64,000 nucleotides of DNA from Candidatus Babeliales bacterium. Lineage in GTDB: Bacteria > Babelota > Babeliae > Babelales > JABCYS01. The stretch spans positions 256,866 to 320,865 of the forward strand of contig JAFGJD010000004.1 of assembly GCA_016929235.1 (NCBI GenBank). The letters are read 5' to 3'. The translations under genes were made by a program, and so were the position numbers. The notes under the pieces were generated by a model. It had not been told where the DNA came from and made no database searches. It saw only the letters and a list, made by a program, of their open reading frames with translations. This document shows positions 1 to 64,000 of this stretch, in pieces; within the stretch, counting starts at the first letter, position 1, and each line of letters starts with the position of its first letter.

Positions 1-67
1 AAAATGGAAGGGCACTGGTCAAGTAACTCATGAGAATGGATGAAGGTGATAGGCATAGAACATGTTA

Positions 68-1039
68 TCAAGCTTTCTTTTTTGTCTTAATTTTGAGGAC
101 ATATTCAACATCTGTTTTGTTGAACGCAGGATTCTCTTTTTCTTGAGCATGCCAGCTTCTAAGTTCTTGTAAGATTTGAGGAAGAATAGTGATGAAGTGC
201 GATAGAAGAAACTCGGTGTGTGCAATTGCTCGGCCGTTATACTTGATGGCCGTTTGGAATGTATATGGATTCAGTTGGAATGTGCGTTTGGAAAAAAACG
301 GCTTTGTCTTCTTTTTTCTTTGTTCATGATATATGCCTTGAGGATCCATAATTTGAAGCATATCAGCGTGGGAGTACAGTGAATAAATTGTTTTGAAGAA
401 TGGATCGTTCACATAACATGCAGTTTCATTTTGTATTGGTGTACCAAGCATAATGAGCTCATCTATTACAAGCTTATTGTTGGGCAGCCTTACTTTAGCA
501 AGATTGAGCGCTACGTTGCCACCATGGCTGTGGGTAATAAGCCTAATTTTAGGGGCCTGTCCATGCTTAGTAGTATAGGCGTAGTGCTCACGTTGTAGTT
601 CCCGATAGAGATCTCTTGCTGCAAGTTCACGTGCCTGGAAACTCAGTGCTCCTGACCAACCAAATGCATAAAATGAATCGAGATCAAATTGTCGTGCATC
701 CTCGCGGGCTAAGATCTGAGCGATTGTTTTAAGATGATAGGTCTCTGGAAGATCTGATGCCTTCCATAGACCTATGTTAGGGCAGGTATGAAACTTCTTG
801 AAGACGGGATTATTAAAGGTTCCGTGGATCCACACTGTTATGATTGGCTCAGCGGCTTCTTCCCTTGTCTGATGTCGTGTCGCTCCTGATGAGATCATGA
901 GATAGCGTTTTTTTATAGGGCAACGCGATCCTACACAGCTGGCGCTTGCCAACAGCACGACAAGGGATGTGATGTAGCCAGCTACTCTACGAGACATACT
1001 TTTGAGCTTCCGTACTTTCATATACCTATACGGTAACAC
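68..1039 (-). CDS. exported alpha/beta-hydrolase, lipase/esterase-like (paralog of 48812..50158)
   Basis: 323-aa ORF. N-terminal hydrophobic segment ITSLVVLLASASC. Nucleophile-elbow-like THSHGG, with downstream Asp (SHADM) and His (AIAHTE). Core aligns by eye with 48812..50158 (FGWSG, SHGGN..LNL, MLG.P). Start is ambiguous: GTG 1039, ATG 1021 or ATG 997. Confidence 0.6.
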   Translation of the reverse strand: MLPYRYMKVRKLKSMSRRVAGYITSLVVLLASASCVGSRCPIKKRYLMISSGATRHQTREEAAEPIITVWIHGTFNNPVFKKFHTCPNIGLWKASDLPETYHLKTIAQILAREDARQFDLDSFYAFGWSGALSFQARELAARDLYRELQREHYAYTTKHGQAPKIRLITHSHGGNVALNLAKVRLPNNKLVIDELIMLGTPIQNETACYVNDPFFKTIYSLYSHADMLQIMDPQGIYHEQRKKKTKPFFSKRTFQLNPYTFQTAIKYNGRAIAHTEFLLSHFITILPQILQELRSWHAQEKENPAFNKTDVEYVLKIKTKKKA

Positions 1040-1098
1040 TATAAAGCACCTAGGAGAGACGTCAAAGATTGCTCATCTCAAGAAGGCTTTTGATTGTA

Positions 1099-1869
1099 CT
1101 AGTTGCATGATTCTAGATCAGTGATGAACGCTTTAACTTGATGAACGTATTCTGCGAATACGGCAGGATCAAAAATGTCTAGATCTCTATCGAGTACGAG
1201 AACAGGTATTTCTTTATACTCCCGAGGGGTGATACCGTTTTTACGAATAAGCCAATCGTCATGGTTAAATGATAATTTTTCTAAATACTCTAGTGGAACG
1301 CCTGCCTCCTCAGATCGATTACGCATCTTGAGGCGCGTGAAGCATATTTCGGGAGATGTTTTGAGGTAGATGAATCCATCTGGTTTTGGTGCATCGGCTA
1401 CATGTTTTTTAAAGAGCTCATTACAGAGTTCCCACTCAAGCGGATTGAGCTGATTGGTTTCCTTAAAGTTACGAGCAAAACAGAAATAACACGAGTAAAT
1501 TGAGCGTTCGAGCAGTGCGACAGGAGCATCTTGATCGGTAGCATGTTCTTGATTTTTAATATGGGTTAGAAAGGCATAGGTCTGAAAGGAATATGCCCAG
1601 CGATTAGAATCGGTATATAATTCTTGGAGCAGATTATATCCATTTACGTTTTGCCATGATTCAACGGGCTCAGGCAAGAACGAAACATCTTGAAGAGCTT
1701 CAGATAACATTCTTAAGAATGTTGTCTTTCCGGCACCAATGTTGCCTTCAACCATTATTTGTAATGGTTCCCGTATTACTATGGTAGGAGCTGCTTCTTC
1801 TTGTGTAGTAGGATACGTAGTACAATATAGTGAGAGTAGCGCTAACGAAAAAAGACGACATTTCTGCAT
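1099..1869 (-). CDS. deoxynucleoside kinase family protein with signal-like N-terminal extension
   Basis: P-loop VEGNIGAGKTTF and an ERSIYS motif typical of the dNK/dGK family. The ORF track starts at TTG 1875. ATG 1869 is preceded by AGGAG at 6-nt spacing, giving N-terminus MQKCRLFSLALLSLYCTT. Confidence 0.85.
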   Translation of the reverse strand: MQKCRLFSLALLSLYCTTYPTTQEEAAPTIVIREPLQIMVEGNIGAGKTTFLRMLSEALQDVSFLPEPVESWQNVNGYNLLQELYTDSNRWAYSFQTYAFLTHIKNQEHATDQDAPVALLERSIYSCYFCFARNFKETNQLNPLEWELCNELFKKHVADAPKPDGFIYLKTSPEICFTRLKMRNRSEEAGVPLEYLEKLSFNHDDWLIRKNGITPREYKEIPVLVLDRDLDIFDPAVFAEYVHQVKAFITDLESCN

Positions 1870-1981
1870 GAGCAACTCCTAAAATTGAGCATAAGAATGA
1901 CCAAAAACATGCTAAGTGTTTCAAACTTTTTTCAAAAAAGAAAGAAGGAATGTATAACTCATTGAGAGCTATAGGTAGGTC

Positions 1982-3025
1982 TTAATATAGCTTTTGTTGG
2001 CGTATGGAAGAAGCTGCTACATCGAGGTGCTGCATGGTAATCATTGCGGCATCCTCACGCGCAGCGTTCAATGCAGAACACCTTACCATCTCTTTGAGGT
2101 CTGCATTGTTAAATCCATGAGTATCATCGGCAAGTTGTTCGTAATCTAATGTTGGATCAACCCGATTATTGGGGATCTTATCTAAGTAATGTTTTAATAC
2201 TGCGACACGATTATTTTTTGATGGGAGCGGAACATGCGCAATAACATCAAATCGTCCAGCTCGTTTAAGTGCGGGATCCAAATCTTGAGGGTCATTAGTT
2301 GCTGCTAGTACAATAATACGTTCATCTTGATCAAACCCATCCATTTGATCAAGTAATGCGTTGAGTGTACGACGGCTTTCAGTGTCATGGCCTGCCATAG
2401 CAAATCGACTACCAATTGCATCGATATCATCAATAAAAATAATGACGCGACTTATAGGATTGCGTTGTAAAAAAAAGCGTGCCTGATCGAATAGTTGCCG
2501 AATACGTAGTGGCCCTGTGCCGACATAAATTTCAATAAACTCACTTGCAGAACAATGAATGAAGCCGCAATGAGTTTCTCCTGCAATGGCGCGTGCGAGT
2601 GATGTTTTCCCTGTGCCGGGAGGTCCAACTAGAAGGACACCGCGGGGTGGATTAATGCCAAATCGTTTGAATTTGTCAGTGTTTTGTATGAATGACAGTA
2701 GGTCAACTATTTCTTGTGGGACCGTTCCAGCAATATCATTAAAGGTATAATCAGGGGGATGTACGTCTATTTTATGTTTACTCGGTTCCAGAGGGTTTTG
2801 TGTATTTTGATAAGGATTGTTTGTGGGATAAGTAGATGGATCATTGGGGTCAAATTCACAATCTTCAACAAATCGGTCCCAATTATATTTGTTGAGATCA
2901 GTCATAAATGGGCGCATGCTATCACGAAAACCTGACGCAATTTTACCTAATATATTTTCCTTTTTTGGATACAGTATCGGTAGATACATGAACGTGATAA
3001 GACAGATGAGGATGATTCGTTTCAT
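1982..3025 (-). CDS. membrane-anchored or exported AAA+ ATPase (FtsH/Cdc48-like AAA module, no protease domain)
   Basis: Walker A GPPGTGKTS, Walker B IIFIDDIDAIG, and second region of homology ATNDPQDLDPALKRAGRFD. Single N-terminal hydrophobic helix IILICLITFMYLPILY. The ORF ends directly after the AAA lid, with no HEXXH. AAGGA Shine-Dalgarno sequence before the ATG. Confidence 0.8.
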   Translation of the reverse strand: MKRIILICLITFMYLPILYPKKENILGKIASGFRDSMRPFMTDLNKYNWDRFVEDCEFDPNDPSTYPTNNPYQNTQNPLEPSKHKIDVHPPDYTFNDIAGTVPQEIVDLLSFIQNTDKFKRFGINPPRGVLLVGPPGTGKTSLARAIAGETHCGFIHCSASEFIEIYVGTGPLRIRQLFDQARFFLQRNPISRVIIFIDDIDAIGSRFAMAGHDTESRRTLNALLDQMDGFDQDERIIVLAATNDPQDLDPALKRAGRFDVIAHVPLPSKNNRVAVLKHYLDKIPNNRVDPTLDYEQLADDTHGFNNADLKEMVRCSALNAAREDAAMITMQHLDVAASSIRQQKLY

Positions 3026-3129
3026 GTAATTCCTTTGTCTCGAAGCATCGTGACGTTTATTGCCATTATAACGTGAAGAACTATAATTTTAAGCATTGCA
3101 ATCATAGATCCCGTTTGCGAAAGATATTG

Positions 3130-3792
3130 ATGACACGTACGTACGCTATATTACTAAGTGGGCTTATGGCTATTGTTGGTCTTCCTGGATGTACGCACGT
3201 ATGGAAGAAAAAGCCTCGTTTGTCATTGTATACATTTACCGATGTTAAAGATGATATTACGATTGTCGTTAAACCGCTTAATAATCATGAGTCATTGGAG
3301 CGACTCAAAGTAAATCCACTGAAAAAAGGATACCAGCCAATTCAGATACGTATGCATAATTCAAGTGGTGATTACTACGTATTGCATCCGTGGCAGATCA
3401 GTGTTCCATTGATAGCACCGAAACAAGTTGCACGAGAATTTTATATCAATGTGCCAACAATGTTGGGATGGTTTCTTGTGGTTGGATGGGTTGGTGTAAT
3501 GTGGTTTAACCCATTATCATATCTAATTCCGGCGGGGATTGTTGGTATATTTGCATGGCCTGAAGCGAATAGAACGATGAAGAAGCGATTTCGTCATGAT
3601 GCAATAAGTCGTGGAGTTGAGAGCGTCATAATACCTCCAAACGGTTCTATTGATCGTCTTATCTTTGCGATGCAGGAGGATGCAACCAGACCATTCTCAG
3701 TATCCGTTGCTAATCAGCGTACCAACCGTTTGGTTGGATTTGATGTCCGTTTGCATGAGATGCTTGAGGATGGCAGGTCCCCTATCTCCTAA
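3130..3792 (+). CDS. hypothetical lipoprotein/membrane protein
   Basis: ORF is open from GTG 3073. ATG 3130 gives MTRTYAILLSGLMAIVGLPGC, a lipobox-like LPGC. Two internal hydrophobic helices. No recognisable family. Confidence 0.45.
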   Translation: MTRTYAILLSGLMAIVGLPGCTHVWKKKPRLSLYTFTDVKDDITIVVKPLNNHESLERLKVNPLKKGYQPIQIRMHNSSGDYYVLHPWQISVPLIAPKQVAREFYINVPTMLGWFLVVGWVGVMWFNPLSYLIPAGIVGIFAWPEANRTMKKRFRHDAISRGVESVIIPPNGSIDRLIFAMQEDATRPFSVSVANQRTNRLVGFDVRLHEMLEDGRSPIS

Positions 3793-5344
3793 GATTCCAG
3801 ACTGTCACGTCATCAAGGGAACGTAATGCGTTGATGTTCTCTCTCGAAAGAGTACTTCCAGATACATCAAGAACAAAAGGTTCTGAGCGTTCTTGGAAAA
3901 ATTCAACGGGGATTTCCTTGATTTTAGTCTGACGTATATACAATGTGCTAAGTCTAGGAAAAAGTTCTAATACCTCTATGGGCAGATCTTCAAGAGGGTT
4001 ATCGTTTAGTTTCAGTTCAGCAATATCATTAAGGTCGTAGGCGCGCACTCGTAATGCCTCGGCGAGTCCTTCTAAAGAGGTCAGGTGCAGTCCGCTCAGA
4101 TTAAGTCTTTTTTGGTCATTGGCATTGCGCTCAAGTGGAGGAATCTCGCCGCCAGCACGCAAATAACTATCAATGGTCCATATTGCAACCAAGGTTGCAC
4201 CGTCAGGATCAACGTAGGGTTCGTGTTCTGGAGAAATCTTCACATATTCTTCCGCGATGAGTGAGACAATTTCTTGTGGAAGCCGATCATAAAGGAAGGC
4301 GACACTTCTCGCATACGGACCATTGCGATTCTCTAGCATTTGTTGGGCTACGCGTTGAGCGGTTTGTAGTTTGAGCGTATTGATCTTGCGTTCTGGAGGT
4401 GGCGCAGCTGCTTCTTGCTCAATGATCTGCTCTTGGTGCCGCAATGTTTTGTATGCATTCTCAATAGTAGATGTAAGAGATCTGTTCTCTTTTAATTTGT
4501 CATGTAAGGGCTGTATCTCTTTTGCTATGAATTCATCATATTTTTGCGCATCAGATTCATCGAATCCTTGCACAGTTCGATTCTCCTGGAAGAGCCCATG
4601 AAAAGCCTCCATGAGTTGCCCAGGGGATTGCTCGAGTTCGTTGAATGTATCGAGACGACCATGATAAGCAAATACACTGCGAATAGCTATTCTGTTTTGA
4701 GTAAAAAAATCTAATTGTTTTTCAACAATAAAGTGTCGTATTTTTTCAGCTTTGCCGGTTAAATTATAGCTAATAAACCGTATAGTCGATTGAACATAGA
4801 TGGGCGCTGTTTCTGTTACAAAGAGTGTAAGTGAGCTGACAGCATTGCCTACCTGTTCCAAGAAGGAATTGACAAGTTCTTTTGCTCTTTGAATAGGAAG
4901 ATCAGAATGTGCAGCATATGCCTCCTGGGCGTTGGGCTGTCGTAATATATCACGTTCTTGATAAAGCGCATCGCACTCTGAACGTAGTTGATTTGTGTCA
5001 TTGACGAGCTCATCAATAGCTAGTTGACGCTGATTATATTGAGCGATGCTTCCGTTAAGCTCGTCCATTCTTGTGCGCTCTGTGTTTGTCAGCGTTGATC
5101 TTTTTGCTAGTTCTTCTGCTTCTCTGCGCCACCGTTCAAAGTCAACAAGTTTTTCTATTTGTTGTCGTTGTTGTTCTTCAATTTCTTTGTTTTTCTCTCT
5201 TAATCTTTGTTCTCTGTTGCGTATTTCTCTGGAGATTTCTTTATCTAGTCGTCGCTCTGATTTTGCTGCCTCTGTGGGGGGAGCATATAACGATACGTTC
5301 ATCAAAACCGGACATAACATCAGGAGATATCTTGAAATTTGCAT
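3782..5344 (-). CDS. secreted coiled-coil + leucine-rich-repeat protein
   Basis: Signal-like N-terminus, followed by an E/R/K/Q-rich coiled-coil region. C-terminal LRRs: LNLSGLHLTSLEGL..., LKLNDNPLEDLP, LYIRQTKIKEIP. Confidence 0.6.
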   Translation of the reverse strand: MQISRYLLMLCPVLMNVSLYAPPTEAAKSERRLDKEISREIRNREQRLREKNKEIEEQQRQQIEKLVDFERWRREAEELAKRSTLTNTERTRMDELNGSIAQYNQRQLAIDELVNDTNQLRSECDALYQERDILRQPNAQEAYAAHSDLPIQRAKELVNSFLEQVGNAVSSLTLFVTETAPIYVQSTIRFISYNLTGKAEKIRHFIVEKQLDFFTQNRIAIRSVFAYHGRLDTFNELEQSPGQLMEAFHGLFQENRTVQGFDESDAQKYDEFIAKEIQPLHDKLKENRSLTSTIENAYKTLRHQEQIIEQEAAAPPPERKINTLKLQTAQRVAQQMLENRNGPYARSVAFLYDRLPQEIVSLIAEEYVKISPEHEPYVDPDGATLVAIWTIDSYLRAGGEIPPLERNANDQKRLNLSGLHLTSLEGLAEALRVRAYDLNDIAELKLNDNPLEDLPIEVLELFPRLSTLYIRQTKIKEIPVEFFQERSEPFVLDVSGSTLSRENINALRSLDDVTVWNLRR

Positions 5345-5415
5345 TGTGTTCCTTTTCTCTTAAAATACGCAGCTTTCTAAAAAGAATACCTTTTCAAATG
5401 TTGGCGATTCAAGCA

Positions 5416-5889
5416 TTAGTTATTTTGTGGTTGCATTATTTTTACACACCCCAAATAATATCGTAACTTACGCATGAGTTCTTGTTGCGGTGTCTGTGGT
5501 GAGCGGGTTGCTTTGGTTGCTTCGTATTGTTCGGCTAGATCAGGACGATGTGATTTAACGACAAGCTCTAGCCCTGCGGCAATGATTGAACAAATTCCAC
5601 CAATAATTTTTGCAGGATCTCTTGTTGCAACAGCGACACCAAATCCAGTGAGCATGCGAGCAATAGTAGAACAAAAGATCATTGCCTCCTTGTTATTTGT
5701 CTTAGGTTGTTCGGCGGATGAATCAGATGAATTCGTTGTTTCTGATATTGGAATAATGCCTGTTTGCTGATATTCATGAAGCATCTGTAAAAATTGTTCT
5801 TCTGAGATGCTTGGAAGATCATGATTATCTTCAACGCATAGTGTGCTGCACCCCAGTATAAAAGTAGTGTAGCGAACAAACCGTTTCAT
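5416..5889 (-). CDS. small membrane protein with bilobed hydrophobic segment
   Basis: ATG 5889 (MKRFVRYTTFILGCS) lies 2 nt after the stop of the upstream OMP gene. Paired hydrophobic helices IFCSTIARMLTGFGVAVA / IIGGICSIIAAGLELVV are separated by TRDPAK. Confidence 0.4.
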   Translation of the reverse strand: MKRFVRYTTFILGCSTLCVEDNHDLPSISEEQFLQMLHEYQQTGIIPISETTNSSDSSAEQPKTNNKEAMIFCSTIARMLTGFGVAVATRDPAKIIGGICSIIAAGLELVVKSHRPDLAEQYEATKATRSPQTPQQELMRKLRYYLGCVKIMQPQNN

Positions 5890-5891
5890 AA

Positions 5892-7454
5892 TTACCATTC
5901 CGTTTGGGCGTTGAGAGAGAGTGTAAAATCTTTTCCGATTCCTGAACTTAGGGGCGTGATATCAGCGCTGAGCTGTAATTTCCATGGTGTGTCGTCTATA
6001 TCGAGCTTGCCGAAGAATGACCCTAATACTTTGAACTGAAAGGCTCCTGTTCGACGAGCAATAGTAAGATCATGTGTTTGGAGGAGCTCAGGCTCTCTGT
6101 CCCATGTAATGGTTTCAGCTTGATGTCCCCAAAAATCTACACCGAAATTGAAGCCAAGGTTTTCTGGTTCGTATGCGAATACGCTCGTTACTTTGAATAA
6201 TATTTTAGGTTGTACTCGCACGTGCACTCGATCGGGGAAGAACATATCTAATAAGCGTGCATTTAAGAATCGTAAGTTGCTTGCTGCGGTAGCGCTATCG
6301 GTGCTGCTAAAATCACGTTGTGCAAACGCGGCCAGGTTTGCAGGTTCAAGGATAAACCGAATTTCTGATGCTGGGAAAATGTGCTCAAATGCCAGGCGAT
6401 TGTACCATTTGGTGGTATCGCTGAGAGTAAAAGTAGGTTCAAGGAATATGCCGAGACCGGTATGCCCATGATCACCTAGTGGTTTTTCTAGAAGCATTTC
6501 TGAAAGCCTTTCAAGAACACGTCGTCCAATCAGTGTGATATTACGTGCCAGTTCATCCTTGAGCTCAACGGCCGTAAGATTAAGTTCAAAAATTTCACAC
6601 AGATCTATGGTTGGTCGATCAGGGCAACCGGCATCCAACTCAAAGGTCGATCCATATACGCCCTTTTGTACTGAGAATGCCGTTGGTATTGTTGCCTCAC
6701 CACCGAATAGCATATGCAAGCGTTTTGTTGTGAGGAGATTATACCCGATAGCAAGTCGTGTATCACCAATACCAAGACGGTCGCTAATGAGGTAATTTGC
6801 GGTGAACTGATCATCTGCCGCTTGACTGCTTGTTGGGAAGAATTTCAGAGCAGTTTGCTTTATTTCTTCTTGTTTTTCCAAGTCGAGTTGGTAATTGCGT
6901 TCTTGATAGTATACGGGCAGCTTGAGATCGATTGTCCATCCATATATGTTCTTGGCTAGCTCAGCAAGAAATCCAATACGTCGTTGCTCTACTGTTGCTT
7001 CACTAAAGAGACCAAAGACATGATTGACATCCATGTAAAACACATCGCTATCCTTGCCAGGGCTAGCGAGTAGAATATCACCACAAGGTTTTGTTCTAAC
7101 AGCAGTGAGAAATTCCTGCACCGCGGTTACGAGTCCTGGGTCCTGCAGGGCAAGTACCGAATCGATAGATTTGCTTTGCTTTGTAAAACAGCTGTGGGGC
7201 GTTTGGTTCCAGAATAGATGAATTTGCGCAAGCCAGTCATTATTATGCGGTGGATGTGCGGAGAGCGTAGGATAATCAAGAAGAGATCTATGGTTGAGTC
7301 CTGCAGTACGAAGAAATACTTCTTCTTCTAAGATTGCAACGCCGAAGCAATTATATAATGCAGGGACAAGATACGTAGAATAAGAACATTCTTGGGCTGT
7401 TGCCTGATATGATGTGAATACACAAAAGAGCAAAAGAACGATGCGACGCTTCAT
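5892..7454 (-). CDS. putative outer-membrane beta-barrel protein
   Basis: Signal peptide MKRRIVLLLFCVFTSYQATAQE. Alternating amphipathic strands in the C-terminal half. C-terminal ...LSLNAQTEW ends in an aromatic residue, as in OMP sorting signals. Confidence 0.5.
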   Translation of the reverse strand: MKRRIVLLLFCVFTSYQATAQECSYSTYLVPALYNCFGVAILEEEVFLRTAGLNHRSLLDYPTLSAHPPHNNDWLAQIHLFWNQTPHSCFTKQSKSIDSVLALQDPGLVTAVQEFLTAVRTKPCGDILLASPGKDSDVFYMDVNHVFGLFSEATVEQRRIGFLAELAKNIYGWTIDLKLPVYYQERNYQLDLEKQEEIKQTALKFFPTSSQAADDQFTANYLISDRLGIGDTRLAIGYNLLTTKRLHMLFGGEATIPTAFSVQKGVYGSTFELDAGCPDRPTIDLCEIFELNLTAVELKDELARNITLIGRRVLERLSEMLLEKPLGDHGHTGLGIFLEPTFTLSDTTKWYNRLAFEHIFPASEIRFILEPANLAAFAQRDFSSTDSATAASNLRFLNARLLDMFFPDRVHVRVQPKILFKVTSVFAYEPENLGFNFGVDFWGHQAETITWDREPELLQTHDLTIARRTGAFQFKVLGSFFGKLDIDDTPWKLQLSADITPLSSGIGKDFTLSLNAQTEW

Positions 7455-7507
7455 GAACAGCTACCCTCTTTAACTAACATGCTTGAACACATAAGCTAGC
7501 GATTTTT

Positions 7508-8824
7508 TTAGGTCGCTTCAACTTGCTGCTCCTGTTGAGGTGGAATCTGCGTTTCTTCAAACGCAATAATCTCTTGGATCCGTTTTTGCGTAGCACTATG
7601 TACCTGAAAACAGTATGACTTATACAATAGACGTTCCCCCTTTGTGGGTAAGTGTTGAAGACGTTCGGTTAAAAATCCTGCGAGCGTCAGTGCATCATGT
7701 GAATCAAATGTAAGATGTAGTTGTTTTTGGACATCAGTGAGTGGCGTATTTCCCTCAATGAGCCAACCGCCTCTCTCGAGCGGAATGATTTTCTTAGAGG
7801 CAAATTCATTCTCGTCATTAATATCGCCGACAATCTCTTCAAGAATATCTTCAAGTGTAACAAGGCCAGCAAATCCACCAAATTCATTTACAATGATTGC
7901 CATATGAATGTTTTTGACTTTGAATTCTTGAAGTAACTGGTTGATACGAATGCTTTCAGGTATAAACAATACTGGACGCATGAGTTCCCTGAGTGATTTT
8001 GTTTCGTGTTTGGCAAGAAGCATTAACACATCTTTTTGGTAGATCATGCCAACTATATTATCACGTACGCTCTCGTAGACAGGGAGTCGCGAGAAACTTG
8101 TATGCCCAAAAATATCAAGTGCATCTTGCAGTGAGGCATCGTTACTAATGCTCACAACATCAACGGCAGGTACGAGAATTTCTTTGACCTGTTTTTGGTT
8201 AAGAGAAAAGATGCTTTGAAGCATTTGTGACTTTTCGCCCTCGATTAATCCTTTTTCGTATACGTAACTGATAAGAAACTGAATTTCTTTTTCTGATATA
8301 GCGCCTTCTTCTTCTGGTTTACCTCCAATTCGACATGTAATAGCAGACGAAAGTTTTGTAAGACTTTGTACCAGTGGTGTGAGGATGAAGTAAATGATAT
8401 TGGTAAACCAAAGCGTTGACTGAAAAATGCGTTCACCGTGTGTTTTTGCAAAGCTTTTTGGAATAATCTCACCAAAAATTAAGATTGCAAGTGTTGCTAT
8501 GCCAACGCCCAAGGTGAATCCAAGACGACCAGAAAAGTTTAGTGCCGCAAATACATCTTTCATGACATGAGTGACCAGAGCAGCTGTTGCAGTATTCCAA
8601 AAGCTACTTGCAATAAGAATAGTTACAAGAATGCGATGAGGGTTTTTTTCTAGTTCTTGCAGTAGAAGAGTGTATCGTTTTTTTGTTGTAGCGATTTCTT
8701 TGATTTTAAATAGTCGAATTGCAGTCACAGCAGTTTCGAGAAACGATGCAAATGCCAAACAGATAAGTGATACAAGAAACAATGGGAACTTTATATATAA
8801 AAGATTACCAAGTGACAGGTTCAT
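7508..8824 (-). CDS. CNNM/CorC/TlyC-family transporter (DUF21-CBS-CorC_HlyC)
   Basis: Four N-terminal TM helices with GEIIPKSFA, a tandem CBS region, and a C-terminal CorC/HlyC-like domain. Confidence 0.85.
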   Translation of the reverse strand: MNLSLGNLLYIKFPLFLVSLICLAFASFLETAVTAIRLFKIKEIATTKKRYTLLLQELEKNPHRILVTILIASSFWNTATAALVTHVMKDVFAALNFSGRLGFTLGVGIATLAILIFGEIIPKSFAKTHGERIFQSTLWFTNIIYFILTPLVQSLTKLSSAITCRIGGKPEEEGAISEKEIQFLISYVYEKGLIEGEKSQMLQSIFSLNQKQVKEILVPAVDVVSISNDASLQDALDIFGHTSFSRLPVYESVRDNIVGMIYQKDVLMLLAKHETKSLRELMRPVLFIPESIRINQLLQEFKVKNIHMAIIVNEFGGFAGLVTLEDILEEIVGDINDENEFASKKIIPLERGGWLIEGNTPLTDVQKQLHLTFDSHDALTLAGFLTERLQHLPTKGERLLYKSYCFQVHSATQKRIQEIIAFEETQIPPQQEQQVEAT

Positions 8825-9020
8825 ATGGTTCTCACAAATATAATAAGGTTAATATTTCGATGGATACTAGCAAATTCTTTTTCAAAAAACGATCGCTGAT
8901 TTTGTCAAAAAAGTATGGGGTTTTACAAACGGAGTAATAGAGCGTCAAATTTGGTGCGTGAAACAGATCGGGGCACAATAACGAACTGTGGCCAATGGTT
9001 CGCATCATTGTTCTAGACAC

Positions 9021-9057
9021 AAGACAAAGAGGGCGTTGAATGAATTCAGCGCCCTCG
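9021..9057 (-). terminator. putative rho-independent terminator downstream of rpoD
   Basis: Stem GAGGGCG/CGCCCTC (9029-9035 / 9050-9056), followed on the minus strand by TTTGTCTT. Confidence 0.5.
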
Positions 9058-9154
9058 CAGAACTACAGCCTGTTGATGTTCGAGGAGCATCACTTGCATA
9101 GAGCTTTGATTATGTTGCAATGCTAAGAGATGCGCGCTTCAATATTTATGGTCC

Positions 9155-19346: not shown

Positions 19347-20903
19347 TTATGCTTGATCCCCACCATTTTCTCGTAACAATTGGATGAGAGGCTCGCATTT
19401 TCTTGCTTCTGCTGTTTGAAGTGGAGTAGATCCTGAAAAGTCCGGTAGGGTGGCGTTGGCCCCATATCGTATGAGAAGAGCCGAAATTTTTGCAAAATTA
19501 CTCAAAACCGCGCCGAGTAGAGGAGTCCTTCCACAATATCCTCCTTGAATTATTTGTGCGTTAGGGTTCGCACCGCGTTCAAGAAGAAGCTGAACGAGGG
19601 GTAGCCTTTCTTCCTCTGTAAATCCTACGGAGCGGCTACGGTTATGGGACCAAACGGCAAGATGTAAGGCGGTTTGTCCCATTAACGTTCCTTCATCTAC
19701 CCGTGCTCCGTGTTCTAAGAGAGCTTGTGCTAAGGATACTTGATTTGTCTCTACTGCATAATGTAAAGGTGGGTGGCCCTCAAAGTCTGGGATATTTGGA
19801 TCCGCGTCATGCTCTAATAGAAGTGTCCCCATGGTCTGGCATTCTTCGGGTGTAGCAAAACAGTTTCCGTTGTACAGATTTTGAAAGGCTACAACGTGTA
19901 AAGGCGTTGCTCCTCCAAAGCGAGAATTCAAAGCACGAAACTTTCCTTCGTCTCTTTTCACGTTAGGGTTTGCGCCTTTTCTTAGCAGCATTCGAAGGAT
20001 ATTTATTTTATTTTTTCCATCCACAATGATGTCATGAAGAAGTAGTTGAGTATCTGCCGGATCAGCTCTTTCTAATAAATATTCAGTTAATGGCTCATGT
20101 CCCTTTATTACTGCAAGATGAAGTGGGGTCTGACCATCTCTATTCCGCTGTTGCATGTCGGCGTGGTACTCTAGTAGAAGCGCGGCTGTTAATACATGCC
20201 CTGCCTCTGCAGCGTTATGAAGAGACGTTTTTTGAAAAAAACCTGGTGCATCTACGAGCGCACCGTTTTCCAGTAGGAATCTTGCATAGGATGTGTTTCC
20301 ATATTTTGCCGCTTCGTGAAGTGGCGTGTCTTGAACCATGGCCCCCGCATTAACATCGGCACCACGAGCCAAAAATTCTTTTGCTAGAGCGCACTGTCCT
20401 TCCTCTTGTTTGACATGGTGCATGGTGATGGAATGCAATAGCGTGCAGCCATGGTTATCTTTTGTGGCCACAGAGGCACCACGGTGCATCAATAACAGGC
20501 ACTCAGGAGTACGGAGCCATATTGACATAGATTGAAGGGGAGTGTTTCCGTAATTGTCGCGAGCTTCAATATCAGCACCATTCTCGAGAAGAGGGACCAT
20601 GTGTTTTGCTTGAGCATTATGCAGGGGGGTTTTCCCATGCTTGTCTCTCGCATTAACGTTCGCACCGTTTGCTATCAACAGCCTCGTAATTTCAACGGGT
20701 TGATGTATAACCGCTATATGAAGTGGTGTTTCGCCGTCTTCATTCTGTTCATTAAGCTCCTTAGGGTTGCGAGTGGAGACGGAGGAAATATATGATGCTA
20801 GCACTTCCGATTCTCCCCGCCTCACAAAGTCATGAATATCCGTAGCCAAACCTAGATGTGAGGAAAACATTGTCCACAGGACAAGTACACTTCTTTTATA
20901 CAT
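19347..20903 (-). CDS. secreted multi-ankyrin-repeat protein
   Basis: More than 10 ankyrin repeats (G.TPLH.A...G....V..LL..GA). ATG 20903 is preceded by GGGAG at 8-nt spacing and gives signal-like MYKRSVLVLWTMFSSHLGLA. Confidence 0.85.
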   Translation of the reverse strand: MYKRSVLVLWTMFSSHLGLATDIHDFVRRGESEVLASYISSVSTRNPKELNEQNEDGETPLHIAVIHQPVEITRLLIANGANVNARDKHGKTPLHNAQAKHMVPLLENGADIEARDNYGNTPLQSMSIWLRTPECLLLMHRGASVATKDNHGCTLLHSITMHHVKQEEGQCALAKEFLARGADVNAGAMVQDTPLHEAAKYGNTSYARFLLENGALVDAPGFFQKTSLHNAAEAGHVLTAALLLEYHADMQQRNRDGQTPLHLAVIKGHEPLTEYLLERADPADTQLLLHDIIVDGKNKINILRMLLRKGANPNVKRDEGKFRALNSRFGGATPLHVVAFQNLYNGNCFATPEECQTMGTLLLEHDADPNIPDFEGHPPLHYAVETNQVSLAQALLEHGARVDEGTLMGQTALHLAVWSHNRSRSVGFTEEERLPLVQLLLERGANPNAQIIQGGYCGRTPLLGAVLSNFAKISALLIRYGANATLPDFSGSTPLQTAEARKCEPLIQLLRENGGDQA

Positions 20904-21089
20904 TATAACGACTCCCTTGATTACAAGCATACATTTTCGCGGGACAGGGTATCACACGGAGTATGCCGTGTCTTGTGGGATGGCCTCGGGGGTGGATTAT
21001 AGTTTACTGTAGGAGCTATCAGCCACGTAGATAATTGTTATTTCCAAAATCAGAAAAAAGACGCAATTATTTTCGGGTAACTTCCGGAT

Positions 21090-21182
21090 ATAATTGCTGG
21101 CAGTAACTAAGATCACTGTTCGTGTGCAATTATTACACTATTGCTGTGTCTGATGTCGCTGATGACTCTGAAGATGCGTTAG
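21090..21182 (+). pseudogene. degenerate duplicate of the mraY 3' end
   Basis: 21126-21182 aligns without gaps to 18271-18327 (49/57 identical). It translates to AIITLLLCLMSLMTLKMR* versus AIITLLLCLVSLMTLKMR*. Similarity continues upstream (KITVR) but with 1-nt indels and a TAA. Confidence 0.65.
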
Positions 21183-21741
21183 ATTTTTGTAGGAAATCTT
21201 TCCCAAGGTGATAAAATGTTTTTGCAGTGTAGTAGATGCTAGGGAAAGAGAATCCTGAGGCAGCTAGCAGGAAGAGACTTTTTGAGGTTGCACTAGACCT
21301 GAATAATTGTGGTATCTCCACAAGTAAAGAGGTTATCCAGGCGAATATGAGCCCCTTAAACGCGGTACGGTACATTTCTGGTATTGCGGTTTCTTTTGCT
21401 GTTTTTTCGGAAGAGGCAGGTCTATCCATTGATCGATTCAAGCCATATGCAGCCAGACAGGAGAGAAGCAGTACCGATGCTGTGGTGGTAAGCTGGGGAT
21501 CAGCTCCATAATACAGAAGAAGTGTGACCGCTCGAAGGTCTCTGTTGCTAACCGCAATAGCAAAAGGAGTATCTCCGCGCTCATCCTGTTCATTAATCTG
21601 TAACGACCGATCACCACTGCTGAGCCACTGCTCTAAAGATTTTATGTCTCCTGTCCTTATTGCTTTATGAGCCTCATTGCTCCTTACCATAAACGAGAAG
21701 CCAAGTATAAAAAACGTAATTGCAGGTCTTGCGTATCCCAT
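21133..21741 (-). CDS. ankyrin-repeat membrane protein
   Basis: The N-terminus MGYARPAITFFILGFSFMVRSNEAHKAI resembles that of the 18339..19309 gene. It has one ankyrin pair and then three hydrophobic segments. The last ~16 codons are encoded antisense to the mraY remnant. Confidence 0.65.
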   Translation of the reverse strand: MGYARPAITFFILGFSFMVRSNEAHKAIRTGDIKSLEQWLSSGDRSLQINEQDERGDTPFAIAVSNRDLRAVTLLLYYGADPQLTTTASVLLLSCLAAYGLNRSMDRPASSEKTAKETAIPEMYRTAFKGLIFAWITSLLVEIPQLFRSSATSKSLFLLAASGFSFPSIYYTAKTFYHLGKDFLQKSNASSESSATSDTAIV

Positions 21742-22081
21742 GATAATTTCTCGGTTGAATCGGTTTGTGTTTTGTCATCACATGTTCGACTGCCAGGGCA
21801 ACCCTCACGGATAATATAGCATACGAAGTCAGCCGTGTCTTCTGTAAGGGCCTTATTTATGGTGATTAGAAGGTCTTTTTAGCTCTAATGAGGTAAGCAT
21901 GAATCTGTTGGTTGGTAGTTCTGCTGCATTTTGGAGCTGGCCGGGTCTAGCTTAAAGGCGGTCGTTACTCTTTGATGAATCAACCATGCTGTGTTGAGAG
22001 ACGAATCCTGAGTGCAAAGCGGCGTATCGTCCTGAGCCAGACATTCAGCGGAGAGCTAGTACAGGGAGCATGCTTTCATAT

Positions 22082-23371
22082 TTAGGGTCTCTTGGTTACA
22101 ACATAAAGCGCAAATCCAACTGCGAGAATCGTAATAATAACGATACCTGCAGTTAACTGTGATGCCAGCATAGTTTGGATACCAACCCCCATCAAAACTA
22201 AACAACTGATGAGCGCAAGCCATCCGGTCCATCGTTGCGCCTTGATTTTTCCACGCGATGTTCCGACGAGAAATCCGATAACACTGATGCCAAAGGTAAG
22301 TGTTGGCCCAAGTGCTCCAATCTGCTGGAGTATTGTCTGTGCTCCGCCGCTCGCCATAAGATAGGCCACACAAATAATTCCTTCTACAATCACACCAGCG
22401 TATGGTGTTCCATGCTTATTTAGCTGTGTCATGAGATGTGCAAATGGAATATGACCATTGCGTGCAAGAGTGTATAGGTTCCAGTGATTACTGAATAATA
22501 GTCCATATGCACCGCCCAATGCTGAAAATGCAATGGCTGTATGTGCTGTCGTGCTTAACCAGAGTACAAGCTGCTGACTTTGAGGGAAGAGTGACGCGAA
22601 TAGTGCCGGGAATGCGTCAAGAAACGATGAGAATGACCCAAGTCGTGGTCCAATAAGTAGGTACATACTTGTTTGAAACAGAACAGTAATGATCAGTACG
22701 GTGAGATATGAAAAGTACAATGACCTAGACGCATTGCGTTCTGGATTCTCGATTGAACGGCTGAGTGAACAACTCATCTCAAAGCTAATAAATGCGTATA
22801 AAACATAGGGCAATGATGTTGTAATGCCGCCCCAATAATATGGTCCAGCGGCGATGAACTCTGGCTTAAAATACGTAATTGTTGCCAGGAATGTTCCGAT
22901 AATTGGCAAGGCTTTGAGTACTATAAACATTTTGGTAATCATAGTGCCAACTTTAAGATTATGCATGTTGAGGTAGATGAACAATGCGAGTGTGACGAGA
23001 TCTAACGTAAATGTTGGTACCCATTGTAGTGGCACAAAGAATGTTTGTAATAGTGATGAAGAGACATGGATCATGAGTGTGCCTGACGCAAGCTTGCCGA
23101 CGAAATAAATCCAGCCGCTTATGAATCCCCAGAATATTCCTAGAGTATTTTTGCTATATGCATAAAATCCTCCATCGGGATAGGTGTTTACGAGTGAACC
23201 TATGACATATAAGAGGGGGAGTAATAGTGCTGCTACGACTATGTAACTTACACTGCCGGCCATGCCGGAAAGATGTGCCAGTAATACCGTGTTAATGAAG
23301 GCTCCGGTTCCGAGCATGATATTGACGTTCAGAAGCGTTGCCTCAAATAATGAAAGCTTGTGAGATGACAT
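22082..23371 (-). CDS. APC-superfamily amino acid permease (tandem paralog 1)
   Basis: About 12 TM helices. N-terminal LSLFEATLLNVNIMLGTGAFINT matches LSLLSVIFVNINIMLGSGIFINT of the upstream paralog. ATG 23371 avoids overlapping that paralog. Confidence 0.8.
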   Translation of the reverse strand: MSSHKLSLFEATLLNVNIMLGTGAFINTVLLAHLSGMAGSVSYIVVAALLLPLLYVIGSLVNTYPDGGFYAYSKNTLGIFWGFISGWIYFVGKLASGTLMIHVSSSLLQTFFVPLQWVPTFTLDLVTLALFIYLNMHNLKVGTMITKMFIVLKALPIIGTFLATITYFKPEFIAAGPYYWGGITTSLPYVLYAFISFEMSCSLSRSIENPERNASRSLYFSYLTVLIITVLFQTSMYLLIGPRLGSFSSFLDAFPALFASLFPQSQQLVLWLSTTAHTAIAFSALGGAYGLLFSNHWNLYTLARNGHIPFAHLMTQLNKHGTPYAGVIVEGIICVAYLMASGGAQTILQQIGALGPTLTFGISVIGFLVGTSRGKIKAQRWTGWLALISCLVLMGVGIQTMLASQLTAGIVIITILAVGFALYVVTKRP

Positions 23372-23387
23372 GATAAACTGCCTTGGA

Positions 23388-24725
23388 TTATTTTTGTTCC
23401 ACCTTACACACAGGATATTTGTAATACCTGTAGAGGCTAGTGATAGCGTACATGCTTGTTCCAAAGAGCGCCATAGTCAGATATAGATACAGTGAACCTG
23501 CACCATACAAAACCAGATTACGTAGACATGCGCCAAGTAAGATTGCGCAGCTTGCCAATCCAAGCCAGGGAACCCATCGTCTGATCGAAAATGATTCTCC
23601 TTTATAGTGTGCATAGGCAAGTCCAAGAACGCTTAATGTGTATGCTGTCGTTGGGCCAAGAGCTCCAAGTTGTTGGAGTATCATTTGATTGCCATTGGTA
23701 ACTAGTAAGTAGCCAAAGACGATTAGGCCTTCAACGAGTACGCAGAGTGCTGGAATATGGTGCTTGTTGAACTTGAGCAGGCGGTGGCTAAAGAAGATGT
23801 GTTTATGGTTAGCAAGTGTATGTAGGTTCCAGTGATTACTAAAAAAGATGCCATACGAACCACCGAGCGCTGATGCTGCAATGGCAATATGCAGAATCGA
23901 TATGAGCTTGCGTGCAAATACCTGGTAATACGGAAGCAATGTTTTGACAAACGTGGGTATTGCACCCATATAATTTTCTTGTGCAAGCAGTGCGTCTCCG
24001 CCAGTACTGCTATAAAACAGAAGTTGATATAGCGCACTGATTACAGCAACAACGATGTATGAGTACAAGACTGCTCGTGGCCCATCTCGTTCTGGATTTT
24101 TGAGCGTTTGACTCAGTGAACAGCTTGCTTCAAATCCAATGTATGAGTAGAGAACATACGGAATTGTCGCGGGGATTCCTGCACATAAGAACATGTCGGG
24201 TCTAAATTGTGCATGTCCGGTTAGATACAGACCACCAAGAAACACAAACATGATAGGCGTTAGTTTTGTGAGAATAAAAAAGTAACCCACACGGTTACTG
24301 ATCTTGAGATTGAGCGTGTTGAGGAGTGTGAAAAATCCTACCACAACTAGATCAAGAAAGAGGGTTGAAAATGGCCGTAACCAAGCCACGGCATTTTGCA
24401 TCAAGAGGCTGAATACATGGATCTTGAGGCCAGCCGATGCCAGCTTGGTTGAGAAGTAGATCCAAGAACTGAAAAATCCTGTAAACCGATTTAGGTTGCT
24501 TTTGCCGTAGGTATAAAAGCCTCCGAATGGGTATTTCTCCAAAAGGGCCGCGATGCACAAGATAAGGGGAAGGATTAAAAGCGCTACGATAATATAGGAT
24601 GTAAAGCCAAGAAAACCAGCAAGCTTGGGAAGCAGGACGGTGTTGATGAAGATGCCAGAACCCAACATGATGTTGATGTTGACAAAAATCACGGAAAGAA
24701 GAGATAGATTGTTGTGTTTTGGCAT
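23388..24725 (-). CDS. APC-superfamily amino acid permease (tandem paralog 2)
   Basis: 445-aa polytopic ORF. Shared motifs with 22082..23371 include FEMSCSLS/FEASCSLS and NPER. A 16-nt spacer separates the two genes. Confidence 0.8.
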   Translation of the reverse strand: MPKHNNLSLLSVIFVNINIMLGSGIFINTVLLPKLAGFLGFTSYIIVALLILPLILCIAALLEKYPFGGFYTYGKSNLNRFTGFFSSWIYFSTKLASAGLKIHVFSLLMQNAVAWLRPFSTLFLDLVVVGFFTLLNTLNLKISNRVGYFFILTKLTPIMFVFLGGLYLTGHAQFRPDMFLCAGIPATIPYVLYSYIGFEASCSLSQTLKNPERDGPRAVLYSYIVVAVISALYQLLFYSSTGGDALLAQENYMGAIPTFVKTLLPYYQVFARKLISILHIAIAASALGGSYGIFFSNHWNLHTLANHKHIFFSHRLLKFNKHHIPALCVLVEGLIVFGYLLVTNGNQMILQQLGALGPTTAYTLSVLGLAYAHYKGESFSIRRWVPWLGLASCAILLGACLRNLVLYGAGSLYLYLTMALFGTSMYAITSLYRYYKYPVCKVEQK

Positions 24726-24876
24726 ATCAACTGAACTTTCTTATTGTTTTACTACGACGAGACAAATCCCTCTTCTGAGGCCTGTCTCACATTTCATTAT
24801 TGCGGGGTCCCCATACTGTATCAAAAAATCGACTTTTTGGCCAGGAATCCCAGATCTGCTTGCAGTATGGATGGTT

Positions 24877-25506
24877 TTACTCGGTAGTCTGAATATCTGG
24901 TTTAAGTTCTATTGCCTTCATCTCAAACCATGGACCATTCTTCAGGCTCTGGGGTAGCGAGTTAATGGTAATATGAATTTTACCCTTGAGATCATTAATA
25001 CAGATGGAGACGGCAGGCAACACTTTTTTAGTTATCTTGCCCGTAGTTGGTTTGATAGTTAGTCGTTCTCTGACCAATATAACACTGTTATTATAGCCAC
25101 AATTTCTTTTTTGGTAGGTGTTATAACAGCATATCTTACGGGTTACTGTTTTGTCAGAGAAGATTACTTTTTGGGTAATACAGGTCTCAGGCAGCTTCCA
25201 TCCTGCAGGTGGATTAGGTGGTATATCGTTGGTGCCACGTATTAGGCATGGGAGAGAATCGGGGTCTCTATTTGGATCATCCCCAAGCGGCTCAATATCT
25301 TGAGGAAGCGGCTCGAGAAGGCGGTCTAACGTTTTTCCAGGTTCAATAACTGGCACTTTGCCTTCTGGCGTTGTAACAAGTGCATTGAGGGCGCGGTGGC
25401 AGGTTAGTTCACAGGGAACGTCAGTATTATTGGTGATGCGAGATAGGTAAACATCGATGCTGTAACATGAGAATGGAATGAATAGTAGTGCCAATTTTAT
25501 TTTCAT
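24877..25506 (-). CDS. hypothetical Cys-rich secreted protein
   Basis: ATG 25506 is preceded by AGGAG. Signal peptide MKIKLALLFIPFSCYS. No recognisable family. Confidence 0.45.
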   Translation of the reverse strand: MKIKLALLFIPFSCYSIDVYLSRITNNTDVPCELTCHRALNALVTTPEGKVPVIEPGKTLDRLLEPLPQDIEPLGDDPNRDPDSLPCLIRGTNDIPPNPPAGWKLPETCITQKVIFSDKTVTRKICCYNTYQKRNCGYNNSVILVRERLTIKPTTGKITKKVLPAVSICINDLKGKIHITINSLPQSLKNGPWFEMKAIELKPDIQTTE

Positions 25507-25562
25507 GTGAGGACTCCTTTGTTGAGTACTGTACAGGTGTGATGGCACGTGTGGCAATGGTT

Positions 25563-26306
25563 TTAATGTGACCAGATTAGGTACGCAATAATGGAACCTG
25601 CAATCGCTGCATTCAAGCTTTCTGCAGGACCAGGCATAGGGAGTGTTATGTGCACATCAGAGCTCTCCTTGATTTCAGATGTGAGTCCATGTGCTTCACT
25701 GCCAATGACAAGAAGCGCCTCGTCAGCATTGATGACTTTCGGCTCCGCGCCACCAGAGATGACGGTTGCGGCAAGTTGTAGCGAGCCTTTGTGTGTAAGT
25801 ACATCGTGCCATGACCACCGGAAGATACGAAGGGAGGTAATAGTGCCGGCACTTGCCTGAACTACTTTTGGATTATATGGATCAACACCACCTATCAGTA
25901 CAATTGATGAACGGTTCAAAGCAACACTGGTGCGTATAAGTGTTCCCATGTTTCCAGGATCAGAAATATTGGCCAAGATGAGGCCTGAAGATAAAACATC
26001 TGGCTTGGGGTGTGGGGGAATAACAAACGTGGCAAGAAGGCCGCTTGGTGTTGTTGCCGATGAGATTTTTTCCATAACATGATCACTTACAAGAATGATC
26101 TTGGAATCCCCAGTCATTTTTTGTGCATGAATTAACATTGCATGTGTGCTGTACAGGGTGTGAAGTTCTGTTCCTGCCGTGAGGATCGTTTTGATGGTGC
26201 GCGTGCCTTCAGCAAGAAAGAGGTTTTGGTTATACCTTTCTTTTACTGAGGTAAGCCTGGTAACGGTTTTTATATTCTCATTGTGGACTGAGGTTATCTC
26301 GTTCAT
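25563..26306 (-). CDS. SpoU/TrmH-family RNA 2'-O-methyltransferase (RlmB-like)
   Basis: SPOUT motifs: NISDPGNMGTLIRTS, LVIGSEAHGL, and ITLPMPGPAESLNAAIAGSI. Directly abuts the tgt stop codon. Confidence 0.85.
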   Translation of the reverse strand: MNEITSVHNENIKTVTRLTSVKERYNQNLFLAEGTRTIKTILTAGTELHTLYSTHAMLIHAQKMTGDSKIILVSDHVMEKISSATTPSGLLATFVIPPHPKPDVLSSGLILANISDPGNMGTLIRTSVALNRSSIVLIGGVDPYNPKVVQASAGTITSLRIFRWSWHDVLTHKGSLQLAATVISGGAEPKVINADEALLVIGSEAHGLTSEIKESSDVHITLPMPGPAESLNAAIAGSIIAYLIWSH

Positions 26307-27440
26307 TTAGATCTCGTCGTTTAGAATATTTTGACGATACTCTGACATAAGTGTGACCATAAAGTGAAGGTTATGAATGGTTGCCAGAATATACCCGGTC
26401 ATTTCCTTTGCCTTGAATAAGTGATGCAGATATGCACGTGTGTAATGAGTACATGTGTGACATGCGCATGCTGGATCAACGGGTTCAAAAGCAGTTTTAT
26501 TTGTTGTGTTGAGAATTTTTATGTTACCGCGTTTGGTAAACAATAGTCCGTGTCGTGCACAACGCGTTGGATGTGAGCTGTCGAATGTATCGATGCCGAG
26601 TTTGACAATCGGATGAATGGATTCTAGGTCACCAATTCCGAGAAGATGATTGGGTTTATTTTGCGGCATATGTGGCATCAAAAATGTGAGAAGCTCAACC
26701 ATTTCTTCACGATTTTTCCCAATGCTTCCTCCGATAGCGTAGCCATCAAACGGCAATGTTTTGAGATAGTCGATACTTTTTTTGCGGAGATTTTGATCAA
26801 TCCCTCCGTGGACAACAGCGTACATTGCTTGATTGTTTGGATTTTTCATATGTTCGTCTAGTGAGCGTTTTTCCCAGCGATGTGTGCGTTCTACTGATGA
26901 TTCTAACTTTTTGGGATCGATATGATATGGTGGTAGCTCGTCGAGCGGGATAATGATATCAGCCCCTAGATCTTTTTGTGCACGTACTGATGATTCGGGC
27001 GTGAGAAGAACCCTCGTTCCGTCTCGATACGATCTAAAAAGAACACCGTCATCGGTGATCTTGAGGACCGAACCGTCATGCTTCTTTTTACCCTTGCTCT
27101 TGAGTTCGTCCTTAACGGTTCCATATGCCAAGCTGAACACTTGGAAACCACCAGAATCAGTTATGAGCGGCATATTTCGGTTCATGAACGAGTGCAATCC
27201 GCCGGCTTGTTTGATGACTTTGGTTCCTGGTTGGAGCATGAGGTGGTATGTGTTGCAGAACATGAGTTGGAGCCCAATATCCTCGACTGTTTTGCTATCA
27301 AGTGCTTTGAGGGTGGCGTTCGTGCCAACCGCGACAAACGAAGGGGTCTCAATGACTCCATGTGGTGTGTAGATGCGCCCAACACGTGCACGTGACTTTC
27401 TTGATTGATGAATGATCTCGAATTTGAACTGCTGTGACAT
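26307..27440 (-). CDS. tgt: tRNA-guanine transglycosylase
   Basis: TDSGGFQV, the catalytic Asp in IDTFDS, and Zn site CACHTCTHYTRAYLHHL. Pocket positions are non-canonical (see findings). Confidence 0.95.
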   Translation of the reverse strand: MSQQFKFEIIHQSRKSRARVGRIYTPHGVIETPSFVAVGTNATLKALDSKTVEDIGLQLMFCNTYHLMLQPGTKVIKQAGGLHSFMNRNMPLITDSGGFQVFSLAYGTVKDELKSKGKKKHDGSVLKITDDGVLFRSYRDGTRVLLTPESSVRAQKDLGADIIIPLDELPPYHIDPKKLESSVERTHRWEKRSLDEHMKNPNNQAMYAVVHGGIDQNLRKKSIDYLKTLPFDGYAIGGSIGKNREEMVELLTFLMPHMPQNKPNHLLGIGDLESIHPIVKLGIDTFDSSHPTRCARHGLLFTKRGNIKILNTTNKTAFEPVDPACACHTCTHYTRAYLHHLFKAKEMTGYILATIHNLHFMVTLMSEYRQNILNDEI

Positions 27441-27446
27441 GATGCC

Positions 27447-28106
27447 TTAACGAGGTTGGAAATATTTGGTCAGTCCTACAAATGGTGTTGCTATAGCAAT
27501 CACACTCAATTTGATAGCGTAACTGACGATCATGATGTGCGCAAGCGAGTGCACGACGCCATAAAGCCCCAATATGCTGAATAAGATTGTGTCAACTAGC
27601 TGGGTTGCTGAGATGCTCAGATAGTTGCGTGTGACTAGGGATGCAAAAGGAAGTTTATACTTGAGAATCGCATATAAGCGAGTGTCGAGATAAAGGACGA
27701 TCAGGTAGGTGACCAATGATGCGATTACAATCCGTGGCATGACACCAAGTATGGCAGTAAAATGAGGATGCTGCGTATCAACTGAAGCAGGCGTATAGGC
27801 GAGGTGGATCATGCTTAGCAGCATGGTTACAAGTGAGGTGAAGAAGGTTACCCAAATGGTCCGTTGTGCCGTGGCACGATCGTAAAACTCTTGGATCAGG
27901 TTAATGCCGAGTGTGATACCGACAACAAAAGCATCAGTTGGTGTCACGGTTAGACCAAAGAGGGTGATTTGCTTAGTTACAAAGAGATTCATGAGTACTG
28001 CGAAGATACACATGAGTCCTATCAGCGCCTGTAGGCCGATGCGGTTTGCGACGATCAATGTGGCGCTGATCATCGTGATATGTAATAGAAAAATTAATTC
28101 ATTCAT
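27447..28106 (-). CDS. yhhQ: queuosine-precursor transporter (YhhQ/DUF165 family)
   Basis: 219-aa protein with 6 TM helices and a layout typical of the YhhQ/VUT family. It sits 6 nt upstream of tgt. Confidence 0.7.
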   Translation of the reverse strand: MNELIFLLHITMISATLIVANRIGLQALIGLMCIFAVLMNLFVTKQITLFGLTVTPTDAFVVGITLGINLIQEFYDRATAQRTIWVTFFTSLVTMLLSMIHLAYTPASVDTQHPHFTAILGVMPRIVIASLVTYLIVLYLDTRLYAILKYKLPFASLVTRNYLSISATQLVDTILFSILGLYGVVHSLAHIMIVSYAIKLSVIAIATPFVGLTKYFQPR

Positions 28107-28199
28107 AAGAGATCAATTCATTTTTAGGATAGTGTAGATTCTTTTAGGGAGATTATTATTTGCACCTTAATATAAAACAGCATCGTTATACCTCTTTTC

Positions 28200-28751
28200 T
28201 TATGTATGTAATTTCTGAGCGAGAATTGTATGAATCAATGCTTCTTCTAATTCTTCTTGACGAGCTTCTCTAGTGCGACGATTTCGAGTAGCAAAGTAAT
28301 TTCTGGCTGCGGCATATGATAAACCCAACATTGCCACTCCTGCGAGAGGGAGACCGATATCAATTGCAGTGATATTAAGGCAAGAGGATCCAGCACAACT
28401 AAGTAGATGTAATAAATTATCACCTCCCATAAAAAGAGCCAGAGCTCCAAGTGGAGAACATATGCAGATATTTGCCCAGCAACCAGCTTGTTCTTCATCA
28501 AGATCTTTTTTAAGACTAGCTTCTCTATATTGAGTATTTCTTTTTAGGACTCGTGCTGCCGTTTCTAATATGATCTCTCGTGATGGAGGATTGTCTGCCG
28601 CCTGGGGAGGCCTATCCATACAAAATGAGGGTTTGATAGATAGCAAAATGATTATAAATATTGATCCATATAAGCAAGGGTTGCTCCAGCTTGAATAATT
28701 AGACTTTCTTTGATTGGAAAGCGGTCCCTTTTTGGATTGTTTGAGCGTCAT
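28200..28751 (-). CDS. hypothetical membrane protein with bilobed hydrophobic domain
   Basis: 183-aa ORF with an N-terminal TM helix. Paired hydrophobic segments ANICICSPLGALALFMGG / ITAIDIGLPLAGVAMLGLSYAAA, followed by a basic tail. Confidence 0.4.
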   Translation of the reverse strand: MTLKQSKKGPLSNQRKSNYSSWSNPCLYGSIFIIILLSIKPSFCMDRPPQAADNPPSREIILETAARVLKRNTQYREASLKKDLDEEQAGCWANICICSPLGALALFMGGDNLLHLLSCAGSSCLNITAIDIGLPLAGVAMLGLSYAAARNYFATRNRRTREARQEELEEALIHTILAQKLHT

Positions 28752-28805
28752 ACTTTTCCTTATCGTTATATTTTTATTTGAAAAAATGAGAGTAGCTCAT
28801 TTGAT

Positions 28806-29792
28806 TTATAGCAATGGATATTTGCTAAAACCAACAAGTTGACATTCCGGTTGTGGAATGATTCCGTATGCGTCAAATACTTTCTGCTGCATAGTACGTG
28901 CTAGCGTGATGATATCGTGTGATGTCGCTGTGCCACGATTGATGATCATGTTGGCATGTTGGTACGAAATGATTGCATCACCAGCGGTAAGCTCCCCTTT
29001 CATGCCAAGTTTGTCTAAATAGTAGGCAATGAAGATCATCTTGCGGCCGTTAATCTCAAGCGTGACTTCATCGGGTGTAAAATTTCTAAAGAAACTACCG
29101 CATGTATGTGTCTTTGGGTATCGGCGTTCTCTGTGTCGTATGATCTCATGTCGTCGACCAAGAGCAAAGGCTGCGTCTGTTTGAGACAGTGGTGCAAGTT
29201 TGAATGTGGTGCTGACAAGTATGTGTTGCTTGTCAAATAGTTTGGATTGATCGTATCCAAATTGAAACCACTCAGCATCGACTGTGGTAATCTCGCCCGT
29301 TTTTACATTCATAACCTGTCCTGAAACAATGAAGTCACTGAGCCCATGCTCAAAGTAGTGCACGTTAATGTAGGTTGAACCTCCGACAGTACCTGGAATG
29401 CCGCTAAAGACTTCAAGGCCACCAAGCTGGTGTTCAAGGCTAGTTATGATGAGCGCATTTAGTGTGGTGCCTGCTTCAGCAGTTACAAGATCATCAGTAA
29501 TGGTGATGTTGGTCATGTGTGGTTTGATAACAAGGCCATCACAACCTTCATCACTAATAAGTATATTTGCACCTGATCCGAGGATGAAAATAGGAAGTGA
29601 ATTATCGTGTGCAAAGGTGCGTGCATACTGGAGTTCATCAACGGTTGTTGGTTCACTAAAATAAGCTGCAGGTCCGCCTGTTCGGAAGAATGTTTTGTCG
29701 TGAAGCGGTATGTTGGTGCGTAGCGATTGTGGTAGCGGTGTAGGGTGATTGATTTGTAATTTCATCACAGTTCGATCGTTTATGACGGACAA
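28806..29792 (-). CDS. murB: UDP-N-acetylenolpyruvoylglucosamine reductase
   Basis: FAD-binding N-terminus FFRTGGPAAYF and ILGSGANILISD. C-terminal MurB domain GSFFRN. Confidence 0.9.
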   Translation of the reverse strand: MSVINDRTVMKLQINHPTPLPQSLRTNIPLHDKTFFRTGGPAAYFSEPTTVDELQYARTFAHDNSLPIFILGSGANILISDEGCDGLVIKPHMTNITITDDLVTAEAGTTLNALIITSLEHQLGGLEVFSGIPGTVGGSTYINVHYFEHGLSDFIVSGQVMNVKTGEITTVDAEWFQFGYDQSKLFDKQHILVSTTFKLAPLSQTDAAFALGRRHEIIRHRERRYPKTHTCGSFFRNFTPDEVTLEINGRKMIFIAYYLDKLGMKGELTAGDAIISYQHANMIINRGTATSHDIITLARTMQQKVFDAYGIIPQPECQLVGFSKYPLL

Positions 29793-29890
29793 TATTTGTC
29801 ACAGTATACGATCTTTTGGGATGTCATAAAAGTAAGAAAAAAGAAGCTATGAATCACCGATACTTTTGTAATGGCAGTTACTTGAAAATG

Positions 29891-31249
29891 TTACTCTAAC
29901 ATGTCCAGCTGGATACGGCGTAATTCTTGCTGTTGTCTGCGTTGTCTTTCAAGTTCAGTTATGCGATCTGCAATTTCAAGAGAGGCCGCAAGGTAGTGAG
30001 CCTTAGGAGCTAGAGCTTCAGGCGACTCTCTTTGCTCATACGGTTCATGAAGAGCAATCCTCGCGACGAAACCATCTAAAACTCCATTAGGAATTCCCGC
30101 AAAAAGTCGATCTGCGATTTTTATAAGTAATTCTTGAGCTCTAGATGTAGTTTCTTCATCTCCTTGAGTATGGGCAAGAGTTGTAACAAATTGACGACCT
30201 TGTCCTTCAAGTAGAGGTAATGCTCCTCGATCGCGAGATTTTACACAATGCTCCCATATTCTAAGCCATGTTTGTGCTTCAACAAAGAGAGAGGCTTGAG
30301 TTTCAAAGTTCATTACTGGCTCTGATAGTCTAGAGCGAGTCGCAGCCTCTCGTGCTTGTGATATGAAGAATGCAGAAAGTATTTCTGCTTGTTGTTCAAG
30401 TCGTGGTCTTAGTTGTTCGAAATGAGCATCAAATTCGGCATCAGAAGGGGGGGGGCTAAAGGTGAAGGCTTTTGCTTTCAGGACTGCACCCAATGCTGCA
30501 ATTTGTTGACTTCCAACTGTGCGGAGCTCAGTTTCAGTTTCCGTTAAGCGACGCGAGATTTCTTGTTCAGAAGTGTACAGTTGCAAAAGACGTCTTATGT
30601 GTGCCTCTGCATAAGGTTCCGAACCGATACGACTTTCAAGTTTATTCATTCGGCGTCGATAACTAAACATCGCTAAAGTGCCAGTGGGACGGTCTGCAAG
30701 AAGACGTAATGCTGTTTTTGTATACACCTTGCCCACTGCATCCATGTGTGAGTATGGTCTTTCCTTGGTGGCATCACATACTGCACACATGCACGCATCC
30801 CATTCTGGATCGTGTTGAGCTTGTTCGTGCAGATTAGATGCAAGTATTGCAAAGCGTGCTTTCATGCTAGAAACAGCTTGAATCACTCGAAGCAAATAGG
30901 AGCGTGCGTTGTTGTGGTCTCCTGCTTCTATCCGTTGCTCATACGTTTCGTTAACTCTTATGAAAAACTGTTCCATCTGACTTCTGAAGTAGTCTTGATC
31001 GACAAAGCGTGATTGCCCTGAAATTTGATCGCGTAGATTGTCATGCAGCAAGATTGCTACACGTTCGGCAAAATCTTCTAGTGGTATAGTTTGGTGAGCT
31101 AAAGCATTCAGAGCAGCTTCAAACCTTTCTTTTGGAAATGGCCGCTGCTCCATTGCTTTGAGGGAGCATCCGAAGTGTAAAACTAATAGGGGAATAAGAA
31201 GAGCTGCATTTTTAGGCATGACCCACTTTCTTCTGTGTTGCGCTTTCAA
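29891..31249 (-). CDS. hypothetical secreted helical protein
   Basis: 452-aa ORF. Signal-like AALLIPLLVLHFGCS (alternative ATG at 31219). Contains a C9 tract encoding SPPPS. ER/Q-rich C-terminus. Confidence 0.5.
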   Translation of the reverse strand: MKAQHRRKWVMPKNAALLIPLLVLHFGCSLKAMEQRPFPKERFEAALNALAHQTIPLEDFAERVAILLHDNLRDQISGQSRFVDQDYFRSQMEQFFIRVNETYEQRIEAGDHNNARSYLLRVIQAVSSMKARFAILASNLHEQAQHDPEWDACMCAVCDATKERPYSHMDAVGKVYTKTALRLLADRPTGTLAMFSYRRRMNKLESRIGSEPYAEAHIRRLLQLYTSEQEISRRLTETETELRTVGSQQIAALGAVLKAKAFTFSPPPSDAEFDAHFEQLRPRLEQQAEILSAFFISQAREAATRSRLSEPVMNFETQASLFVEAQTWLRIWEHCVKSRDRGALPLLEGQGRQFVTTLAHTQGDEETTSRAQELLIKIADRLFAGIPNGVLDGFVARIALHEPYEQRESPEALAPKAHYLAASLEIADRITELERQRRQQQELRRIQLDMLE

Positions 31250-31321
31250 TTATTGCATTCGACGAGACGAGTATACTATACATTCAACTAGGAAAAAAGT
31301 GCTTGTATCGAGGAGAATAGC

Positions 31322-34300
31322 GTGAAATATAGCGGGAGTTTTGTTTGTGGTGTGTTGTTTGCAACCTCATTCGGCATGATGTACGGAATTACGTTTATGG
31401 AGAGGGCTCATCCTGATAATACTATTGAACTCCCAGCAGAAATAGTTGCAGCGTCACCCTATTTAAGTCAGCAACCAGATGCAAGGATAGAGGTTTCCAC
31501 CGACCTATTTACTCTTTTCAGGGATTATACAGAAAATAGGACAGAAAGCGCTCAAGCGTATTTAAGTGCCAATTTTCAGAGATTTAAAGAGAACGCTGAG
31601 GTCCTTTTGAATGAAGCCATTCAATTGGGATATGAGCCTATTACGAGAATAATTGCGTTGGGTGATGCTTATAAAGATCGAGTATTCAGGAGAGTTGAAG
31701 GTTGGACCAGAACATATGCTCCAGATGCAGTTCAGTCTGAAGTAGTATCAATTCCATGGGCCACACGGGCGGAATTTTTTGATGCATATCAGGAATATGC
31801 TACAACGCATATGAGATTATCTCCAAAGGATCTTAAAACACTTATCAAGGTCAATGTGGTTGCCATTGATCCGCTAGGGCAGACTGGTACTCCCGTAGAG
31901 ATGACGTACGAGCAGGTTGAATATTCAGCTCTCTGGGTAAGGGGTATTGCGGCCGATAGAAGAATTTACGTTTCCAGTCCCGAGGGTCAGCTTGATGGTA
32001 CAACTGCATCAATTGGGAATGTTGTTGATTTCTTGAGAAAGGTTCCCAATTTTAGGTCTCAAGGAAAAATAAGTGGTAGTTGGACGCAAGTGAGAGGATT
32101 CAGTTTCATTTTGTCGCAACTGTATATCCCTACAGATGTGCAGCGCCTGCTCATAGAGAGCCCTGGATTTATTGAATCAATTTCAGATGTTGGTACTATT
32201 TCGCGCTTTTTTCGCAACCTAAACCTAGTGACTCCGCTTGATCAACGACCAGTAGCTTCGACATTCCTCGATGATATGAAACAGCGCCAGTTAGATGTTG
32301 CTCATAACCAAGCGTATCTACGCTTGATTGACAGATATATGCGATTGGCAGAGCAGGTTGAAGGAGGTTTGAATGGCGAGGATCGATGGGTGATAGAGCT
32401 TCTAAAGTCATTTGAGCCGGATGTAAGAGAGGCACTAATTACGAACTATGAAGGAACATTTAGCAAGAAATTATATCTTGAACAGCCAAATGTTCGTCTC
32501 ATTAGTTCGAATAATGAATACATTCTCATGGATGACCAAGTTGCTAGCAAATCTAGATATCTCAGAGAGAGAATGCGTACAGCCGAGCAGTCTTCGGGGC
32601 AAGAAGGCCGGCAAGAGTATCTTTTCAGAGAAGCGGATTTTACTACAAGTGATCTTCAGCTTGCCACAGGGCTTATGACGGCACAGGCATGTGCACGAGA
32701 AGGCACATCATATAGTGATTTGAGAAAATTTGTTATGACTGAGCAGGGTGAGGGCATGTCTGATTGGTTGCTTCGTACAGGATACAATGTCTTTGTGGAC
32801 TATGTTATGCCCCTTGCTGGAGCCTATGCAACGTACAGAACGGCGACAACGAATGCTAATCCGCTTGCTGCTGCTGGAGTGGGAACTGCGACGGCTAGCT
32901 ATACTGGATTGCGACGTTTTTGGAAAAAGTATTTTGCTGACCCAGTAGCTCCAAAGAATGCAGAGGCTGCTTTAAAAAGTCATGATGCTTGGGGTTATGA
33001 GCTTGCATTTGTGCGTCAGGCATTGATTCCAGAATATGTTGATCGATTTGCTCAGCGACAAAGAGGTGGTAAGACCTTAGCAGAATTGAATGAGATTGGG
33101 CTTTCTAGGTTGCAGCGCTATTTTAATGAGGTTGGATTTAGCGAGGGCATCTTGGTTGATATAGGTCGTTATTACTTTTTCAATAATTTTGATGCAGTGC
33201 GCCAATACTTTATAGCGAAAAGGGCTGAAGAAGGAGGTACTGAAATTGCTGACAAGGGAATCAAGCCTCTTGAGTTTGGAATAAACTATTCTATGTCTGT
33301 TGGAGAGCGGTTGGATTGGGTATGGATGCGCCCCCTTGCCGCGCACCAGGGGGGTAGGGTTCTTGATTTAAGTTGGCAAATGATTGGTAGTCTGCGTGGC
33401 ATAGAAGGAGTTGAGGGAATCACAAATGTTGTAAAATTGACTCTGGAAGAAAACGCACTGGTTAGTCTTGAAGGCTTAGGAGAATTACAAGGTATTTCAG
33501 AGATTCTTTGTTCGCGTAATTCTCTAGCATCTGTTAATCCAGAGGATCTTCCTGCTAGTTTGACACGACTTGATTTAATGGGTAACCGCCTTACTTATAT
33601 TGATATTGAGGGCATCTTGGCGCGATGCCCTCAATTGAAATCTATTGATCTGAACGGCAATAATCTTCCTTCTTTTGAGGTGGAGCGTATTGTAAAGGTG
33701 TGGGAAGCTGTGCGCAAGGCGAGTCCTGAGCGTGGTATGATTGAGCTGAAGGCGAATGCTTTAGATGGCGCTCAAAATAGGGGGCGTTTTGAAAGTATTT
33801 TATTTGCTCTGAGGAATCTTATGACACGTATTACCGAAGGTGCTAAGACGCTGTGGAAGCGAACTAAGACACAAGATGTGGTTAGTAGAACTGCAATAGC
33901 TACAGAGCAGGAAGCTTTGGCTAACCCAAGTGAAGCTGATGCTCTCCTAGCACAGGGACAAGCAGTCTACGATGCAATGACGGCTGGTGATATTGATGGC
34001 ATTGAGCGCGAGATTGATACTCTGGCAGGGGCTGCGAAACTTACCGAGGAAGAACGTAGAGATCTTGCTGAACAACTCGACGCAGCAACGCTTGACACAG
34101 CGGCTATTGCAGAGCTCCCAATAATTGAACCGGTTCCAGAGGGAGATGGTGGTAGCGAAGCTGCTACCTCTGAAGCCAGTTTTGAATCGGCATATCAGGT
34201 TCCTGCAATGGAAGGTATTTGGAATGATTACGATGTTAGCATGCGAGAGCTTAATAGGACTCAAGAAATAGAACGTGTAGCGTTACGTGAGGCTAAAGAG

Positions 34301-34507
34301 CAGGAGCTGCGTGATGTTACAGAAGAAGCTCGTCAACAGGAAATTGAACAGCGGTATGAAGGACAAATGCGCGAAGTGAATGAACGACAAGCTCGTGAGC
34401 GAGCTGAGTTATCACAGGAACGAGAACGACGTCTTGAAGAACAGCGACGGCAGGAGCGGGAGCGTGTCGAGGCTTCACGTGAACCGAGGGCATCGGCCGG
34501 TGTTTAA
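31322..34507 (+). CDS. large secreted LRR protein with E/R-rich coiled-coil tail
   Basis: 1061-aa ORF with a GTG start preceded by GAGGAG. Hydrophobic N-terminus. LRR block approximately LDLSWQMIGSLRGIEGV...LDLMGNRLTYIDI...IDLNGNNLPSF. C-terminal ~100 aa are E/R/Q-rich. Confidence 0.6.
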   Translation: MKYSGSFVCGVLFATSFGMMYGITFMERAHPDNTIELPAEIVAASPYLSQQPDARIEVSTDLFTLFRDYTENRTESAQAYLSANFQRFKENAEVLLNEAIQLGYEPITRIIALGDAYKDRVFRRVEGWTRTYAPDAVQSEVVSIPWATRAEFFDAYQEYATTHMRLSPKDLKTLIKVNVVAIDPLGQTGTPVEMTYEQVEYSALWVRGIAADRRIYVSSPEGQLDGTTASIGNVVDFLRKVPNFRSQGKISGSWTQVRGFSFILSQLYIPTDVQRLLIESPGFIESISDVGTISRFFRNLNLVTPLDQRPVASTFLDDMKQRQLDVAHNQAYLRLIDRYMRLAEQVEGGLNGEDRWVIELLKSFEPDVREALITNYEGTFSKKLYLEQPNVRLISSNNEYILMDDQVASKSRYLRERMRTAEQSSGQEGRQEYLFREADFTTSDLQLATGLMTAQACAREGTSYSDLRKFVMTEQGEGMSDWLLRTGYNVFVDYVMPLAGAYATYRTATTNANPLAAAGVGTATASYTGLRRFWKKYFADPVAPKNAEAALKSHDAWGYELAFVRQALIPEYVDRFAQRQRGGKTLAELNEIGLSRLQRYFNEVGFSEGILVDIGRYYFFNNFDAVRQYFIAKRAEEGGTEIADKGIKPLEFGINYSMSVGERLDWVWMRPLAAHQGGRVLDLSWQMIGSLRGIEGVEGITNVVKLTLEENALVSLEGLGELQGISEILCSRNSLASVNPEDLPASLTRLDLMGNRLTYIDIEGILARCPQLKSIDLNGNNLPSFEVERIVKVWEAVRKASPERGMIELKANALDGAQNRGRFESILFALRNLMTRITEGAKTLWKRTKTQDVVSRTAIATEQEALANPSEADALLAQGQAVYDAMTAGDIDGIEREIDTLAGAAKLTEEERRDLAEQLDAATLDTAAIAELPIIEPVPEGDGGSEAATSEASFESAYQVPAMEGIWNDYDVSMRELNRTQEIERVALREAKEQELRDVTEEARQQEIEQRYEGQMREVNERQARERAELSQERERRLEEQRRQERERVEASREPRASAGV

Positions 34508-34589
34508 TTTGAAGCTTTAAGCCTTTTTTCGTATGCTGGTGCGGTATGTCGTTTTTCCCTTACTGCACTAGTCAAAAGGTAGCTTCACC

Positions 34590-36911
34590 ATGAAACTGTC
34601 AATCGCGTGGATCTTTGACCACATCAATGCTCGATGGCACGATATTCCCCTTGATCAGTTGGTTGACCGATTTAACAAAACAACTGCTGAGATCGAAGAT
34701 GTTGAGCATTGCACGATTGATCTGGTGCCCTTTACCTGCGGCCGTGTGATCGCGATTACTGATACTAGTGTAATACTGCAGAGCGATGAATGGTCTAAAG
34801 AGATCACTCTGCCTGGTCGTTCTGATGCATCTGTTGGGTCATATTTTCTTGTGTGTAAGGATCGGTATGCAACCGTTCGTGATTTTGGATGTGGTAAAGA
34901 TGGACTACTTCCAGCACTAACTATGACTGATGAAGATGCTGGTGGGGTATGGAAAAGCTCTATAGAGACAGAAGATTATATTATAGAAGTTGATAATAAA
35001 TCGATTACTAACCGTCCAGATATGTGGAGTCATAGAGGATTTGCTCGCGAGATTGCAGCACTCTTTGATCTTCCACTTAAACCACTTTCAGAATTTACAG
35101 CACGACACGAAGTGCGGAAATATGATGCATGTGCGGCAGCCACAGATGCGTGTCCTATTTCTATTGAAGTGAAGGCGCCAGATGCGTGTCCATACTTTTC
35201 TGGTTTGTACGTAAAGACTATCTCATCACAACCATCCGCGTTGTGGATGGCACATCGCCTTGCGCGAACTGACAATCGTCCGATTAATGGGATTGTTGAT
35301 GTTACTAACTATGTCATGCTCGACCTGGGACAACCAATGCACGCATTTGATGTGAACAAGATTGGTTCAACAAAGATCGTGCCTCGCATGGCACGGCCTG
35401 GTGAAAAACTTGAGCTTCTTGACGATACACAGCTTGAACTTACTGATCAGGATCTTGTGATCTCGAACGGTGATACCGCACTTGCTCTTGCAGGGGTCAT
35501 GGGTGGCAAACGATCTGGTATCGATACATCAACGACATCTGTATTTTTAGAGGCAGCGTGTTTTGATGCGGGTGTGATCCGTCGTTCGGCAGTACGATGC
35601 AAAACGCGTACCGAAGCATCGGCACGTTTTGAAAAAAGTCTTGATCCAGCACAAACCGTTCCTGCGATACAGAGGTTCATTAAACTGTATGAAGAGATTG
35701 GTGGAACACTGAACCTAACTACTTCGATCAAGGCAGTGGGACGCCTGCCTCAGCCAACGATCATTACGATCGAGCATGCAACCATAGAGACACTACTTGG
35801 CTGTTCGGTTCCATCACAGACGGTTGTGAAAATTCTTGAAAAACTGGCATTCAAAGTTGAGCAGTCACGCAATCCTGGAAGCGTTCTATATACCATCACG
35901 GTACCAACGTTCCGTGCGACAAAAGATGTTACGATTAAGGAAGACATTGTTGAAGAAGTAGGTCGCTTTTACGGGTACACCAACATTGAGCCCGTACTTC
36001 CATCCATGCAGATGCAACCATCTGATATGTCACGCTTGTACCAGATACGTGGCATCAAGAAACATATGGCATATGCCAACCGCATGCATGAGTTGCAAAG
36101 CTACGCGTTGTACGACGAAGAATTTTTGAAAGAACTTTGTTGGGAGCCGGCCGTCTATATTTCGTTGATCAATCCAGTTGCTGATACTAACAAGCGGTTA
36201 GCAACATCATTGATCCCCAATGTCTTAAAGGCGGTACAACAGAATGCGCTCAAGGAAGATGAGCTTAGATTCTTCGAACTTAATCCCATCTGGCCACACG
36301 GTACACAGGAGCCGATTGTAGAGAATCTTTCGCTTGCTTCTGTTGTATACAAGCGCAGAGGAGAAGTTGATTTTTACGAAGAGAAGGCTGCACTGCAATC
36401 GCTCTTTTCCTTACTTGGCATGCATGTCACTTGGAAGAAAGTTGAGTCACCAGCTCCATGGTACAGCAGCACACAAACGGCACAGCTTCTACATGGTAGG
36501 CATGTTGTTGGGTATGCAGGGATGATGGATGAGTCATTCTTGAACCGCGTATGCGAAGGTAAAGGATTTATTGCGGAGATTGATGGTGATTATATAGCCT
36601 CATATAGACATGAACCTGTGCGTATGCATCCGCTATCTAAGTACCAAGATGTGACACTTGATATTAGTATGTTGGTGCCGCTTCAGGTGACGGTTGATAA
36701 GCTGCAGGCCGTGATTCATGGTGTTGATGGTCGTATTGTACGCGTGCAGTTGATAGACTTTTTTGAAAAGAAAGAGTGGAAGGATAAACGATCGCTTACG
36801 TTCAGATATGTTGTGCAAGATCATCACGCAACATTGGATAAGGGTGCTATTGATACGATTGTATCCTCTGTGGAACACGCGGTTGCCAAACAGGGAGTTG
36901 AAGTTCGATGA
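34590..36911 (+). CDS. pheT: phenylalanine--tRNA ligase beta subunit
   Basis: B3/4 domain (ITNRPDMWSHRGFAREIA), B5 domain, and a C-terminal FDX-ACB-like domain (SLTFRYV). TGA stop sits in an ATGA overlap with lspA. Confidence 0.9.
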   Translation: MKLSIAWIFDHINARWHDIPLDQLVDRFNKTTAEIEDVEHCTIDLVPFTCGRVIAITDTSVILQSDEWSKEITLPGRSDASVGSYFLVCKDRYATVRDFGCGKDGLLPALTMTDEDAGGVWKSSIETEDYIIEVDNKSITNRPDMWSHRGFAREIAALFDLPLKPLSEFTARHEVRKYDACAAATDACPISIEVKAPDACPYFSGLYVKTISSQPSALWMAHRLARTDNRPINGIVDVTNYVMLDLGQPMHAFDVNKIGSTKIVPRMARPGEKLELLDDTQLELTDQDLVISNGDTALALAGVMGGKRSGIDTSTTSVFLEAACFDAGVIRRSAVRCKTRTEASARFEKSLDPAQTVPAIQRFIKLYEEIGGTLNLTTSIKAVGRLPQPTIITIEHATIETLLGCSVPSQTVVKILEKLAFKVEQSRNPGSVLYTITVPTFRATKDVTIKEDIVEEVGRFYGYTNIEPVLPSMQMQPSDMSRLYQIRGIKKHMAYANRMHELQSYALYDEEFLKELCWEPAVYISLINPVADTNKRLATSLIPNVLKAVQQNALKEDELRFFELNPIWPHGTQEPIVENLSLASVVYKRRGEVDFYEEKAALQSLFSLLGMHVTWKKVESPAPWYSSTQTAQLLHGRHVVGYAGMMDESFLNRVCEGKGFIAEIDGDYIASYRHEPVRMHPLSKYQDVTLDISMLVPLQVTVDKLQAVIHGVDGRIVRVQLIDFFEKKEWKDKRSLTFRYVVQDHHATLDKGAIDTIVSSVEHAVAKQGVEVR

Positions 36912-37384
36912 AGCGAGCTCGAGAGTTACAGAACTATGCATGGATCGGTGGTGCGATTTTGCTTTTAGATCGTATCACTAAGTGGATTGTTTTGCATTAT
37001 TTAGAAAATGAATATATATGCACATCATTTTTATCATTTGATCTTGTCGTTAATCGTGGTATCTCGTGGGGGATGTTCCATTCGACCAATCAAGCAATGT
37101 TCATGTTGGTGACGACATTGGTGATGGGAGTGATTGTTTTTTTGATCTCACATGCATATACGCGCTGGAGTGATAGTTTTGCGATTTATGGTGAAATAAT
37201 GGTTTTGGCGGGAGCGCTATCCAACCTATTTGATAGATTTATGTATCGTGGCGTTATTGATTTTATTGAAGTAACGACCGGCAAGTATGTTTGGCCATCA
37301 TTCAATGTTGCCGACATCGCGATATTTTTTGGTGTTATGCTCATGCTTATAAGTGTGTATTCTGATCGTGAAACAAAAAAATAA
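36908..37384 (+). CDS. lspA: lipoprotein signal peptidase II
   Basis: Four TM helices. NRGISWGMF and FNVADIAIFFG motifs. Confidence 0.9.
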   Translation: MKRARELQNYAWIGGAILLLDRITKWIVLHYLENEYICTSFLSFDLVVNRGISWGMFHSTNQAMFMLVTTLVMGVIVFLISHAYTRWSDSFAIYGEIMVLAGALSNLFDRFMYRGVIDFIEVTTGKYVWPSFNVADIAIFFGVMLMLISVYSDRETKK

Positions 37385-37835
37385 TATTCTTCTTTATCTG
37401 GCTACGCTTGGTCCTATAGGATACCTGCCTTCTCCGGGAACTTTGGCCACAGTTGTTACATTACCCCTCATCTGGTTATCTGCTCCATTATCGTTTTTTA
37501 TGTATAGTTTGATTGGCGTATGTTTGATTATTCTCTCATTACTCTTAAGTCGCTATGCATGCCGCCTATTCTTAAGTAACGATCCGCAACAGGTTATTAT
37601 TGATGAAGTGATGGGGACATGGATTACCTTTTGGGCGCTGCCAAAAACGTGGTTTGTGTTGATTATGGGATGTGTACTGTTTCGATTTTTTGATATTATA
37701 AAACCCCTTGGTATTAAGCGGTTAGAGCGATTCTCTGGAGGATGGGGGGTTGTTTTGGATGATGCTGCTGCAGGGATGGTAAGTATGCTCGTTCTCCACC
37801 TTTTGCTCTGGATTGCAGGATCATACGTATCGTGA
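37353..37835 (+). CDS. pgpA: phosphatidylglycerophosphatase A
   Basis: GPIGYLPSPGTLATV and FRFFDIIKP motifs. Overlaps the lspA end by 32 nt, so the start is uncertain. Confidence 0.8.
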   Translation: MCILIVKQKNNILLYLATLGPIGYLPSPGTLATVVTLPLIWLSAPLSFFMYSLIGVCLIILSLLLSRYACRLFLSNDPQQVIIDEVMGTWITFWALPKTWFVLIMGCVLFRFFDIIKPLGIKRLERFSGGWGVVLDDAAAGMVSMLVLHLLLWIAGSYVS

Positions 37836-37891
37836 TACCCTTTCGCCATTGTGTTGAATAACGTTTTTCTTACACTCTATAAGGATGCTTT

Positions 37892-38905
37892 ATGAAATAT
37901 CTTCCTACAGCACGTTTGACGTTTCTCATGAGTACATTGTTACTTCTTTCTGCATGTAACTGGTGGGGAAGTAAGGATGCAGCAACGGGAGTTAGCTCCT
38001 CTGTTGCAAATGAAACTATCCTTCTTTCGTTGGATGGTAAGCCTGTTATTACGGTAAAAGAGTTTGAAACCTTTTATAATCAAACACTTGAACAACAGCC
38101 GCAACTTGCACAATTTGCTGCATTTATGCCTGACCTCAAAGAAAATCTTTACAATACATTTGCAAGTTACAAGTTATTAGAATACTGGATTCGTGATAAC
38201 AAGATTAATCAAAAGCCAGAGTACGTATCTGATCGTGATATGTTAATTGAAAATATTGAGCGAAGTCTTGCGTTAAAATATTTCCAGCTTCAGTTTCCTG
38301 TAGATGTTCGTGATGCAGATGTAAAAAAATATTACGAAGATAACAAAGAGACGATCTATCTTATGGCACCTTCTGGCATAGCCGCATTGGGTGCATCATT
38401 TGGTTCAGAAAAAGACGCACAAGCCTTTTTTTCAAAAGCAAAAAAAGCTGACGATTTTATTGCACTTGCAAAAGATGACGATGTAACCGTCCGCAACTTT
38501 GGTCGTGTCAACGAACAAAGTAATAACTTGGACGAAGGGCTCAAGCAGAATATTTTGGGCGTGAGTTCATTCCCATCAGTACAATTATTTGTCGTTGGTG
38601 ATACTCATTGGGTTGTCCAAGTAAAATCAAAAGATGAAGCGAAATATTATTCATTTGAACAAGCTGAAGATGATGCTCGTACTCGTATTATGGCAGAACG
38701 TTCTAATGATATGCTTATGAAGGAAATTGAAAACCTTAAATCAAAATACAATGTTATTGAAAACAAAACGTATTTTGAAACACAGGCTCAAGAACAGCAA
38801 CCAATGCCTGATATGAGTTCTATCTTGTCAGACGAAATAGATCCTAGTTTATTGAGTCATGATGATAAATCATTTTCTGATGAGCTTCCTGTACAAAAAG
38901 CGTAA
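37892..38905 (+). CDS. periplasmic chaperone-like lipoprotein (SurA/PpiD-like, no obvious parvulin domain)
   Basis: Lipobox LLLLSAC. Helical N-terminal region resembling SurA_N or trigger-factor-like chaperones. The family call is weak. Confidence 0.4.
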   Translation: MKYLPTARLTFLMSTLLLLSACNWWGSKDAATGVSSSVANETILLSLDGKPVITVKEFETFYNQTLEQQPQLAQFAAFMPDLKENLYNTFASYKLLEYWIRDNKINQKPEYVSDRDMLIENIERSLALKYFQLQFPVDVRDADVKKYYEDNKETIYLMAPSGIAALGASFGSEKDAQAFFSKAKKADDFIALAKDDDVTVRNFGRVNEQSNNLDEGLKQNILGVSSFPSVQLFVVGDTHWVVQVKSKDEAKYYSFEQAEDDARTRIMAERSNDMLMKEIENLKSKYNVIENKTYFETQAQEQQPMPDMSSILSDEIDPSLLSHDDKSFSDELPVQKA

Positions 38906-38914
38906 GGTCAAGGA

Positions 38915-39760
38915 ATGAACAACCGAATACTTCTTCTGCTTAGTATTGGGTTTTTGGCGCATGCTGAACAAAAGATCCTTATCGATCGGATCGAGGCGGT
39001 TGTTCATGGGACTGAGGCAACTGAGCTTGTAACGAAGGCGGATATTGAACGTCCAAGTTTAAGTGGAGCTCCTCGTTCTAAGGACGAGGTTTTACTCGAA
39101 CGGCTTATGTTTCAGGATGCACTTAAATATCGTGTCATGGTCGATGAAAAATCGATTGACGAGTACATCGAAAAAATAAAAAAACAAAATAACGCAACAC
39201 AAGATGACATCAAACAAATGTTTCATGATGCCGGGTATACCTACGAGGAAGGGCGTAGGCATCTTGGCATCATGCAAGCAAGTGCTCAAATCTCGGATTA
39301 CAAAGTGCGCTCAAAAATCTTGGTAACTGAGCAGCAAGTCAAAGAGTATTATGACGAACATCCAAAGTATTATCCTGCTGTATATCGCTTTGAGCGGGCA
39401 ATGATTCCTGCAAAAGAGGGTGATGAAAAAGAGATACAAAAGAAGCTCGACAAATATGCAAAAACGCACAAAGGCATTGTCCTCGTATGGCGTACGCTGC
39501 CAGATGTTGCCGAGTCGGAGCTTGATGAAAATTTACATTTTTTGAAAAAACTCAAACAGGACGAGTTATCAAAGCCTCGTGCATTAAAAGATGGTGGGTT
39601 TGATGTGTTTCGCTTGCGTTGGAAAAAGGAATCAGAGATTATACCGTTCGATGAACGGTATCGAGAAATCTCAGAAATTCTACGTAAACCTCAATATGAA
39701 GAATTACTCTCGGCTTATAAAAAAGAGCTATGGGACAACGCTTCGATCATATATCTCTAG
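38915..39760 (+). CDS. SurA N-terminal-domain-like periplasmic protein
   Basis: Signal peptide, then IDRIEAVVHGTEATELVTKADIE, resembling the SurA N-terminal motif (DRIVAVVN...I..S.L). Confidence 0.4.
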   Translation: MNNRILLLLSIGFLAHAEQKILIDRIEAVVHGTEATELVTKADIERPSLSGAPRSKDEVLLERLMFQDALKYRVMVDEKSIDEYIEKIKKQNNATQDDIKQMFHDAGYTYEEGRRHLGIMQASAQISDYKVRSKILVTEQQVKEYYDEHPKYYPAVYRFERAMIPAKEGDEKEIQKKLDKYAKTHKGIVLVWRTLPDVAESELDENLHFLKKLKQDELSKPRALKDGGFDVFRLRWKKESEIIPFDERYREISEILRKPQYEELLSAYKKELWDNASIIYL

Positions 39761-39876
39761 TTCTATGTCCAGTTGCGAACCTGTTTGGTCCGTAGATCCA
39801 CATCGTCATTGCCCTCATGTTCTTCTGTGTATATCATCATTATGAGAAGGGTGAATGAGTACATAAGGGTATTGTT

Positions 39877-40107
39877 ATGGTCTTAAGCCGTTGTATATTA
39901 ACAACTTTACTCATCGGCGTGGTTACGCTGTTATTTGTGTCAAGTGCCAATACTGTCTCCAGCGTAGAAGCTCGTAGTCCTGAAGAGAGTATAGAGCATG
40001 CATCTCCGATGGATACAAAAGAAGAAAAAGTCCGTCCTGAGACTTATGAGATGCAGGCTTTGCTTATAGTGACAGGTTTTACGTTGGCTTTCCTTGGGCT
40101 TGTTTAA
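39877..40107 (+). CDS. small signal-peptide/TM protein (paralog A, N-terminal part)
   Basis: 76-aa ORF with signal MVLSRCILTTLLIGVVTLLFVSS and C-terminal TM helix ALLIVTGFTLAFLGLV. Its upstream DNA is homologous to that of 42058..42435. Confidence 0.45.
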   Translation: MVLSRCILTTLLIGVVTLLFVSSANTVSSVEARSPEESIEHASPMDTKEEKVRPETYEMQALLIVTGFTLAFLGLV

Positions 40108-40151
40108 GGCAAGAAAGAGCTCTCAGGGTATTAATAAAAGAAGGCCTTACA

Positions 40152-40337
40152 TTGTTGGAGTACGACTCTGGCGATACTAATGTTGAGCAATGTATGAATT
40201 TGCCCCGTGCAAAGCGGAATGAGCTTATTGAATGCTTTCGCCTGATGCTGCGGGCACAGGAACAGCAAGCAGCTGAGCTAGCCTTGCTAGAAAAGTTGCA
40301 ACAGCTGTGGTTGACTGCATTCAATGCCCTAGAATAA
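40152..40337 (+). CDS. possible detached C-terminal part of paralog A (TTG start) or pseudogene fragment
   Basis: This frame is open from 40050. DSGDTNVEQCMNLPRAKRNELIE resembles LSPNNVDDIVRRYRIARRRELNI of paralog B. It lies in a different frame from 39877..40107. Confidence 0.3.
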   Translation: MLEYDSGDTNVEQCMNLPRAKRNELIECFRLMLRAQEQQAAELALLEKLQQLWLTAFNALE

Positions 40338-40445
40338 GATGATACAGCCAAGCTTGGGCAGAGGGGTTGTTTAAAATTGCGCTAGGCGTAAAGCCTTGCA
40401 AATACTTCTTTGTTTTTTAGATAATGTGTGTAAAAGGAGAAGTAT

Positions 40446-41678
40446 ATGAAGAAGAGCGTGGTAGTGGTGGGAGTGCTAGGATGTCTCCTTATGGTTCCGA
40501 TAGTATTTTGGTCCATGGAACAAGGTGGACCCGCTCGTGCGGGGAAGGGCAAAGAAAGAGAAGAGATTGAGGAAGTGATCCAAGCAGAGGCATCGCTGTG
40601 GGAATGGTTGGTTGGAGCATTGTGGGAAGCGGGAAGCGCCTTATTCCCTGTGGTAAGGGGAAGGTCAACTGCAGCAGATGATGAGTTGAGGGAATGGGCA
40701 TTAGCAAATCCAAATGATCCAAGGTCAATAGAATATTTTATATATACGGGTGCACAGCCAGGTCCAGCTGAAGTTGCTCACGCGAGAGAAGAAGTGGAAG
40801 AAAGCAAGGAAGAGATGATAGAGCAGCTGGCGGCCGGAGAGGCGGGTCCTTCAGGAGAGGCAGAACCTGAGATAGTTCGCTTATTAAGAGCTGCACAGGA
40901 ACGTCTTCCAGTACCCGAAAGACCGACACGGGGAGATGTCCCCAGTTTACAGGATCAAATAATTAATCGCATAGTTGATTTGATATCCGTTGATCAAGAG
41001 ATATGGCGTCAGATACGAGATAAAGAACCATATTTGCCAGTGGCATTTAAACAATTAATTGAAAAAAAATATCTTGAACGTTATGAGCATAGCTTACCTG
41101 AGTATGATTATGCCATACATGATTTAAATGATTTAATTGAAGAGGGAAGTGGTAATGAGCCGCGACTAGTTATCAACCATCCGTGGCTTGTGAGCTTAGT
41201 GGGCCTTACCCAGATTAAAGGAATTAGCAAGGTTCGCGAGTTGGTAATACAAGGTGCAACTATTTATGAGATTCCTTCTGAAATAGGTGATTTGGTACAA
41301 TTACGAGAGCTCAATTTACGAGGTACAAGAATAACACAGTTGCCCGCAGAGATTGGTCGCTTAGCCAATTTGCAAACTCTTAATTTAGAAGACACAAGAA
41401 TAACACAGTTGCCCGTAGAGATTGGTCGCTTAGCCAATCTGCAAACTCTTGATTTAGGAAACACAAGAATAACACAGTTGCCCGCAGAGATTGGTCGCTT
41501 AGCCAATCTGCAAACTCTTGATTTAGGAGACACAAGAATAACACAGTTGCCCGCAGAGATTGGTCGCTTAACCCAATTAAGCTATCTTAATTTGATGAAT
41601 ACCCCACTGGCTCGAAATCAAAAAGAGATACATAAAATTAGAAAATTGCTGCCTGAGGGGTGTTGGTTTTTGTTCTGA
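40446..41678 (+). CDS. secreted leucine-rich-repeat protein (eukaryote-like 23-aa LRRs)
   Basis: AGGAG Shine-Dalgarno sequence. Signal MKKSVVVVGVLGCLLMVPIVFWS. C-terminal repeats TRITQLPAEIGRLANLQTLDLG. Confidence 0.8.
   Translation: MKKSVVVVGVLGCLLMVPIVFWSMEQGGPARAGKGKEREEIEEVIQAEASLWEWLVGALWEAGSALFPVVRGRSTAADDELREWALANPNDPRSIEYFIYTGAQPGPAEVAHAREEVEESKEEMIEQLAAGEAGPSGEAEPEIVRLLRAAQERLPVPERPTRGDVPSLQDQIINRIVDLISVDQEIWRQIRDKEPYLPVAFKQLIEKKYLERYEHSLPEYDYAIHDLNDLIEEGSGNEPRLVINHPWLVSLVGLTQIKGISKVRELVIQGATIYEIPSEIGDLVQLRELNLRGTRITQLPAEIGRLANLQTLNLEDTRITQLPVEIGRLANLQTLDLGNTRITQLPAEIGRLANLQTLDLGDTRITQLPAEIGRLTQLSYLNLMNTPLARNQKEIHKIRKLLPEGCWFLF
41325..41600 (+). repeat. 4 x 69-bp in-frame tandem repeat inside the LRR gene
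   Basis: Units start at 41325, 41394, 41463 and 41532. Unit 1 vs unit 2 differ at 5/69 positions; unit 2 vs unit 3 at 2/69. Unit 4 diverges after about 40 nt. Confidence 0.9.
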
Positions 41679-42057
41679 AATTGTTCGTGTTATGCTAAAA
41701 ATGTAGCGAATTTTTTGCTTTTTGAAGAACACCAGTTGTTCTCTACTGGTAGAGTTTATGTATTCTTGAATAGTAGCAAAAAGCTCTTGCGTGTTTATGG
41801 ATGCATTTAAGGTAGGGTTTGTTGTTCGTGTTTTTTAACTTGGTGTTTGGGTATAATGGTTTACAAGATAATTTGCTGAGTTGCATGTTTTTTGAATTCC
41901 GTAAAGATCTGCCTAGTGCATTGTCCTGTGGTAAAGCCAGGTGCGAACAGATTTGGTGTGTAGATCTATACTTTTTGACACACCCCTTATTCTCGTGTTT
42001 TACTGCGTATATCATGATTATGACAAGGATGATTCAGTCCAGAAGGGGGTTTTCGTT

Positions 42058-42435
42058 GTGAATTTTAATCACTGTATGCGCGGGATAATCGGGGTGGGCT
42101 TATTGGTCATTGGAATTGAATCGACAGTTTATACTGTTGAGTCCAGCCCTTCTGTTCCGGAGGTCTCTCCATTGTCGTCTGAGGTGGAAAGGGAGAATTT
42201 GATGGGTCCAAATGAAGCAAAGAGCTATGGATCGCACGTTGCTTTAGGTATGGTGTTGATCATCCTAACCGCCTGCGGTCTGGCTTGGAAAACGGAGACA
42301 GATGCTATTAAGCGTCTTAGCCCTAATAATGTGGATGACATTGTACGCAGATACCGGATCGCTCGTCGTCGTGAATTAAATATAGGGAATGAAGCACTCC
42401 CAGCGACTACGGGGTTTTTGAATCATCATGCATAG
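42058..42435 (+). CDS. small signal-peptide/TM protein (paralog B)
   Basis: GTG 42058 is preceded by AAGGGGG and aligns with the ATG of paralog A. It has a signal, an S/E/P-rich linker, TM helix VALGMVLIILTACGLA, and a basic tail. The 3' end overlaps sbcD by 29 nt. Confidence 0.45.
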   Translation: MNFNHCMRGIIGVGLLVIGIESTVYTVESSPSVPEVSPLSSEVERENLMGPNEAKSYGSHVALGMVLIILTACGLAWKTETDAIKRLSPNNVDDIVRRYRIARRRELNIGNEALPATTGFLNHHA

Positions 42436-43648
42436 ACGATTCCAGTTCAAGGGCTTGTTTGAGAAGATCCTGCTTGCGCTTTTTGAGTGTTTCCTGAGAC
42501 TCTAGATATGTTTCCAATAATTCTTGTGTGTTCATCGAGACGTTCATAGCCGAAGTTCGCCTCTCGCGTTTTTCAGCCTGTTGGATAGGGATAATACCCG
42601 TTATGTAATGGGCTTGAGAGCAGGCCTTTTGAATCTCATACAGATCAATAGTGTCTCGTTGGCCGGGTGGCAGGGTATAGATGATCTTAACGATGGTATC
42701 TCTCAGATCATGGTCTGCCAACGATTCAAGGAGCTGTTCTGTCTGATCTCGATTTGCCGATAGGGTGCATTCAACTTGTACAAACCGCCTTGTGGGGGTT
42801 GGTATGAACTTGTAGGATGTCTTTCCTTTGGCCTCAATCGTGACAAGGCAGAATCCCTTTTCTTCCTTGCGCTCTCCGAAATCTATCCGCTCTACTGATC
42901 CAGAATAAACCAATGGGGGATGGCCGTTTTTATTTAAATTTTGGTGGCGGTGTAGGTGACCTAAGGCAACGTAATCAAAGGGTGATATGGCAAGATGCGA
43001 TGGTAAAAAGGTTGGGTCGGTGCCAAGGAGGGCGCGCTTTTCCGAGCCTGAAAATATCCCTTCACTTACGGTCAGATGCCCAGCCATGACTGCCGGAATA
43101 GATGGATCTAGTTGTTGCGCAAGATTTTGAATAATGGCTATGACTGAGCGGGTAATATATGAAGTGATCTCTTCAGCTGATTTTGAGAGGTGCTCTTTCG
43201 AGATACTGATAGTATTACGAGTTGGCCATGGAATACCAACGATGTTTACGGGACCGTTCTTTGTTTTGAGTTGAATGATACGAGGCTTGGAAACAACATA
43301 CATAGTCGGAAGTGGCACATCACCAAATACGTCGAGTGCGCTTGCCTTACCAAAGCTGAGAGGATTATCGTGGTTTCCAATGATACTGATTGTTGGAATA
43401 TTGGCCTCGTGGAGTCGTAAAAAACATTTCATGAGCAATTGTTGCTGTGTTGGGCTTGGATGCGCTGTTTTATAGGCATCACCTGCAAATAGGAAAAAAT
43501 CAACTTCTTGTTCTATCGCAACATCAATACATGCATTGAGTGCCTTGTTGAAATCAAGCAAACGCGTATGGATTCCAGTTTCGGGATCTATCTTGCCATA
43601 ATTCTCCACTCCAAAATGGATATCAGCAGTATGTACAAAGCGAATCAT
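42407..43648 (-). CDS. sbcD: exonuclease SbcD / Mre11-family nuclease
   Basis: Calcineurin-like phosphoesterase motifs: FVHTADIHFG, FAGDAYK, GNHD, and GHLH. Confidence 0.85.
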   Translation of the reverse strand: MIRFVHTADIHFGVENYGKIDPETGIHTRLLDFNKALNACIDVAIEQEVDFFLFAGDAYKTAHPSPTQQQLLMKCFLRLHEANIPTISIIGNHDNPLSFGKASALDVFGDVPLPTMYVVSKPRIIQLKTKNGPVNIVGIPWPTRNTISISKEHLSKSAEEITSYITRSVIAIIQNLAQQLDPSIPAVMAGHLTVSEGIFSGSEKRALLGTDPTFLPSHLAISPFDYVALGHLHRHQNLNKNGHPPLVYSGSVERIDFGERKEEKGFCLVTIEAKGKTSYKFIPTPTRRFVQVECTLSANRDQTEQLLESLADHDLRDTIVKIIYTLPPGQRDTIDLYEIQKACSQAHYITGIIPIQQAEKRERRTSAMNVSMNTQELLETYLESQETLKKRKQDLLKQALELESSMHDDSKTP

Positions 43649-44778
43649 GAAGCTCCTGAAGTCAATGATTGACGGTGCTTTTGTGAAGATATTTTTTCTT
43701 CTGATGAATTCTTTGAGATAATGCGTTGAGTTACTTTTTGGAATGATTCTACGTGCATATGTTCTTCGACGATAGAGTATTTTGAAATATGAGTGTGCGA
43801 ACCAATATGACCATGCGATTGAATTTTCGAGTCATCGATAATGCAATGTGGTTCCGTGGTTACATAATCTCCGAGTATACTATTGGTAATGACTGCATGC
43901 GCACCAAGTGAACAATGAGCTCCGATGGAAGTGGTTCCTGTGATGTAAGCACCAGCGCCAATGATGGTTCCAGGTTCGATAGTTACAGAGAGATCAATGT
44001 GTGTTGTCAGTGGCATCATGAATCGTACACCATTTTGCATCCAGTGCTGAATCAGCTCAGAGCGTTTAATGTGTTCCACTTCCCATAATTCCTTAAACGT
44101 ATTTATACCGCGAATGAAATCGTAGGGCACAACGGTTGTTGTAACGTTTTGACCGGCATCACTGGCGAGTTTAGCAAGGTCTGTCAGATAGAATTCTTGT
44201 TTGCTATTATTTTGATCAATCTCTTGAATATATGTTTCAAGGAACGCACGATTAAATAGATAGATACCTGCATTAATGTACGGGGCTTCATTAATGCTTC
44301 CTGTGTAATCACGTGCTTCTACAATGCTGATGTGTGAATTGTTTTGTACAACGCGACCATAACCTGATGGCTCGGTATGGTGTGATGTCACAAAGCTCAT
44401 AACCGCATCGTTGATTATGTGTTTGTTGTAGAGTGTTTCAATGATGTCACTTGTAATGAGTGGCATATCTCCATTCATAATTAAGATGAGATCTTTATTC
44501 CATAGCCGTTGCGTGCATGCAACGGCGTGTCCGGTTCCCAACTGTTCAGTTTGCTCTACGATAGATATAGGAATCTTGAGATTGTTATTGAGAGTGTGAA
44601 TCAACACATCTTTTTGGAAACCAACAACAGCGGTCGTTGGTATGTTCAGGGCTTCGAGGAGGCGAGTGCCGTAAAGAATCATTTCTTGGCCGCATATCTT
44701 GTGGAGGAGTTTGCTTGTTCCTGTTTTAAATCGTGTCGATTTCCCTGCCGCCAGAACGATTGCTTGAACATTATTCAT
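43645..44778 (-). CDS. glmU: GlmU-like sugar-1-phosphate nucleotidyltransferase with short left-handed beta-helix domain
   Basis: N-terminal AIVLAAGKSTRFKTGTSKLLHKICG and hexapeptide repeats in the C-terminal third. At about 377 aa it is shorter than typical GlmU. ATGA overlap with sbcD. Confidence 0.7.
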   Translation of the reverse strand: MNNVQAIVLAAGKSTRFKTGTSKLLHKICGQEMILYGTRLLEALNIPTTAVVGFQKDVLIHTLNNNLKIPISIVEQTEQLGTGHAVACTQRLWNKDLILIMNGDMPLITSDIIETLYNKHIINDAVMSFVTSHHTEPSGYGRVVQNNSHISIVEARDYTGSINEAPYINAGIYLFNRAFLETYIQEIDQNNSKQEFYLTDLAKLASDAGQNVTTTVVPYDFIRGINTFKELWEVEHIKRSELIQHWMQNGVRFMMPLTTHIDLSVTIEPGTIIGAGAYITGTTSIGAHCSLGAHAVITNSILGDYVTTEPHCIIDDSKIQSHGHIGSHTHISKYSIVEEHMHVESFQKVTQRIISKNSSEEKISSQKHRQSLTSGAS

Positions 44779-44917
44779 CAGATGTCTCCATTGTAGGACA
44801 TAATACGTGTCAAAAATCGCCACAGTCTAGCATAGGATATTAGTGAAGGGTAGTTCTAAACATGGTATTTAAAAGCTGAAAAGACAGGGTATACTAGGGA
44901 TATGCCTTTCAGATTTT

Positions 44918-45011
44918 GGAGAGATGGCTGAGTGGTCGAAAGCGGCCGCCTCGAAAGCGGTTATTCCGGATAAAACCGGGATCGGGGGTTCGAATCCCCC
45001 TCTCTCCTCCA
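44918..45011 (+). tRNA. tRNA-Ser (anticodon CGA), class II with long variable arm, CCA encoded
   Basis: Acceptor stem GGAGAGA/TCTCTCC. D arm GCT-GAGTGGTCGAA-AGC. Anticodon stem-loop GCCGC-CTCGAAA-GCGGT. Variable stem TCCGG/CCGGG. T arm GGGGG-TTCGAAT-CCCCC. Confidence 0.9.
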
Positions 45012-45090
45012 GTGCTTTTGAAAAAATTACCCATCTTACTACACTGAGTGCCGGTATATTTCCCCACGGTTCGCCAAAGGAGGCCTTTCT

Positions 45091-45507
45091 ATGAATACCC
45101 CACGAGTTTTTGGACTGAGTGTAGCAGTCTGGTTTGTCGGCTACGTATTTCGCATATTGACCTGTGGCTGGCTTTTTACTTGGGTTTATATGATTCCGCC
45201 ACATATCTGGGTTGATCCTCAAGCTATGATGCAGCTACCATCTTTGGTAGGAATGAATCTTATTTCGTGGCTTCACGCATTGATGTTTGTTGTAGTATAT
45301 GCCTTTGTCAATAAATATATGCCATTTAAAGGCGTTACTGGCGGGTTACTGTATGGATTAGGAGTAACACTTGTCAGTTCATTTGGTATGTTGACCATGC
45401 CCTTTTATATGACCATTGCACCGACGGTTGTTATCTATTGGGTTCTCCAGGGATTAATTCTTAATATGGTAAATGGTGCGATTATGGGTAAGTGGTATCG
45501 CTTATAA
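45091..45507 (+). CDS. hypothetical 4-TM membrane protein
   Basis: 138-aa hydrophobic ORF preceded by AGGAGG. Confidence 0.5.
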   Translation: MNTPRVFGLSVAVWFVGYVFRILTCGWLFTWVYMIPPHIWVDPQAMMQLPSLVGMNLISWLHALMFVVVYAFVNKYMPFKGVTGGLLYGLGVTLVSSFGMLTMPFYMTIAPTVVIYWVLQGLILNMVNGAIMGKWYRL

Positions 45508-45529
45508 GTTTGTATGGCTTATGCACGGT

Positions 45530-45568
45530 AATGCGCTGAAATGTTTGATTGTTTTGGCGCATTTTTTT
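45530..45568 (+). terminator. possible terminator after 45091..45507
   Basis: Stem AATGCGC/GCGCATT with a 20-nt loop, followed by a T7 run. The large loop lowers confidence. Confidence 0.35.
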
Positions 45569-45670
45569 GTATGCGACCTGTAGTACACTCTTCTTGACTA
45601 TCCATTGTATTTGCATAATCTTAAAGCCTCAGTTTATCACGTGATTTTCGCGATCTATTCGGGATAGTAT

Positions 45671-46912
45671 ATGAGGGCTCACTTAAGAACTTTGTTTTTT
45701 ATCGTACTGAGCGTTGCGCCATGTCGTGCAATGATCTATGACAATAAGTTTTTGCCTCTCGGTCCATATCGCTTTTCTCGTAAGTACACCGATTCAACTA
45801 TTGCTGTTCCTCAAGCATTCGCTATTACTGGCCATGAGTCTCATAGTGTTACTCATGAAGATGTCGCGCTATTTGGTCTTTATGGAAGTTATAATCTCGC
45901 TGCAGTGAGTAATGCATTAGGAGATGTTGGATCACCAAATCCACTGCGTAGTGAATGGCGTACGGCGACTATTCCATGGCGTATGGATGGAAAGGTCCAG
46001 GGCGGTGGTCTTGCTATTGCGTATAATCAGCCGCTAACGGATACACTTTCGTTTACTGCCAATACGATGTTTCTGCATATGAGATCTCGTATTGATTTTA
46101 CGTTGCTGACAGGTTCAGTGACTCCAACACACGTAAAAGAGGGTTCTGGTAATATTGGAGAGTTGGATCGAACGCGTCGTCAGGCGAATGATTTTTTGGG
46201 TATCACATCAGAAGTTGCAAGTGAAGCAGGTTTTGGTGATTTGGATGCTAGTGTTCGATATGGTAAAAAGTGGGATTATCCAAGGAAATTTAAAAGCATT
46301 GACGCAGGTGGGCGGTTTGGAATTATTTTCCCAACCGGTGTTCGTAGGCATTATAACAATGCAGCCTCGCTTGCATTTGGAAGTGATGGGCACTATGGAG
46401 TCTATTTTGAGGGTGACGGAGAGTTTGAGCTTAAGGAAGACATCAAATTCAGTACTTTTGCGCGTCTTACTAAGCGGGTAGGCCGTGAATTGATGCATCG
46501 TGTTCCTACGCAGCAGTGGCGAGAAGCAATTAATTACGGAGCAATTGTTGGCAAATTTAAAGTGGATCCTGGCGTTGCTTTGACGTTTGGTGCCAAGGTT
46601 GCACTTGAGGATATAAATAGAGGCTTTGGAGCGTCGGTTCGTTATATCTGGACTAAAAAGTGGTGTGATACTTGGACTGACAAACGAAGTGATCAAACTG
46701 TTGCATTTGCCAAGAACAGTATGGAATCTTTTTCTCGGTTTACGTCTGAGTATGTAACGATTGGTGCATTTTACGATTTCAGCAAACGAGTAACGGTTGA
46801 TGATACAGGTCCGCTGATCTCCCTAACATGGGACATTCCCACAACACAGCTTGGGGGTGAGGGCGTTGCTGCCATTAATCGAGTAACAGTTGGTGTAGAA
46901 TGGGATTTTTAA
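45671..46912 (+). CDS. putative outer-membrane beta-barrel protein
   Basis: Signal MRAHLRTLFFIVLSVAPCRA. Alternating beta-strand pattern. C-terminal VTVGVEWDF ends in Phe, as in an OMP signature. Confidence 0.55.
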   Translation: MRAHLRTLFFIVLSVAPCRAMIYDNKFLPLGPYRFSRKYTDSTIAVPQAFAITGHESHSVTHEDVALFGLYGSYNLAAVSNALGDVGSPNPLRSEWRTATIPWRMDGKVQGGGLAIAYNQPLTDTLSFTANTMFLHMRSRIDFTLLTGSVTPTHVKEGSGNIGELDRTRRQANDFLGITSEVASEAGFGDLDASVRYGKKWDYPRKFKSIDAGGRFGIIFPTGVRRHYNNAASLAFGSDGHYGVYFEGDGEFELKEDIKFSTFARLTKRVGRELMHRVPTQQWREAINYGAIVGKFKVDPGVALTFGAKVALEDINRGFGASVRYIWTKKWCDTWTDKRSDQTVAFAKNSMESFSRFTSEYVTIGAFYDFSKRVTVDDTGPLISLTWDIPTTQLGGEGVAAINRVTVGVEWDF

Positions 46913-46929
46913 ACAGAGAGAGATAGGTC

Positions 46930-48027
46930 ATGGAACAAGAAAAAATAAGCAAAGAACCCCCTAAGAAAGAGCGTAAATCAATGAAAACCTCTTTTTTCCC
47001 AGCGCGAAGATTATTTGGGTTTTTCTCAAATGATTTAGCCATTGATTTGGGTACAGCGAATACCGTTGTATATGTCCCTAAAAAGGGTATTGCATTAAAC
47101 GAACCATCTGTTGTCGCCGTTCGCGCAGATGCAACGCGACAAGTTCTTGCAGCAGGAAAAGCGGCGAAAGAAATGCTCGGGAAAACACCAGAGACAATTG
47201 TTGCATGCCGTCCAATGCGCGATGGCGTCATCTCTAATTTTGAACTGGCAGAAAGCATGCTTAGTTACTTTATTCGCGCTGTACAGGACCATCGACGCTC
47301 TCTTGTCCGCCCTCGTATGGTGATAGGTGTTCCTTCAGGTATAACTGAAGTAGAACTCCGTGCTGTTAAAGATTCTGCACGGCAAGCTGGAGCCCGCGAA
47401 GTCTTTACCATTCGCGAACCAATGGCAGCTGCAATTGGGGCAGGCCTAGATGTCCAAGAACCTTCAGGCAATTTGGTTATTGATATTGGCGGCGGAACAA
47501 CAGAAGTTGCTATTATATCTTTAGGTTCAGTTGTGTTCTGGCGTTCTATTCGCGTTGGTGGAGATGAAATGGATCGCTCAATTGTGAACTATGTCAAACG
47601 CAAATACAACCTGCTCATCGGTGAGCGCACTGCAGAACAAGTCAAAATCGAAATTGGATCAGTTGGGCTTGAAGGTGAAAAAAAGAGCATGCAAGTCAAG
47701 GGACGTGACTTAGTTACAGGTGTTCCAAAAACTATCACCTTGACCAGTCTCGAAGTAAATGAAGCGTTACTTGAAACGGTTAGTAGTATAGTTGAAGCTG
47801 CGCGTGTTGCTCTTGAAAATACTCCACCAGAGCTTTCATCTGACTTGGTCGACCGTGGTATTGTTATGGCAGGTGGAGGATCACTCCTCAAAGGACTTGA
47901 TGTGCTCCTTACAAAAGAAACAGGATTACCTGTTCGTATTGCAGAAGATCCACTCTTGTGTGTCGTTAAGGGCGCAGCGCGTGTTCTAGAAAATCTAGAC
48001 AAGTATCGCGAAGCGTTAATGAAATAG
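46930..48027 (+). CDS. mreB: rod-shape-determining actin homolog
   Basis: DLGTANTVVY, IDIGGGTTEVA and GIVMAGGGSLL motifs. N-terminal ~20-aa basic extension, so the start is uncertain. Confidence 0.95.
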   Translation: MEQEKISKEPPKKERKSMKTSFFPARRLFGFFSNDLAIDLGTANTVVYVPKKGIALNEPSVVAVRADATRQVLAAGKAAKEMLGKTPETIVACRPMRDGVISNFELAESMLSYFIRAVQDHRRSLVRPRMVIGVPSGITEVELRAVKDSARQAGAREVFTIREPMAAAIGAGLDVQEPSGNLVIDIGGGTTEVAIISLGSVVFWRSIRVGGDEMDRSIVNYVKRKYNLLIGERTAEQVKIEIGSVGLEGEKKSMQVKGRDLVTGVPKTITLTSLEVNEALLETVSSIVEAARVALENTPPELSSDLVDRGIVMAGGGSLLKGLDVLLTKETGLPVRIAEDPLLCVVKGAARVLENLDKYREALMK

Positions 48028-48030
48028 CTT

Positions 48031-48822
48031 ATGCGCAAGCCTCAGTTGGGTGGTATTACCGTCAAAAAAAAATACGGTCAGCACTTCCTTAAAGATCAGT
48101 CGGTGATACGTAGTATTATTTCTGCTGTTGAGCTAACAGATGATACATCTGTATTTGAGATAGGGTGTGGTGAAGGTATTTTAACGCGTGCAATCTTACA
48201 GACACCTGTCAAACGATTGTGGGTATTTGAGATTGATCAAGAATGGGCTGAGTATGTACGTACGTCAGTTACAGATGATCGCATAACGATCTTTAATGAA
48301 AACTTTCTCGATGTTGATTTGTTTGGGCGGTTATCTGAACACCAACCCTGGGTATTGCTTGCCAATCTTCCATATCAAGTTACGTTTCCGATTTTGCATA
48401 AGCTTCAAGCGCATCGTTCTTTGCTCAAAGAAGGTGTGATTATGATTCAGGAAGAGGTTGCGCAAAAGATTCTGAAAACATCAGGACGAGGGTATGGATA
48501 TCCTTCAATTTTTTTCCAACACTATTTTATATGGAAAAAATTAGATAAAGTTCTGCCGTCGGCATTTTATCCACCACCAAAAGTCGATTCGCGGTTGTTG
48601 TATTTTAAGCCAAAGCCAGATCCAGGACAGATTCCACGAGAAGAAGAGTTTTGGAACTTTATCAAGCATTGCTTTAGGCAACCGCGGCGGACGTTGCGGA
48701 ATAATCTTCAACAAACACACTATGATGTAGGTATGCTGTCGGATAAAGAACTTTCTTTACGTGCGCAACAGATGAGTAAGGATGATCTGATTACGATTTG
48801 GAAACGATTGATTACGGTATGA
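48031..48822 (+). CDS. rsmA: 16S rRNA (adenine1518/1519-N6)-dimethyltransferase
   Basis: KKYGQHFL, EIGCGEGILT and ANLPYQVT motifs. Confidence 0.9.
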   Translation: MRKPQLGGITVKKKYGQHFLKDQSVIRSIISAVELTDDTSVFEIGCGEGILTRAILQTPVKRLWVFEIDQEWAEYVRTSVTDDRITIFNENFLDVDLFGRLSEHQPWVLLANLPYQVTFPILHKLQAHRSLLKEGVIMIQEEVAQKILKTSGRGYGYPSIFFQHYFIWKKLDKVLPSAFYPPPKVDSRLLYFKPKPDPGQIPREEEFWNFIKHCFRQPRRTLRNNLQQTHYDVGMLSDKELSLRAQQMSKDDLITIWKRLITV

Positions 48823-50158
48823 TCGGTATACTGATTTCATCCTCTGTAAAGCAAAGGCCCTGCGCCTGTCGTTTTCTTGCGCCGCTTTGTTGTTTAGGAT
48901 GATAGACCGCAGGACGTGATTGGACTCGGGCAAGATTCCTTCTTCTATGTCCTTCTTTTTTAAGAGATTCTCCAGGTTTACACAAAGCAGCGATTGTTTG
49001 TAGTTGTCCAAATGCTTTGAGCTCTATGAATGATGTTTCCGTGTGCTTCAGGGATGGTTTTGTTCTTATGCGCATAATGTTTCTTTGTGGATGAAGTTCA
49101 ACAACAAGTTTTTGCCCTGTTTTTTGTGTCTCTAGTTGTTTGATGATGGCAGGAGTCACAGCTGCAAGGGGTGCCGGATAGAGAGGAAAGTTTTCTCGGT
49201 AATGTGATGCCCCCCCGCCTAAAAACCAGAGTTCGGTATGGCCTGGGCTGTAATTCCTTTTTTTGAATTTTTTATGACCGTGGGGATTATAGGCAAGGTC
49301 TTTAGCCGCTTGTTGATTATCTTTATATTTTGAACGTGGTTTATAAAAGTATGCCTTAATCTGTACTTGTGTTACATAGTCGGGCACGGTGAAGTTTGAC
49401 CGTGAATGGAAGCTTCGTTTTGCAAAAAACCGCTTAAATGAGAAGAAATCTTTGGTTTGAATTCGATCGAATGTAGAATAAAACACGTATACTTTTTTAA
49501 AGAGAGTATCTGCAACATACTTATCAGTTTCACAACAAATAGGGACACCTAACATAACGGCTTCATCGACATATAGATCATGTGATTGTTGTTCTTGTCG
49601 AACTTTTCCGAGGTTGAGCATAATATTTCCACCATGGCTATACGCCACGATCCTGAGTTTTGGTTGTGTGCCGTATCGATTTGTTAATTTTTTTATTTCC
49701 CGTGCAAGGCTATCGTATAATAGTTGTGCCTCTGCATAGCGAGTGCTTGCGCTTAATAATCCTGACCAGCCGAACGTATAGTAAAGATTGGTAGTTGGTG
49801 TGTCGTTAACGGTTTTAGTTACGTAATCATAGAGGGATGCGACGGCACATGCTCCAGACGGAGCTCCACCGGGATGTGCTTGAACTGGTTTGAGCCCTAA
49901 CCCTTGCATTGCTTGATTGTGTCTAAAGAATGGGTCGTTGCGTACTGCAGCGACAGCTCGATCATATGCGGAATCTTCTACATGATCACGCATCACATTG
50001 AGCAAGTCACTTGTACAAAACCTAGGCATTACAGCTCCGTGAATAAAGATTGTCATCCATACGGGGCATTCCCTCGGTGCTGGGTTAGCGTAGATTGATG
50101 TGGTGATCCCTACCATGGTGTAGAGCATCCATATGCATGATGGACGGCCCTTATTCAT
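48812..50158 (-). CDS. exported alpha/beta-hydrolase, lipase/esterase-like (paralog of 68..1039)
   Basis: 448-aa ORF. Signal-like WMLYTMVGITTSIYA. FGWSGLLS, AYSHGGNIMLNLG and GHTELW motifs. C-terminal ~130-aa basic extension that is absent from 68..1039. Confidence 0.6.
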   Translation of the reverse strand: MNKGRPSCIWMLYTMVGITTSIYANPAPRECPVWMTIFIHGAVMPRFCTSDLLNVMRDHVEDSAYDRAVAAVRNDPFFRHNQAMQGLGLKPVQAHPGGAPSGACAVASLYDYVTKTVNDTPTTNLYYTFGWSGLLSASTRYAEAQLLYDSLAREIKKLTNRYGTQPKLRIVAYSHGGNIMLNLGKVRQEQQSHDLYVDEAVMLGVPICCETDKYVADTLFKKVYVFYSTFDRIQTKDFFSFKRFFAKRSFHSRSNFTVPDYVTQVQIKAYFYKPRSKYKDNQQAAKDLAYNPHGHKKFKKRNYSPGHTELWFLGGGASHYRENFPLYPAPLAAVTPAIIKQLETQKTGQKLVVELHPQRNIMRIRTKPSLKHTETSFIELKAFGQLQTIAALCKPGESLKKEGHRRRNLARVQSRPAVYHPKQQSGARKRQAQGLCFTEDEISIPIIP

Positions 50159-50328
50159 AATGCTCCTTTATATGATGCGGACGGAAAGAAGCGTATCATG
50201 CCCCCTCATTTTAATATAAGCATGCCAGGAGCGACTCGTGCAAGGGTTTTACTGTTTTATTGAATGATATGGGGGTGTTTCTATAGGATACATGATGAAG
50301 ATTCATCAATGGAATAAGGAGGGGTCAT

Positions 50329-50997
50329 ATGATACTAAAACGCATGAGAGCGTGTCTTAAGCTTATTGGTCAATTTACAAAAGTCCTTATTAATATGACA
50401 TATGGTATGTGGAAGCTGTCGCGGCTCAAAGAGCCACGGGTTACTATTTTCGGTGGAAGTAAAGTTGGTCAGGGACATGTGTACTCGCGTAAAGCAATGG
50501 AGCTGGCACAAAAACTTGTTGATCATGGTATTTCCGTGTTGACGGGTGGTGGGGCCGGAGTTATGCAAGCAGCGAATTGTGGAGCTATTAGCGACGGCAC
50601 CAAAGAAATACGAAGTATGGGCATTGGATTGAAAAGTTTTGGCGATGACATTAACCAATGTGTTCAAGATTATGTGTTGATGAATCATTTCTTTTCAAGA
50701 AAGTGGTTATTGATTAACTACTCGGTTGGCCACGTATTTTTCCCTGGCGGATTTGGTACACTCGATGAGCTATCAGAGGTGGCAACACTCATTCAAACCC
50801 ATCAATTGGCATATAGTGTTCCAGTGATTTTGATTGGTGTAGAGTATTGGAAACCTTTGCTCGAATGGGCAAACAAGGCCGTATCGGAAGGACTCTTAAA
50901 AGAGAAAGATAGAGGCGTGCTTGTTGTGACTGATGATCTTGATGAGGCTCTGCGTATTTTAAAAGCACGATGCGATGTTGTAAAAATGAGCACATAA
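50329..50997 (+). CDS. LOG-family (TIGR00730) nucleotide phosphoribohydrolase-like protein
   Basis: GGGAGVMQAAN and PGGFGTLDEL motifs. AGGAGG Shine-Dalgarno sequence. Confidence 0.8.
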   Translation: MILKRMRACLKLIGQFTKVLINMTYGMWKLSRLKEPRVTIFGGSKVGQGHVYSRKAMELAQKLVDHGISVLTGGGAGVMQAANCGAISDGTKEIRSMGIGLKSFGDDINQCVQDYVLMNHFFSRKWLLINYSVGHVFFPGGFGTLDELSEVATLIQTHQLAYSVPVILIGVEYWKPLLEWANKAVSEGLLKEKDRGVLVVTDDLDEALRILKARCDVVKMST

Positions 50998-51028
50998 AGT
51001 TGCTGTGGGATGCGATATAGGAGGATGT

Positions 51029-51385
51029 ATGAATTCATTCTTGCTTGTAGGGGTTGGTGGCTTATTCGGAGCACTTACTCGCTATACATTCTGGGAGTAT
51101 GTTCCCATGAATATTTTGGCGAAAGTGCTTGTTATTAATATGGTTGGCTGTATGTTGACGAGCTTCATGTTTGCGTTTTATGGACATGATAACCCTGTCA
51201 CACTTTTTGCATGTGTTGGTTTTTTTGCCTCATTTACAGTTATTTGGCGTTTTATTCATGAGGTTGTTGAGCTGTGGGTGTACCAGTCTGCAGCAGCGGC
51301 ATTACTCTATATGGTACTCATGAATCTTGGTTGCATGCTTGCGGTGATGCTGGGACGGGCCCTGGCAGTGAGGGCAATGCTCTGA
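51029..51385 (+). CDS. crcB: fluoride ion channel CrcB/FluC
   Basis: GVGGLFGALTRY motif and 4 TM helices. ATG 51029 is preceded by AGGAGG at 5-nt spacing (the ORF track starts at GTG 51005). Confidence 0.85.
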   Translation: MNSFLLVGVGGLFGALTRYTFWEYVPMNILAKVLVINMVGCMLTSFMFAFYGHDNPVTLFACVGFFASFTVIWRFIHEVVELWVYQSAAAALLYMVLMNLGCMLAVMLGRALAVRAML

Positions 51386-52217
51386 TTGCATGGAGAACGC
51401 ATTCGAAATGGTGTGGCTCGGAAAACAGAACACTGTTCATACCGACTGAACGTGCGGCAAGAACATTGTCGGCCTTGTCATCAACAAAGATTGTTTGTTC
51501 TGCTTTAAGATCAAACGTGTCTAAAAAGAGAAGGTACATGCGCAGATCCGGCTTATGAAGATAGGTATATTCAGGCATTGGCATAAAAAAGCCATCGAAA
51601 TCGTCAAAGTAATCTGGGTACAATTCTTGAAATTCTTTGAATGTTGTTGAGCCAATGTTGGAGAGAAGATAAATTTCAAACCCGCGCTTTTTAAGTTCTT
51701 TGATTAGTTCAAATGTGCGTTTGATCGGAATTTGACAGTTGGCAATGCGATTGCCTTTATCTTGGAACTCTTTAAGTCCGGGATGAATTGTTCCGAGATC
51801 ATTGAGCACTTTTTCACCAACTTTACCGCTTGTTAGCGCACATATAATTCTAAAGGTGACTTTTGGGTTTAAAATGATGTTCCAGAGCCGTGGAGTCGTA
51901 AAAAAAAGTAAGAGAGCATTGGCAAGCATAGTAGGATAATCTGGTTTAAAGAGAACATGATGGAGATCAAACGCAAAAACTGTTTTATGTGGCCGTGCGG
52001 GACGAAGCGCAGTGAGATTTGATGCTTGATCTCGTTTGTACCAGGAGTATGCGGTATCAGTTCCGAATGTGGTAAGGCCAGTCATAATGGTTATTGGATT
52101 TGTTCCACATAGATATAGCATTGCGCCTAGAGTATTATATGCGTGTGTGCTGGTGTGAATGAAAAACGTCATTGCGGTGAGAATAACGATACGCTTCATA
52201 CTCCTCTCCTCGAGCAA
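51318..52217 (-). CDS. exported HAD-superfamily-like protein with atypical motif I
   Basis: Signal MKRIVILTAMTFFIHTSTHA. FDLHHVLF appears in place of DxDxT/V. LLSNIGS (motif II) and FVDDKADNV (motif IV) are present. The 3' end overlaps crcB by 68 nt. Confidence 0.5.
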   Translation of the reverse strand: MLEERSMKRIVILTAMTFFIHTSTHAYNTLGAMLYLCGTNPITIMTGLTTFGTDTAYSWYKRDQASNLTALRPARPHKTVFAFDLHHVLFKPDYPTMLANALLLFFTTPRLWNIILNPKVTFRIICALTSGKVGEKVLNDLGTIHPGLKEFQDKGNRIANCQIPIKRTFELIKELKKRGFEIYLLSNIGSTTFKEFQELYPDYFDDFDGFFMPMPEYTYLHKPDLRMYLLFLDTFDLKAEQTIFVDDKADNVLAARSVGMNSVLFSEPHHFECVLHAIRALPSLPGPVPASPQACNQDS

Positions 52218-52219
52218 GA

Positions 52220-52888
52220 TTACTTTTTAAGTAATCGTTTCAAATCGATTTCATAATATGATGTCACCACAAAATCGGCGTATTTTACTTGTTCTGGTTT
52301 GTTTGCGGAGTTCATACCAATACAAAACATGCCGGCTGCTTTTGCGGCACCAACTCCTGCAGCAGAATCTTCAATAGCGATGCAGTGCTTCGGAGTTAAG
52401 CGTAGTTGTTTTGCAGTGTACAAGTAAACAGCTGGATCTGGTTTACATGCATTATTGACGCGGGAGATATTATAAATATGTTTTCCAAAGAAGGTGTCGA
52501 GCTTAAGTTTTTTGTTAGTAACTTCCACTGTTTCATCAGATGCATTGGTGGCAATACCTGATTTGAGTTTGTATTTTTGAGTAATTGTTTGATGAAAATC
52601 TACAAACCCTTCAACAAATGAAATTTGCTGCTCATACAAGACATTAGCGATATCCACGAGCTCACGTACTAGTGATTGTACGCTCTCTGGGCGTTTGAGT
52701 TGATCTTTGATGACGTGGCAACATGGCTCGAGACCAGAACCACAGGTTGCGTCTAGGATGATGTGGATGGTTGTATCAGGAATTGAGGGATCCTTTTTTT
52801 TAAGCATTTGCTTAATGGCATCCTCCCAGATGTGCTCGGTTTGCACAATGGTGCCATCCATATCAAAAATGATTCCTTCATATTTCAT
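52220..52888 (-). CDS. HAD-IA family phosphatase (beta-phosphoglucomutase-like)
   Basis: Motif I IIFDMDGTIV, motif II GIATNAS, and motif IV AIEDSAAGVGAAKAAGM. Confidence 0.8.
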   Translation of the reverse strand: MKYEGIIFDMDGTIVQTEHIWEDAIKQMLKKKDPSIPDTTIHIILDATCGSGLEPCCHVIKDQLKRPESVQSLVRELVDIANVLYEQQISFVEGFVDFHQTITQKYKLKSGIATNASDETVEVTNKKLKLDTFFGKHIYNISRVNNACKPDPAVYLYTAKQLRLTPKHCIAIEDSAAGVGAAKAAGMFCIGMNSANKPEQVKYADFVVTSYYEIDLKRLLKK

Positions 52889-52982
52889 GATCTACCCCCT
52901 AAGTTCCATATTTTCATCTCTTTGCTATACTCGTCCTATATCACAATGAACCCCATTTTTCACGGTTACTTGAGTATAGATT

Positions 52983-53645
52983 ATGATACAACTAAAACGA
53001 TTCCAATACCTGATATCGTCTGGCGCTTTCCTTAGTGTACTGGCTTTAGCGGGGTATTTTAAAGTAAGTTACCTTGTTGGGTCAAAAAATGCTTTTCTAT
53101 CAGGAACAGAGATTGTCAGCCCTCTTGCCGGTTGGTTTGGAGGATTATGGTGTGTTGGAGGACTATTTCTAGGGCGCTATCTTCTTTCAGGTCTTTCAAT
53201 CATGGCATTTCTTCTCCGGCGGTTGCCGGGTTTGTGTGGTGCGCTTTGTTGGGGAACTACGAATCGTATTGTGCGTGTTGGTATTCCGGTGGGGTGTATG
53301 ATTCTTTTTCATCTGCATCCAATTGGGCGTATGGTTTCACCGTACACCTGGTATTGGTTTATTCCTATTATCGTATATGGAATTCGTTCGACCTCTGTGT
53401 TTGGATTATCACTTGCTAATACGTTTGTATCCCATGCCGTTGGCTCTGTGGTGTGGTTATATACCATGCCCATGGCAGCGGAATATTGGTGGTTTTTGAT
53501 TCCAGTAGTTGCAGTTGAGCGTTGCGTAATCGCTAGTTGCATGGCAGGGCTGGTTAAGATAAGTGCGTTTATTCAATTGAAACTTCGCATGAACAGAACA
53601 TTACGGTATAGTGGGCATCGCATTCGGTCTACACACACGATCTAG
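52983..53645 (+). CDS. hypothetical polytopic membrane protein
   Basis: 220-aa ORF with about 6 hydrophobic helices. No recognisable family. Confidence 0.4.
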   Translation: MIQLKRFQYLISSGAFLSVLALAGYFKVSYLVGSKNAFLSGTEIVSPLAGWFGGLWCVGGLFLGRYLLSGLSIMAFLLRRLPGLCGALCWGTTNRIVRVGIPVGCMILFHLHPIGRMVSPYTWYWFIPIIVYGIRSTSVFGLSLANTFVSHAVGSVVWLYTMPMAAEYWWFLIPVVAVERCVIASCMAGLVKISAFIQLKLRMNRTLRYSGHRIRSTHTI

Positions 53646-53656
53646 AGGTTGAGAGG

Positions 53657-54346
53657 ATGGTGAATCACATCGCATTAATTATGGATGGTAATCGTCGCTG
53701 GGCGAAGAAACGAGCTTTCGTTCCATGGCGTGGCCATCGGGAGGGTGTTGAAGCGGTGCGTCGAGTAGTGGAGTATAGTGCCAACCGCAATATCAAGCAT
53801 CTTTCTTTATATGCGTTTTCTTTGGAAAATTTTAAGCGATCCAAAGAGGAGGTTGGTTACCTTTTTGATCTTGTATTAGAGTTTGCAAAAGAAACATTAC
53901 AGGAATTTATTAAAGAAAAGATTCGAGTTCGATTTGTAGGTGATCGTTCCTTATTCCCAAAACATGTTCTTCCTGCACTGGAAGAATTAGAAGAACAAAC
54001 AAAAAATTTCGATCGATTATCGGTTCATTTTTTATTCTGTTATGGCGGACGTCAAGAATTGATAGCGGCAGGGCGTTGTCTTGCCGATAAGGTTCAGCGT
54101 GGTGAGCTCGCACCAGAACATGTGACCGAGGATACATTTGTGTCGTGTCTATGGACGCATGGGATACCTGATGCAGATCTCATTATACGAACGGGAGGCC
54201 AACATAGATTGAGTAATTTTTTGCCATATCAAAGCACCTACAGTGAGTTGTATTTTACGGACATGTTCTGGCCAGATATTCAGGCGCGGGATCTTGACGC
54301 TGTGTTGGAATGGTATGAACAGGTAAAAAGGAATTTTGGTAAATGA
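53657..54346 (+). CDS. uppS: undecaprenyl-diphosphate synthase (isoprenyl transferase)
   Basis: HIALIMDGNRRWA, LIIRTGGQHRLSNFL and WPD motifs. Confidence 0.95.
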   Translation: MVNHIALIMDGNRRWAKKRAFVPWRGHREGVEAVRRVVEYSANRNIKHLSLYAFSLENFKRSKEEVGYLFDLVLEFAKETLQEFIKEKIRVRFVGDRSLFPKHVLPALEELEEQTKNFDRLSVHFLFCYGGRQELIAAGRCLADKVQRGELAPEHVTEDTFVSCLWTHGIPDADLIIRTGGQHRLSNFLPYQSTYSELYFTDMFWPDIQARDLDAVLEWYEQVKRNFGK

Positions 54347-55338
54347 AAACCGTCTGCATGCTAGGTGAGGGGGCATGGGGGACAGCGGTGGCAACTGTAC
54401 TTGCGCACAACGGCATCAAGGTAAAGCTATGGTGCCAGGATCCATCAGTTGCCAACTGCATCAAAACTCAACATCGTAATGAGCGTTATTTCCCATACTT
54501 TGCATTGAATTCACTGATAGAACCCGTTACTGATATCAAACAGGCACTTTCTGGTGTAACGTATGTATTTGTATCAACGCCGGTTAAGTATTTTCGATCA
54601 GTGTTAGAACAAGCAGGCGATTCAATCTATGAAGATCAAATATGGATCTGCTTGAACAAGGGAATTGAAAATGAGACGCTCTTGTTCCCTTCTCAAATCA
54701 TAAACGATGTGTGTGATTGCTCGGTGCGAACTGCTGTTTTGGCCGGTCCTAGTTTTGCATATGATCTAGCTGCCAAGCGAGTGACGGCAGTGACTATTGC
54801 TGCTGATGATTGTGATTTAGCCAGTCAAATCCAAGGACTTATGGCTAATGAATATTTTCGACCTTATACCACTGATGACATAGTAGGCGTACAGCTTGGT
54901 GCTGCATTGAAAAATGTTATGGCGCTTGCTGTTGGTATTGCTGATGGTGCAGGTATGACTGACAATACGACGGCATTTCTGTTAACACGAGGTATTTCAG
55001 AAATTGCTCAACTAGTAAAGCGACGAGGTGGTCGTATACAGACTGTATATGGGTTATCAGGTATAGGCGATACGATTATGACAGCAATGAGTAAATTAAG
55101 TCGCAATCGTCAGGTTGGTTTGCTTTTGGGGCAGGGTAAGAGCTTGGCAACCATACAACAGGAACGACCGGTTCTTCCTGAGGGAATCAATACGGTGCGT
55201 TCTATGTACCAGATGATGGAGCGTCATGGTCTTGAGTTGCCGATTTGTCATGGTGTGTACAACATAGTATTTCACGGTTCAACGATCCATGAGCTGGTTG
55301 CATCACTTATGGCGCGGTCTTTAGAGCCAGAATGTTAA
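54343..55338 (+). CDS. gpsA: NAD(P)H-dependent glycerol-3-phosphate dehydrogenase
   Basis: N-terminal GEGAWGTAVA, and GAALKNVMALAVGIADG. ATGA overlap with uppS. Confidence 0.9.
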   Translation: MKTVCMLGEGAWGTAVATVLAHNGIKVKLWCQDPSVANCIKTQHRNERYFPYFALNSLIEPVTDIKQALSGVTYVFVSTPVKYFRSVLEQAGDSIYEDQIWICLNKGIENETLLFPSQIINDVCDCSVRTAVLAGPSFAYDLAAKRVTAVTIAADDCDLASQIQGLMANEYFRPYTTDDIVGVQLGAALKNVMALAVGIADGAGMTDNTTAFLLTRGISEIAQLVKRRGGRIQTVYGLSGIGDTIMTAMSKLSRNRQVGLLLGQGKSLATIQQERPVLPEGINTVRSMYQMMERHGLELPICHGVYNIVFHGSTIHELVASLMARSLEPEC

Positions 55339-55366
55339 AAAAGAGTCCCCGGAGGGACTCTTTTTA
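55337..55366. terminator. bidirectional rho-independent terminator
   Basis: AAAAAGAGTCCC-CGGA-GGGACTCTTTTT. Perfect 8-bp stem flanked by A and T runs, located between the convergent genes gpsA and 55386..55700. Confidence 0.75.
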
Positions 55367-55385
55367 TGCTTTGTATGTACTTAAT

Positions 55386-55700
55386 TTAGTCGTGTGCTGA
55401 TAAAGAGAGATTGCCGTGGAGTATTTCTGAATTTTGTACAAGTTCACGCATAGCTTTAACTGTTGTTCCGAGTTGCATCCATGTTGTTTCATCAAAGCTT
55501 TCAGCCTCTAGTGCTTCTAACAGGTTTGCTGCTTGATCTAAAAGTTGCGCCCATTCTTCCGCGTTCTTTTCGGTTGCGTCACGATGAATACTGAATGATA
55601 TTTCGAGAGTATTGATTTCATCTCCCTTATCGCGTAACTCTTGTGGTATTCCAGCGCATGCGTATGATCCAATTAGGGCAATTGCTAGTAGTTTCTTCAC
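55386..55700 (-). CDS. small secreted helical protein
   Basis: 104-aa ORF with signal MKKLLAIALIGSYACAG. Acidic helical body. Confidence 0.4.
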   Translation of the reverse strand: MKKLLAIALIGSYACAGIPQELRDKGDEINTLEISFSIHRDATEKNAEEWAQLLDQAANLLEALEAESFDETTWMQLGTTVKAMRELVQNSEILHGNLSLSAHD

Positions 55701-55759
55701 AGTCCGCTCCTTATAATAGTGGCGTCTAGATTAGATGCGGCGAGTGTAGCACAATCGGT

Positions 55760-56461
55760 TTAGGAATCAACTTGGAGCTGTACCGAAAGCGGTTGTGTCA
55801 GATCAACTAGGGATCCGGGAAGTGGTTTTTGGTCTAGTACAAGACAAGACCGACACACGTGATTAGCTCGTGGTTCTTTGCGATGCACAATGGTAAGTTG
55901 TGCTTGGTAATTTCCCAGCAACTCTTTGACCTCAGACAGTGGAATATTTTTGAAATCGGGAAACAGACATAGAGCATGTGAGCCGTCGCTGATGTACACA
56001 TCAACCGTATGCGCATCCAGCAACATTCCTGGTTCTGGTGATTGTCCGATGCACGTGTTTTGTGGGTGGTGGCCTTTGAGTGGGTAATATTTAGGTCGTA
56101 AGCCATGTCGCTTACAGTAGTCGTCTATGATCTTTTTTTGTTTTGTTTGAAAGTTTGGGGTTATTTTTTTTGGAGGTTTACGCGATAGAGTTAGAAAGAT
56201 TGGTTGGTTTTGTTTGATTCCGTGGTGTGCTGCGGGGGTTTGCTCAAGAACGGTTCCTTCTTCGAGGTCTACCTCTTCTCTGTATCCTGTAATTCTGAAC
56301 ATCAGGTTATGTTCTTCGGCAACCTGGGCTGCTTGTACCAATGAAAGCCCAATCACTTTTGGGGCATCATATTCTGGGACTGAAAGCATGCTATTGAGTA
56401 GCTGGTATCCCAGGGCAAAACATAAAAATGGTAATAACCACAGATAATGAGATAGGGTCAT
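55760..56461 (-). CDS. membrane-anchored stand-alone PASTA-domain protein
   Basis: ATG 56461 gives the TM helix YLWLLPFLCFALGYQLL. Three PASTA-like units follow; the first is PKVIGLSLVQAAQVAEEHNLMF...GTVLEQTPAAHHGIKQNQPIFLTLS. No kinase or transpeptidase domain. Confidence 0.6.
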   Translation of the reverse strand: MTLSHYLWLLPFLCFALGYQLLNSMLSVPEYDAPKVIGLSLVQAAQVAEEHNLMFRITGYREEVDLEEGTVLEQTPAAHHGIKQNQPIFLTLSRKPPKKITPNFQTKQKKIIDDYCKRHGLRPKYYPLKGHHPQNTCIGQSPEPGMLLDAHTVDVYISDGSHALCLFPDFKNIPLSEVKELLGNYQAQLTIVHRKEPRANHVCRSCLVLDQKPLPGSLVDLTQPLSVQLQVDS

Positions 56462-56527
56462 GTAACAGCTCCTTACAGGAGTGTAATGATACACAGAGAG
56501 TCAGTTTTTGCTACTACTGGAAGGTTA

Positions 56528-64000: not shown

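What the first reader, a model, noticed from the sequence alone, without database searches (positions are those of the whole stretch)
1099..1875. Deoxynucleoside kinase with a Sec-signal-like N-terminal extension
The dNK core (VEGNIGAGKTT, ERS) is preceded by about 40 residues that begin MQKCRLFSLALLSLYCTTYPTTQEE. This has a basic n-region, a hydrophobic core and a polar c-region.

The long form is favoured. ATG 1869 has an AGGAG 6 nt upstream, whereas the internal Met just before the P-loop has no Shine-Dalgarno sequence.

A normally cytosolic, ATP-dependent salvage enzyme with an export signal is odd. It could be exported into a host compartment for nucleotide parasitism, or be membrane-tethered. 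Its neighbours (lipase-like, AAA, LRR) also carry signal-like N-termini.
Basis: partly seen in the sequence, partly recalled or inferred. Interest (0 to 1): 0.6.

Follow-up and report, generated by a model that had tools for sequence, protein, structure and literature searches.

The report
Parasite kinase carrying an export signal
An intracellular parasitic bacterium (Babeliales, phylum Dependentiae) has a second copy of a DNA-precursor salvage enzyme that, unlike almost all its relatives, begins with a conserved export signal, which suggests it works outside the bacterial cytoplasm on the host's deoxynucleosides.

Summary
ORF 1099-1869(-) encodes a 256-aa deoxynucleoside kinase (Pfam dNK, aa 38-249, E 6.5e-54). 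It is preceded by MQKCR-LFSLALLSLYC-TTYPTTQEE and a short linker.

The long form is real:
- Two orthologues (80% and 65% identity) keep the ATG, the Shine-Dalgarno sequence and the hydrophobic pattern.
- In the 65% orthologue the internal Met is Ile.
- A start at M39 would cut strand beta1 and give a shorter N-terminus than any of about 268 homologues.

The N-terminus scores like this genome's periplasmic proteins and above all 17 cytoplasmic controls. SignalP could not be run.

The host is a Babeliales bacterium, an ATP-stealing parasite of protists. Its genome also has an ordinary dNK without a signal (P0110). The exported-type copy keeps every catalytic residue but has changed both base-specificity residues (R104H, D133C in dCK numbering).

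About nine other dNK lineages carry signal peptides, at least one of them named Babeliales. The neighbouring AAA ATPase belongs to a family in which 52 of 61 members carry one.

Best reading: a Sec-exported dNK that uses host ATP on host deoxynucleosides. Export and final location are inferred, not shown. This is a new variant of a known enzyme family, of moderate interest.

The parts
1099..1869 (-). Full-length CDS (256 aa plus stop) of the signal-bearing deoxynucleoside kinase. Identical to NCBI 'deoxynucleoside kinase [Candidatus Babeliales bacterium]' (P0001).
1876..1880 (-). Shine-Dalgarno AGGAG, 6 nt upstream of the ATG. The orthologues have GGGAG and GAGGAA at the same place.
1867..1869 (-). 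Start codon ATG (M1), invariant in all three orthologues.
1855..1869 (-). Signal n-region MQKCR (aa 1-5, two positive charges).
1822..1854 (-). Signal h-region LFSLALLSLYC (aa 6-16). It ends in a Cys that aligns in all three orthologues.
1801..1821 (-). Polar c-region TTYPTTQ (aa 17-23). The cleavage site is uncertain here; it is canonical (ATA|L) in orthologue P0003.
1759..1800 (-). Variable acidic/Pro/Ala linker EEAAPTIVIREPLQ (aa 24-37). AF2 confidence is low through about aa 25 and rises to high by about aa 31. Orthologues differ here by in-frame indels.
1753..1755 (-). Internal ATG (M39), rejected as a start. It has no Shine-Dalgarno sequence, is Ile in P0003, and would truncate strand beta1.
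1123..1758 (-). dNK catalytic domain (aa 38-249). AF2 pLDDT is above 90. Foldseek top hits are human dCK and Drosophila dNK (TM up to 0.92).
1723..1746 (-). P-loop GNIGAGKT (aa 42-49).
1561..1563 (-). His103, the equivalent of dCK Arg104 (base-specificity residue, changed).
1501..1509 (-). ERS motif (aa 121-123), intact.
1489..1491 (-). Cys127, the equivalent of dCK Asp133 (base-specificity residue, changed).
1306..1335 (-). LID segment RLKMRNRSEE (aa 179-188). All three Arg and both Glu are intact.
1911..1944 (-). Conserved upstream block CTTTCTTTTTTGAAAAAAGTTTGAAACACTTAGC. It is 100% identical in L001, mostly conserved in L002, and unique in the window. Possibly a promoter or operator; function unknown.
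1982..3025 (-). Upstream neighbour: a single-AAA FtsH-like ATPase without a protease domain and with a hydrophobic N-terminus. Synteny is kept in L001.
68..1021 (-). Downstream neighbour: an alpha/beta-hydrolase (weak PGAP1-like hit) with a signal- or lipoprotein-like N-terminus. Synteny is kept in L001.

Best explanation
The gene encodes a catalytically intact deoxynucleoside kinase. Translation starts at ATG 1869, and the first 20 or so residues form a Sec-type signal sequence followed by a flexible linker.

The genome is a Babeliales (Dependentiae) bacterium. This phylum parasitises protists, makes no nucleotides and imports host ATP. The gene is the second dNK of the genome. The other copy (P0110) has the ordinary short N-terminus and sits among housekeeping genes.

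Most likely the signal takes this copy across the inner membrane. The enzyme would then work outside the bacterial cytoplasm: in the periplasm, at the cell surface, or in the host cytoplasm after release by type II secretion or vesicles. In any of these places host ATP is available. There it would phosphorylate host deoxynucleosides. Because both purine/dC-specifying residues are replaced (R104H, D133C), its substrates probably include thymidine and other pyrimidines. The products would be trapped as dNMPs and would feed the deoxynucleotide pool that the parasite taps through its nucleotide transporters.

**Shown:** the long form, conservation of the signal-like segment, intact catalytic motifs, changed specificity residues, the paralogue, and recurrence in other lineages.

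**Inferred:** Sec export, cleavage, final location, substrate range, and benefit to the parasite.
For: **Start site and translation of the extension.**
- ATG, MQK and the Shine-Dalgarno sequence are conserved in L001 and L002.
- The internal Met is Ile in P0003.
- dN/dS is 0.44 in the extension against 0.03 in the core. The second codon position is the best conserved in all three pairs.

**The extension is not part of the fold.**
- pLDDT is 50-55 for aa 1-20, with no secondary structure there. It rises to 72 for aa 21-30 and is above 90 from about aa 31.

**Signal-like by in-genome calibration**.
- The hydrophobic peak is 2.44 at residue 6, with an 18-residue uncharged run and two K/R before it.
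- This lies within the range of the window's SurA-like, PPIase, PBP and Ank/LRR proteins (2.46-3.6).
- It lies above all 17 cytoplasmic enzymes (maximum 2.02).
- Charge distribution (K3 and R5 before the run, E24 and E25 after it) predicts N-in/C-out.

**Rare in the family.** Of the 120 nearest homologues, only the two orthologues and P0039 have such an N-terminus.

**Recurrent in other lineages.**
- About nine other lineages of bacterial-size dNKs carry signal peptides. Several have canonical AXA-type sites directly before beta1: P0125, P0139, P0223, P0417, P0457, P0395, P0420.
- One lineage is named Candidatus Babeliales (P0270).
- P0139 lies among Ank/WD40 genes and next to a signal-bearing methyltransferase.
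- P0199 is a signal + adenylate kinase + dNK fusion.

**Paralogue.** P0110, with a short N-terminus, has the same longest-contig length (321,671 bp) as P0001 and lies next to ATP synthase and RecD2 genes.

**Enzyme intact, specificity changed.**
- The equivalents of E53, Q97, ERS, R188, R192, R194, E196 and E197 are all kept. R104 is His and D133 is Cys.
- 13 of 15 signal-type dNKs lack the R/D pair, against 36 of 184 others.
- Mutating R104 and D133 in dCK admits thymidine and dU (PMC3851323; PDB 3hp1).

**ATP-dependent enzymes with signals are systematic in this phylum.** 52 of 61 short homologues of the AAA neighbour are signal-like.

**Literature.**
- 44% of C. destructans CDS carry signal peptides (PMC6561590).
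- TM6 bacteria lack nucleotide synthesis and have type II secretion components with two gspD copies and NTT paralogues (PMC4776705).
- NTT-family carriers can move dNTPs (PMC6995639).
- Host dNTP and nucleoside pools are small, 4-40 uM (PMC5113988).
Against: - No dedicated predictor (SignalP, DeepTMHMM, LipoP) could be run, and there are no experimental data.
- The window protein lacks a clean -3/-1 SPase I site. The best candidates are CTT|Y and PTT|Q.
- The hydrophobic peak is at the low end of the positive controls.
- The P0001 clade has only three known members.
- There is no evidence on how a periplasmic protein would cross the outer membrane. No transporter for dNMPs or dNTPs has been identified in this genome.
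- The exported-type dNKs are not depleted in Cys, which says little either way.
- The link between signal and changed specificity residues is not corrected for phylogeny.
- Phobius-type counts of 44% signal peptides in the phylum may include false positives.
Confidence: 0.6

Rival explanations
1. Tethered rather than released. The N-terminus is a lipoprotein signal (lipidated at the conserved Cys16) or an uncleaved signal anchor. The kinase would hang on a roughly 20-residue flexible linker on the periplasmic face of the inner membrane or on the outer membrane or cell surface. This would resemble the microsporidian hexokinases held in the parasite's coat.
For: - A Cys at the end of the h-region aligns in all three orthologues (C16/C15/C15).
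- A Thr/Pro/Glu/Ala-rich linker follows it, modelled with low confidence through about aa 25. This is typical of lipoprotein tethers.
- Lgt and LspA are encoded in the window.
- The window protein lacks a good SPase I site.
- P0175 (LLSAC) and P0199 (IFAC) have lipobox-like motifs.
Against: - The residue before the Cys is Tyr or Leu, not Gly/Ala/Ser as the lipobox requires. The window's own lipoprotein-like proteins have G/A/S there (LPGC, ILGC, LSAC, VLGC, VMAC).
- Cys is common inside h-regions in this genome.
- The h-region (11-14 residues) is short for a stable transmembrane anchor.
- Most other signal-type dNKs have AXA-type sites directly before beta1 and no linker.
Confidence: 0.2
2. 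Cytoplasmic-face anchor. The hydrophobic N-terminus inserts N-out/C-in, or binds the membrane peripherally. The kinase would stay in the bacterial cytoplasm next to nucleoside permeases and phosphorylate deoxynucleosides as they enter (vectorial trapping).
For: - dNKs need ATP and are classically cytoplasmic.
- Dependentiae are proposed to take up nucleosides and phosphorylate them inside the cell (PMC4776705).
- The changed specificity residues could simply mark a second salvage isozyme.
Against: - The charge distribution (K3, R5 before the h-region; E24, E25 after it; similar in P0002) predicts N-in/C-out by the positive-inside rule.
- The h-region is too short for a transmembrane helix.
- Several other signal-type dNKs have textbook cleavable signals such as SVQA|K, VHA|R and SYA|T.
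- The gene lies in a run of seven genes that all have signal-like N-termini.
Confidence: 0.1
3. Wrong start or meaningless extension. The real protein starts at M39, or the hydrophobic N-terminus is a neutral accident with no targeting role.
For: - The N-termini of most dNKs are short.
- The extension evolves much faster than the core.
- Only three clade members are known.
Against: - ATG, Shine-Dalgarno sequence and reading frame are conserved across 65-80% orthologues, with in-frame indels only.
- M39 is Ile in P0003, and no other in-frame start lies near the P-loop there.
- A start at M39 would leave 3 residues before the P-loop Gly. The minimum among about 268 homologues is 5. It would also cut beta1.
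- The second-codon-position conservation pattern indicates selection for hydrophobicity.
- Chance expectation is 0.18%.
- Signals have arisen independently in about nine further dNK lineages.
Confidence: 0.04

Closest known systems
dCK/dGK/Dm-dNK family of deoxynucleoside kinases (Pfam PF01712; human dCK 2a2z/2no9, Drosophila dNK 1j90)
   Same: - The sequence matches at E 1e-46 to 1e-44.
- The predicted fold gives TM 0.78-0.92.
- The P-loop, the Glu53 and Gln97 equivalents, the ERS motif and the Arg-rich LID are all conserved.
   Different: - It carries a 37-aa N-terminal signal-like extension that nearly all bacterial relatives lack.
- The base-specificity pair Arg104/Asp133 is His/Cys. This is neither the dCK/dGK type (R/D) nor the Dm-dNK type (M/A).
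- It has no C-terminal tail.
- The N-terminal extensions of eukaryotic dGK and TK2 are, from my own knowledge, mitochondrial presequences. Those are Arg-rich amphipathic segments, not an n/h/c signal.
Secreted hexokinases of Microsporidia (Nematocida, Trachipleistophora, Antonospora)
   Same: - Both are ATP-dependent, normally cytosolic kinases of an ATP-stealing intracellular parasite that has gained an N-terminal signal peptide.
- In both cases paralogues with and without the signal coexist.
- The proposed role is to push host metabolism toward precursors the parasite imports (PMC6460350; PMC5113988).
   Different: - The microsporidian case is eukaryotic ER-type secretion, not bacterial Sec plus an outer membrane.
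- The enzyme family and substrate differ.
- Secretion of the hexokinases has experimental support. Here there is none.
Predicted secretome of Dependentiae (Chromulinavorax destructans: 44% of CDS with signal peptides, including ankyrin proteins, nucleases, HAD hydrolases and M41 peptidases)
   Same: - It belongs to the same phylum and shows the same pattern of signals on effector-like and enzyme-like proteins (PMC6561590).
- The window repeats that pattern: Ank, LRR, HAD and FtsH-like AAA proteins all carry signals.
   Different: - No kinase or dNK is mentioned in that paper's main text (0 occurrences of 'kinase').
- A full-text search for 'deoxynucleoside kinase' plus 'signal peptide' found no report of a bacterial signal-bearing dNK.
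Viral thymidine/deoxynucleoside kinases (herpesvirus, poxvirus, giant viruses). Functional analogy from my own knowledge, not tested here.
   Same: A parasite-encoded dNK acting in the host cytoplasm to enlarge the deoxynucleotide supply for the parasite's DNA replication.
   Different: - Viral enzymes are made in the host cytoplasm and need no export signal.
- Herpes TKs are only distant relatives of this family.
- Here the products would still have to cross the bacterial envelope.

Membership tests
Deoxynucleoside kinase (PF01712, dCK/dGK/Dm-dNK type) | Profile match above the curated threshold | tested here: met
   183.2 bits against a cut-off of 27; aa 38-249 cover profile positions 1-202 of 203.
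Deoxynucleoside kinase (PF01712, dCK/dGK/Dm-dNK type) | P-loop GxxxxGK[ST], ERS motif, and Arg-rich LID RxxxRxRxEE | tested here: met
   GNIGAGKT (aa 42-49), ERS (aa 121-123) and RLKMRNRSEE (aa 179-188) all align to the dCK residues.
Deoxynucleoside kinase (PF01712, dCK/dGK/Dm-dNK type) | dNK fold | tested here: met
   AF2 mean pLDDT 90.8. Foldseek top 50 hits are all dCK or Dm-dNK, E about 1e-20, TM up to 0.92.
Deoxynucleoside kinase (PF01712, dCK/dGK/Dm-dNK type) | Kinase activity and substrate range | not testable with these tools
   Only inferred. The specificity pair R104/D133 is H/C.
Sec type I (SPase I) signal peptide | Positively charged n-region within the first residues | tested here: met
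   K3 and R5 in P0001 and P0002; only K3 in P0003, which has Y at position 5.
Sec type I (SPase I) signal peptide | Uncharged hydrophobic h-region of about 7-15 residues near the N-terminus | tested here: met
   LFSLALLSLYC. The 9-residue Kyte-Doolittle peak is 2.44 at residue 6, with an 18-residue uncharged run. This is above all 17 cytoplasmic controls and within the exported set.
Sec type I (SPase I) signal peptide | c-region with small residues at -3/-1 (AXA rule) | tested here: inconclusive
   - Window protein: only weak candidates (CTT|Y, PTT|Q).
- P0003: canonical ATA|L.
- P0002: HTA|K.
Sec type I (SPase I) signal peptide | Positive call by a trained predictor, or demonstrated export or cleavage | not testable with these tools
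   SignalP, DeepTMHMM and Phobius are not available. There are no proteomics data.
Bacterial lipoprotein signal (SPase II) | Lipobox [LVI][ASTVI][GAS]C at the end of the h-region | tested here: not met
   The Cys is conserved, but the preceding residue is Y (window) or L (P0002, P0003). The window's own lipoprotein-like proteins have G/A/S there.
Tat signal | Twin-arginine motif S/T-R-R-x-F-L-K in the n-region | tested here: not met
   The n-region is MQKCR, MQKQR or MQKWY, with no RR.
Type IV prepilin-like signal | Short leader ending in G followed by F/M-x-x-x-E | tested here: not met
   No G|FxxxE in aa 1-30.
Parasite-secreted metabolic kinase (microsporidian hexokinase type; a functional class, not a homologous family) | A signal-bearing paralogue exists alongside a signal-less paralogue in an ATP-importing intracellular parasite | tested here: met
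   - P0001 carries the signal.
- P0110 does not, and shows the same longest-contig length (321,671 bp).
- Phylum biology comes from PMC4776705.
Parasite-secreted metabolic kinase (microsporidian hexokinase type; a functional class, not a homologous family) | Protein demonstrated outside the parasite cell | not testable with these tools
   No localisation data.

The most novel reading that the evidence does not exclude
Dependentiae deliver ATP-dependent nucleotide-salvage kinases into the host cytoplasm through Sec followed by type II secretion or vesicles. The set would include dNKs with altered base specificity, an adenylate kinase-dNK fusion and dNK-VOC fusions. These enzymes would reprogramme the host's small deoxynucleotide pool, and the bacterium would then import the products through diversified NTT carriers. 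This would be a bacterial counterpart of viral thymidine kinases and microsporidian secreted hexokinase, and a previously undescribed class of metabolic effector.
Probability: 0.3. Interest if true: 0.75.

Novelty: new variant of a known kind. Interest (0 to 1): 0.55.

Why it matters
Dependentiae are widespread, almost uncultured parasites of protists. How they obtain DNA precursors is unknown beyond the statement that they take up nucleosides and nucleotides.

A conserved export signal on an intact dNK recurs in about ten lineages. It is paired with a normal cytosolic copy and with changed base-specificity residues. Together these features point to deoxynucleotide acquisition beginning outside the bacterial cytoplasm.

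If confirmed, three things would follow:
- A metabolic kinase would be added to the list of bacterial effectors.
- The periplasm or host-facing space of ATP-stealing bacteria would be shown to be a compartment where ATP-dependent enzymes work. The signal-bearing AAA ATPase family supports the same idea.
- The field would gain a simple, clonable test case (signal-reporter fusions, enzyme kinetics) for a phylum with few genetic tools.

If export is disproved, the gene is simply a second dNK isozyme with an unusual N-terminus.

Tried and rejected
**Searches that led nowhere**
- Close-relative scans of GTDB genomes and JGI metagenomes found nothing.
It returned mostly Bacteroidota and Chloroflexota dNKs. 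Its four best loci (L010-L013) have no signal, so it gave no taxonomic survey.
- The alignment-based metagenome scan gave one distant, signal-less dNK on a 27.5% GC contig (L090).
- The P0001 clade therefore stays at three members.

**Tests that were uninformative**
- The sigma-70 and terminator scan found no promoter-like site in front of the gene.
- The conserved upstream block is not a repeated motif in the window (3 loose matches against 2.8 expected).
- Cys content and pI of signal-type and ordinary dNKs do not differ (4.5 vs 4.4 Cys). This gives no clue to an oxidising or reducing destination.

**Readings considered and rejected**
- Tat signal, prepilin signal and canonical lipobox: motifs absent.
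- Mitochondrial-type presequence, as in eukaryotic dGK/TK2: the extension is hydrophobic and followed by acidic residues, not Arg-rich and amphipathic.
- Start at M39.
- The extension as part of the fold: low AF2 confidence and no secondary structure.

**Phylogeny**
- Nearest-neighbour analysis shows the signal-type dNKs are not one clade. I did not build a proper tree, so I cannot separate multiple gains from fast divergence.

**Literature**
- Full-text searches found no report of a signal-bearing bacterial dNK.
Full report
**1. The observation**

On the minus strand an ORF runs from 1875 (TTG) or 1869 (ATG) to the stop at 1099. AGGAG (1876-1880) lies 6 nt before the ATG.

The 256-aa product begins MQKCRLFSLALLSLYCTTYPTTQEEAAPTIVIREPLQIM. 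It continues with VEGNIGAGKTT and later LLERS. Pfam dNK (PF01712) matches aa 38-249 at E 6.5e-54.

**2. Which start is used**

The exact protein is in NCBI as 'deoxynucleoside kinase [Candidatus Babeliales bacterium]' on a 321,671-bp contig (P0001). Two orthologues exist on short metagenomic contigs: P0002 (80% identity, L001) and P0003 (65%, L002).

All three begin ATG-CAA/G-AAA (MQK). Each has a purine-rich Shine-Dalgarno sequence 6-8 nt upstream (AGGAG, GGGAG, GAGGAA). Each also has a conserved block further upstream, CTTTCTTTTTT..AAAA.TTTGAAACAC.TAGC, at window 1911-1944. L001 keeps the gene order AAA - dNK - lipase-like.

Evidence against the short form:
- In P0003 the internal Met is Ile (PLQIIIEGN), so the short form cannot be made there.
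- In the window a start at M39 would leave 3 residues before the first P-loop Gly. The minimum among about 268 homologues is 5.
- A start at M39 would also remove part of strand beta1, which the AlphaFold model places at aa 36-42.

Evidence that the extension is translated:
- The extension differs between orthologues only by in-frame indels.
- Its dN/dS is 0.44, against 0.03 for the core.
- In all three pairwise comparisons the second codon position is the best conserved (0.83 against 0.62 and 0.59 for window vs L001). This is the pattern expected when hydrophobicity is under selection.

The long form is therefore real (confidence about 0.95).

**3. Is it signal-like?**

SignalP was not available, so I calibrated against the window itself.

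| Set | 9-residue Kyte-Doolittle peak in the N-terminus |
|---|---|
| 17 proteins with clearly cytoplasmic functions (RpoD, DnaG, MnmG, Tgt, MurB, PheT, MreB, KsgA, UppS, GpsA, MurG and others) | at most 2.02 |
| Bona fide envelope proteins (two SurA/PPIase-like chaperones, PBP1a, a PASTA protein) and effector-like Ank/LRR proteins | 2.46-3.6 |
| The dNK | 2.44, at residue 6 |

The dNK also has an 18-residue uncharged run and two basic residues before it. Acidic residues follow (E24, E25), which predicts N-in/C-out. Random 40-mers of the protein's own composition meet these criteria 0.18% of the time.

AlphaFold gives pLDDT 50-55 and no secondary structure for aa 1-20, 72 for aa 21-30, and above 90 from about aa 31. 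The extension is not part of the fold.

Two weak points:
- The window protein has no clean -3/-1 site. P0003 has a canonical ATA|L.
- A Cys at the end of the h-region aligns in all three orthologues, but the residue before it is Tyr or Leu, so the canonical lipobox is not met.

Tat and prepilin motifs are absent.

**4. What the enzyme is**

The nearest solved structures are human dCK (E 1.4e-46) and Drosophila dNK (2e-44). Foldseek on the model returns only these, with TM up to 0.92.

Mapped to dCK numbering, the equivalents of Glu53, Gln97, Glu127-Arg128-Ser129, Arg188, Arg192, Arg194, Glu196 and Glu197 are all present. The two residues that set base preference are changed in all three orthologues: Arg104 to His103 and Asp133 to Cys127. 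In dCK, changing these two residues extends activity to thymidine and deoxyuridine (PMC3851323; PDB 3hp1 appears).

The same genome's other dNK (P0110) keeps Arg and Asp.

**5. Genomic and organismal context**

The window is from a Babeliales bacterium, phylum Dependentiae (TM6). According to the literature:
- These are intracellular parasites of protists with no nucleotide or nucleoside biosynthesis.
- They have ATP/ADP translocase paralogues.
- They have type II secretion components with two gspD copies (PMC4776705).
- In Chromulinavorax destructans 44% of CDS carry predicted signal peptides (PMC6561590).

The window fits this picture. About half of its 56 ORFs have hydrophobic N-termini. 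These include ankyrin and LRR proteins, and seven consecutive genes at 68-7454 that include the dNK. Lgt and LspA are encoded in the window.

P0110, the signal-less dNK, is not in the window. It lies next to ATP synthase and RecD2 genes and shows the same longest-contig length as P0001.

**6. The signal on an ATP-dependent enzyme is not unique here**

The upstream neighbour (1982-3025) is an FtsH-like AAA module without a protease domain. Among its 61 short (313-420 aa) homologues, several of them named TM6 or Dependentiae, 52 have signal-like N-termini. Many have textbook sites such as ...SSALA|QD and ...GAVLA|AE.

Among dNKs, the 50%-identity representative library and a profile search reveal about nine further lineages of bacterial-size dNKs with signal peptides:
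- P0125 (...ASVQA|KP)
- P0139, P0417, P0457 and P0395 (...VHA|R, ...LAA|R, ...LSA|R, ...VNA|R; the first three show the same 1.87-Mb longest contig)
- P0039 and P0141
- P0160, P0270 and P0420 (P0270 is named Candidatus Babeliales)
- P0175 (LLSAC)
- P0223 (...SYA|T)
- P0253
- P0268

Further details:
- P0199 is a signal + adenylate kinase + dNK fusion, next to NUDIX and SET-domain genes.
- P0417 and P0395 add a C-terminal glyoxalase/VOC domain.
- P0139 sits among Ank and WD40 genes, beside a signal-bearing SAM methyltransferase.
- By nearest-neighbour analysis the signal-type dNKs are not one clade.
- 13 of 15 signal-type dNKs lack the Arg104/Asp133 pair, against 36 of 184 others (Fisher p = 2e-7, not corrected for phylogeny).

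**7. Most likely mechanism**

Shown:
- a full-length, conserved, signal-like N-terminus on an intact dNK;
- a signal-less paralogue;
- changed specificity residues;
- recurrence in relatives;
- co-location with other signal-bearing genes.

Inferred:
- SecYEG translocation, with cleavage by SPase I or retention as a tether.
- Activity outside the cytoplasm. An ATP-importing parasite necessarily has host ATP at its surface and in its periplasm. Export of AAA ATPases, a methyltransferase and an adenylate kinase-dNK fusion argues that the destination contains cytosolic cofactors, which fits the host cytoplasm best.
- Phosphorylation of host deoxynucleosides, probably including pyrimidines and thymidine. 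Host pools are only 4-40 uM (PMC5113988).
- Uptake of the resulting nucleotides. NTT-family carriers can carry dNTPs in other systems (PMC6995639).

My confidence in an extracytoplasmic dNK is about 0.6. My confidence in action inside the host cytoplasm specifically is about 0.3.

**8. Rivals**

| Rival | Confidence | Main points |
|---|---|---|
| Lipid- or anchor-tethered enzyme | 0.2 | For: conserved Cys, linker, Lgt and LspA present. Against: lipobox not met. |
| Cytoplasmic-face anchor coupling to permeases | 0.1 | Against: charge topology, short h-region, cleavable-looking signals in relatives. |
| Wrong start or meaningless extension | 0.04 | Against: everything in section 2. |

**9. Comparison with what is known**

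By sequence, motifs and fold the protein is a member of the dCK/dGK/Dm-dNK family. Its signal and its His/Cys specificity pair are atypical.

Functionally, the closest precedent is the microsporidian hexokinases that acquired signal peptides and are found outside the parasite (PMC6460350; PMC5113988). Viral thymidine kinases are a looser analogy (my own knowledge).

The general abundance of signal peptides in Dependentiae is published. A signal-bearing dNK is not, as far as full-text searches show.

**10. Verdict**

The 'oddity' is part of a phylum-wide pattern of exporting cofactor-dependent enzymes.

It is a new variant of a known enzyme family. It is of moderate interest, readily testable, and its main open question is where the protein ends up.

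Noticed in passing
window 1982-3025 (-): A single-AAA FtsH-like ATPase without a protease domain and with a hydrophobic N-terminus. 52 of 61 short homologues (several named TM6 or Dependentiae) carry signal-like N-termini, many with AXA sites. This looks like a large family of exported AAA+ ATPases. It may correspond to the 'secreted M41 peptidases' listed for C. destructans.
   Followed up: partly
window 1911-1944 (-): A conserved block upstream of the dNK, CTTTCTTTTTTGAAAAAAGTTTGAAACACTTAGC. It contains the near-palindrome CTTTTTTGAAAAAAG. It is identical in L001 and largely kept in L002, is unique in the window, and is not a sigma-70 consensus match. Possibly a promoter or operator of unknown type.
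   Followed up: partly
window 51318-52199 (-) and 52220-52888 (-): Two adjacent HAD-family hydrolases, one with a signal peptide (MKRIVILTAMTFFIHTSTHA|YN) and one without. This is a second example of a signal-bearing and signal-less enzyme pair.
   Followed up: no
L009 6001-7431 (P0199/P0274): A 476-aa fusion of a signal-like N-terminus, an adenylate kinase (ADK + lid) and a dNK. It lies directly after a NUDIX gene and near SET-domain and peptidase C11 genes.
   Followed up: partly
P0417 (398 aa) and P0395 (420 aa); P0417 shows the same 1.87-Mb longest contig as L006: A fusion of signal peptide, dNK and a C-terminal glyoxalase/VOC (PF00903) domain. The genome appears to hold three signal-type dNK paralogues: P0139, P0417 and P0457 all show the same 1,865,056-bp longest contig.
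   Followed up: no
L005/L006 5762-6607 (-): A SAM-dependent methyltransferase with a signal peptide (MKKIFLSVLLLNSINFVYSA|TN), convergent with the signal-type dNK P0139. Ank and WD40 repeat genes flank it.
   Followed up: no
window 68-7454: Seven consecutive genes all have hydrophobic N-termini: lipase-like, dNK, AAA, an unknown lipoprotein-like protein, a coiled-coil + LRR protein, an unknown protein, and an unknown 520-aa protein. Six are on the minus strand; the lipoprotein-like gene at 3130-3792 is on the plus strand. This is an exported-protein gene cluster.
   Followed up: partly
window 13535-14329 (-) and 36908-37384 (+): Lgt and signal peptidase II (LspA) are encoded in the window, so the lipoprotein pathway is present. 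Two SurA/PPIase-like chaperones follow nearby at 37892-39760.
   Followed up: no
window 68-1021 (-) and L001 997-1926: The lipase-like neighbour keeps a Cys after LLASAS / LLIAAN in both orthologues (..SASC / ..AANC). Lipoboxes in this lineage may be looser than the textbook pattern.
   Followed up: no

What the first reader, a model, noticed from the sequence alone, without database searches (positions are those of the whole stretch)
26307..28106. tgt with a eukaryote-like (queuine-type) pocket, coupled to a YhhQ-family transporter
**Gene context.** The genes for a YhhQ-like transporter, TGT and a SpoU methylase are packed with 6-nt and 0-nt spacers.

**Pocket residues.** I aligned the protein by eye to the well-studied Zymomonas TGT.
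- Specificity positions: FDEC (Cys158) is LDEL here.
- GGLAVGE (Leu231-Ala232-Val233) is GGSIGKN here, so Val233 becomes Gly.
- The conserved Gln203 (GIQQG/GIVQGG) is His here (AVVHGG).
- Catalytic and structural elements are intact: the catalytic Asp residues (TDSGGFQ, DTFDS) and the Zn site.

**Established background.** Cys158Val and Val233Gly are the changes that distinguish queuine-using eukaryotic TGT from preQ1-using bacterial TGT. An intracellular pathogen (Chlamydia) has been shown to salvage queuine directly with a YhhQ-type transporter plus TGT.

**Hypothesis.** This locus may be a host-queuine salvage module with a novel pocket variant.
Basis: partly seen in the sequence, partly recalled or inferred. 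Interest (0 to 1): 0.6.

Follow-up and report, generated by a model that had tools for sequence, protein, structure and literature searches.

The report
Chlamydia-type queuine salvage genes in Dependentiae
A parasite of protists (a Dependentiae bacterium) carries the same transporter-plus-enzyme gene pair that Chlamydia uses to take the tRNA-modifying base queuine from its host, so the enzyme's "odd" pocket is the known chlamydial one and not a new variant.

Summary
The three genes are real and packed as described, on the minus strand: yhhQ/QPTR (27447-28106), tgt (26307-27440) and a SpoU-class methyltransferase (25563-26306), with 6-nt and 0-nt spacers. The window comes from a Candidatus Babeliales (Dependentiae/TM6) MAG.

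The pocket substitutions are real: Leu at Zymomonas (Zm) Cys158, His at Gln203, and a GGSIGKN loop one residue shorter than GGLAVGE and lacking Glu235. They are not novel. Every one recurs in C. trachomatis TGT (LDEL, VIHGG, GGSLGKN; 54% identity), the enzyme reported to insert queuine directly, along with the same 18-residue insert.

- **Clade:** the protein sits in the "bacterial-like TGT" clade of Chlamydiae, Dependentiae and eukaryotic organellar TGTs (NJ bootstrap 100).
- **Identity:** it is 67-70% identical to TGTs of environmental Chlamydiae.
- **Linkage:** yhhQ lies just upstream of tgt in both phyla.
- **Prior report:** chlamydial ancestry of a Dependentiae TGT (Babela) was published in 2016.

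Best reading: a host-queuine salvage module of the known chlamydial type.

Not shown here: substrate specificity, and genome-wide absence of queA/queG (only the 64-kb window was checked). "Val233 becomes Gly" depends on where the one-residue gap is placed.

Verdict: new member of a known kind, modest interest.

The parts
27447..28106 (-). yhhQ / QPTR (COG1738, Vut_1) membrane transporter, 219 aa; predicted importer of queuine
   Evidence: PF02592 1e-26 and TIGR00697 134 bits against a cutoff of 51. Identity is 43-50% to other Dependentiae YhhQ, 35-42% to environmental Chlamydiae, 33% to C. pneumoniae and 20% to E. coli YhhQ. It lies upstream of tgt on the same strand in 7 of 7 evaluable Dependentiae loci and in 5 Chlamydiae/PVC MAG loci (L008-L012; L012 is labelled Verrucomicrobiae) plus Algichlamydia (L084) and C. 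pneumoniae (L083).
27441..27446 (-). 6-nt spacer between the yhhQ stop (TAA) and the tgt ATG
   Evidence: Read directly.
26307..27440 (-). tgt, tRNA-guanine(34) transglycosylase of the Chlamydia-type 'bacterial-like TGT' clade, 377 aa
   Evidence: PF01702 5e-124; TIGR00430 422 bits. AF2 model pLDDT 86.6, TM 0.87-0.88 to Z. mobilis TGT structures. 54% identity to C. trachomatis TGT. Clade bootstrap 100.
27141..27161 (-). TDSGGFQ motif: Asp95 (= Zm Asp102) and Phe99 (= Zm Tyr106)
   Evidence: Alignments; invariant in the family; coordinates checked.
27069..27122 (-). 18-residue Lys-rich insert (GTVKDELKSKGKKKHDGS) absent from Z. mobilis and human TGT
   Evidence: Conserved in Dependentiae, Chlamydiae and eukaryotic BL-TGT.
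26934..26945 (-). LDEL: Asp167 (= Zm Asp156) and Leu169 at the Zm Cys158 specificity position
   Evidence: DEL is present in 120 of 120 close homologs. C. trachomatis has LDEL.
26808..26810 (-). His211 at the position of Zm Gln203 / human Gln202
   Evidence: VHGG occurs in the Dependentiae, Chlamydiae and eukaryotic BL clade, but QGG in the outgroups.
26712..26732 (-). GGSIGKN substrate loop, one residue shorter than GGLAVGE/GGLSGGE, with no Glu235 equivalent
   Evidence: In the AF2 secondary structure the strand is 233-236, the loop 237-243 and the helix starts at 244. C. trachomatis has GGSLGKN.
26580..26582 (-). Asp287, equivalent of the covalent nucleophile Zm Asp280
26373..26468 (-). Zinc site CxCxxC...H (Cys325, Cys327, Cys330, His356)
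25563..26306 (-). SpoU-class 2'-O-methyltransferase (RlmB/TrmH-like, with an MRM3-like N-terminal domain). Its start codon abuts the tgt stop. Co-transcription is likely; a functional link to queuosine is unproven.
   Evidence: PF00588 and PF22435. Best NCBIfam hit is RlmB at 74 bits, below the cutoff of 160. PDB relatives are RNA 2'-O-methyltransferases. It lies directly downstream of tgt in 7 of 7 evaluable Dependentiae loci and in none of the chlamydial loci.

Best explanation
This is a two-gene queuine salvage module of the chlamydial type in an obligate protist-associated Dependentiae bacterium.

**Proposed mechanism**
1. YhhQ imports the free base queuine from the host cytoplasm.
2. The TGT, presumably a homodimer like other bacterial TGTs, swaps the encoded G34 of tRNA-Asp, -Asn, -His and -Tyr for queuine in one step. 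It uses the usual covalent Asp nucleophile (Asp287), so no QueA or QueG/QueH step is needed.
3. The pocket that accepts the bulky cyclopentenediol side chain is the one shared by all chlamydial and 'bacterial-like' organellar TGTs: Leu for Cys158, His for Gln203, and a loop shortened by one residue that has lost Glu235.

**Shown here**
- Gene identity, fold, catalytic residues and pocket residues.
- Identity of the pocket with that of C. trachomatis TGT.
- Clade membership.
- Conserved yhhQ-tgt linkage in both phyla.

**Inferred**
- The substrate of both proteins, by homology to the C. trachomatis pair tested by Yuan et al. 2019. I could not read that paper itself; I rely on its citations in PMC11570991 and PMC12301720.
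- Absence of the rest of the pathway.

The downstream SpoU methyltransferase is probably just an operon neighbour that modifies rRNA or tRNA.
For: **Organism**
- 100% match to a Candidatus Babeliales protein.
- TM6 genomes lack complete nucleotide and cofactor biosynthesis (PMC4776705).

**Pocket**
- MAFFT and BLASTP show the same LDEL, V(I/V)HGG, GGS(L/I)GK(N) motifs and the same 18-aa insert in C. trachomatis (P0512), C. pneumoniae, C. abortus, Clavichlamydia and Algichlamydia.

**Literature**
- C. trachomatis TGT+YhhQ salvage queuine, and q-salvaging TGTs have an altered GGxxG site (PMC11570991).
- All BL-TGTs share the C. trachomatis pocket, with Leu at the Cys158 position and Gly at the Val233 position in their register (PMC12301720).

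**Phylogeny and identity**
- The BL clade has bootstrap 100.
- Mean identity between Dependentiae and environmental Chlamydiae TGTs is 68.7%, against 44% to the outgroups.

**Linkage and transporter**
- yhhQ is immediately upstream of tgt in both phyla.
- The YhhQ is closer to chlamydial than to E. coli YhhQ.

**Negative findings that fit**
- No preQ1 riboswitch upstream of yhhQ.
- No Q-biosynthesis Pfam family among the window's ORFs.
Against: - No biochemical data exist for any Dependentiae protein.
- Genome-wide absence of queA/queG/queH and queC/D/E/F was not testable. Only 64 kb of a contig of about 322 kb was available, plus about 20-kb flanks in 7 other Dependentiae genomes.
- Some eukaryotes carry a BL-TGT together with QueA and QueG, and those are proposed to use preQ1 (PMC12301720). 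The BL pocket alone therefore does not exclude preQ1 use.
- Bartonella shows that 'tgt + yhhQ only' does not by itself prove queuine specificity (PMC11570991).
- Engineered Cys158Val/Val233Gly Z. mobilis TGT binds queuine but does not use it (PMC3660597). Pocket residues are therefore necessary clues, not sufficient proof.
- The Val233-to-Gly equivalence depends on the alignment register.
Confidence: 0.72

Rival explanations
1. preQ1 (or preQ0) salvage without further maturation, as proposed for Bartonella henselae. YhhQ would import preQ1 and TGT would insert it, leaving preQ1-tRNA or relying on dual specificity.
For: Bartonella and Pelagibacter have tgt+yhhQ only, yet keep preQ1 specificity (PMC11570991). 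NCBIfam names the transporter only 'queuosine precursor transporter'.
Against: - Those preQ1-type enzymes keep the canonical GGLAVG site. This one has the chlamydial LDEL/HGG/GGSIGK pocket.
- The YhhQ is only 20% identical to the preQ0/preQ1 transporter of E. coli.
- There is no preQ1 riboswitch.
- From general knowledge, preQ1 is not expected in a eukaryotic host cytoplasm.
Confidence: 0.1
2. Ordinary bacterial pathway. TGT inserts preQ1, imported by YhhQ, and QueA plus QueG/QueH encoded elsewhere in the genome finish the job, as proposed for mitochondrial BL-TGT in Chloropicon and Galdieria.
For: - Most of the genome was not examined.
- BL-TGT coexists with QueA and QueG in some algae (PMC12301720).
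Against: - No such genes lie in the 64-kb window or in the 20-kb flanks of L001 and L002.
- tgt is not next to queA here.
- TM6 genomes are reported to lack complete nucleotide and cofactor pathways.
- The closest bacterial relatives, the Chlamydiaceae, are listed among tgt-only taxa.
Confidence: 0.1
3. The altered pocket (His203, Lys at the Glu235 position, shortened loop, Lys-rich insert) serves a different substrate or target. Examples would be another 7-deazaguanine derivative or a non-tRNA-G34 site, possibly working with the coupled SpoU methyltransferase.
For: - The pocket differs from both Z. mobilis TGT and human QTRT1.
- The tgt-SpoU coupling is conserved in Dependentiae, and SpoU genes also sit next to non-canonical tgt in Saccharibacteria.
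Against: - The same pocket in C. trachomatis is reported to insert queuine into tRNA (cited in PMC11570991 and PMC12301720).
- Chlamydiae lack the SpoU neighbour.
- The protein scores above the Tgt equivalog cutoff.
Confidence: 0.05

Closest known systems
Chlamydia trachomatis TGT (CT193) + YhhQ (CT140) queuine salvage (Yuan et al. 2019 PNAS, as cited in PMC11570991 and PMC12301720)
   Same: - The TGT has the same pocket (LDEL, HGG, GGS[L/I]GKN), the same 18-aa insert, FDSSxPT, and the same C-terminal end. Identity is 54%.
- The YhhQ belongs to the same subgroup.
- The transporter gene is linked to tgt in C. pneumoniae and in environmental Chlamydiae.
- Both organisms live inside eukaryotic cells.
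   Different: - The phylum is different (Dependentiae).
- Ile replaces Leu at loop position 4 in this genome; 101 of the 120 listed close homologs have Leu.
- A SpoU methyltransferase is translationally abutted downstream, which Chlamydiae lack.
- There is no experimental test.
Babela massiliensis TGTase, reported as acquired from Chlamydiae (Manna & Harman 2016, summarised in PMC13305018)
   Same: A Dependentiae TGT of chlamydial type. This is the same observation of cross-phylum relatedness.
   Different: - That work covered one isolate and framed the transfer as occurring inside Acanthamoeba.
- Here the gene appears in more than 100 protein clusters from Dependentiae MAGs, at 73-77% identity to the window protein.
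- The neighbourhood is conserved: yhhQ upstream of tgt, then SpoU and an amino-acid permease downstream in all evaluable loci, with murB further upstream in the two loci where it was seen (L001, L002). This points to an old acquisition.
- The linked yhhQ and the queuine-salvage reading were not part of what I could see of that report.
Eukaryotic organellar 'bacterial-like TGT' (BL-TGT) of algae and protozoa (PMC12301720)
   Same: - Same clade (bootstrap 100) and same pocket motifs.
- 55-60% identity to Porphyridium, Salpingoeca and Minutocellus proteins.
   Different: - The eukaryotic proteins carry N-terminal extensions that are consistent with organelle targeting.
- Some coexist with QueA and QueG.
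- They have no adjacent yhhQ.
Human/eukaryotic QTRT1-QTRT2 queuine tRNA-ribosyltransferase
   Same: It inserts queuine directly, has a non-Cys residue at the 158 position, and has the same fold and catalytic Asp residues.
   Different: - Human has Val161, Gln202 and a full-length GGLSGGE loop with Glu retained.
- It works as a heterodimer with QTRT2.
- The window protein scores better against bacterial TGT (about 1e-87) than against QTRT1 (about 1e-73).
Canonical bacterial TGT (Z. mobilis, E. coli) with YhhQ preQ0/preQ1 transporter
   Same: Same fold (TM 0.88), catalytic residues and zinc site. Same transporter superfamily.
   Different: - Cys158, Gln203 and GGLAVGE are all changed.
- An 18-aa insert is present.
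- About 41-43% identity to Z. mobilis TGT.
- The YhhQ is 20% identical to E. coli YhhQ.

Membership tests
tRNA-guanine transglycosylase (PF01702 / TIGR00430 Tgt) | Profile score above the curated cutoff | tested here: met
   PF01702 414 bits (cutoff 26); TIGR00430 422 bits (cutoff 307).
tRNA-guanine transglycosylase (PF01702 / TIGR00430 Tgt) | Catalytic Asp residues (Zm Asp102, Asp156, Asp280) and the CxCxxC...H zinc site | tested here: met
   Asp95, Asp167, Asp287; Cys325/327/330 and His356. Aligned; invariant.
tRNA-guanine transglycosylase (PF01702 / TIGR00430 Tgt) | TGT TIM-barrel fold | tested here: met
   AF2 pLDDT 86.6; Foldseek TM 0.87-0.88, E about 1e-37 to Z. mobilis TGT structures.
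Chlamydia-type / 'bacterial-like' TGT (BL-TGT) clade | Leu at the Zm Cys158 position | tested here: met
   LDEL in the window. DEL is present in 120 of 120 close homologs and in all Chlamydia TGTs aligned. Criterion stated in PMC12301720.
Chlamydia-type / 'bacterial-like' TGT (BL-TGT) clade | Gly at the Zm Val233 position (published register), i.e. a GGS[LIV]G loop | tested here: inconclusive
   The motif GGSIG is present and matches C. trachomatis GGSLG. However, HMMER and MAFFT place a one-residue gap so that Ile, not Gly, aligns with Val233. The spatial register needs a coordinate superposition.
Chlamydia-type / 'bacterial-like' TGT (BL-TGT) clade | Monophyly with chlamydial and eukaryotic BL-TGT sequences | tested here: met
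   NJ tree of 60 sequences and 375 columns; the clade has bootstrap 100 of 100. The method is distance-based only; no ML tree was possible.
Chlamydia-type / 'bacterial-like' TGT (BL-TGT) clade | Uses queuine as substrate | not testable with these tools
   Requires a base-exchange assay or tRNA mass spectrometry.
Queuine-salvage-only organism (tgt + transporter, no QueA/QueG/QueH, no preQ1 synthesis) | Absence of queA, queG/queH, queC/D/E/F and folE in the genome | tested here: inconclusive
   None were found among the 58 ORFs of at least 70 aa called in the 64-kb window, nor in the flanks of L001 and L002.
QPTR / YhhQ (COG1738, PF02592, TIGR00697) | Profile score above the cutoff | tested here: met
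   PF02592 94 bits (cutoff 27); TIGR00697 134 bits (cutoff 51).
QPTR / YhhQ (COG1738, PF02592, TIGR00697) | Belongs to the subgroup found with queuine-type TGT (chlamydial) rather than the preQ0/preQ1 subgroup | tested here: met
   33-42% identity to chlamydial YhhQ against 20% to E. coli YhhQ, and a shared N-terminal MNELIF... extension. This is identity-based only; no sequence similarity network (SSN) was built.
Eukaryotic eTGT catalytic subunit (QTRT1) | Val at 158, Gln at 203, a full-length GGLSGGE loop, and a QTRT2 partner | tested here: not met
   The window protein has Leu, His and a shortened GGSIGKN loop. It matches bacterial TGT better than QTRT1. No QTRT2-like gene was seen in the window.

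The most novel reading that the evidence does not exclude
yhhQ-tgt may be an ancient two-gene queuine-salvage cassette that moved between unrelated protist-associated lineages. These would include Chlamydiota, the ancestor of the Babeliae/Dependentiae, and Victivallaceae.

On this reading the mitochondrial BL-TGT of algae and protozoa need not be specifically 'chlamydial'. A Dependentiae-like or shared endosymbiont gene pool could have been the donor.

My distance tree does not resolve the order of Dependentiae, Chlamydiae and eukaryotes within the clade (internal supports 4-60), so this is not excluded.
Probability: 0.15. Interest if true: 0.45.

Novelty: new member of a known kind. Interest (0 to 1): 0.25.

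Why it matters
It extends direct queuine salvage from Chlamydia to a second whole lineage of obligate intracellular bacteria. Until now that trait, in which a bacterium behaves like a eukaryote toward a bacterial micronutrient, was experimentally tied to Chlamydia.

It also shows that the transporter and enzyme genes are linked in both phyla. This makes the pair a useful genomic marker of host dependence.

It cautions that the 'chlamydial origin' of organellar TGTs in algae and protozoa was inferred before Dependentiae diversity was sampled.

For specialists the functional prediction is expected rather than surprising.

Tried and rejected
- **Primary source not held.** I tried to read Yuan et al. 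2019 by DOI and by PMC id; it is not in the library. I relied on two papers that cite it.
- **Supplement search.** I searched the supplements of the Bartonella paper for Dependentiae/Babeliales and for the loop motifs and found nothing. One file was truncated when stored.
- **Literature on Dependentiae and queuosine.** Searches for Dependentiae + queuosine and Babela + queuine returned no papers. The Babela and Chromulinavorax genome papers do not mention queuosine or tgt.
- **Getting chlamydial sequences.** I used a sequence recalled from memory only as bait. The real sequences it returned (C. abortus 87%, C. pneumoniae 85%) were used for all comparisons. C. trachomatis TGT was identified through its cluster.
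- **Riboswitch and signals.** I looked for a preQ1 riboswitch or any Rfam element upstream of yhhQ and found none. Promoter and terminator scans were no better than shuffles.
- **Genome scan.** It does not give a census of Dependentiae.
- **Rejected: 'novel pocket'.** The pocket is identical to that of the chlamydial enzymes.
- **Rejected: membership in eukaryotic QTRT1.**
- **Could not do.** I could not inspect AF2 coordinates to settle the loop register, build an ML tree, or search whole Dependentiae genomes for queA/queG.
Full report
**What is there**

The minus strand of 25563-28106 carries three tightly packed genes.
- A 219-aa YhhQ/QPTR transporter at 27447-28106: PF02592 1e-26; TIGR00697 'queuosine precursor transporter' 134 bits against a cutoff of 51.
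- A 377-aa tRNA-guanine transglycosylase at 26307-27440: PF01702 5e-124; TIGR00430 422 bits against a cutoff of 307.
- A 247-aa SpoU-class RNA 2'-O-methyltransferase at 25563-26306.

The yhhQ stop (TAA) is followed by six bases and then the tgt ATG. The tgt stop (TAA) is followed directly by the ATG of the methyltransferase. An exact protein match names the source as a Candidatus Babeliales (Dependentiae/TM6) MAG on a 321,671-bp contig. The window content fits that origin: ankyrin and LRR proteins, a deoxynucleoside kinase and amino-acid permeases.

**Checking the pocket**

HMMER alignment to Z. mobilis (Zm) TGT from the PDB, and a MAFFT alignment that also includes human QTRT1, agree on most points. 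I verified the human sequence residue-for-residue against PDB 7nq4.
- Leu169 sits at Zm Cys158 (LDEL).
- His211 sits at Zm Gln203 (AVVHGG).
- The catalytic residues Asp95, Asp167 and Asp287 and the zinc ligands Cys325/327/330 and His356 are intact.

An AlphaFold2 model (pLDDT 86.6, pTM 0.86) matches Zm TGT structures at TM 0.87-0.88.

One claim does not survive unchanged: 'Val233 becomes Gly'. Between the GG that ends the strand and the next helix this protein has five residues (SIGKN), where Zm (LAVGEG) and human (LSGGES) have six. Both aligners put the gap at Leu231. That makes Ser239=Ala232, Ile240=Val233, Gly241=Gly234 and Lys242=Glu235. Relatives with GGSLGE or GGALGE (P0148, P0162, P0240, L013) support this as the evolutionary register.

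It may be the correct spatial description once the loop is shortened. I could not inspect coordinates to decide. Either way the loop is shorter and the Glu235 carboxylate is gone, whereas human QTRT1 keeps that Glu.

- An 18-residue Lys-rich insert (GTVKDELKSKGKKKHDGS) after FQVFSLAY.
- Leu267 at the position of Zm Met260.

**The pocket is not new**

Among the 120 closest homologs returned by the search, all 73-77% identical and labelled Babeliales or Dependentiae wherever a name is given, the motifs IP[FL]DELPP, YAV[IV]HGG and GGS[LIFMV]GK[TNS] and the insert are conserved.

I retrieved real chlamydial TGTs and identified C. trachomatis TGT (P0512, TGT_CHLTA) through its cluster. The window protein is 54% identical to it (E 5e-155). 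The chlamydial enzyme reads LPLDELLPFH, GVIHGG and AIGGSLGKNLQD, and carries the same insert (AYGSVAEEIKSCGKKKG), FDSSYPT and the same C-terminal ...ILNDxI.

The literature already defines this group.
- The Chloropicon paper calls it 'BL-TGT'. It states that C. trachomatis and all BL-TGTs share the pocket differences, with Leu at Cys158 and Gly at Val233 in their register.
- The Bartonella paper states that C. trachomatis TGT salvages queuine and that q-salvaging TGTs have an altered GGxxG site.

'Eukaryote-like' is only loosely right. QTRT1 has Val/Gln/GGLSGGE, while this clade has Leu/His/GGS(L/I)GK. It is a different structural answer to the same problem.

**Where the protein sits**

A search of 50%-identity cluster representatives put eukaryotic proteins with N-terminal extensions at the top, at 55-62% identity. 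They include Porphyridium purpureum, Salpingoeca kvevrii and the diatom Minutocellus, all with GGSLG and VHGG.

A scan of species-representative genomes returned three tiers:
- Dependentiae MAGs at 67-74% identity.
- Environmental Chlamydiae/PVC MAGs at 67-69%.
- After a sharp drop, Opitutales, Holosporaceae and Saccharibacteria at 44-48%, and Actinobacteria at about 41%.

Those outgroups share the short loop and an insert but keep Cys or a different residue context at position 158 and Gln at position 203.

In a neighbour-joining tree, Dependentiae + Chlamydiae + Victivallaceae + eukaryotic BL-TGT form a clade with 100/100 bootstrap. Relationships inside it are poorly resolved: Dependentiae + environmental Chlamydiae has support 60.

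| Comparison | Mean TGT identity |
|---|---|
| Dependentiae vs Dependentiae | 74.7% |
| Dependentiae vs environmental Chlamydiae | 68.7% |
| Environmental Chlamydiae vs each other | 71.2% |
| Environmental Chlamydiae vs Chlamydiaceae | 56.3% |

A 2026 review summarises Manna & Harman (2016) as having already concluded that Babela massiliensis, a Dependentiae, acquired its TGTase from Chlamydiae. The cross-phylum link is therefore published.

**The module**

yhhQ lies upstream of tgt on the same strand in all seven evaluable Dependentiae loci. It is adjacent or within about 0.4 kb in five of them and within about 2 kb in two.

The same arrangement holds in the chlamydial loci.
- In the five Chlamydiae/PVC MAG loci (L008-L012; L012 is labelled Verrucomicrobiae) and in Algichlamydia, yhhQ overlaps or abuts tgt.
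- In C. pneumoniae it is 775 nt upstream.

The window YhhQ identities are as follows.

| Compared with | Identity |
|---|---|
| Other Dependentiae YhhQ | 43-50% |
| Environmental chlamydial YhhQ | 35-42% |
| C. pneumoniae YhhQ | 33% |
| Actinobacterial YhhQ | 28-30% |
| E. coli YhhQ | 20% |

It also shares an N-terminal MNELIF... extension with the chlamydial proteins. No preQ1 riboswitch or other Rfam element precedes yhhQ.

The SpoU methyltransferase and an amino-acid permease follow tgt in all evaluable Dependentiae loci but in none of the chlamydial ones. Its closest characterised relatives are RlmB/TrmH-type rRNA and tRNA 2'-O-methyltransferases, below the equivalog cutoffs.

**Mechanism**

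The best-supported reading (confidence about 0.72) has two steps.
1. YhhQ imports host queuine.
2. The TGT inserts it directly at G34 of the four GUN-anticodon tRNAs, through the conserved Asp287 covalent mechanism, with no need for QueA or QueG/H.

Shown here: identities, fold, residues, clade membership and linkage. Inferred: substrate specificity, by homology to the C. trachomatis pair, and absence of the remaining pathway.

On the latter, no queA, queG, queH, queC/D/E/F, folE or Qng1 family was found among the 58 ORFs of at least 70 aa called in the 64-kb window, or in the 20-kb flanks of L001 and L002. TM6 genomes are reported to lack complete nucleotide and cofactor pathways.

Three cautions apply.
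- Bartonella keeps preQ1 specificity despite being 'tgt + yhhQ only'.
- Some algae pair BL-TGT with QueA/QueG.
- The engineered Cys158Val/Val233Gly Z. mobilis enzyme binds queuine but does not use it.

**Novelty and verdict**

This is a new member of a known kind. It is the chlamydial-type queuine salvage module found in, and apparently widespread across, Dependentiae.

No paper in the searchable library links Dependentiae with queuosine. However, the chlamydial ancestry of a Dependentiae TGT is published, and the functional inference follows directly from the C. trachomatis work.

Two modest additions come from this analysis.
- The gene is common across Dependentiae MAGs within a conserved neighbourhood (yhhQ upstream; SpoU and an amino-acid permease downstream; murB further upstream in L001 and L002). 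This argues for an old acquisition rather than a recent event inside Acanthamoeba.
- The transporter gene is linked to tgt in both phyla, which suggests a two-gene cassette.

Interest 0.25.

Noticed in passing
window 25563-26306 (-); L002, L004-L007, L014; L020:308-781, L021:9468-9968: A SpoU-class 2'-O-methyltransferase (RlmB/TrmH-like, below equivalog cutoffs) is start-stop abutted to tgt in all evaluable Dependentiae loci. A shorter SpoU gene sits immediately upstream of the non-canonical tgt in two Saccharibacteria MAGs. Chlamydiae lack this neighbour. The target (rRNA G2251 or tRNA) is unknown.
   Followed up: partly
window 27069-27122 (-), TGT residues 107-124: An 18-residue Lys-rich insert (G-V-ELKS-G-K core invariant) follows the Tyr106-equivalent. 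It is conserved in Dependentiae, Chlamydiae and eukaryotic BL-TGTs and absent from Z. mobilis and human TGT. In the AF2 model residues 109-115 form a helix and the rest of the insert is coil. Its role is unknown; tRNA contact is one possibility.
   Followed up: partly
L016, L018, L019, L020, L021, L026-L082: A broader set of non-canonical TGTs has the same one-residue-shorter loop and an insert, but different residues at 158 and 203. Opitutales, Holosporaceae and Saccharibacteria have DEC/QGG/GGSLG. Actinobacteria have DELTT/QGA/GGALEK, often with yhhQ convergent next to tgt.
   Followed up: partly
window 56534-56884 (-): Bacterial RNase P RNA class A (226 bits). The mechanical ORF 56486-56959 (+) that overlaps it is therefore spurious.
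   Followed up: no
window 44918-45011 (+): tRNA-Ser(CGA), the only tRNA gene in the window.
   Followed up: no
window 19347-20930, 21133-21741, 31322-34507, 40446-41678: Ankyrin-repeat and leucine-rich-repeat proteins, typical eukaryote-interaction domains of intracellular bacteria. An ankyrin-repeat gene follows the tgt-SpoU-permease block in L002 as well.
   Followed up: no
window 1099-1875 (-): Deoxynucleoside kinase (PF01712, 7e-54). This is consistent with nucleoside salvage from the host.
   Followed up: no
window 22082-23464 and 23388-24725 (-): Two tandem amino-acid permease paralogs lie downstream of the tgt operon. One or two copies are conserved at this position in other Dependentiae loci.
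   Followed up: no
L084:11151-12080: In Candidatus Algichlamydia an EamA/DMT-family transporter directly follows the overlapping yhhQ-tgt pair. This is a different downstream partner from the Dependentiae SpoU gene.
   Followed up: no
L005 (CAZKLV010000001.1), L012 (CAVUAA010000001.1): Public MAG labels look wrong or imprecise. L005 is labelled 'uncultured Pseudomonadota' but has the Dependentiae tgt synteny and 72% TGT identity. L012 is labelled 'Verrucomicrobiae' but carries a chlamydial-type overlapping yhhQ-tgt.
   Followed up: no

What the first reader, a model, noticed from the sequence alone, without database searches (positions are those of the whole stretch)
41325..41600. Four near-identical 69-bp tandem units encoding LRRs (recent expansion or concerted evolution)
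Units start at 41325, 41394, 41463 and 41532.
- Units 2 and 3 differ at 2 of 69 nt.
- Units 1 and 2 differ at 5 of 69 nt.
- The first ~41 nt of all four units differ at only one site.

Each unit encodes TRITQLPAEIGRLANLQTL(N/D)L(E/G)(D/N), an LRR of the eukaryotic L..L..L.L..N.L..LP..IG.L type.

Nucleotide identity far above that of the surrounding LRRs implies recent unit duplication or gene conversion. It predicts copy-number variation that would alter the solenoid length of a secreted protein.
Basis: seen in the sequence. Interest (0 to 1): 0.55.

Follow-up and report, generated by a model that had tools for sequence, protein, structure and literature searches.

The report
Recently duplicated LRR units in symbiont protein
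A leucine-rich-repeat protein gene of an uncultured Babeliales (TM6/Dependentiae) bacterium carries three almost identical 69-bp repeat units plus a hybrid fourth, the ordinary footprint of recent in-frame duplication or recombination that is common in this class of host-interaction proteins.

Summary
The repeat is real. TRF reports a 69-bp period, 3.7 copies and 94% identity at 41314-41570, and it is the only strong tandem repeat in the window. It is in frame in a 410-aa ORF (40446-41678, +), which is GenBank MBN1549400.1, 'LRR domain-containing protein, Candidatus Babeliales bacterium'.

The title overstates the finding. Units 1-3 differ at 2-5 of 69 nt. Unit 4 shares only its first 39 nt and then diverges (13-15 of 30 identical), so it is a chimera.

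Shared residues use the same codon in 18/19 to 21/21 cases among units 1-3, against 2-3 of 9-10 versus the neighbouring LRR. Protein-level constraint therefore cannot explain the identity. The explanation is recent stepwise duplication or unequal recombination.

The LRRs are the 23-residue SHOC2 / Leptospira LIC type, with a matching C-terminal cap. The N-terminal 250 aa have no detectable homologue.

The gene lies in a 2.65-kb lineage-specific insert between surA-like and sbcD genes, which are adjacent in eight related loci.

Comparable 69-bp arrays occur in homologous genes of three other lineages, so this is a known kind of feature. Copy-number variation and secretion could not be tested, because no close relative exists in any collection searched. 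Interest is low.

The parts
39761..42406 (.). Lineage-specific 2.65-kb insert between the surA-like gene (ends 39760) and sbcD (42407-43648, -). It holds the LRR gene and two small membrane-protein ORFs.
   Evidence: In L001, L002/L010, L009, L011, L012, L013, L014 and L016 the sbcD and surA2 homologues are directly adjacent. No homologue of the LRR gene, orf76 or orf164 is present.
40396..40439 (+). Promoter-like hexamers (TTGCAA, 18-nt spacer, GATAAT, at 40396-40425) and an AGGAG ribosome-binding site (40435-40439) 6 nt before the ATG.
   Evidence: Consensus scan, which found no more sites than in shuffles, so it is weak. The RBS was read directly from the sequence.
40446..41678 (+). Complete ORF of 410 aa. 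It is 100% identical to GenBank MBN1549400.1, 'LRR domain-containing protein [Candidatus Babeliales bacterium]'.
40446..40523 (+). N-terminal hydrophobic segment (MKKSVVVVGVLGCLLMVPIVFWSMEQ). It is a signal peptide or a signal anchor.
   Evidence: Kyte-Doolittle 19-residue window maximum of 2.55. It is the only such segment in the protein.
40527..41186 (+). Orphan acidic region, predicted helical (aa 28-247), with no detectable homologue.
   Evidence: HMMER against 1.84 billion representatives returned only the protein itself. There is no Pfam domain. AF2 pLDDT is below 50. Aa 160-250 score no better against LRR homologues than shuffled controls.
41187..41324 (+). Two older, divergent LRR units (aa 248-293).
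   Evidence: They differ from the array units at 33-48 of 69 nt. The AF2 beta-strand 265-268 lies inside this span; 288-290 belongs to the unit at 41256 and starts the 23-residue strand spacing.
41325..41531 (+). Three near-identical 69-bp (23-aa) LRR units, U1 to U3 (aa 294-362).
   Evidence: Pairwise differences are 2-5 of 69 nt. Codon identity at shared residues is 18/19 to 21/21. TRF score is 458.
41532..41600 (+). Chimeric unit U4 (aa 363-385). Positions 41532-41570 are identical to the head of U1 and U3. Positions 41571-41600 are divergent (13-15 of 30 identical).
41601..41675 (+). C-terminal cap, TPLARNQKEIHKIRKLLPEGCWFLF.
   Evidence: It aligns with the cap of Leptospira LIC11098 (NNPLPS-EKIARIRKLLPQC, PDB 4U08). 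AF2 places helix 392-401 and strand 407-409 here with pLDDT about 88.
39877..40107 (+). Small ORF (76 aa) with two hydrophobic segments, upstream of the LRR gene inside the insert.
   Evidence: Its upstream region and start are homologous to those of the ORF at about 42059-42435.
42059..42435 (+). Small ORF with two hydrophobic segments, downstream of the LRR gene. It is listed as 41941-42435 from a GTG start. It appears to be a paralogue of orf76.
   Evidence: A 56-nt direct repeat at 80% identity links 39814-39869 to 41992-42047. See also alignment A1 and hydropathy.

Best explanation
**What it is**
The array is the product of recent, stepwise, in-frame duplication of a 69-bp segment that encodes one 23-residue LRR. 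The gene encodes a lineage-specific LRR protein of an intracellular Babeliales bacterium.

**How the array arose**
The duplications most likely came from unequal homologous recombination or replication slippage between neighbouring LRR units.
- U2 and U3 are the youngest pair.
- U1 split off earlier.
- The sharp switch inside U4 at unit position 39/40 is a recombination junction with the original terminal repeat, which packs against the C-terminal cap.

**What it does**
- Each extra unit adds one strand-turn-helix coil to a SHOC2 / Leptospira-LIC-type solenoid. This lengthens the concave binding face.
- Inferred, not shown: the protein is exported past the cytoplasmic membrane by its N-terminal hydrophobic segment and binds a host (protist) protein.
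For: **Shown**
- The array is real and unique in the window.
- Shared residues use the same codon in 18/19 to 21/21 cases among U1-U3, against 2-3 of 9-10 between the neighbouring LRR (L0) and U1-U3. Protein-level constraint therefore does not explain the identity.
- U2 and U3 share C46 and G58. U1 keeps T46 and A58, the states also found in both the flanking LRR and U4. This gives the order ((U2,U3),U1).
- U4 is 39/39 identical in its head and 13-15 of 30 in its tail.
- The periodic tract is about 3.6-3.8 units, which is not an integer. At least one event therefore had a junction inside a unit.
- The solenoid model is confident. AF2 pLDDT is about 90 for aa 280-410 (68-77 over aa 260-280), with strands at 265, 288, 311, 334, 357 and 380.
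- The best PDB matches are Leptospira LIC11098, LIC10831 and LIC12759 and SHOC2, by sequence and by fold.
- The phenomenon is recurrent. Of the 120 best homologues, 26 have adjacent units at least 20/23 identical. Their genes carry 69-bp arrays of 7-9 copies at 81-87% identity in three other lineages.

**Published precedents**
- Adjacent multimerisation of LRR units in Protochlamydia (PMC2216083).
- LRR number varies from 1 to 39 within symbiont gene families (PMC4209131).
- YopM differs in its number of internal repeats among Yersinia species (PMC3518861).
- LRR and other eukaryote-type domains are reported in TM6 genomes (PMC4776705).
Against: - There is no second genome or population sample. 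Neither the age of the events nor any copy-number polymorphism can be shown.
- Duplication and gene conversion leave similar footprints. The non-integer tract length needs at least one conversion or unequal-exchange step.
- Only five variable sites support the branching order.
- Export and host binding are inferred from one hydrophobic segment and from the biology of relatives. They are not shown by any test here.
- The source is a metagenome-assembled genome and the reads were not available.
Confidence: 0.62

Rival explanations
1. Concerted evolution. The four units are old, and their number has been stable. Repeated gene conversion between neighbouring units keeps them alike, and the last conversion tract ended at position 39 of unit 4.
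For: - The periodic tract is 3.6-3.8 units, not an integer. Whole-unit duplications from a non-repetitive ancestor cannot produce that on their own.
- The boundary in U4 is abrupt: 39/39 identical, then 13-15 of 30.
- Homologous genes keep 7-9 units at 81-87% identity, which fits continuing homogenisation.
Against: - The differences are nested: U2 and U3 share two derived states, and U1 keeps the states of the flanks. Successive duplications explain this more simply.
- No orthologue exists to show that the unit number is old.
- The two processes share the same recombination machinery and are not mutually exclusive.
Confidence: 0.25
2. Assembly artefact. The copy number, or the mix of unit variants, was created by mis-assembly of short reads or by merging of strain variants in a metagenome-assembled genome.
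For: - The sequence comes from a MAG with a single 321,671-bp contig on record.
- Tandem repeats are a known weak point of short-read assembly (general knowledge).
- No independent copy exists for comparison.
Against: - The longest exact repeat inside the array is 45 nt. K-mers or reads longer than that place each unit uniquely.
- The reading frame, the 23-residue strand spacing and the C-terminal cap are all intact.
- Arrays of the same period occur in independent assemblies of homologues.
Confidence: 0.08
3. Convergence. Strong selection on the peptide sequence, together with codon bias, produces the nucleotide identity without recent common ancestry of the units.
For: The LRR consensus positions are conserved in all units.
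Against: - The neighbouring LRR shares 9-10 residues with U1-U3, but only 2-3 use the same codon.
- Non-consensus positions are also identical among U1-U3.
- The gene's GC3 (0.355) is ordinary for the window (0.370 +/- 0.040), so there is no extreme codon bias.
Confidence: 0.02

Closest known systems
Leptospira interrogans LRR proteins LIC11098, LIC10831, LIC12759 and LIC12234 (PDB 4U08, 4U06, 4U09, 4TZH; Miras et al. 2015, as cited in PMC11674859)
   Same: - 23-residue LxxLxLxxNxLxxLPxEIGxLxxL repeats that are very alike within one protein.
- The same C-terminal cap (NPL...I.KIRKLLP.C).
- Best sequence match, E 5.5e-77, and best fold matches.
- An N-terminal export signal is predicted in some members.
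   Different: - The Leptospira proteins are almost entirely LRR. This protein has a 220-aa orphan region before only about 6-7 LRRs.
- The conserved Asn is Thr in the array units here.
- The organism is an intracellular Babeliales bacterium, not a spirochaete.
- The E-value is inflated by the repeats.
Eukaryotic SHOC2 and RSU1 LRR domains
   Same: The same LRR class and curvature. JGI names several homologues 'leucine-rich repeat protein SHOC2'.
   Different: SHOC2 has about 20 LRRs and a different N-terminal region. Nothing here shows RAS/PP1-type partners.
LRR effector families of amoeba symbionts: Neochlamydia NEX1 (F-box or RING/U-box plus C-terminal LRRs) and Protochlamydia LGR proteins
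   Same: - The architecture is an N-terminal module plus a C-terminal LRR array of variable length.
- Host-associated lifestyle.
- LRR arrays grow by adjacent duplication (PMC4209131; PMC2216083).
- Many of the best hits carry U-box, RING or F-box domains.
   Different: - No F-box, U-box, RING or BTB domain is detectable here.
- LGR repeats are 28-mers.
- This is a single gene in the window, not one of a tandem gene family.
Yersinia YopM (LRR effector with variable repeat number)
   Same: A bacterial LRR protein in which internal repeat number differs between lineages (PMC3518861).
   Different: YopM uses the short 20/22-residue 'bacterial' LRR class (from general knowledge, not tested here) and a type III secretion leader. 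Variation is documented for YopM and not for this gene.

Membership tests
Leucine-rich repeat domain (Pfam LRR clan) | Profile matches above the curated thresholds | tested here: met
   LRR_14 scores 102.4 bits (cut-off 40), LRR_8 74.3 bits (cut-off 27) and LRR_4 65.3 bits (cut-off 27).
23-residue SHOC2 / Leptospira-LIC-type LRR subfamily | 23-residue period with LxxLxLxx(N/T)xLxxLPxxIGxLxx | tested here: met
   Four consecutive motif matches at a spacing of 69 nt. Thr replaces the consensus Asn.
23-residue SHOC2 / Leptospira-LIC-type LRR subfamily | Solenoid with one beta-strand per repeat on the concave face | tested here: met
   The AF2 model has strands at 265, 288, 311, 334, 357 and 380, with pLDDT about 90 from aa 280 and 68-77 over aa 260-280. 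Foldseek top hits are 4U09, 4U06, 4U08, 7YJW and SHOC2. This is a prediction, not an experiment.
23-residue SHOC2 / Leptospira-LIC-type LRR subfamily | C-terminal capping motif NPL...(I)xxIRKLLPxC | tested here: met
   The residue-by-residue alignment to LIC11098 covers query residues 379-405.
Symbiont F-box / U-box / RING-LRR effectors (NEX1-like) | N-terminal F-box, U-box, RING or BTB domain | tested here: not met
   - No such Pfam hit at E <= 0.1.
- The N-terminal 248 aa match nothing among 1.84 billion representatives.
- No similarity to the F-box or U-box homologues was found.
Symbiont F-box / U-box / RING-LRR effectors (NEX1-like) | C-terminal LRR array of the same class | tested here: met
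   The best hits are LRR+U-box, LRR+RING and Neochlamydia F-box-LRR proteins, at 36-52% identity over the LRR third.
Roco (LRR-Roc-COR) proteins | Ras-like GTPase and COR domains next to the LRRs | tested here: not met
   No Ras or COR Pfam hit in the query, although some hits carry them.
Variable-number coding tandem repeat (contingency-type locus) | Different copy numbers among strains or within a population | not testable with these tools
   No second copy of the gene exists in any collection searched. Reads are not available.
Variable-number coding tandem repeat (contingency-type locus) | Head-to-tail, in-frame, near-identical units | tested here: met
   Period 69 (a multiple of 3), no indels, 94% matches. 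The longest exact repeat is only 45 nt.
Secreted or exported protein | Cleavable Sec or lipoprotein signal peptide | tested here: inconclusive
   - There is one hydrophobic segment, aa 1-26, after MKK.
- Cys13 lies too early and in the wrong context for the PROSITE lipobox rule (my reading of the sequence).
- No signal-peptide predictor is available here.

The most novel reading that the evidence does not exclude
The gene could be a young, fast-evolving host-targeting effector. Its orphan N-terminal 220-aa region has no homologue among 1.84 billion representative proteins. That region could be a new functional module occupying the place that F-box, U-box or RING domains hold in the homologous symbiont LRR proteins. 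In this reading, the LRR array is being re-sized by recombination and diversified on its concave face: three of the four amino-acid differences among units 1-3 fall at positions 5, 7 and 8 of LxxLxLxx, in an arms race with a protist host.
Probability: 0.1. Interest if true: 0.5.

Novelty: new member of a known kind. Interest (0 to 1): 0.2.

Why it matters
If the array really varies in copy number, it would be a small example of how intracellular bacteria of a poorly known phylum retune a host-binding surface. That process is already documented for LRR proteins of Yersinia and of amoeba symbionts. As it stands, the finding adds one lineage-specific LRR gene with an orphan N-terminal region to the list of putative Dependentiae host-interaction proteins. 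It does not open a new question.

Tried and rejected
- **Degenerate LRRs in aa 160-250.** BLASTP alignments to P0003 and P0032 ran into this region. Tested alone, it gave a best E of 0.5-0.8 against 119 LRR homologues. Shuffled controls did as well or better (best 0.06-0.3). Rejected.
- **F-box, U-box or RING domain in the N-terminus.** No Pfam hit, no homologue at all and no match to the F-box or U-box hits. Not supported.
- **Lipoprotein signal.** The VLGC at residues 10-13 lies too close to the N-terminus and is followed by more hydrophobic residues. Judged unlikely. This is my reading; no predictor was available.
- **Recent horizontal transfer judged by composition.** The gene's GC3 of 0.355 is within the window background (0.370 +/- 0.040). 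The high GC of the 5' part (0.51) goes with its Ala/Gly/Glu/Pro-rich coding and a GC3 of 0.406, still in range. There is no compositional signal.
- **Search for strains or orthologues to test copy number.**
  - Exact 39-nt unit in JGI metagenome contigs: 0.
  - Whole protein in GTDB genomes: 0.
  - Exact-protein look-up: none.
  - Protein database: a singleton cluster, with the next hit 44% identical over the LRRs only.
  - SbcD-anchored searches found only relatives with SbcD 55-63% identical, and all lack the gene.
- **Other LRR genes or coding tandem repeats in the window.** None found.
- **Rfam.** The whole-window search matched only RNase P RNA and a tRNA.
- **Enrichment of variable sites on the concave face.** Three of five variable sites fall in 15 of 69 nt, which gives P of about 0.07 by my binomial estimate. 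Not significant.

Full report
**1. The observation**

Tandem Repeats Finder reports one strong array in the 64-kb window. It spans 41314-41570, with period 69, 3.7 copies, 94% matches, no indels and a score of 458. The next best score is 46.

Pairwise differences are:

| Pair | Differences (of 69 nt) |
|---|---|
| U1 vs U2 | 5 |
| U1 vs U3 | 3 |
| U2 vs U3 | 2 |
| U4 vs U1-U3 | 15-17 |
| Preceding LRR (41256) vs U1-U4 | 33-36 |

All differences between U4 and the others lie in unit positions 40-69. Its first 39 nt are identical to U1 and U3. The 39-nt unit head occurs four times, against zero in 100 shuffles.

So the repeat is real and far beyond chance. It consists of three near-identical units plus a chimeric fourth, not four near-identical units.

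**2. Is the identity more than protein-level conservation?**

Yes. Where two units encode the same residue, they use the same codon in 18/19 (U1/U2), 20/21 (U1/U3) and 21/21 (U2/U3) cases. Between the neighbouring LRR and U1-U3, only 2-3 of 9-10 shared residues use the same codon.

The gene's GC3 is 0.355, ordinary for the window (0.370 +/- 0.040), so extreme codon bias is not the cause. The units therefore share recent ancestry or have been homogenised.

**3. History of the array**

Five sites vary among U1-U3:

| Unit position | Change |
|---|---|
| 23 | A/V |
| 46 | synonymous Leu |
| 58 | N/D |
| 65 | E/G |
| 67 | D/N |

- U2 and U3 share C46 and G58. U1 keeps T46 and A58, the states also seen in the flanking LRR and in U4. 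This gives a nested order, ((U2,U3),U1), as expected from successive duplications.
- The period-69 identity runs from about 41310 to 41570, which is 3.6-3.8 units. Whole-unit duplications from a non-repetitive ancestor give integer tracts. At least one event therefore had a junction inside a unit.
- The abrupt switch in U4 is 39/39 identical and then 13-15 of 30. An in-register unequal exchange, or a conversion tract ending there, between an array unit and the original terminal repeat would leave this footprint. That terminal repeat has to pack against the C-terminal cap.
- The present structure could equally result from an expansion or from a contraction of a longer array. This is inference.
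- Three of the four amino-acid differences fall at positions 5, 7 and 8 of LxxLxLxx, the exposed concave-face positions by general LRR knowledge. With five sites this is not significant (about P = 0.07).

**4. Is it an assembly artefact?**

This cannot be excluded without reads, but it is unlikely.
- The longest exact repeat inside the array is 45 nt, so ordinary reads and k-mers place each unit uniquely.
- The frame, the 23-residue strand spacing and the cap are all intact.

**5. The gene and protein**

The protein is 100% identical to GenBank MBN1549400.1, 'leucine-rich repeat domain-containing protein [Candidatus Babeliales bacterium]'. It sits on a 321,671-bp contig and forms a singleton cluster. 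Babeliales belongs to Babelota, also known as TM6 or Dependentiae.

- **LRR domain.** Pfam places LRR families on aa 255-393.
- **Structure model.** A single-sequence AF2 model is confident for aa 280-410 (pLDDT about 90; 68-77 over aa 260-280). It has strands at 265, 288, 311, 334, 357 and 380 and a helix-strand cap. Residues 1-250 are below pLDDT 50 and are predicted helical.
- **Closest solved structures.** By sequence these are Leptospira LIC11098 (4U08, E 5.5e-77), SHOC2, LIC10831 and LIC12759. The alignment includes the C-terminal cap: query NTPLARNQKEIHKIRKLLPEG against NNPLPS-EKIARIRKLLPQC. Foldseek ranks the same families first.
- **N-terminal region.** Residues 28-275 have no homologue among 1.84 billion representative proteins. 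An apparent extension of LRR similarity into aa 160-250 did not survive a test against shuffled controls.
- **Export and expression signals.** The only strongly hydrophobic segment is aa 1-26. It could be a signal peptide or an anchor, so 'secreted' is not established. An AGGAG lies 6 nt before the ATG. The promoter-like hits are no more frequent than in shuffles.

**6. Genomic context**

The neighbours are housekeeping genes: pheT, lspA, pgpA, two surA-like genes, sbcD, glmU and mreB.

Searches anchored on SbcD recovered Babeliales/Dependentiae MAG and metagenome loci with SbcD 55-63% identical. In every locus that spans the junction, sbcD and the surA-like gene are directly adjacent. These loci are L001, L002/L010, L009, L011, L012, L013, L014 and L016. 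None has a homologue of the LRR gene or of the two small ORFs beside it.

The window therefore carries a 2.65-kb lineage-specific insert (39761-42406). No other LRR motif occurs in the window or in L001-L006.

**7. How common is this?**

- Among the 120 best LRR homologues, 26 have adjacent 23-residue units at least 20/23 identical, and 7 have units at least 22/23 identical. This sample is biased towards repeat-rich hits.
- At the DNA level, homologous genes carry 69-bp arrays in three other lineages:

| Locus | Source | Copies | Identity |
|---|---|---|---|
| L007 | GC-rich metagenome contig | 9.1 | 85% |
| L019 | Rivularia Roco-type protein | 7.1 | 87% |
| L020 | Neochlamydia TUME1 | 7.7 | 81% |

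- Growth of LRR arrays by adjacent duplication was modelled for Protochlamydia LGR proteins (PMC2216083).
- LRR numbers from 1 to 39 occur within symbiont effector families that pair F-box, U-box or RING domains with C-terminal LRRs (PMC4209131).
- YopM differs in internal repeat number among Yersinia species (PMC3518861).
- LRR and other eukaryote-type interaction domains are a noted feature of TM6 genomes (PMC4776705).

**8. Verdict**

The array is a genuine, recent, recombination-generated expansion or homogenisation of LRR units. It lies in a lineage-specific LRR protein, possibly used in host interaction, of a Babeliales bacterium.

The mechanism and the type of protein are well known. 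What is particular here is the small, very young array, the chimeric terminal unit, the orphan N-terminal region and the insertion into a conserved gene block. Copy-number variation, export and the binding partner remain untested because no relative or read data are available.

Interest is low. This is a new member of a known kind.

Noticed in passing
window 39814-39869 and 41992-42047; ORFs 39877-40107 and about 42059-42435: A 56-nt direct repeat (80% identity) lies in the upstream regions of two small ORFs that flank the LRR gene, and alignment A1 extends the homology to their starts. Each ORF has two hydrophobic segments. They look like paralogous small membrane-protein genes, and both are absent from all related loci.
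   Followed up: partly
window 43645-44823 (-): The GlmU homologue is only 392 aa. It matches profile positions 2-356 of 452, at 257.9 bits, below the TIGR01173 cut-off of 366.85. The roughly 100 C-terminal residues present in the L001 homologue (470 aa) have no counterpart anywhere in the window. Part of the acetyltransferase domain therefore seems to be missing.
   Followed up: partly
L001 13522-16389 (+) and 16646-17956 (-): In the closest long relative (a 1.76-Mb contig), two large ORFs are inserted between the surA-like genes and lspA of the same conserved block. By eye they look like ankyrin-repeat proteins. Different lineages may therefore have acquired different eukaryote-type repeat genes in this neighbourhood.
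   Followed up: no
window 45671-46912 (+) and 31322-34507 (+): A 413-aa ORF with no NCBIfam match sits next to mreB here, and its homologue (about 30% identity) lies next to mreB in all seven related loci where it was found. A 1061-aa ORF upstream of pheT also has no NCBIfam match.
   Followed up: no
window 56534-56884 (-) and 44918-45008 (+): Bacterial RNase P RNA class A (225.8 bits) and a 91-nt tRNA were the only Rfam matches at gathering threshold.
   Followed up: no
window 40446-40940: The first 165 codons of the LRR gene have a GC of 0.51, against 0.43 for the window. They encode an acidic stretch rich in Ala, Gly, Pro and Glu. GC3 (0.406) is still within the background range.
   Followed up: yes
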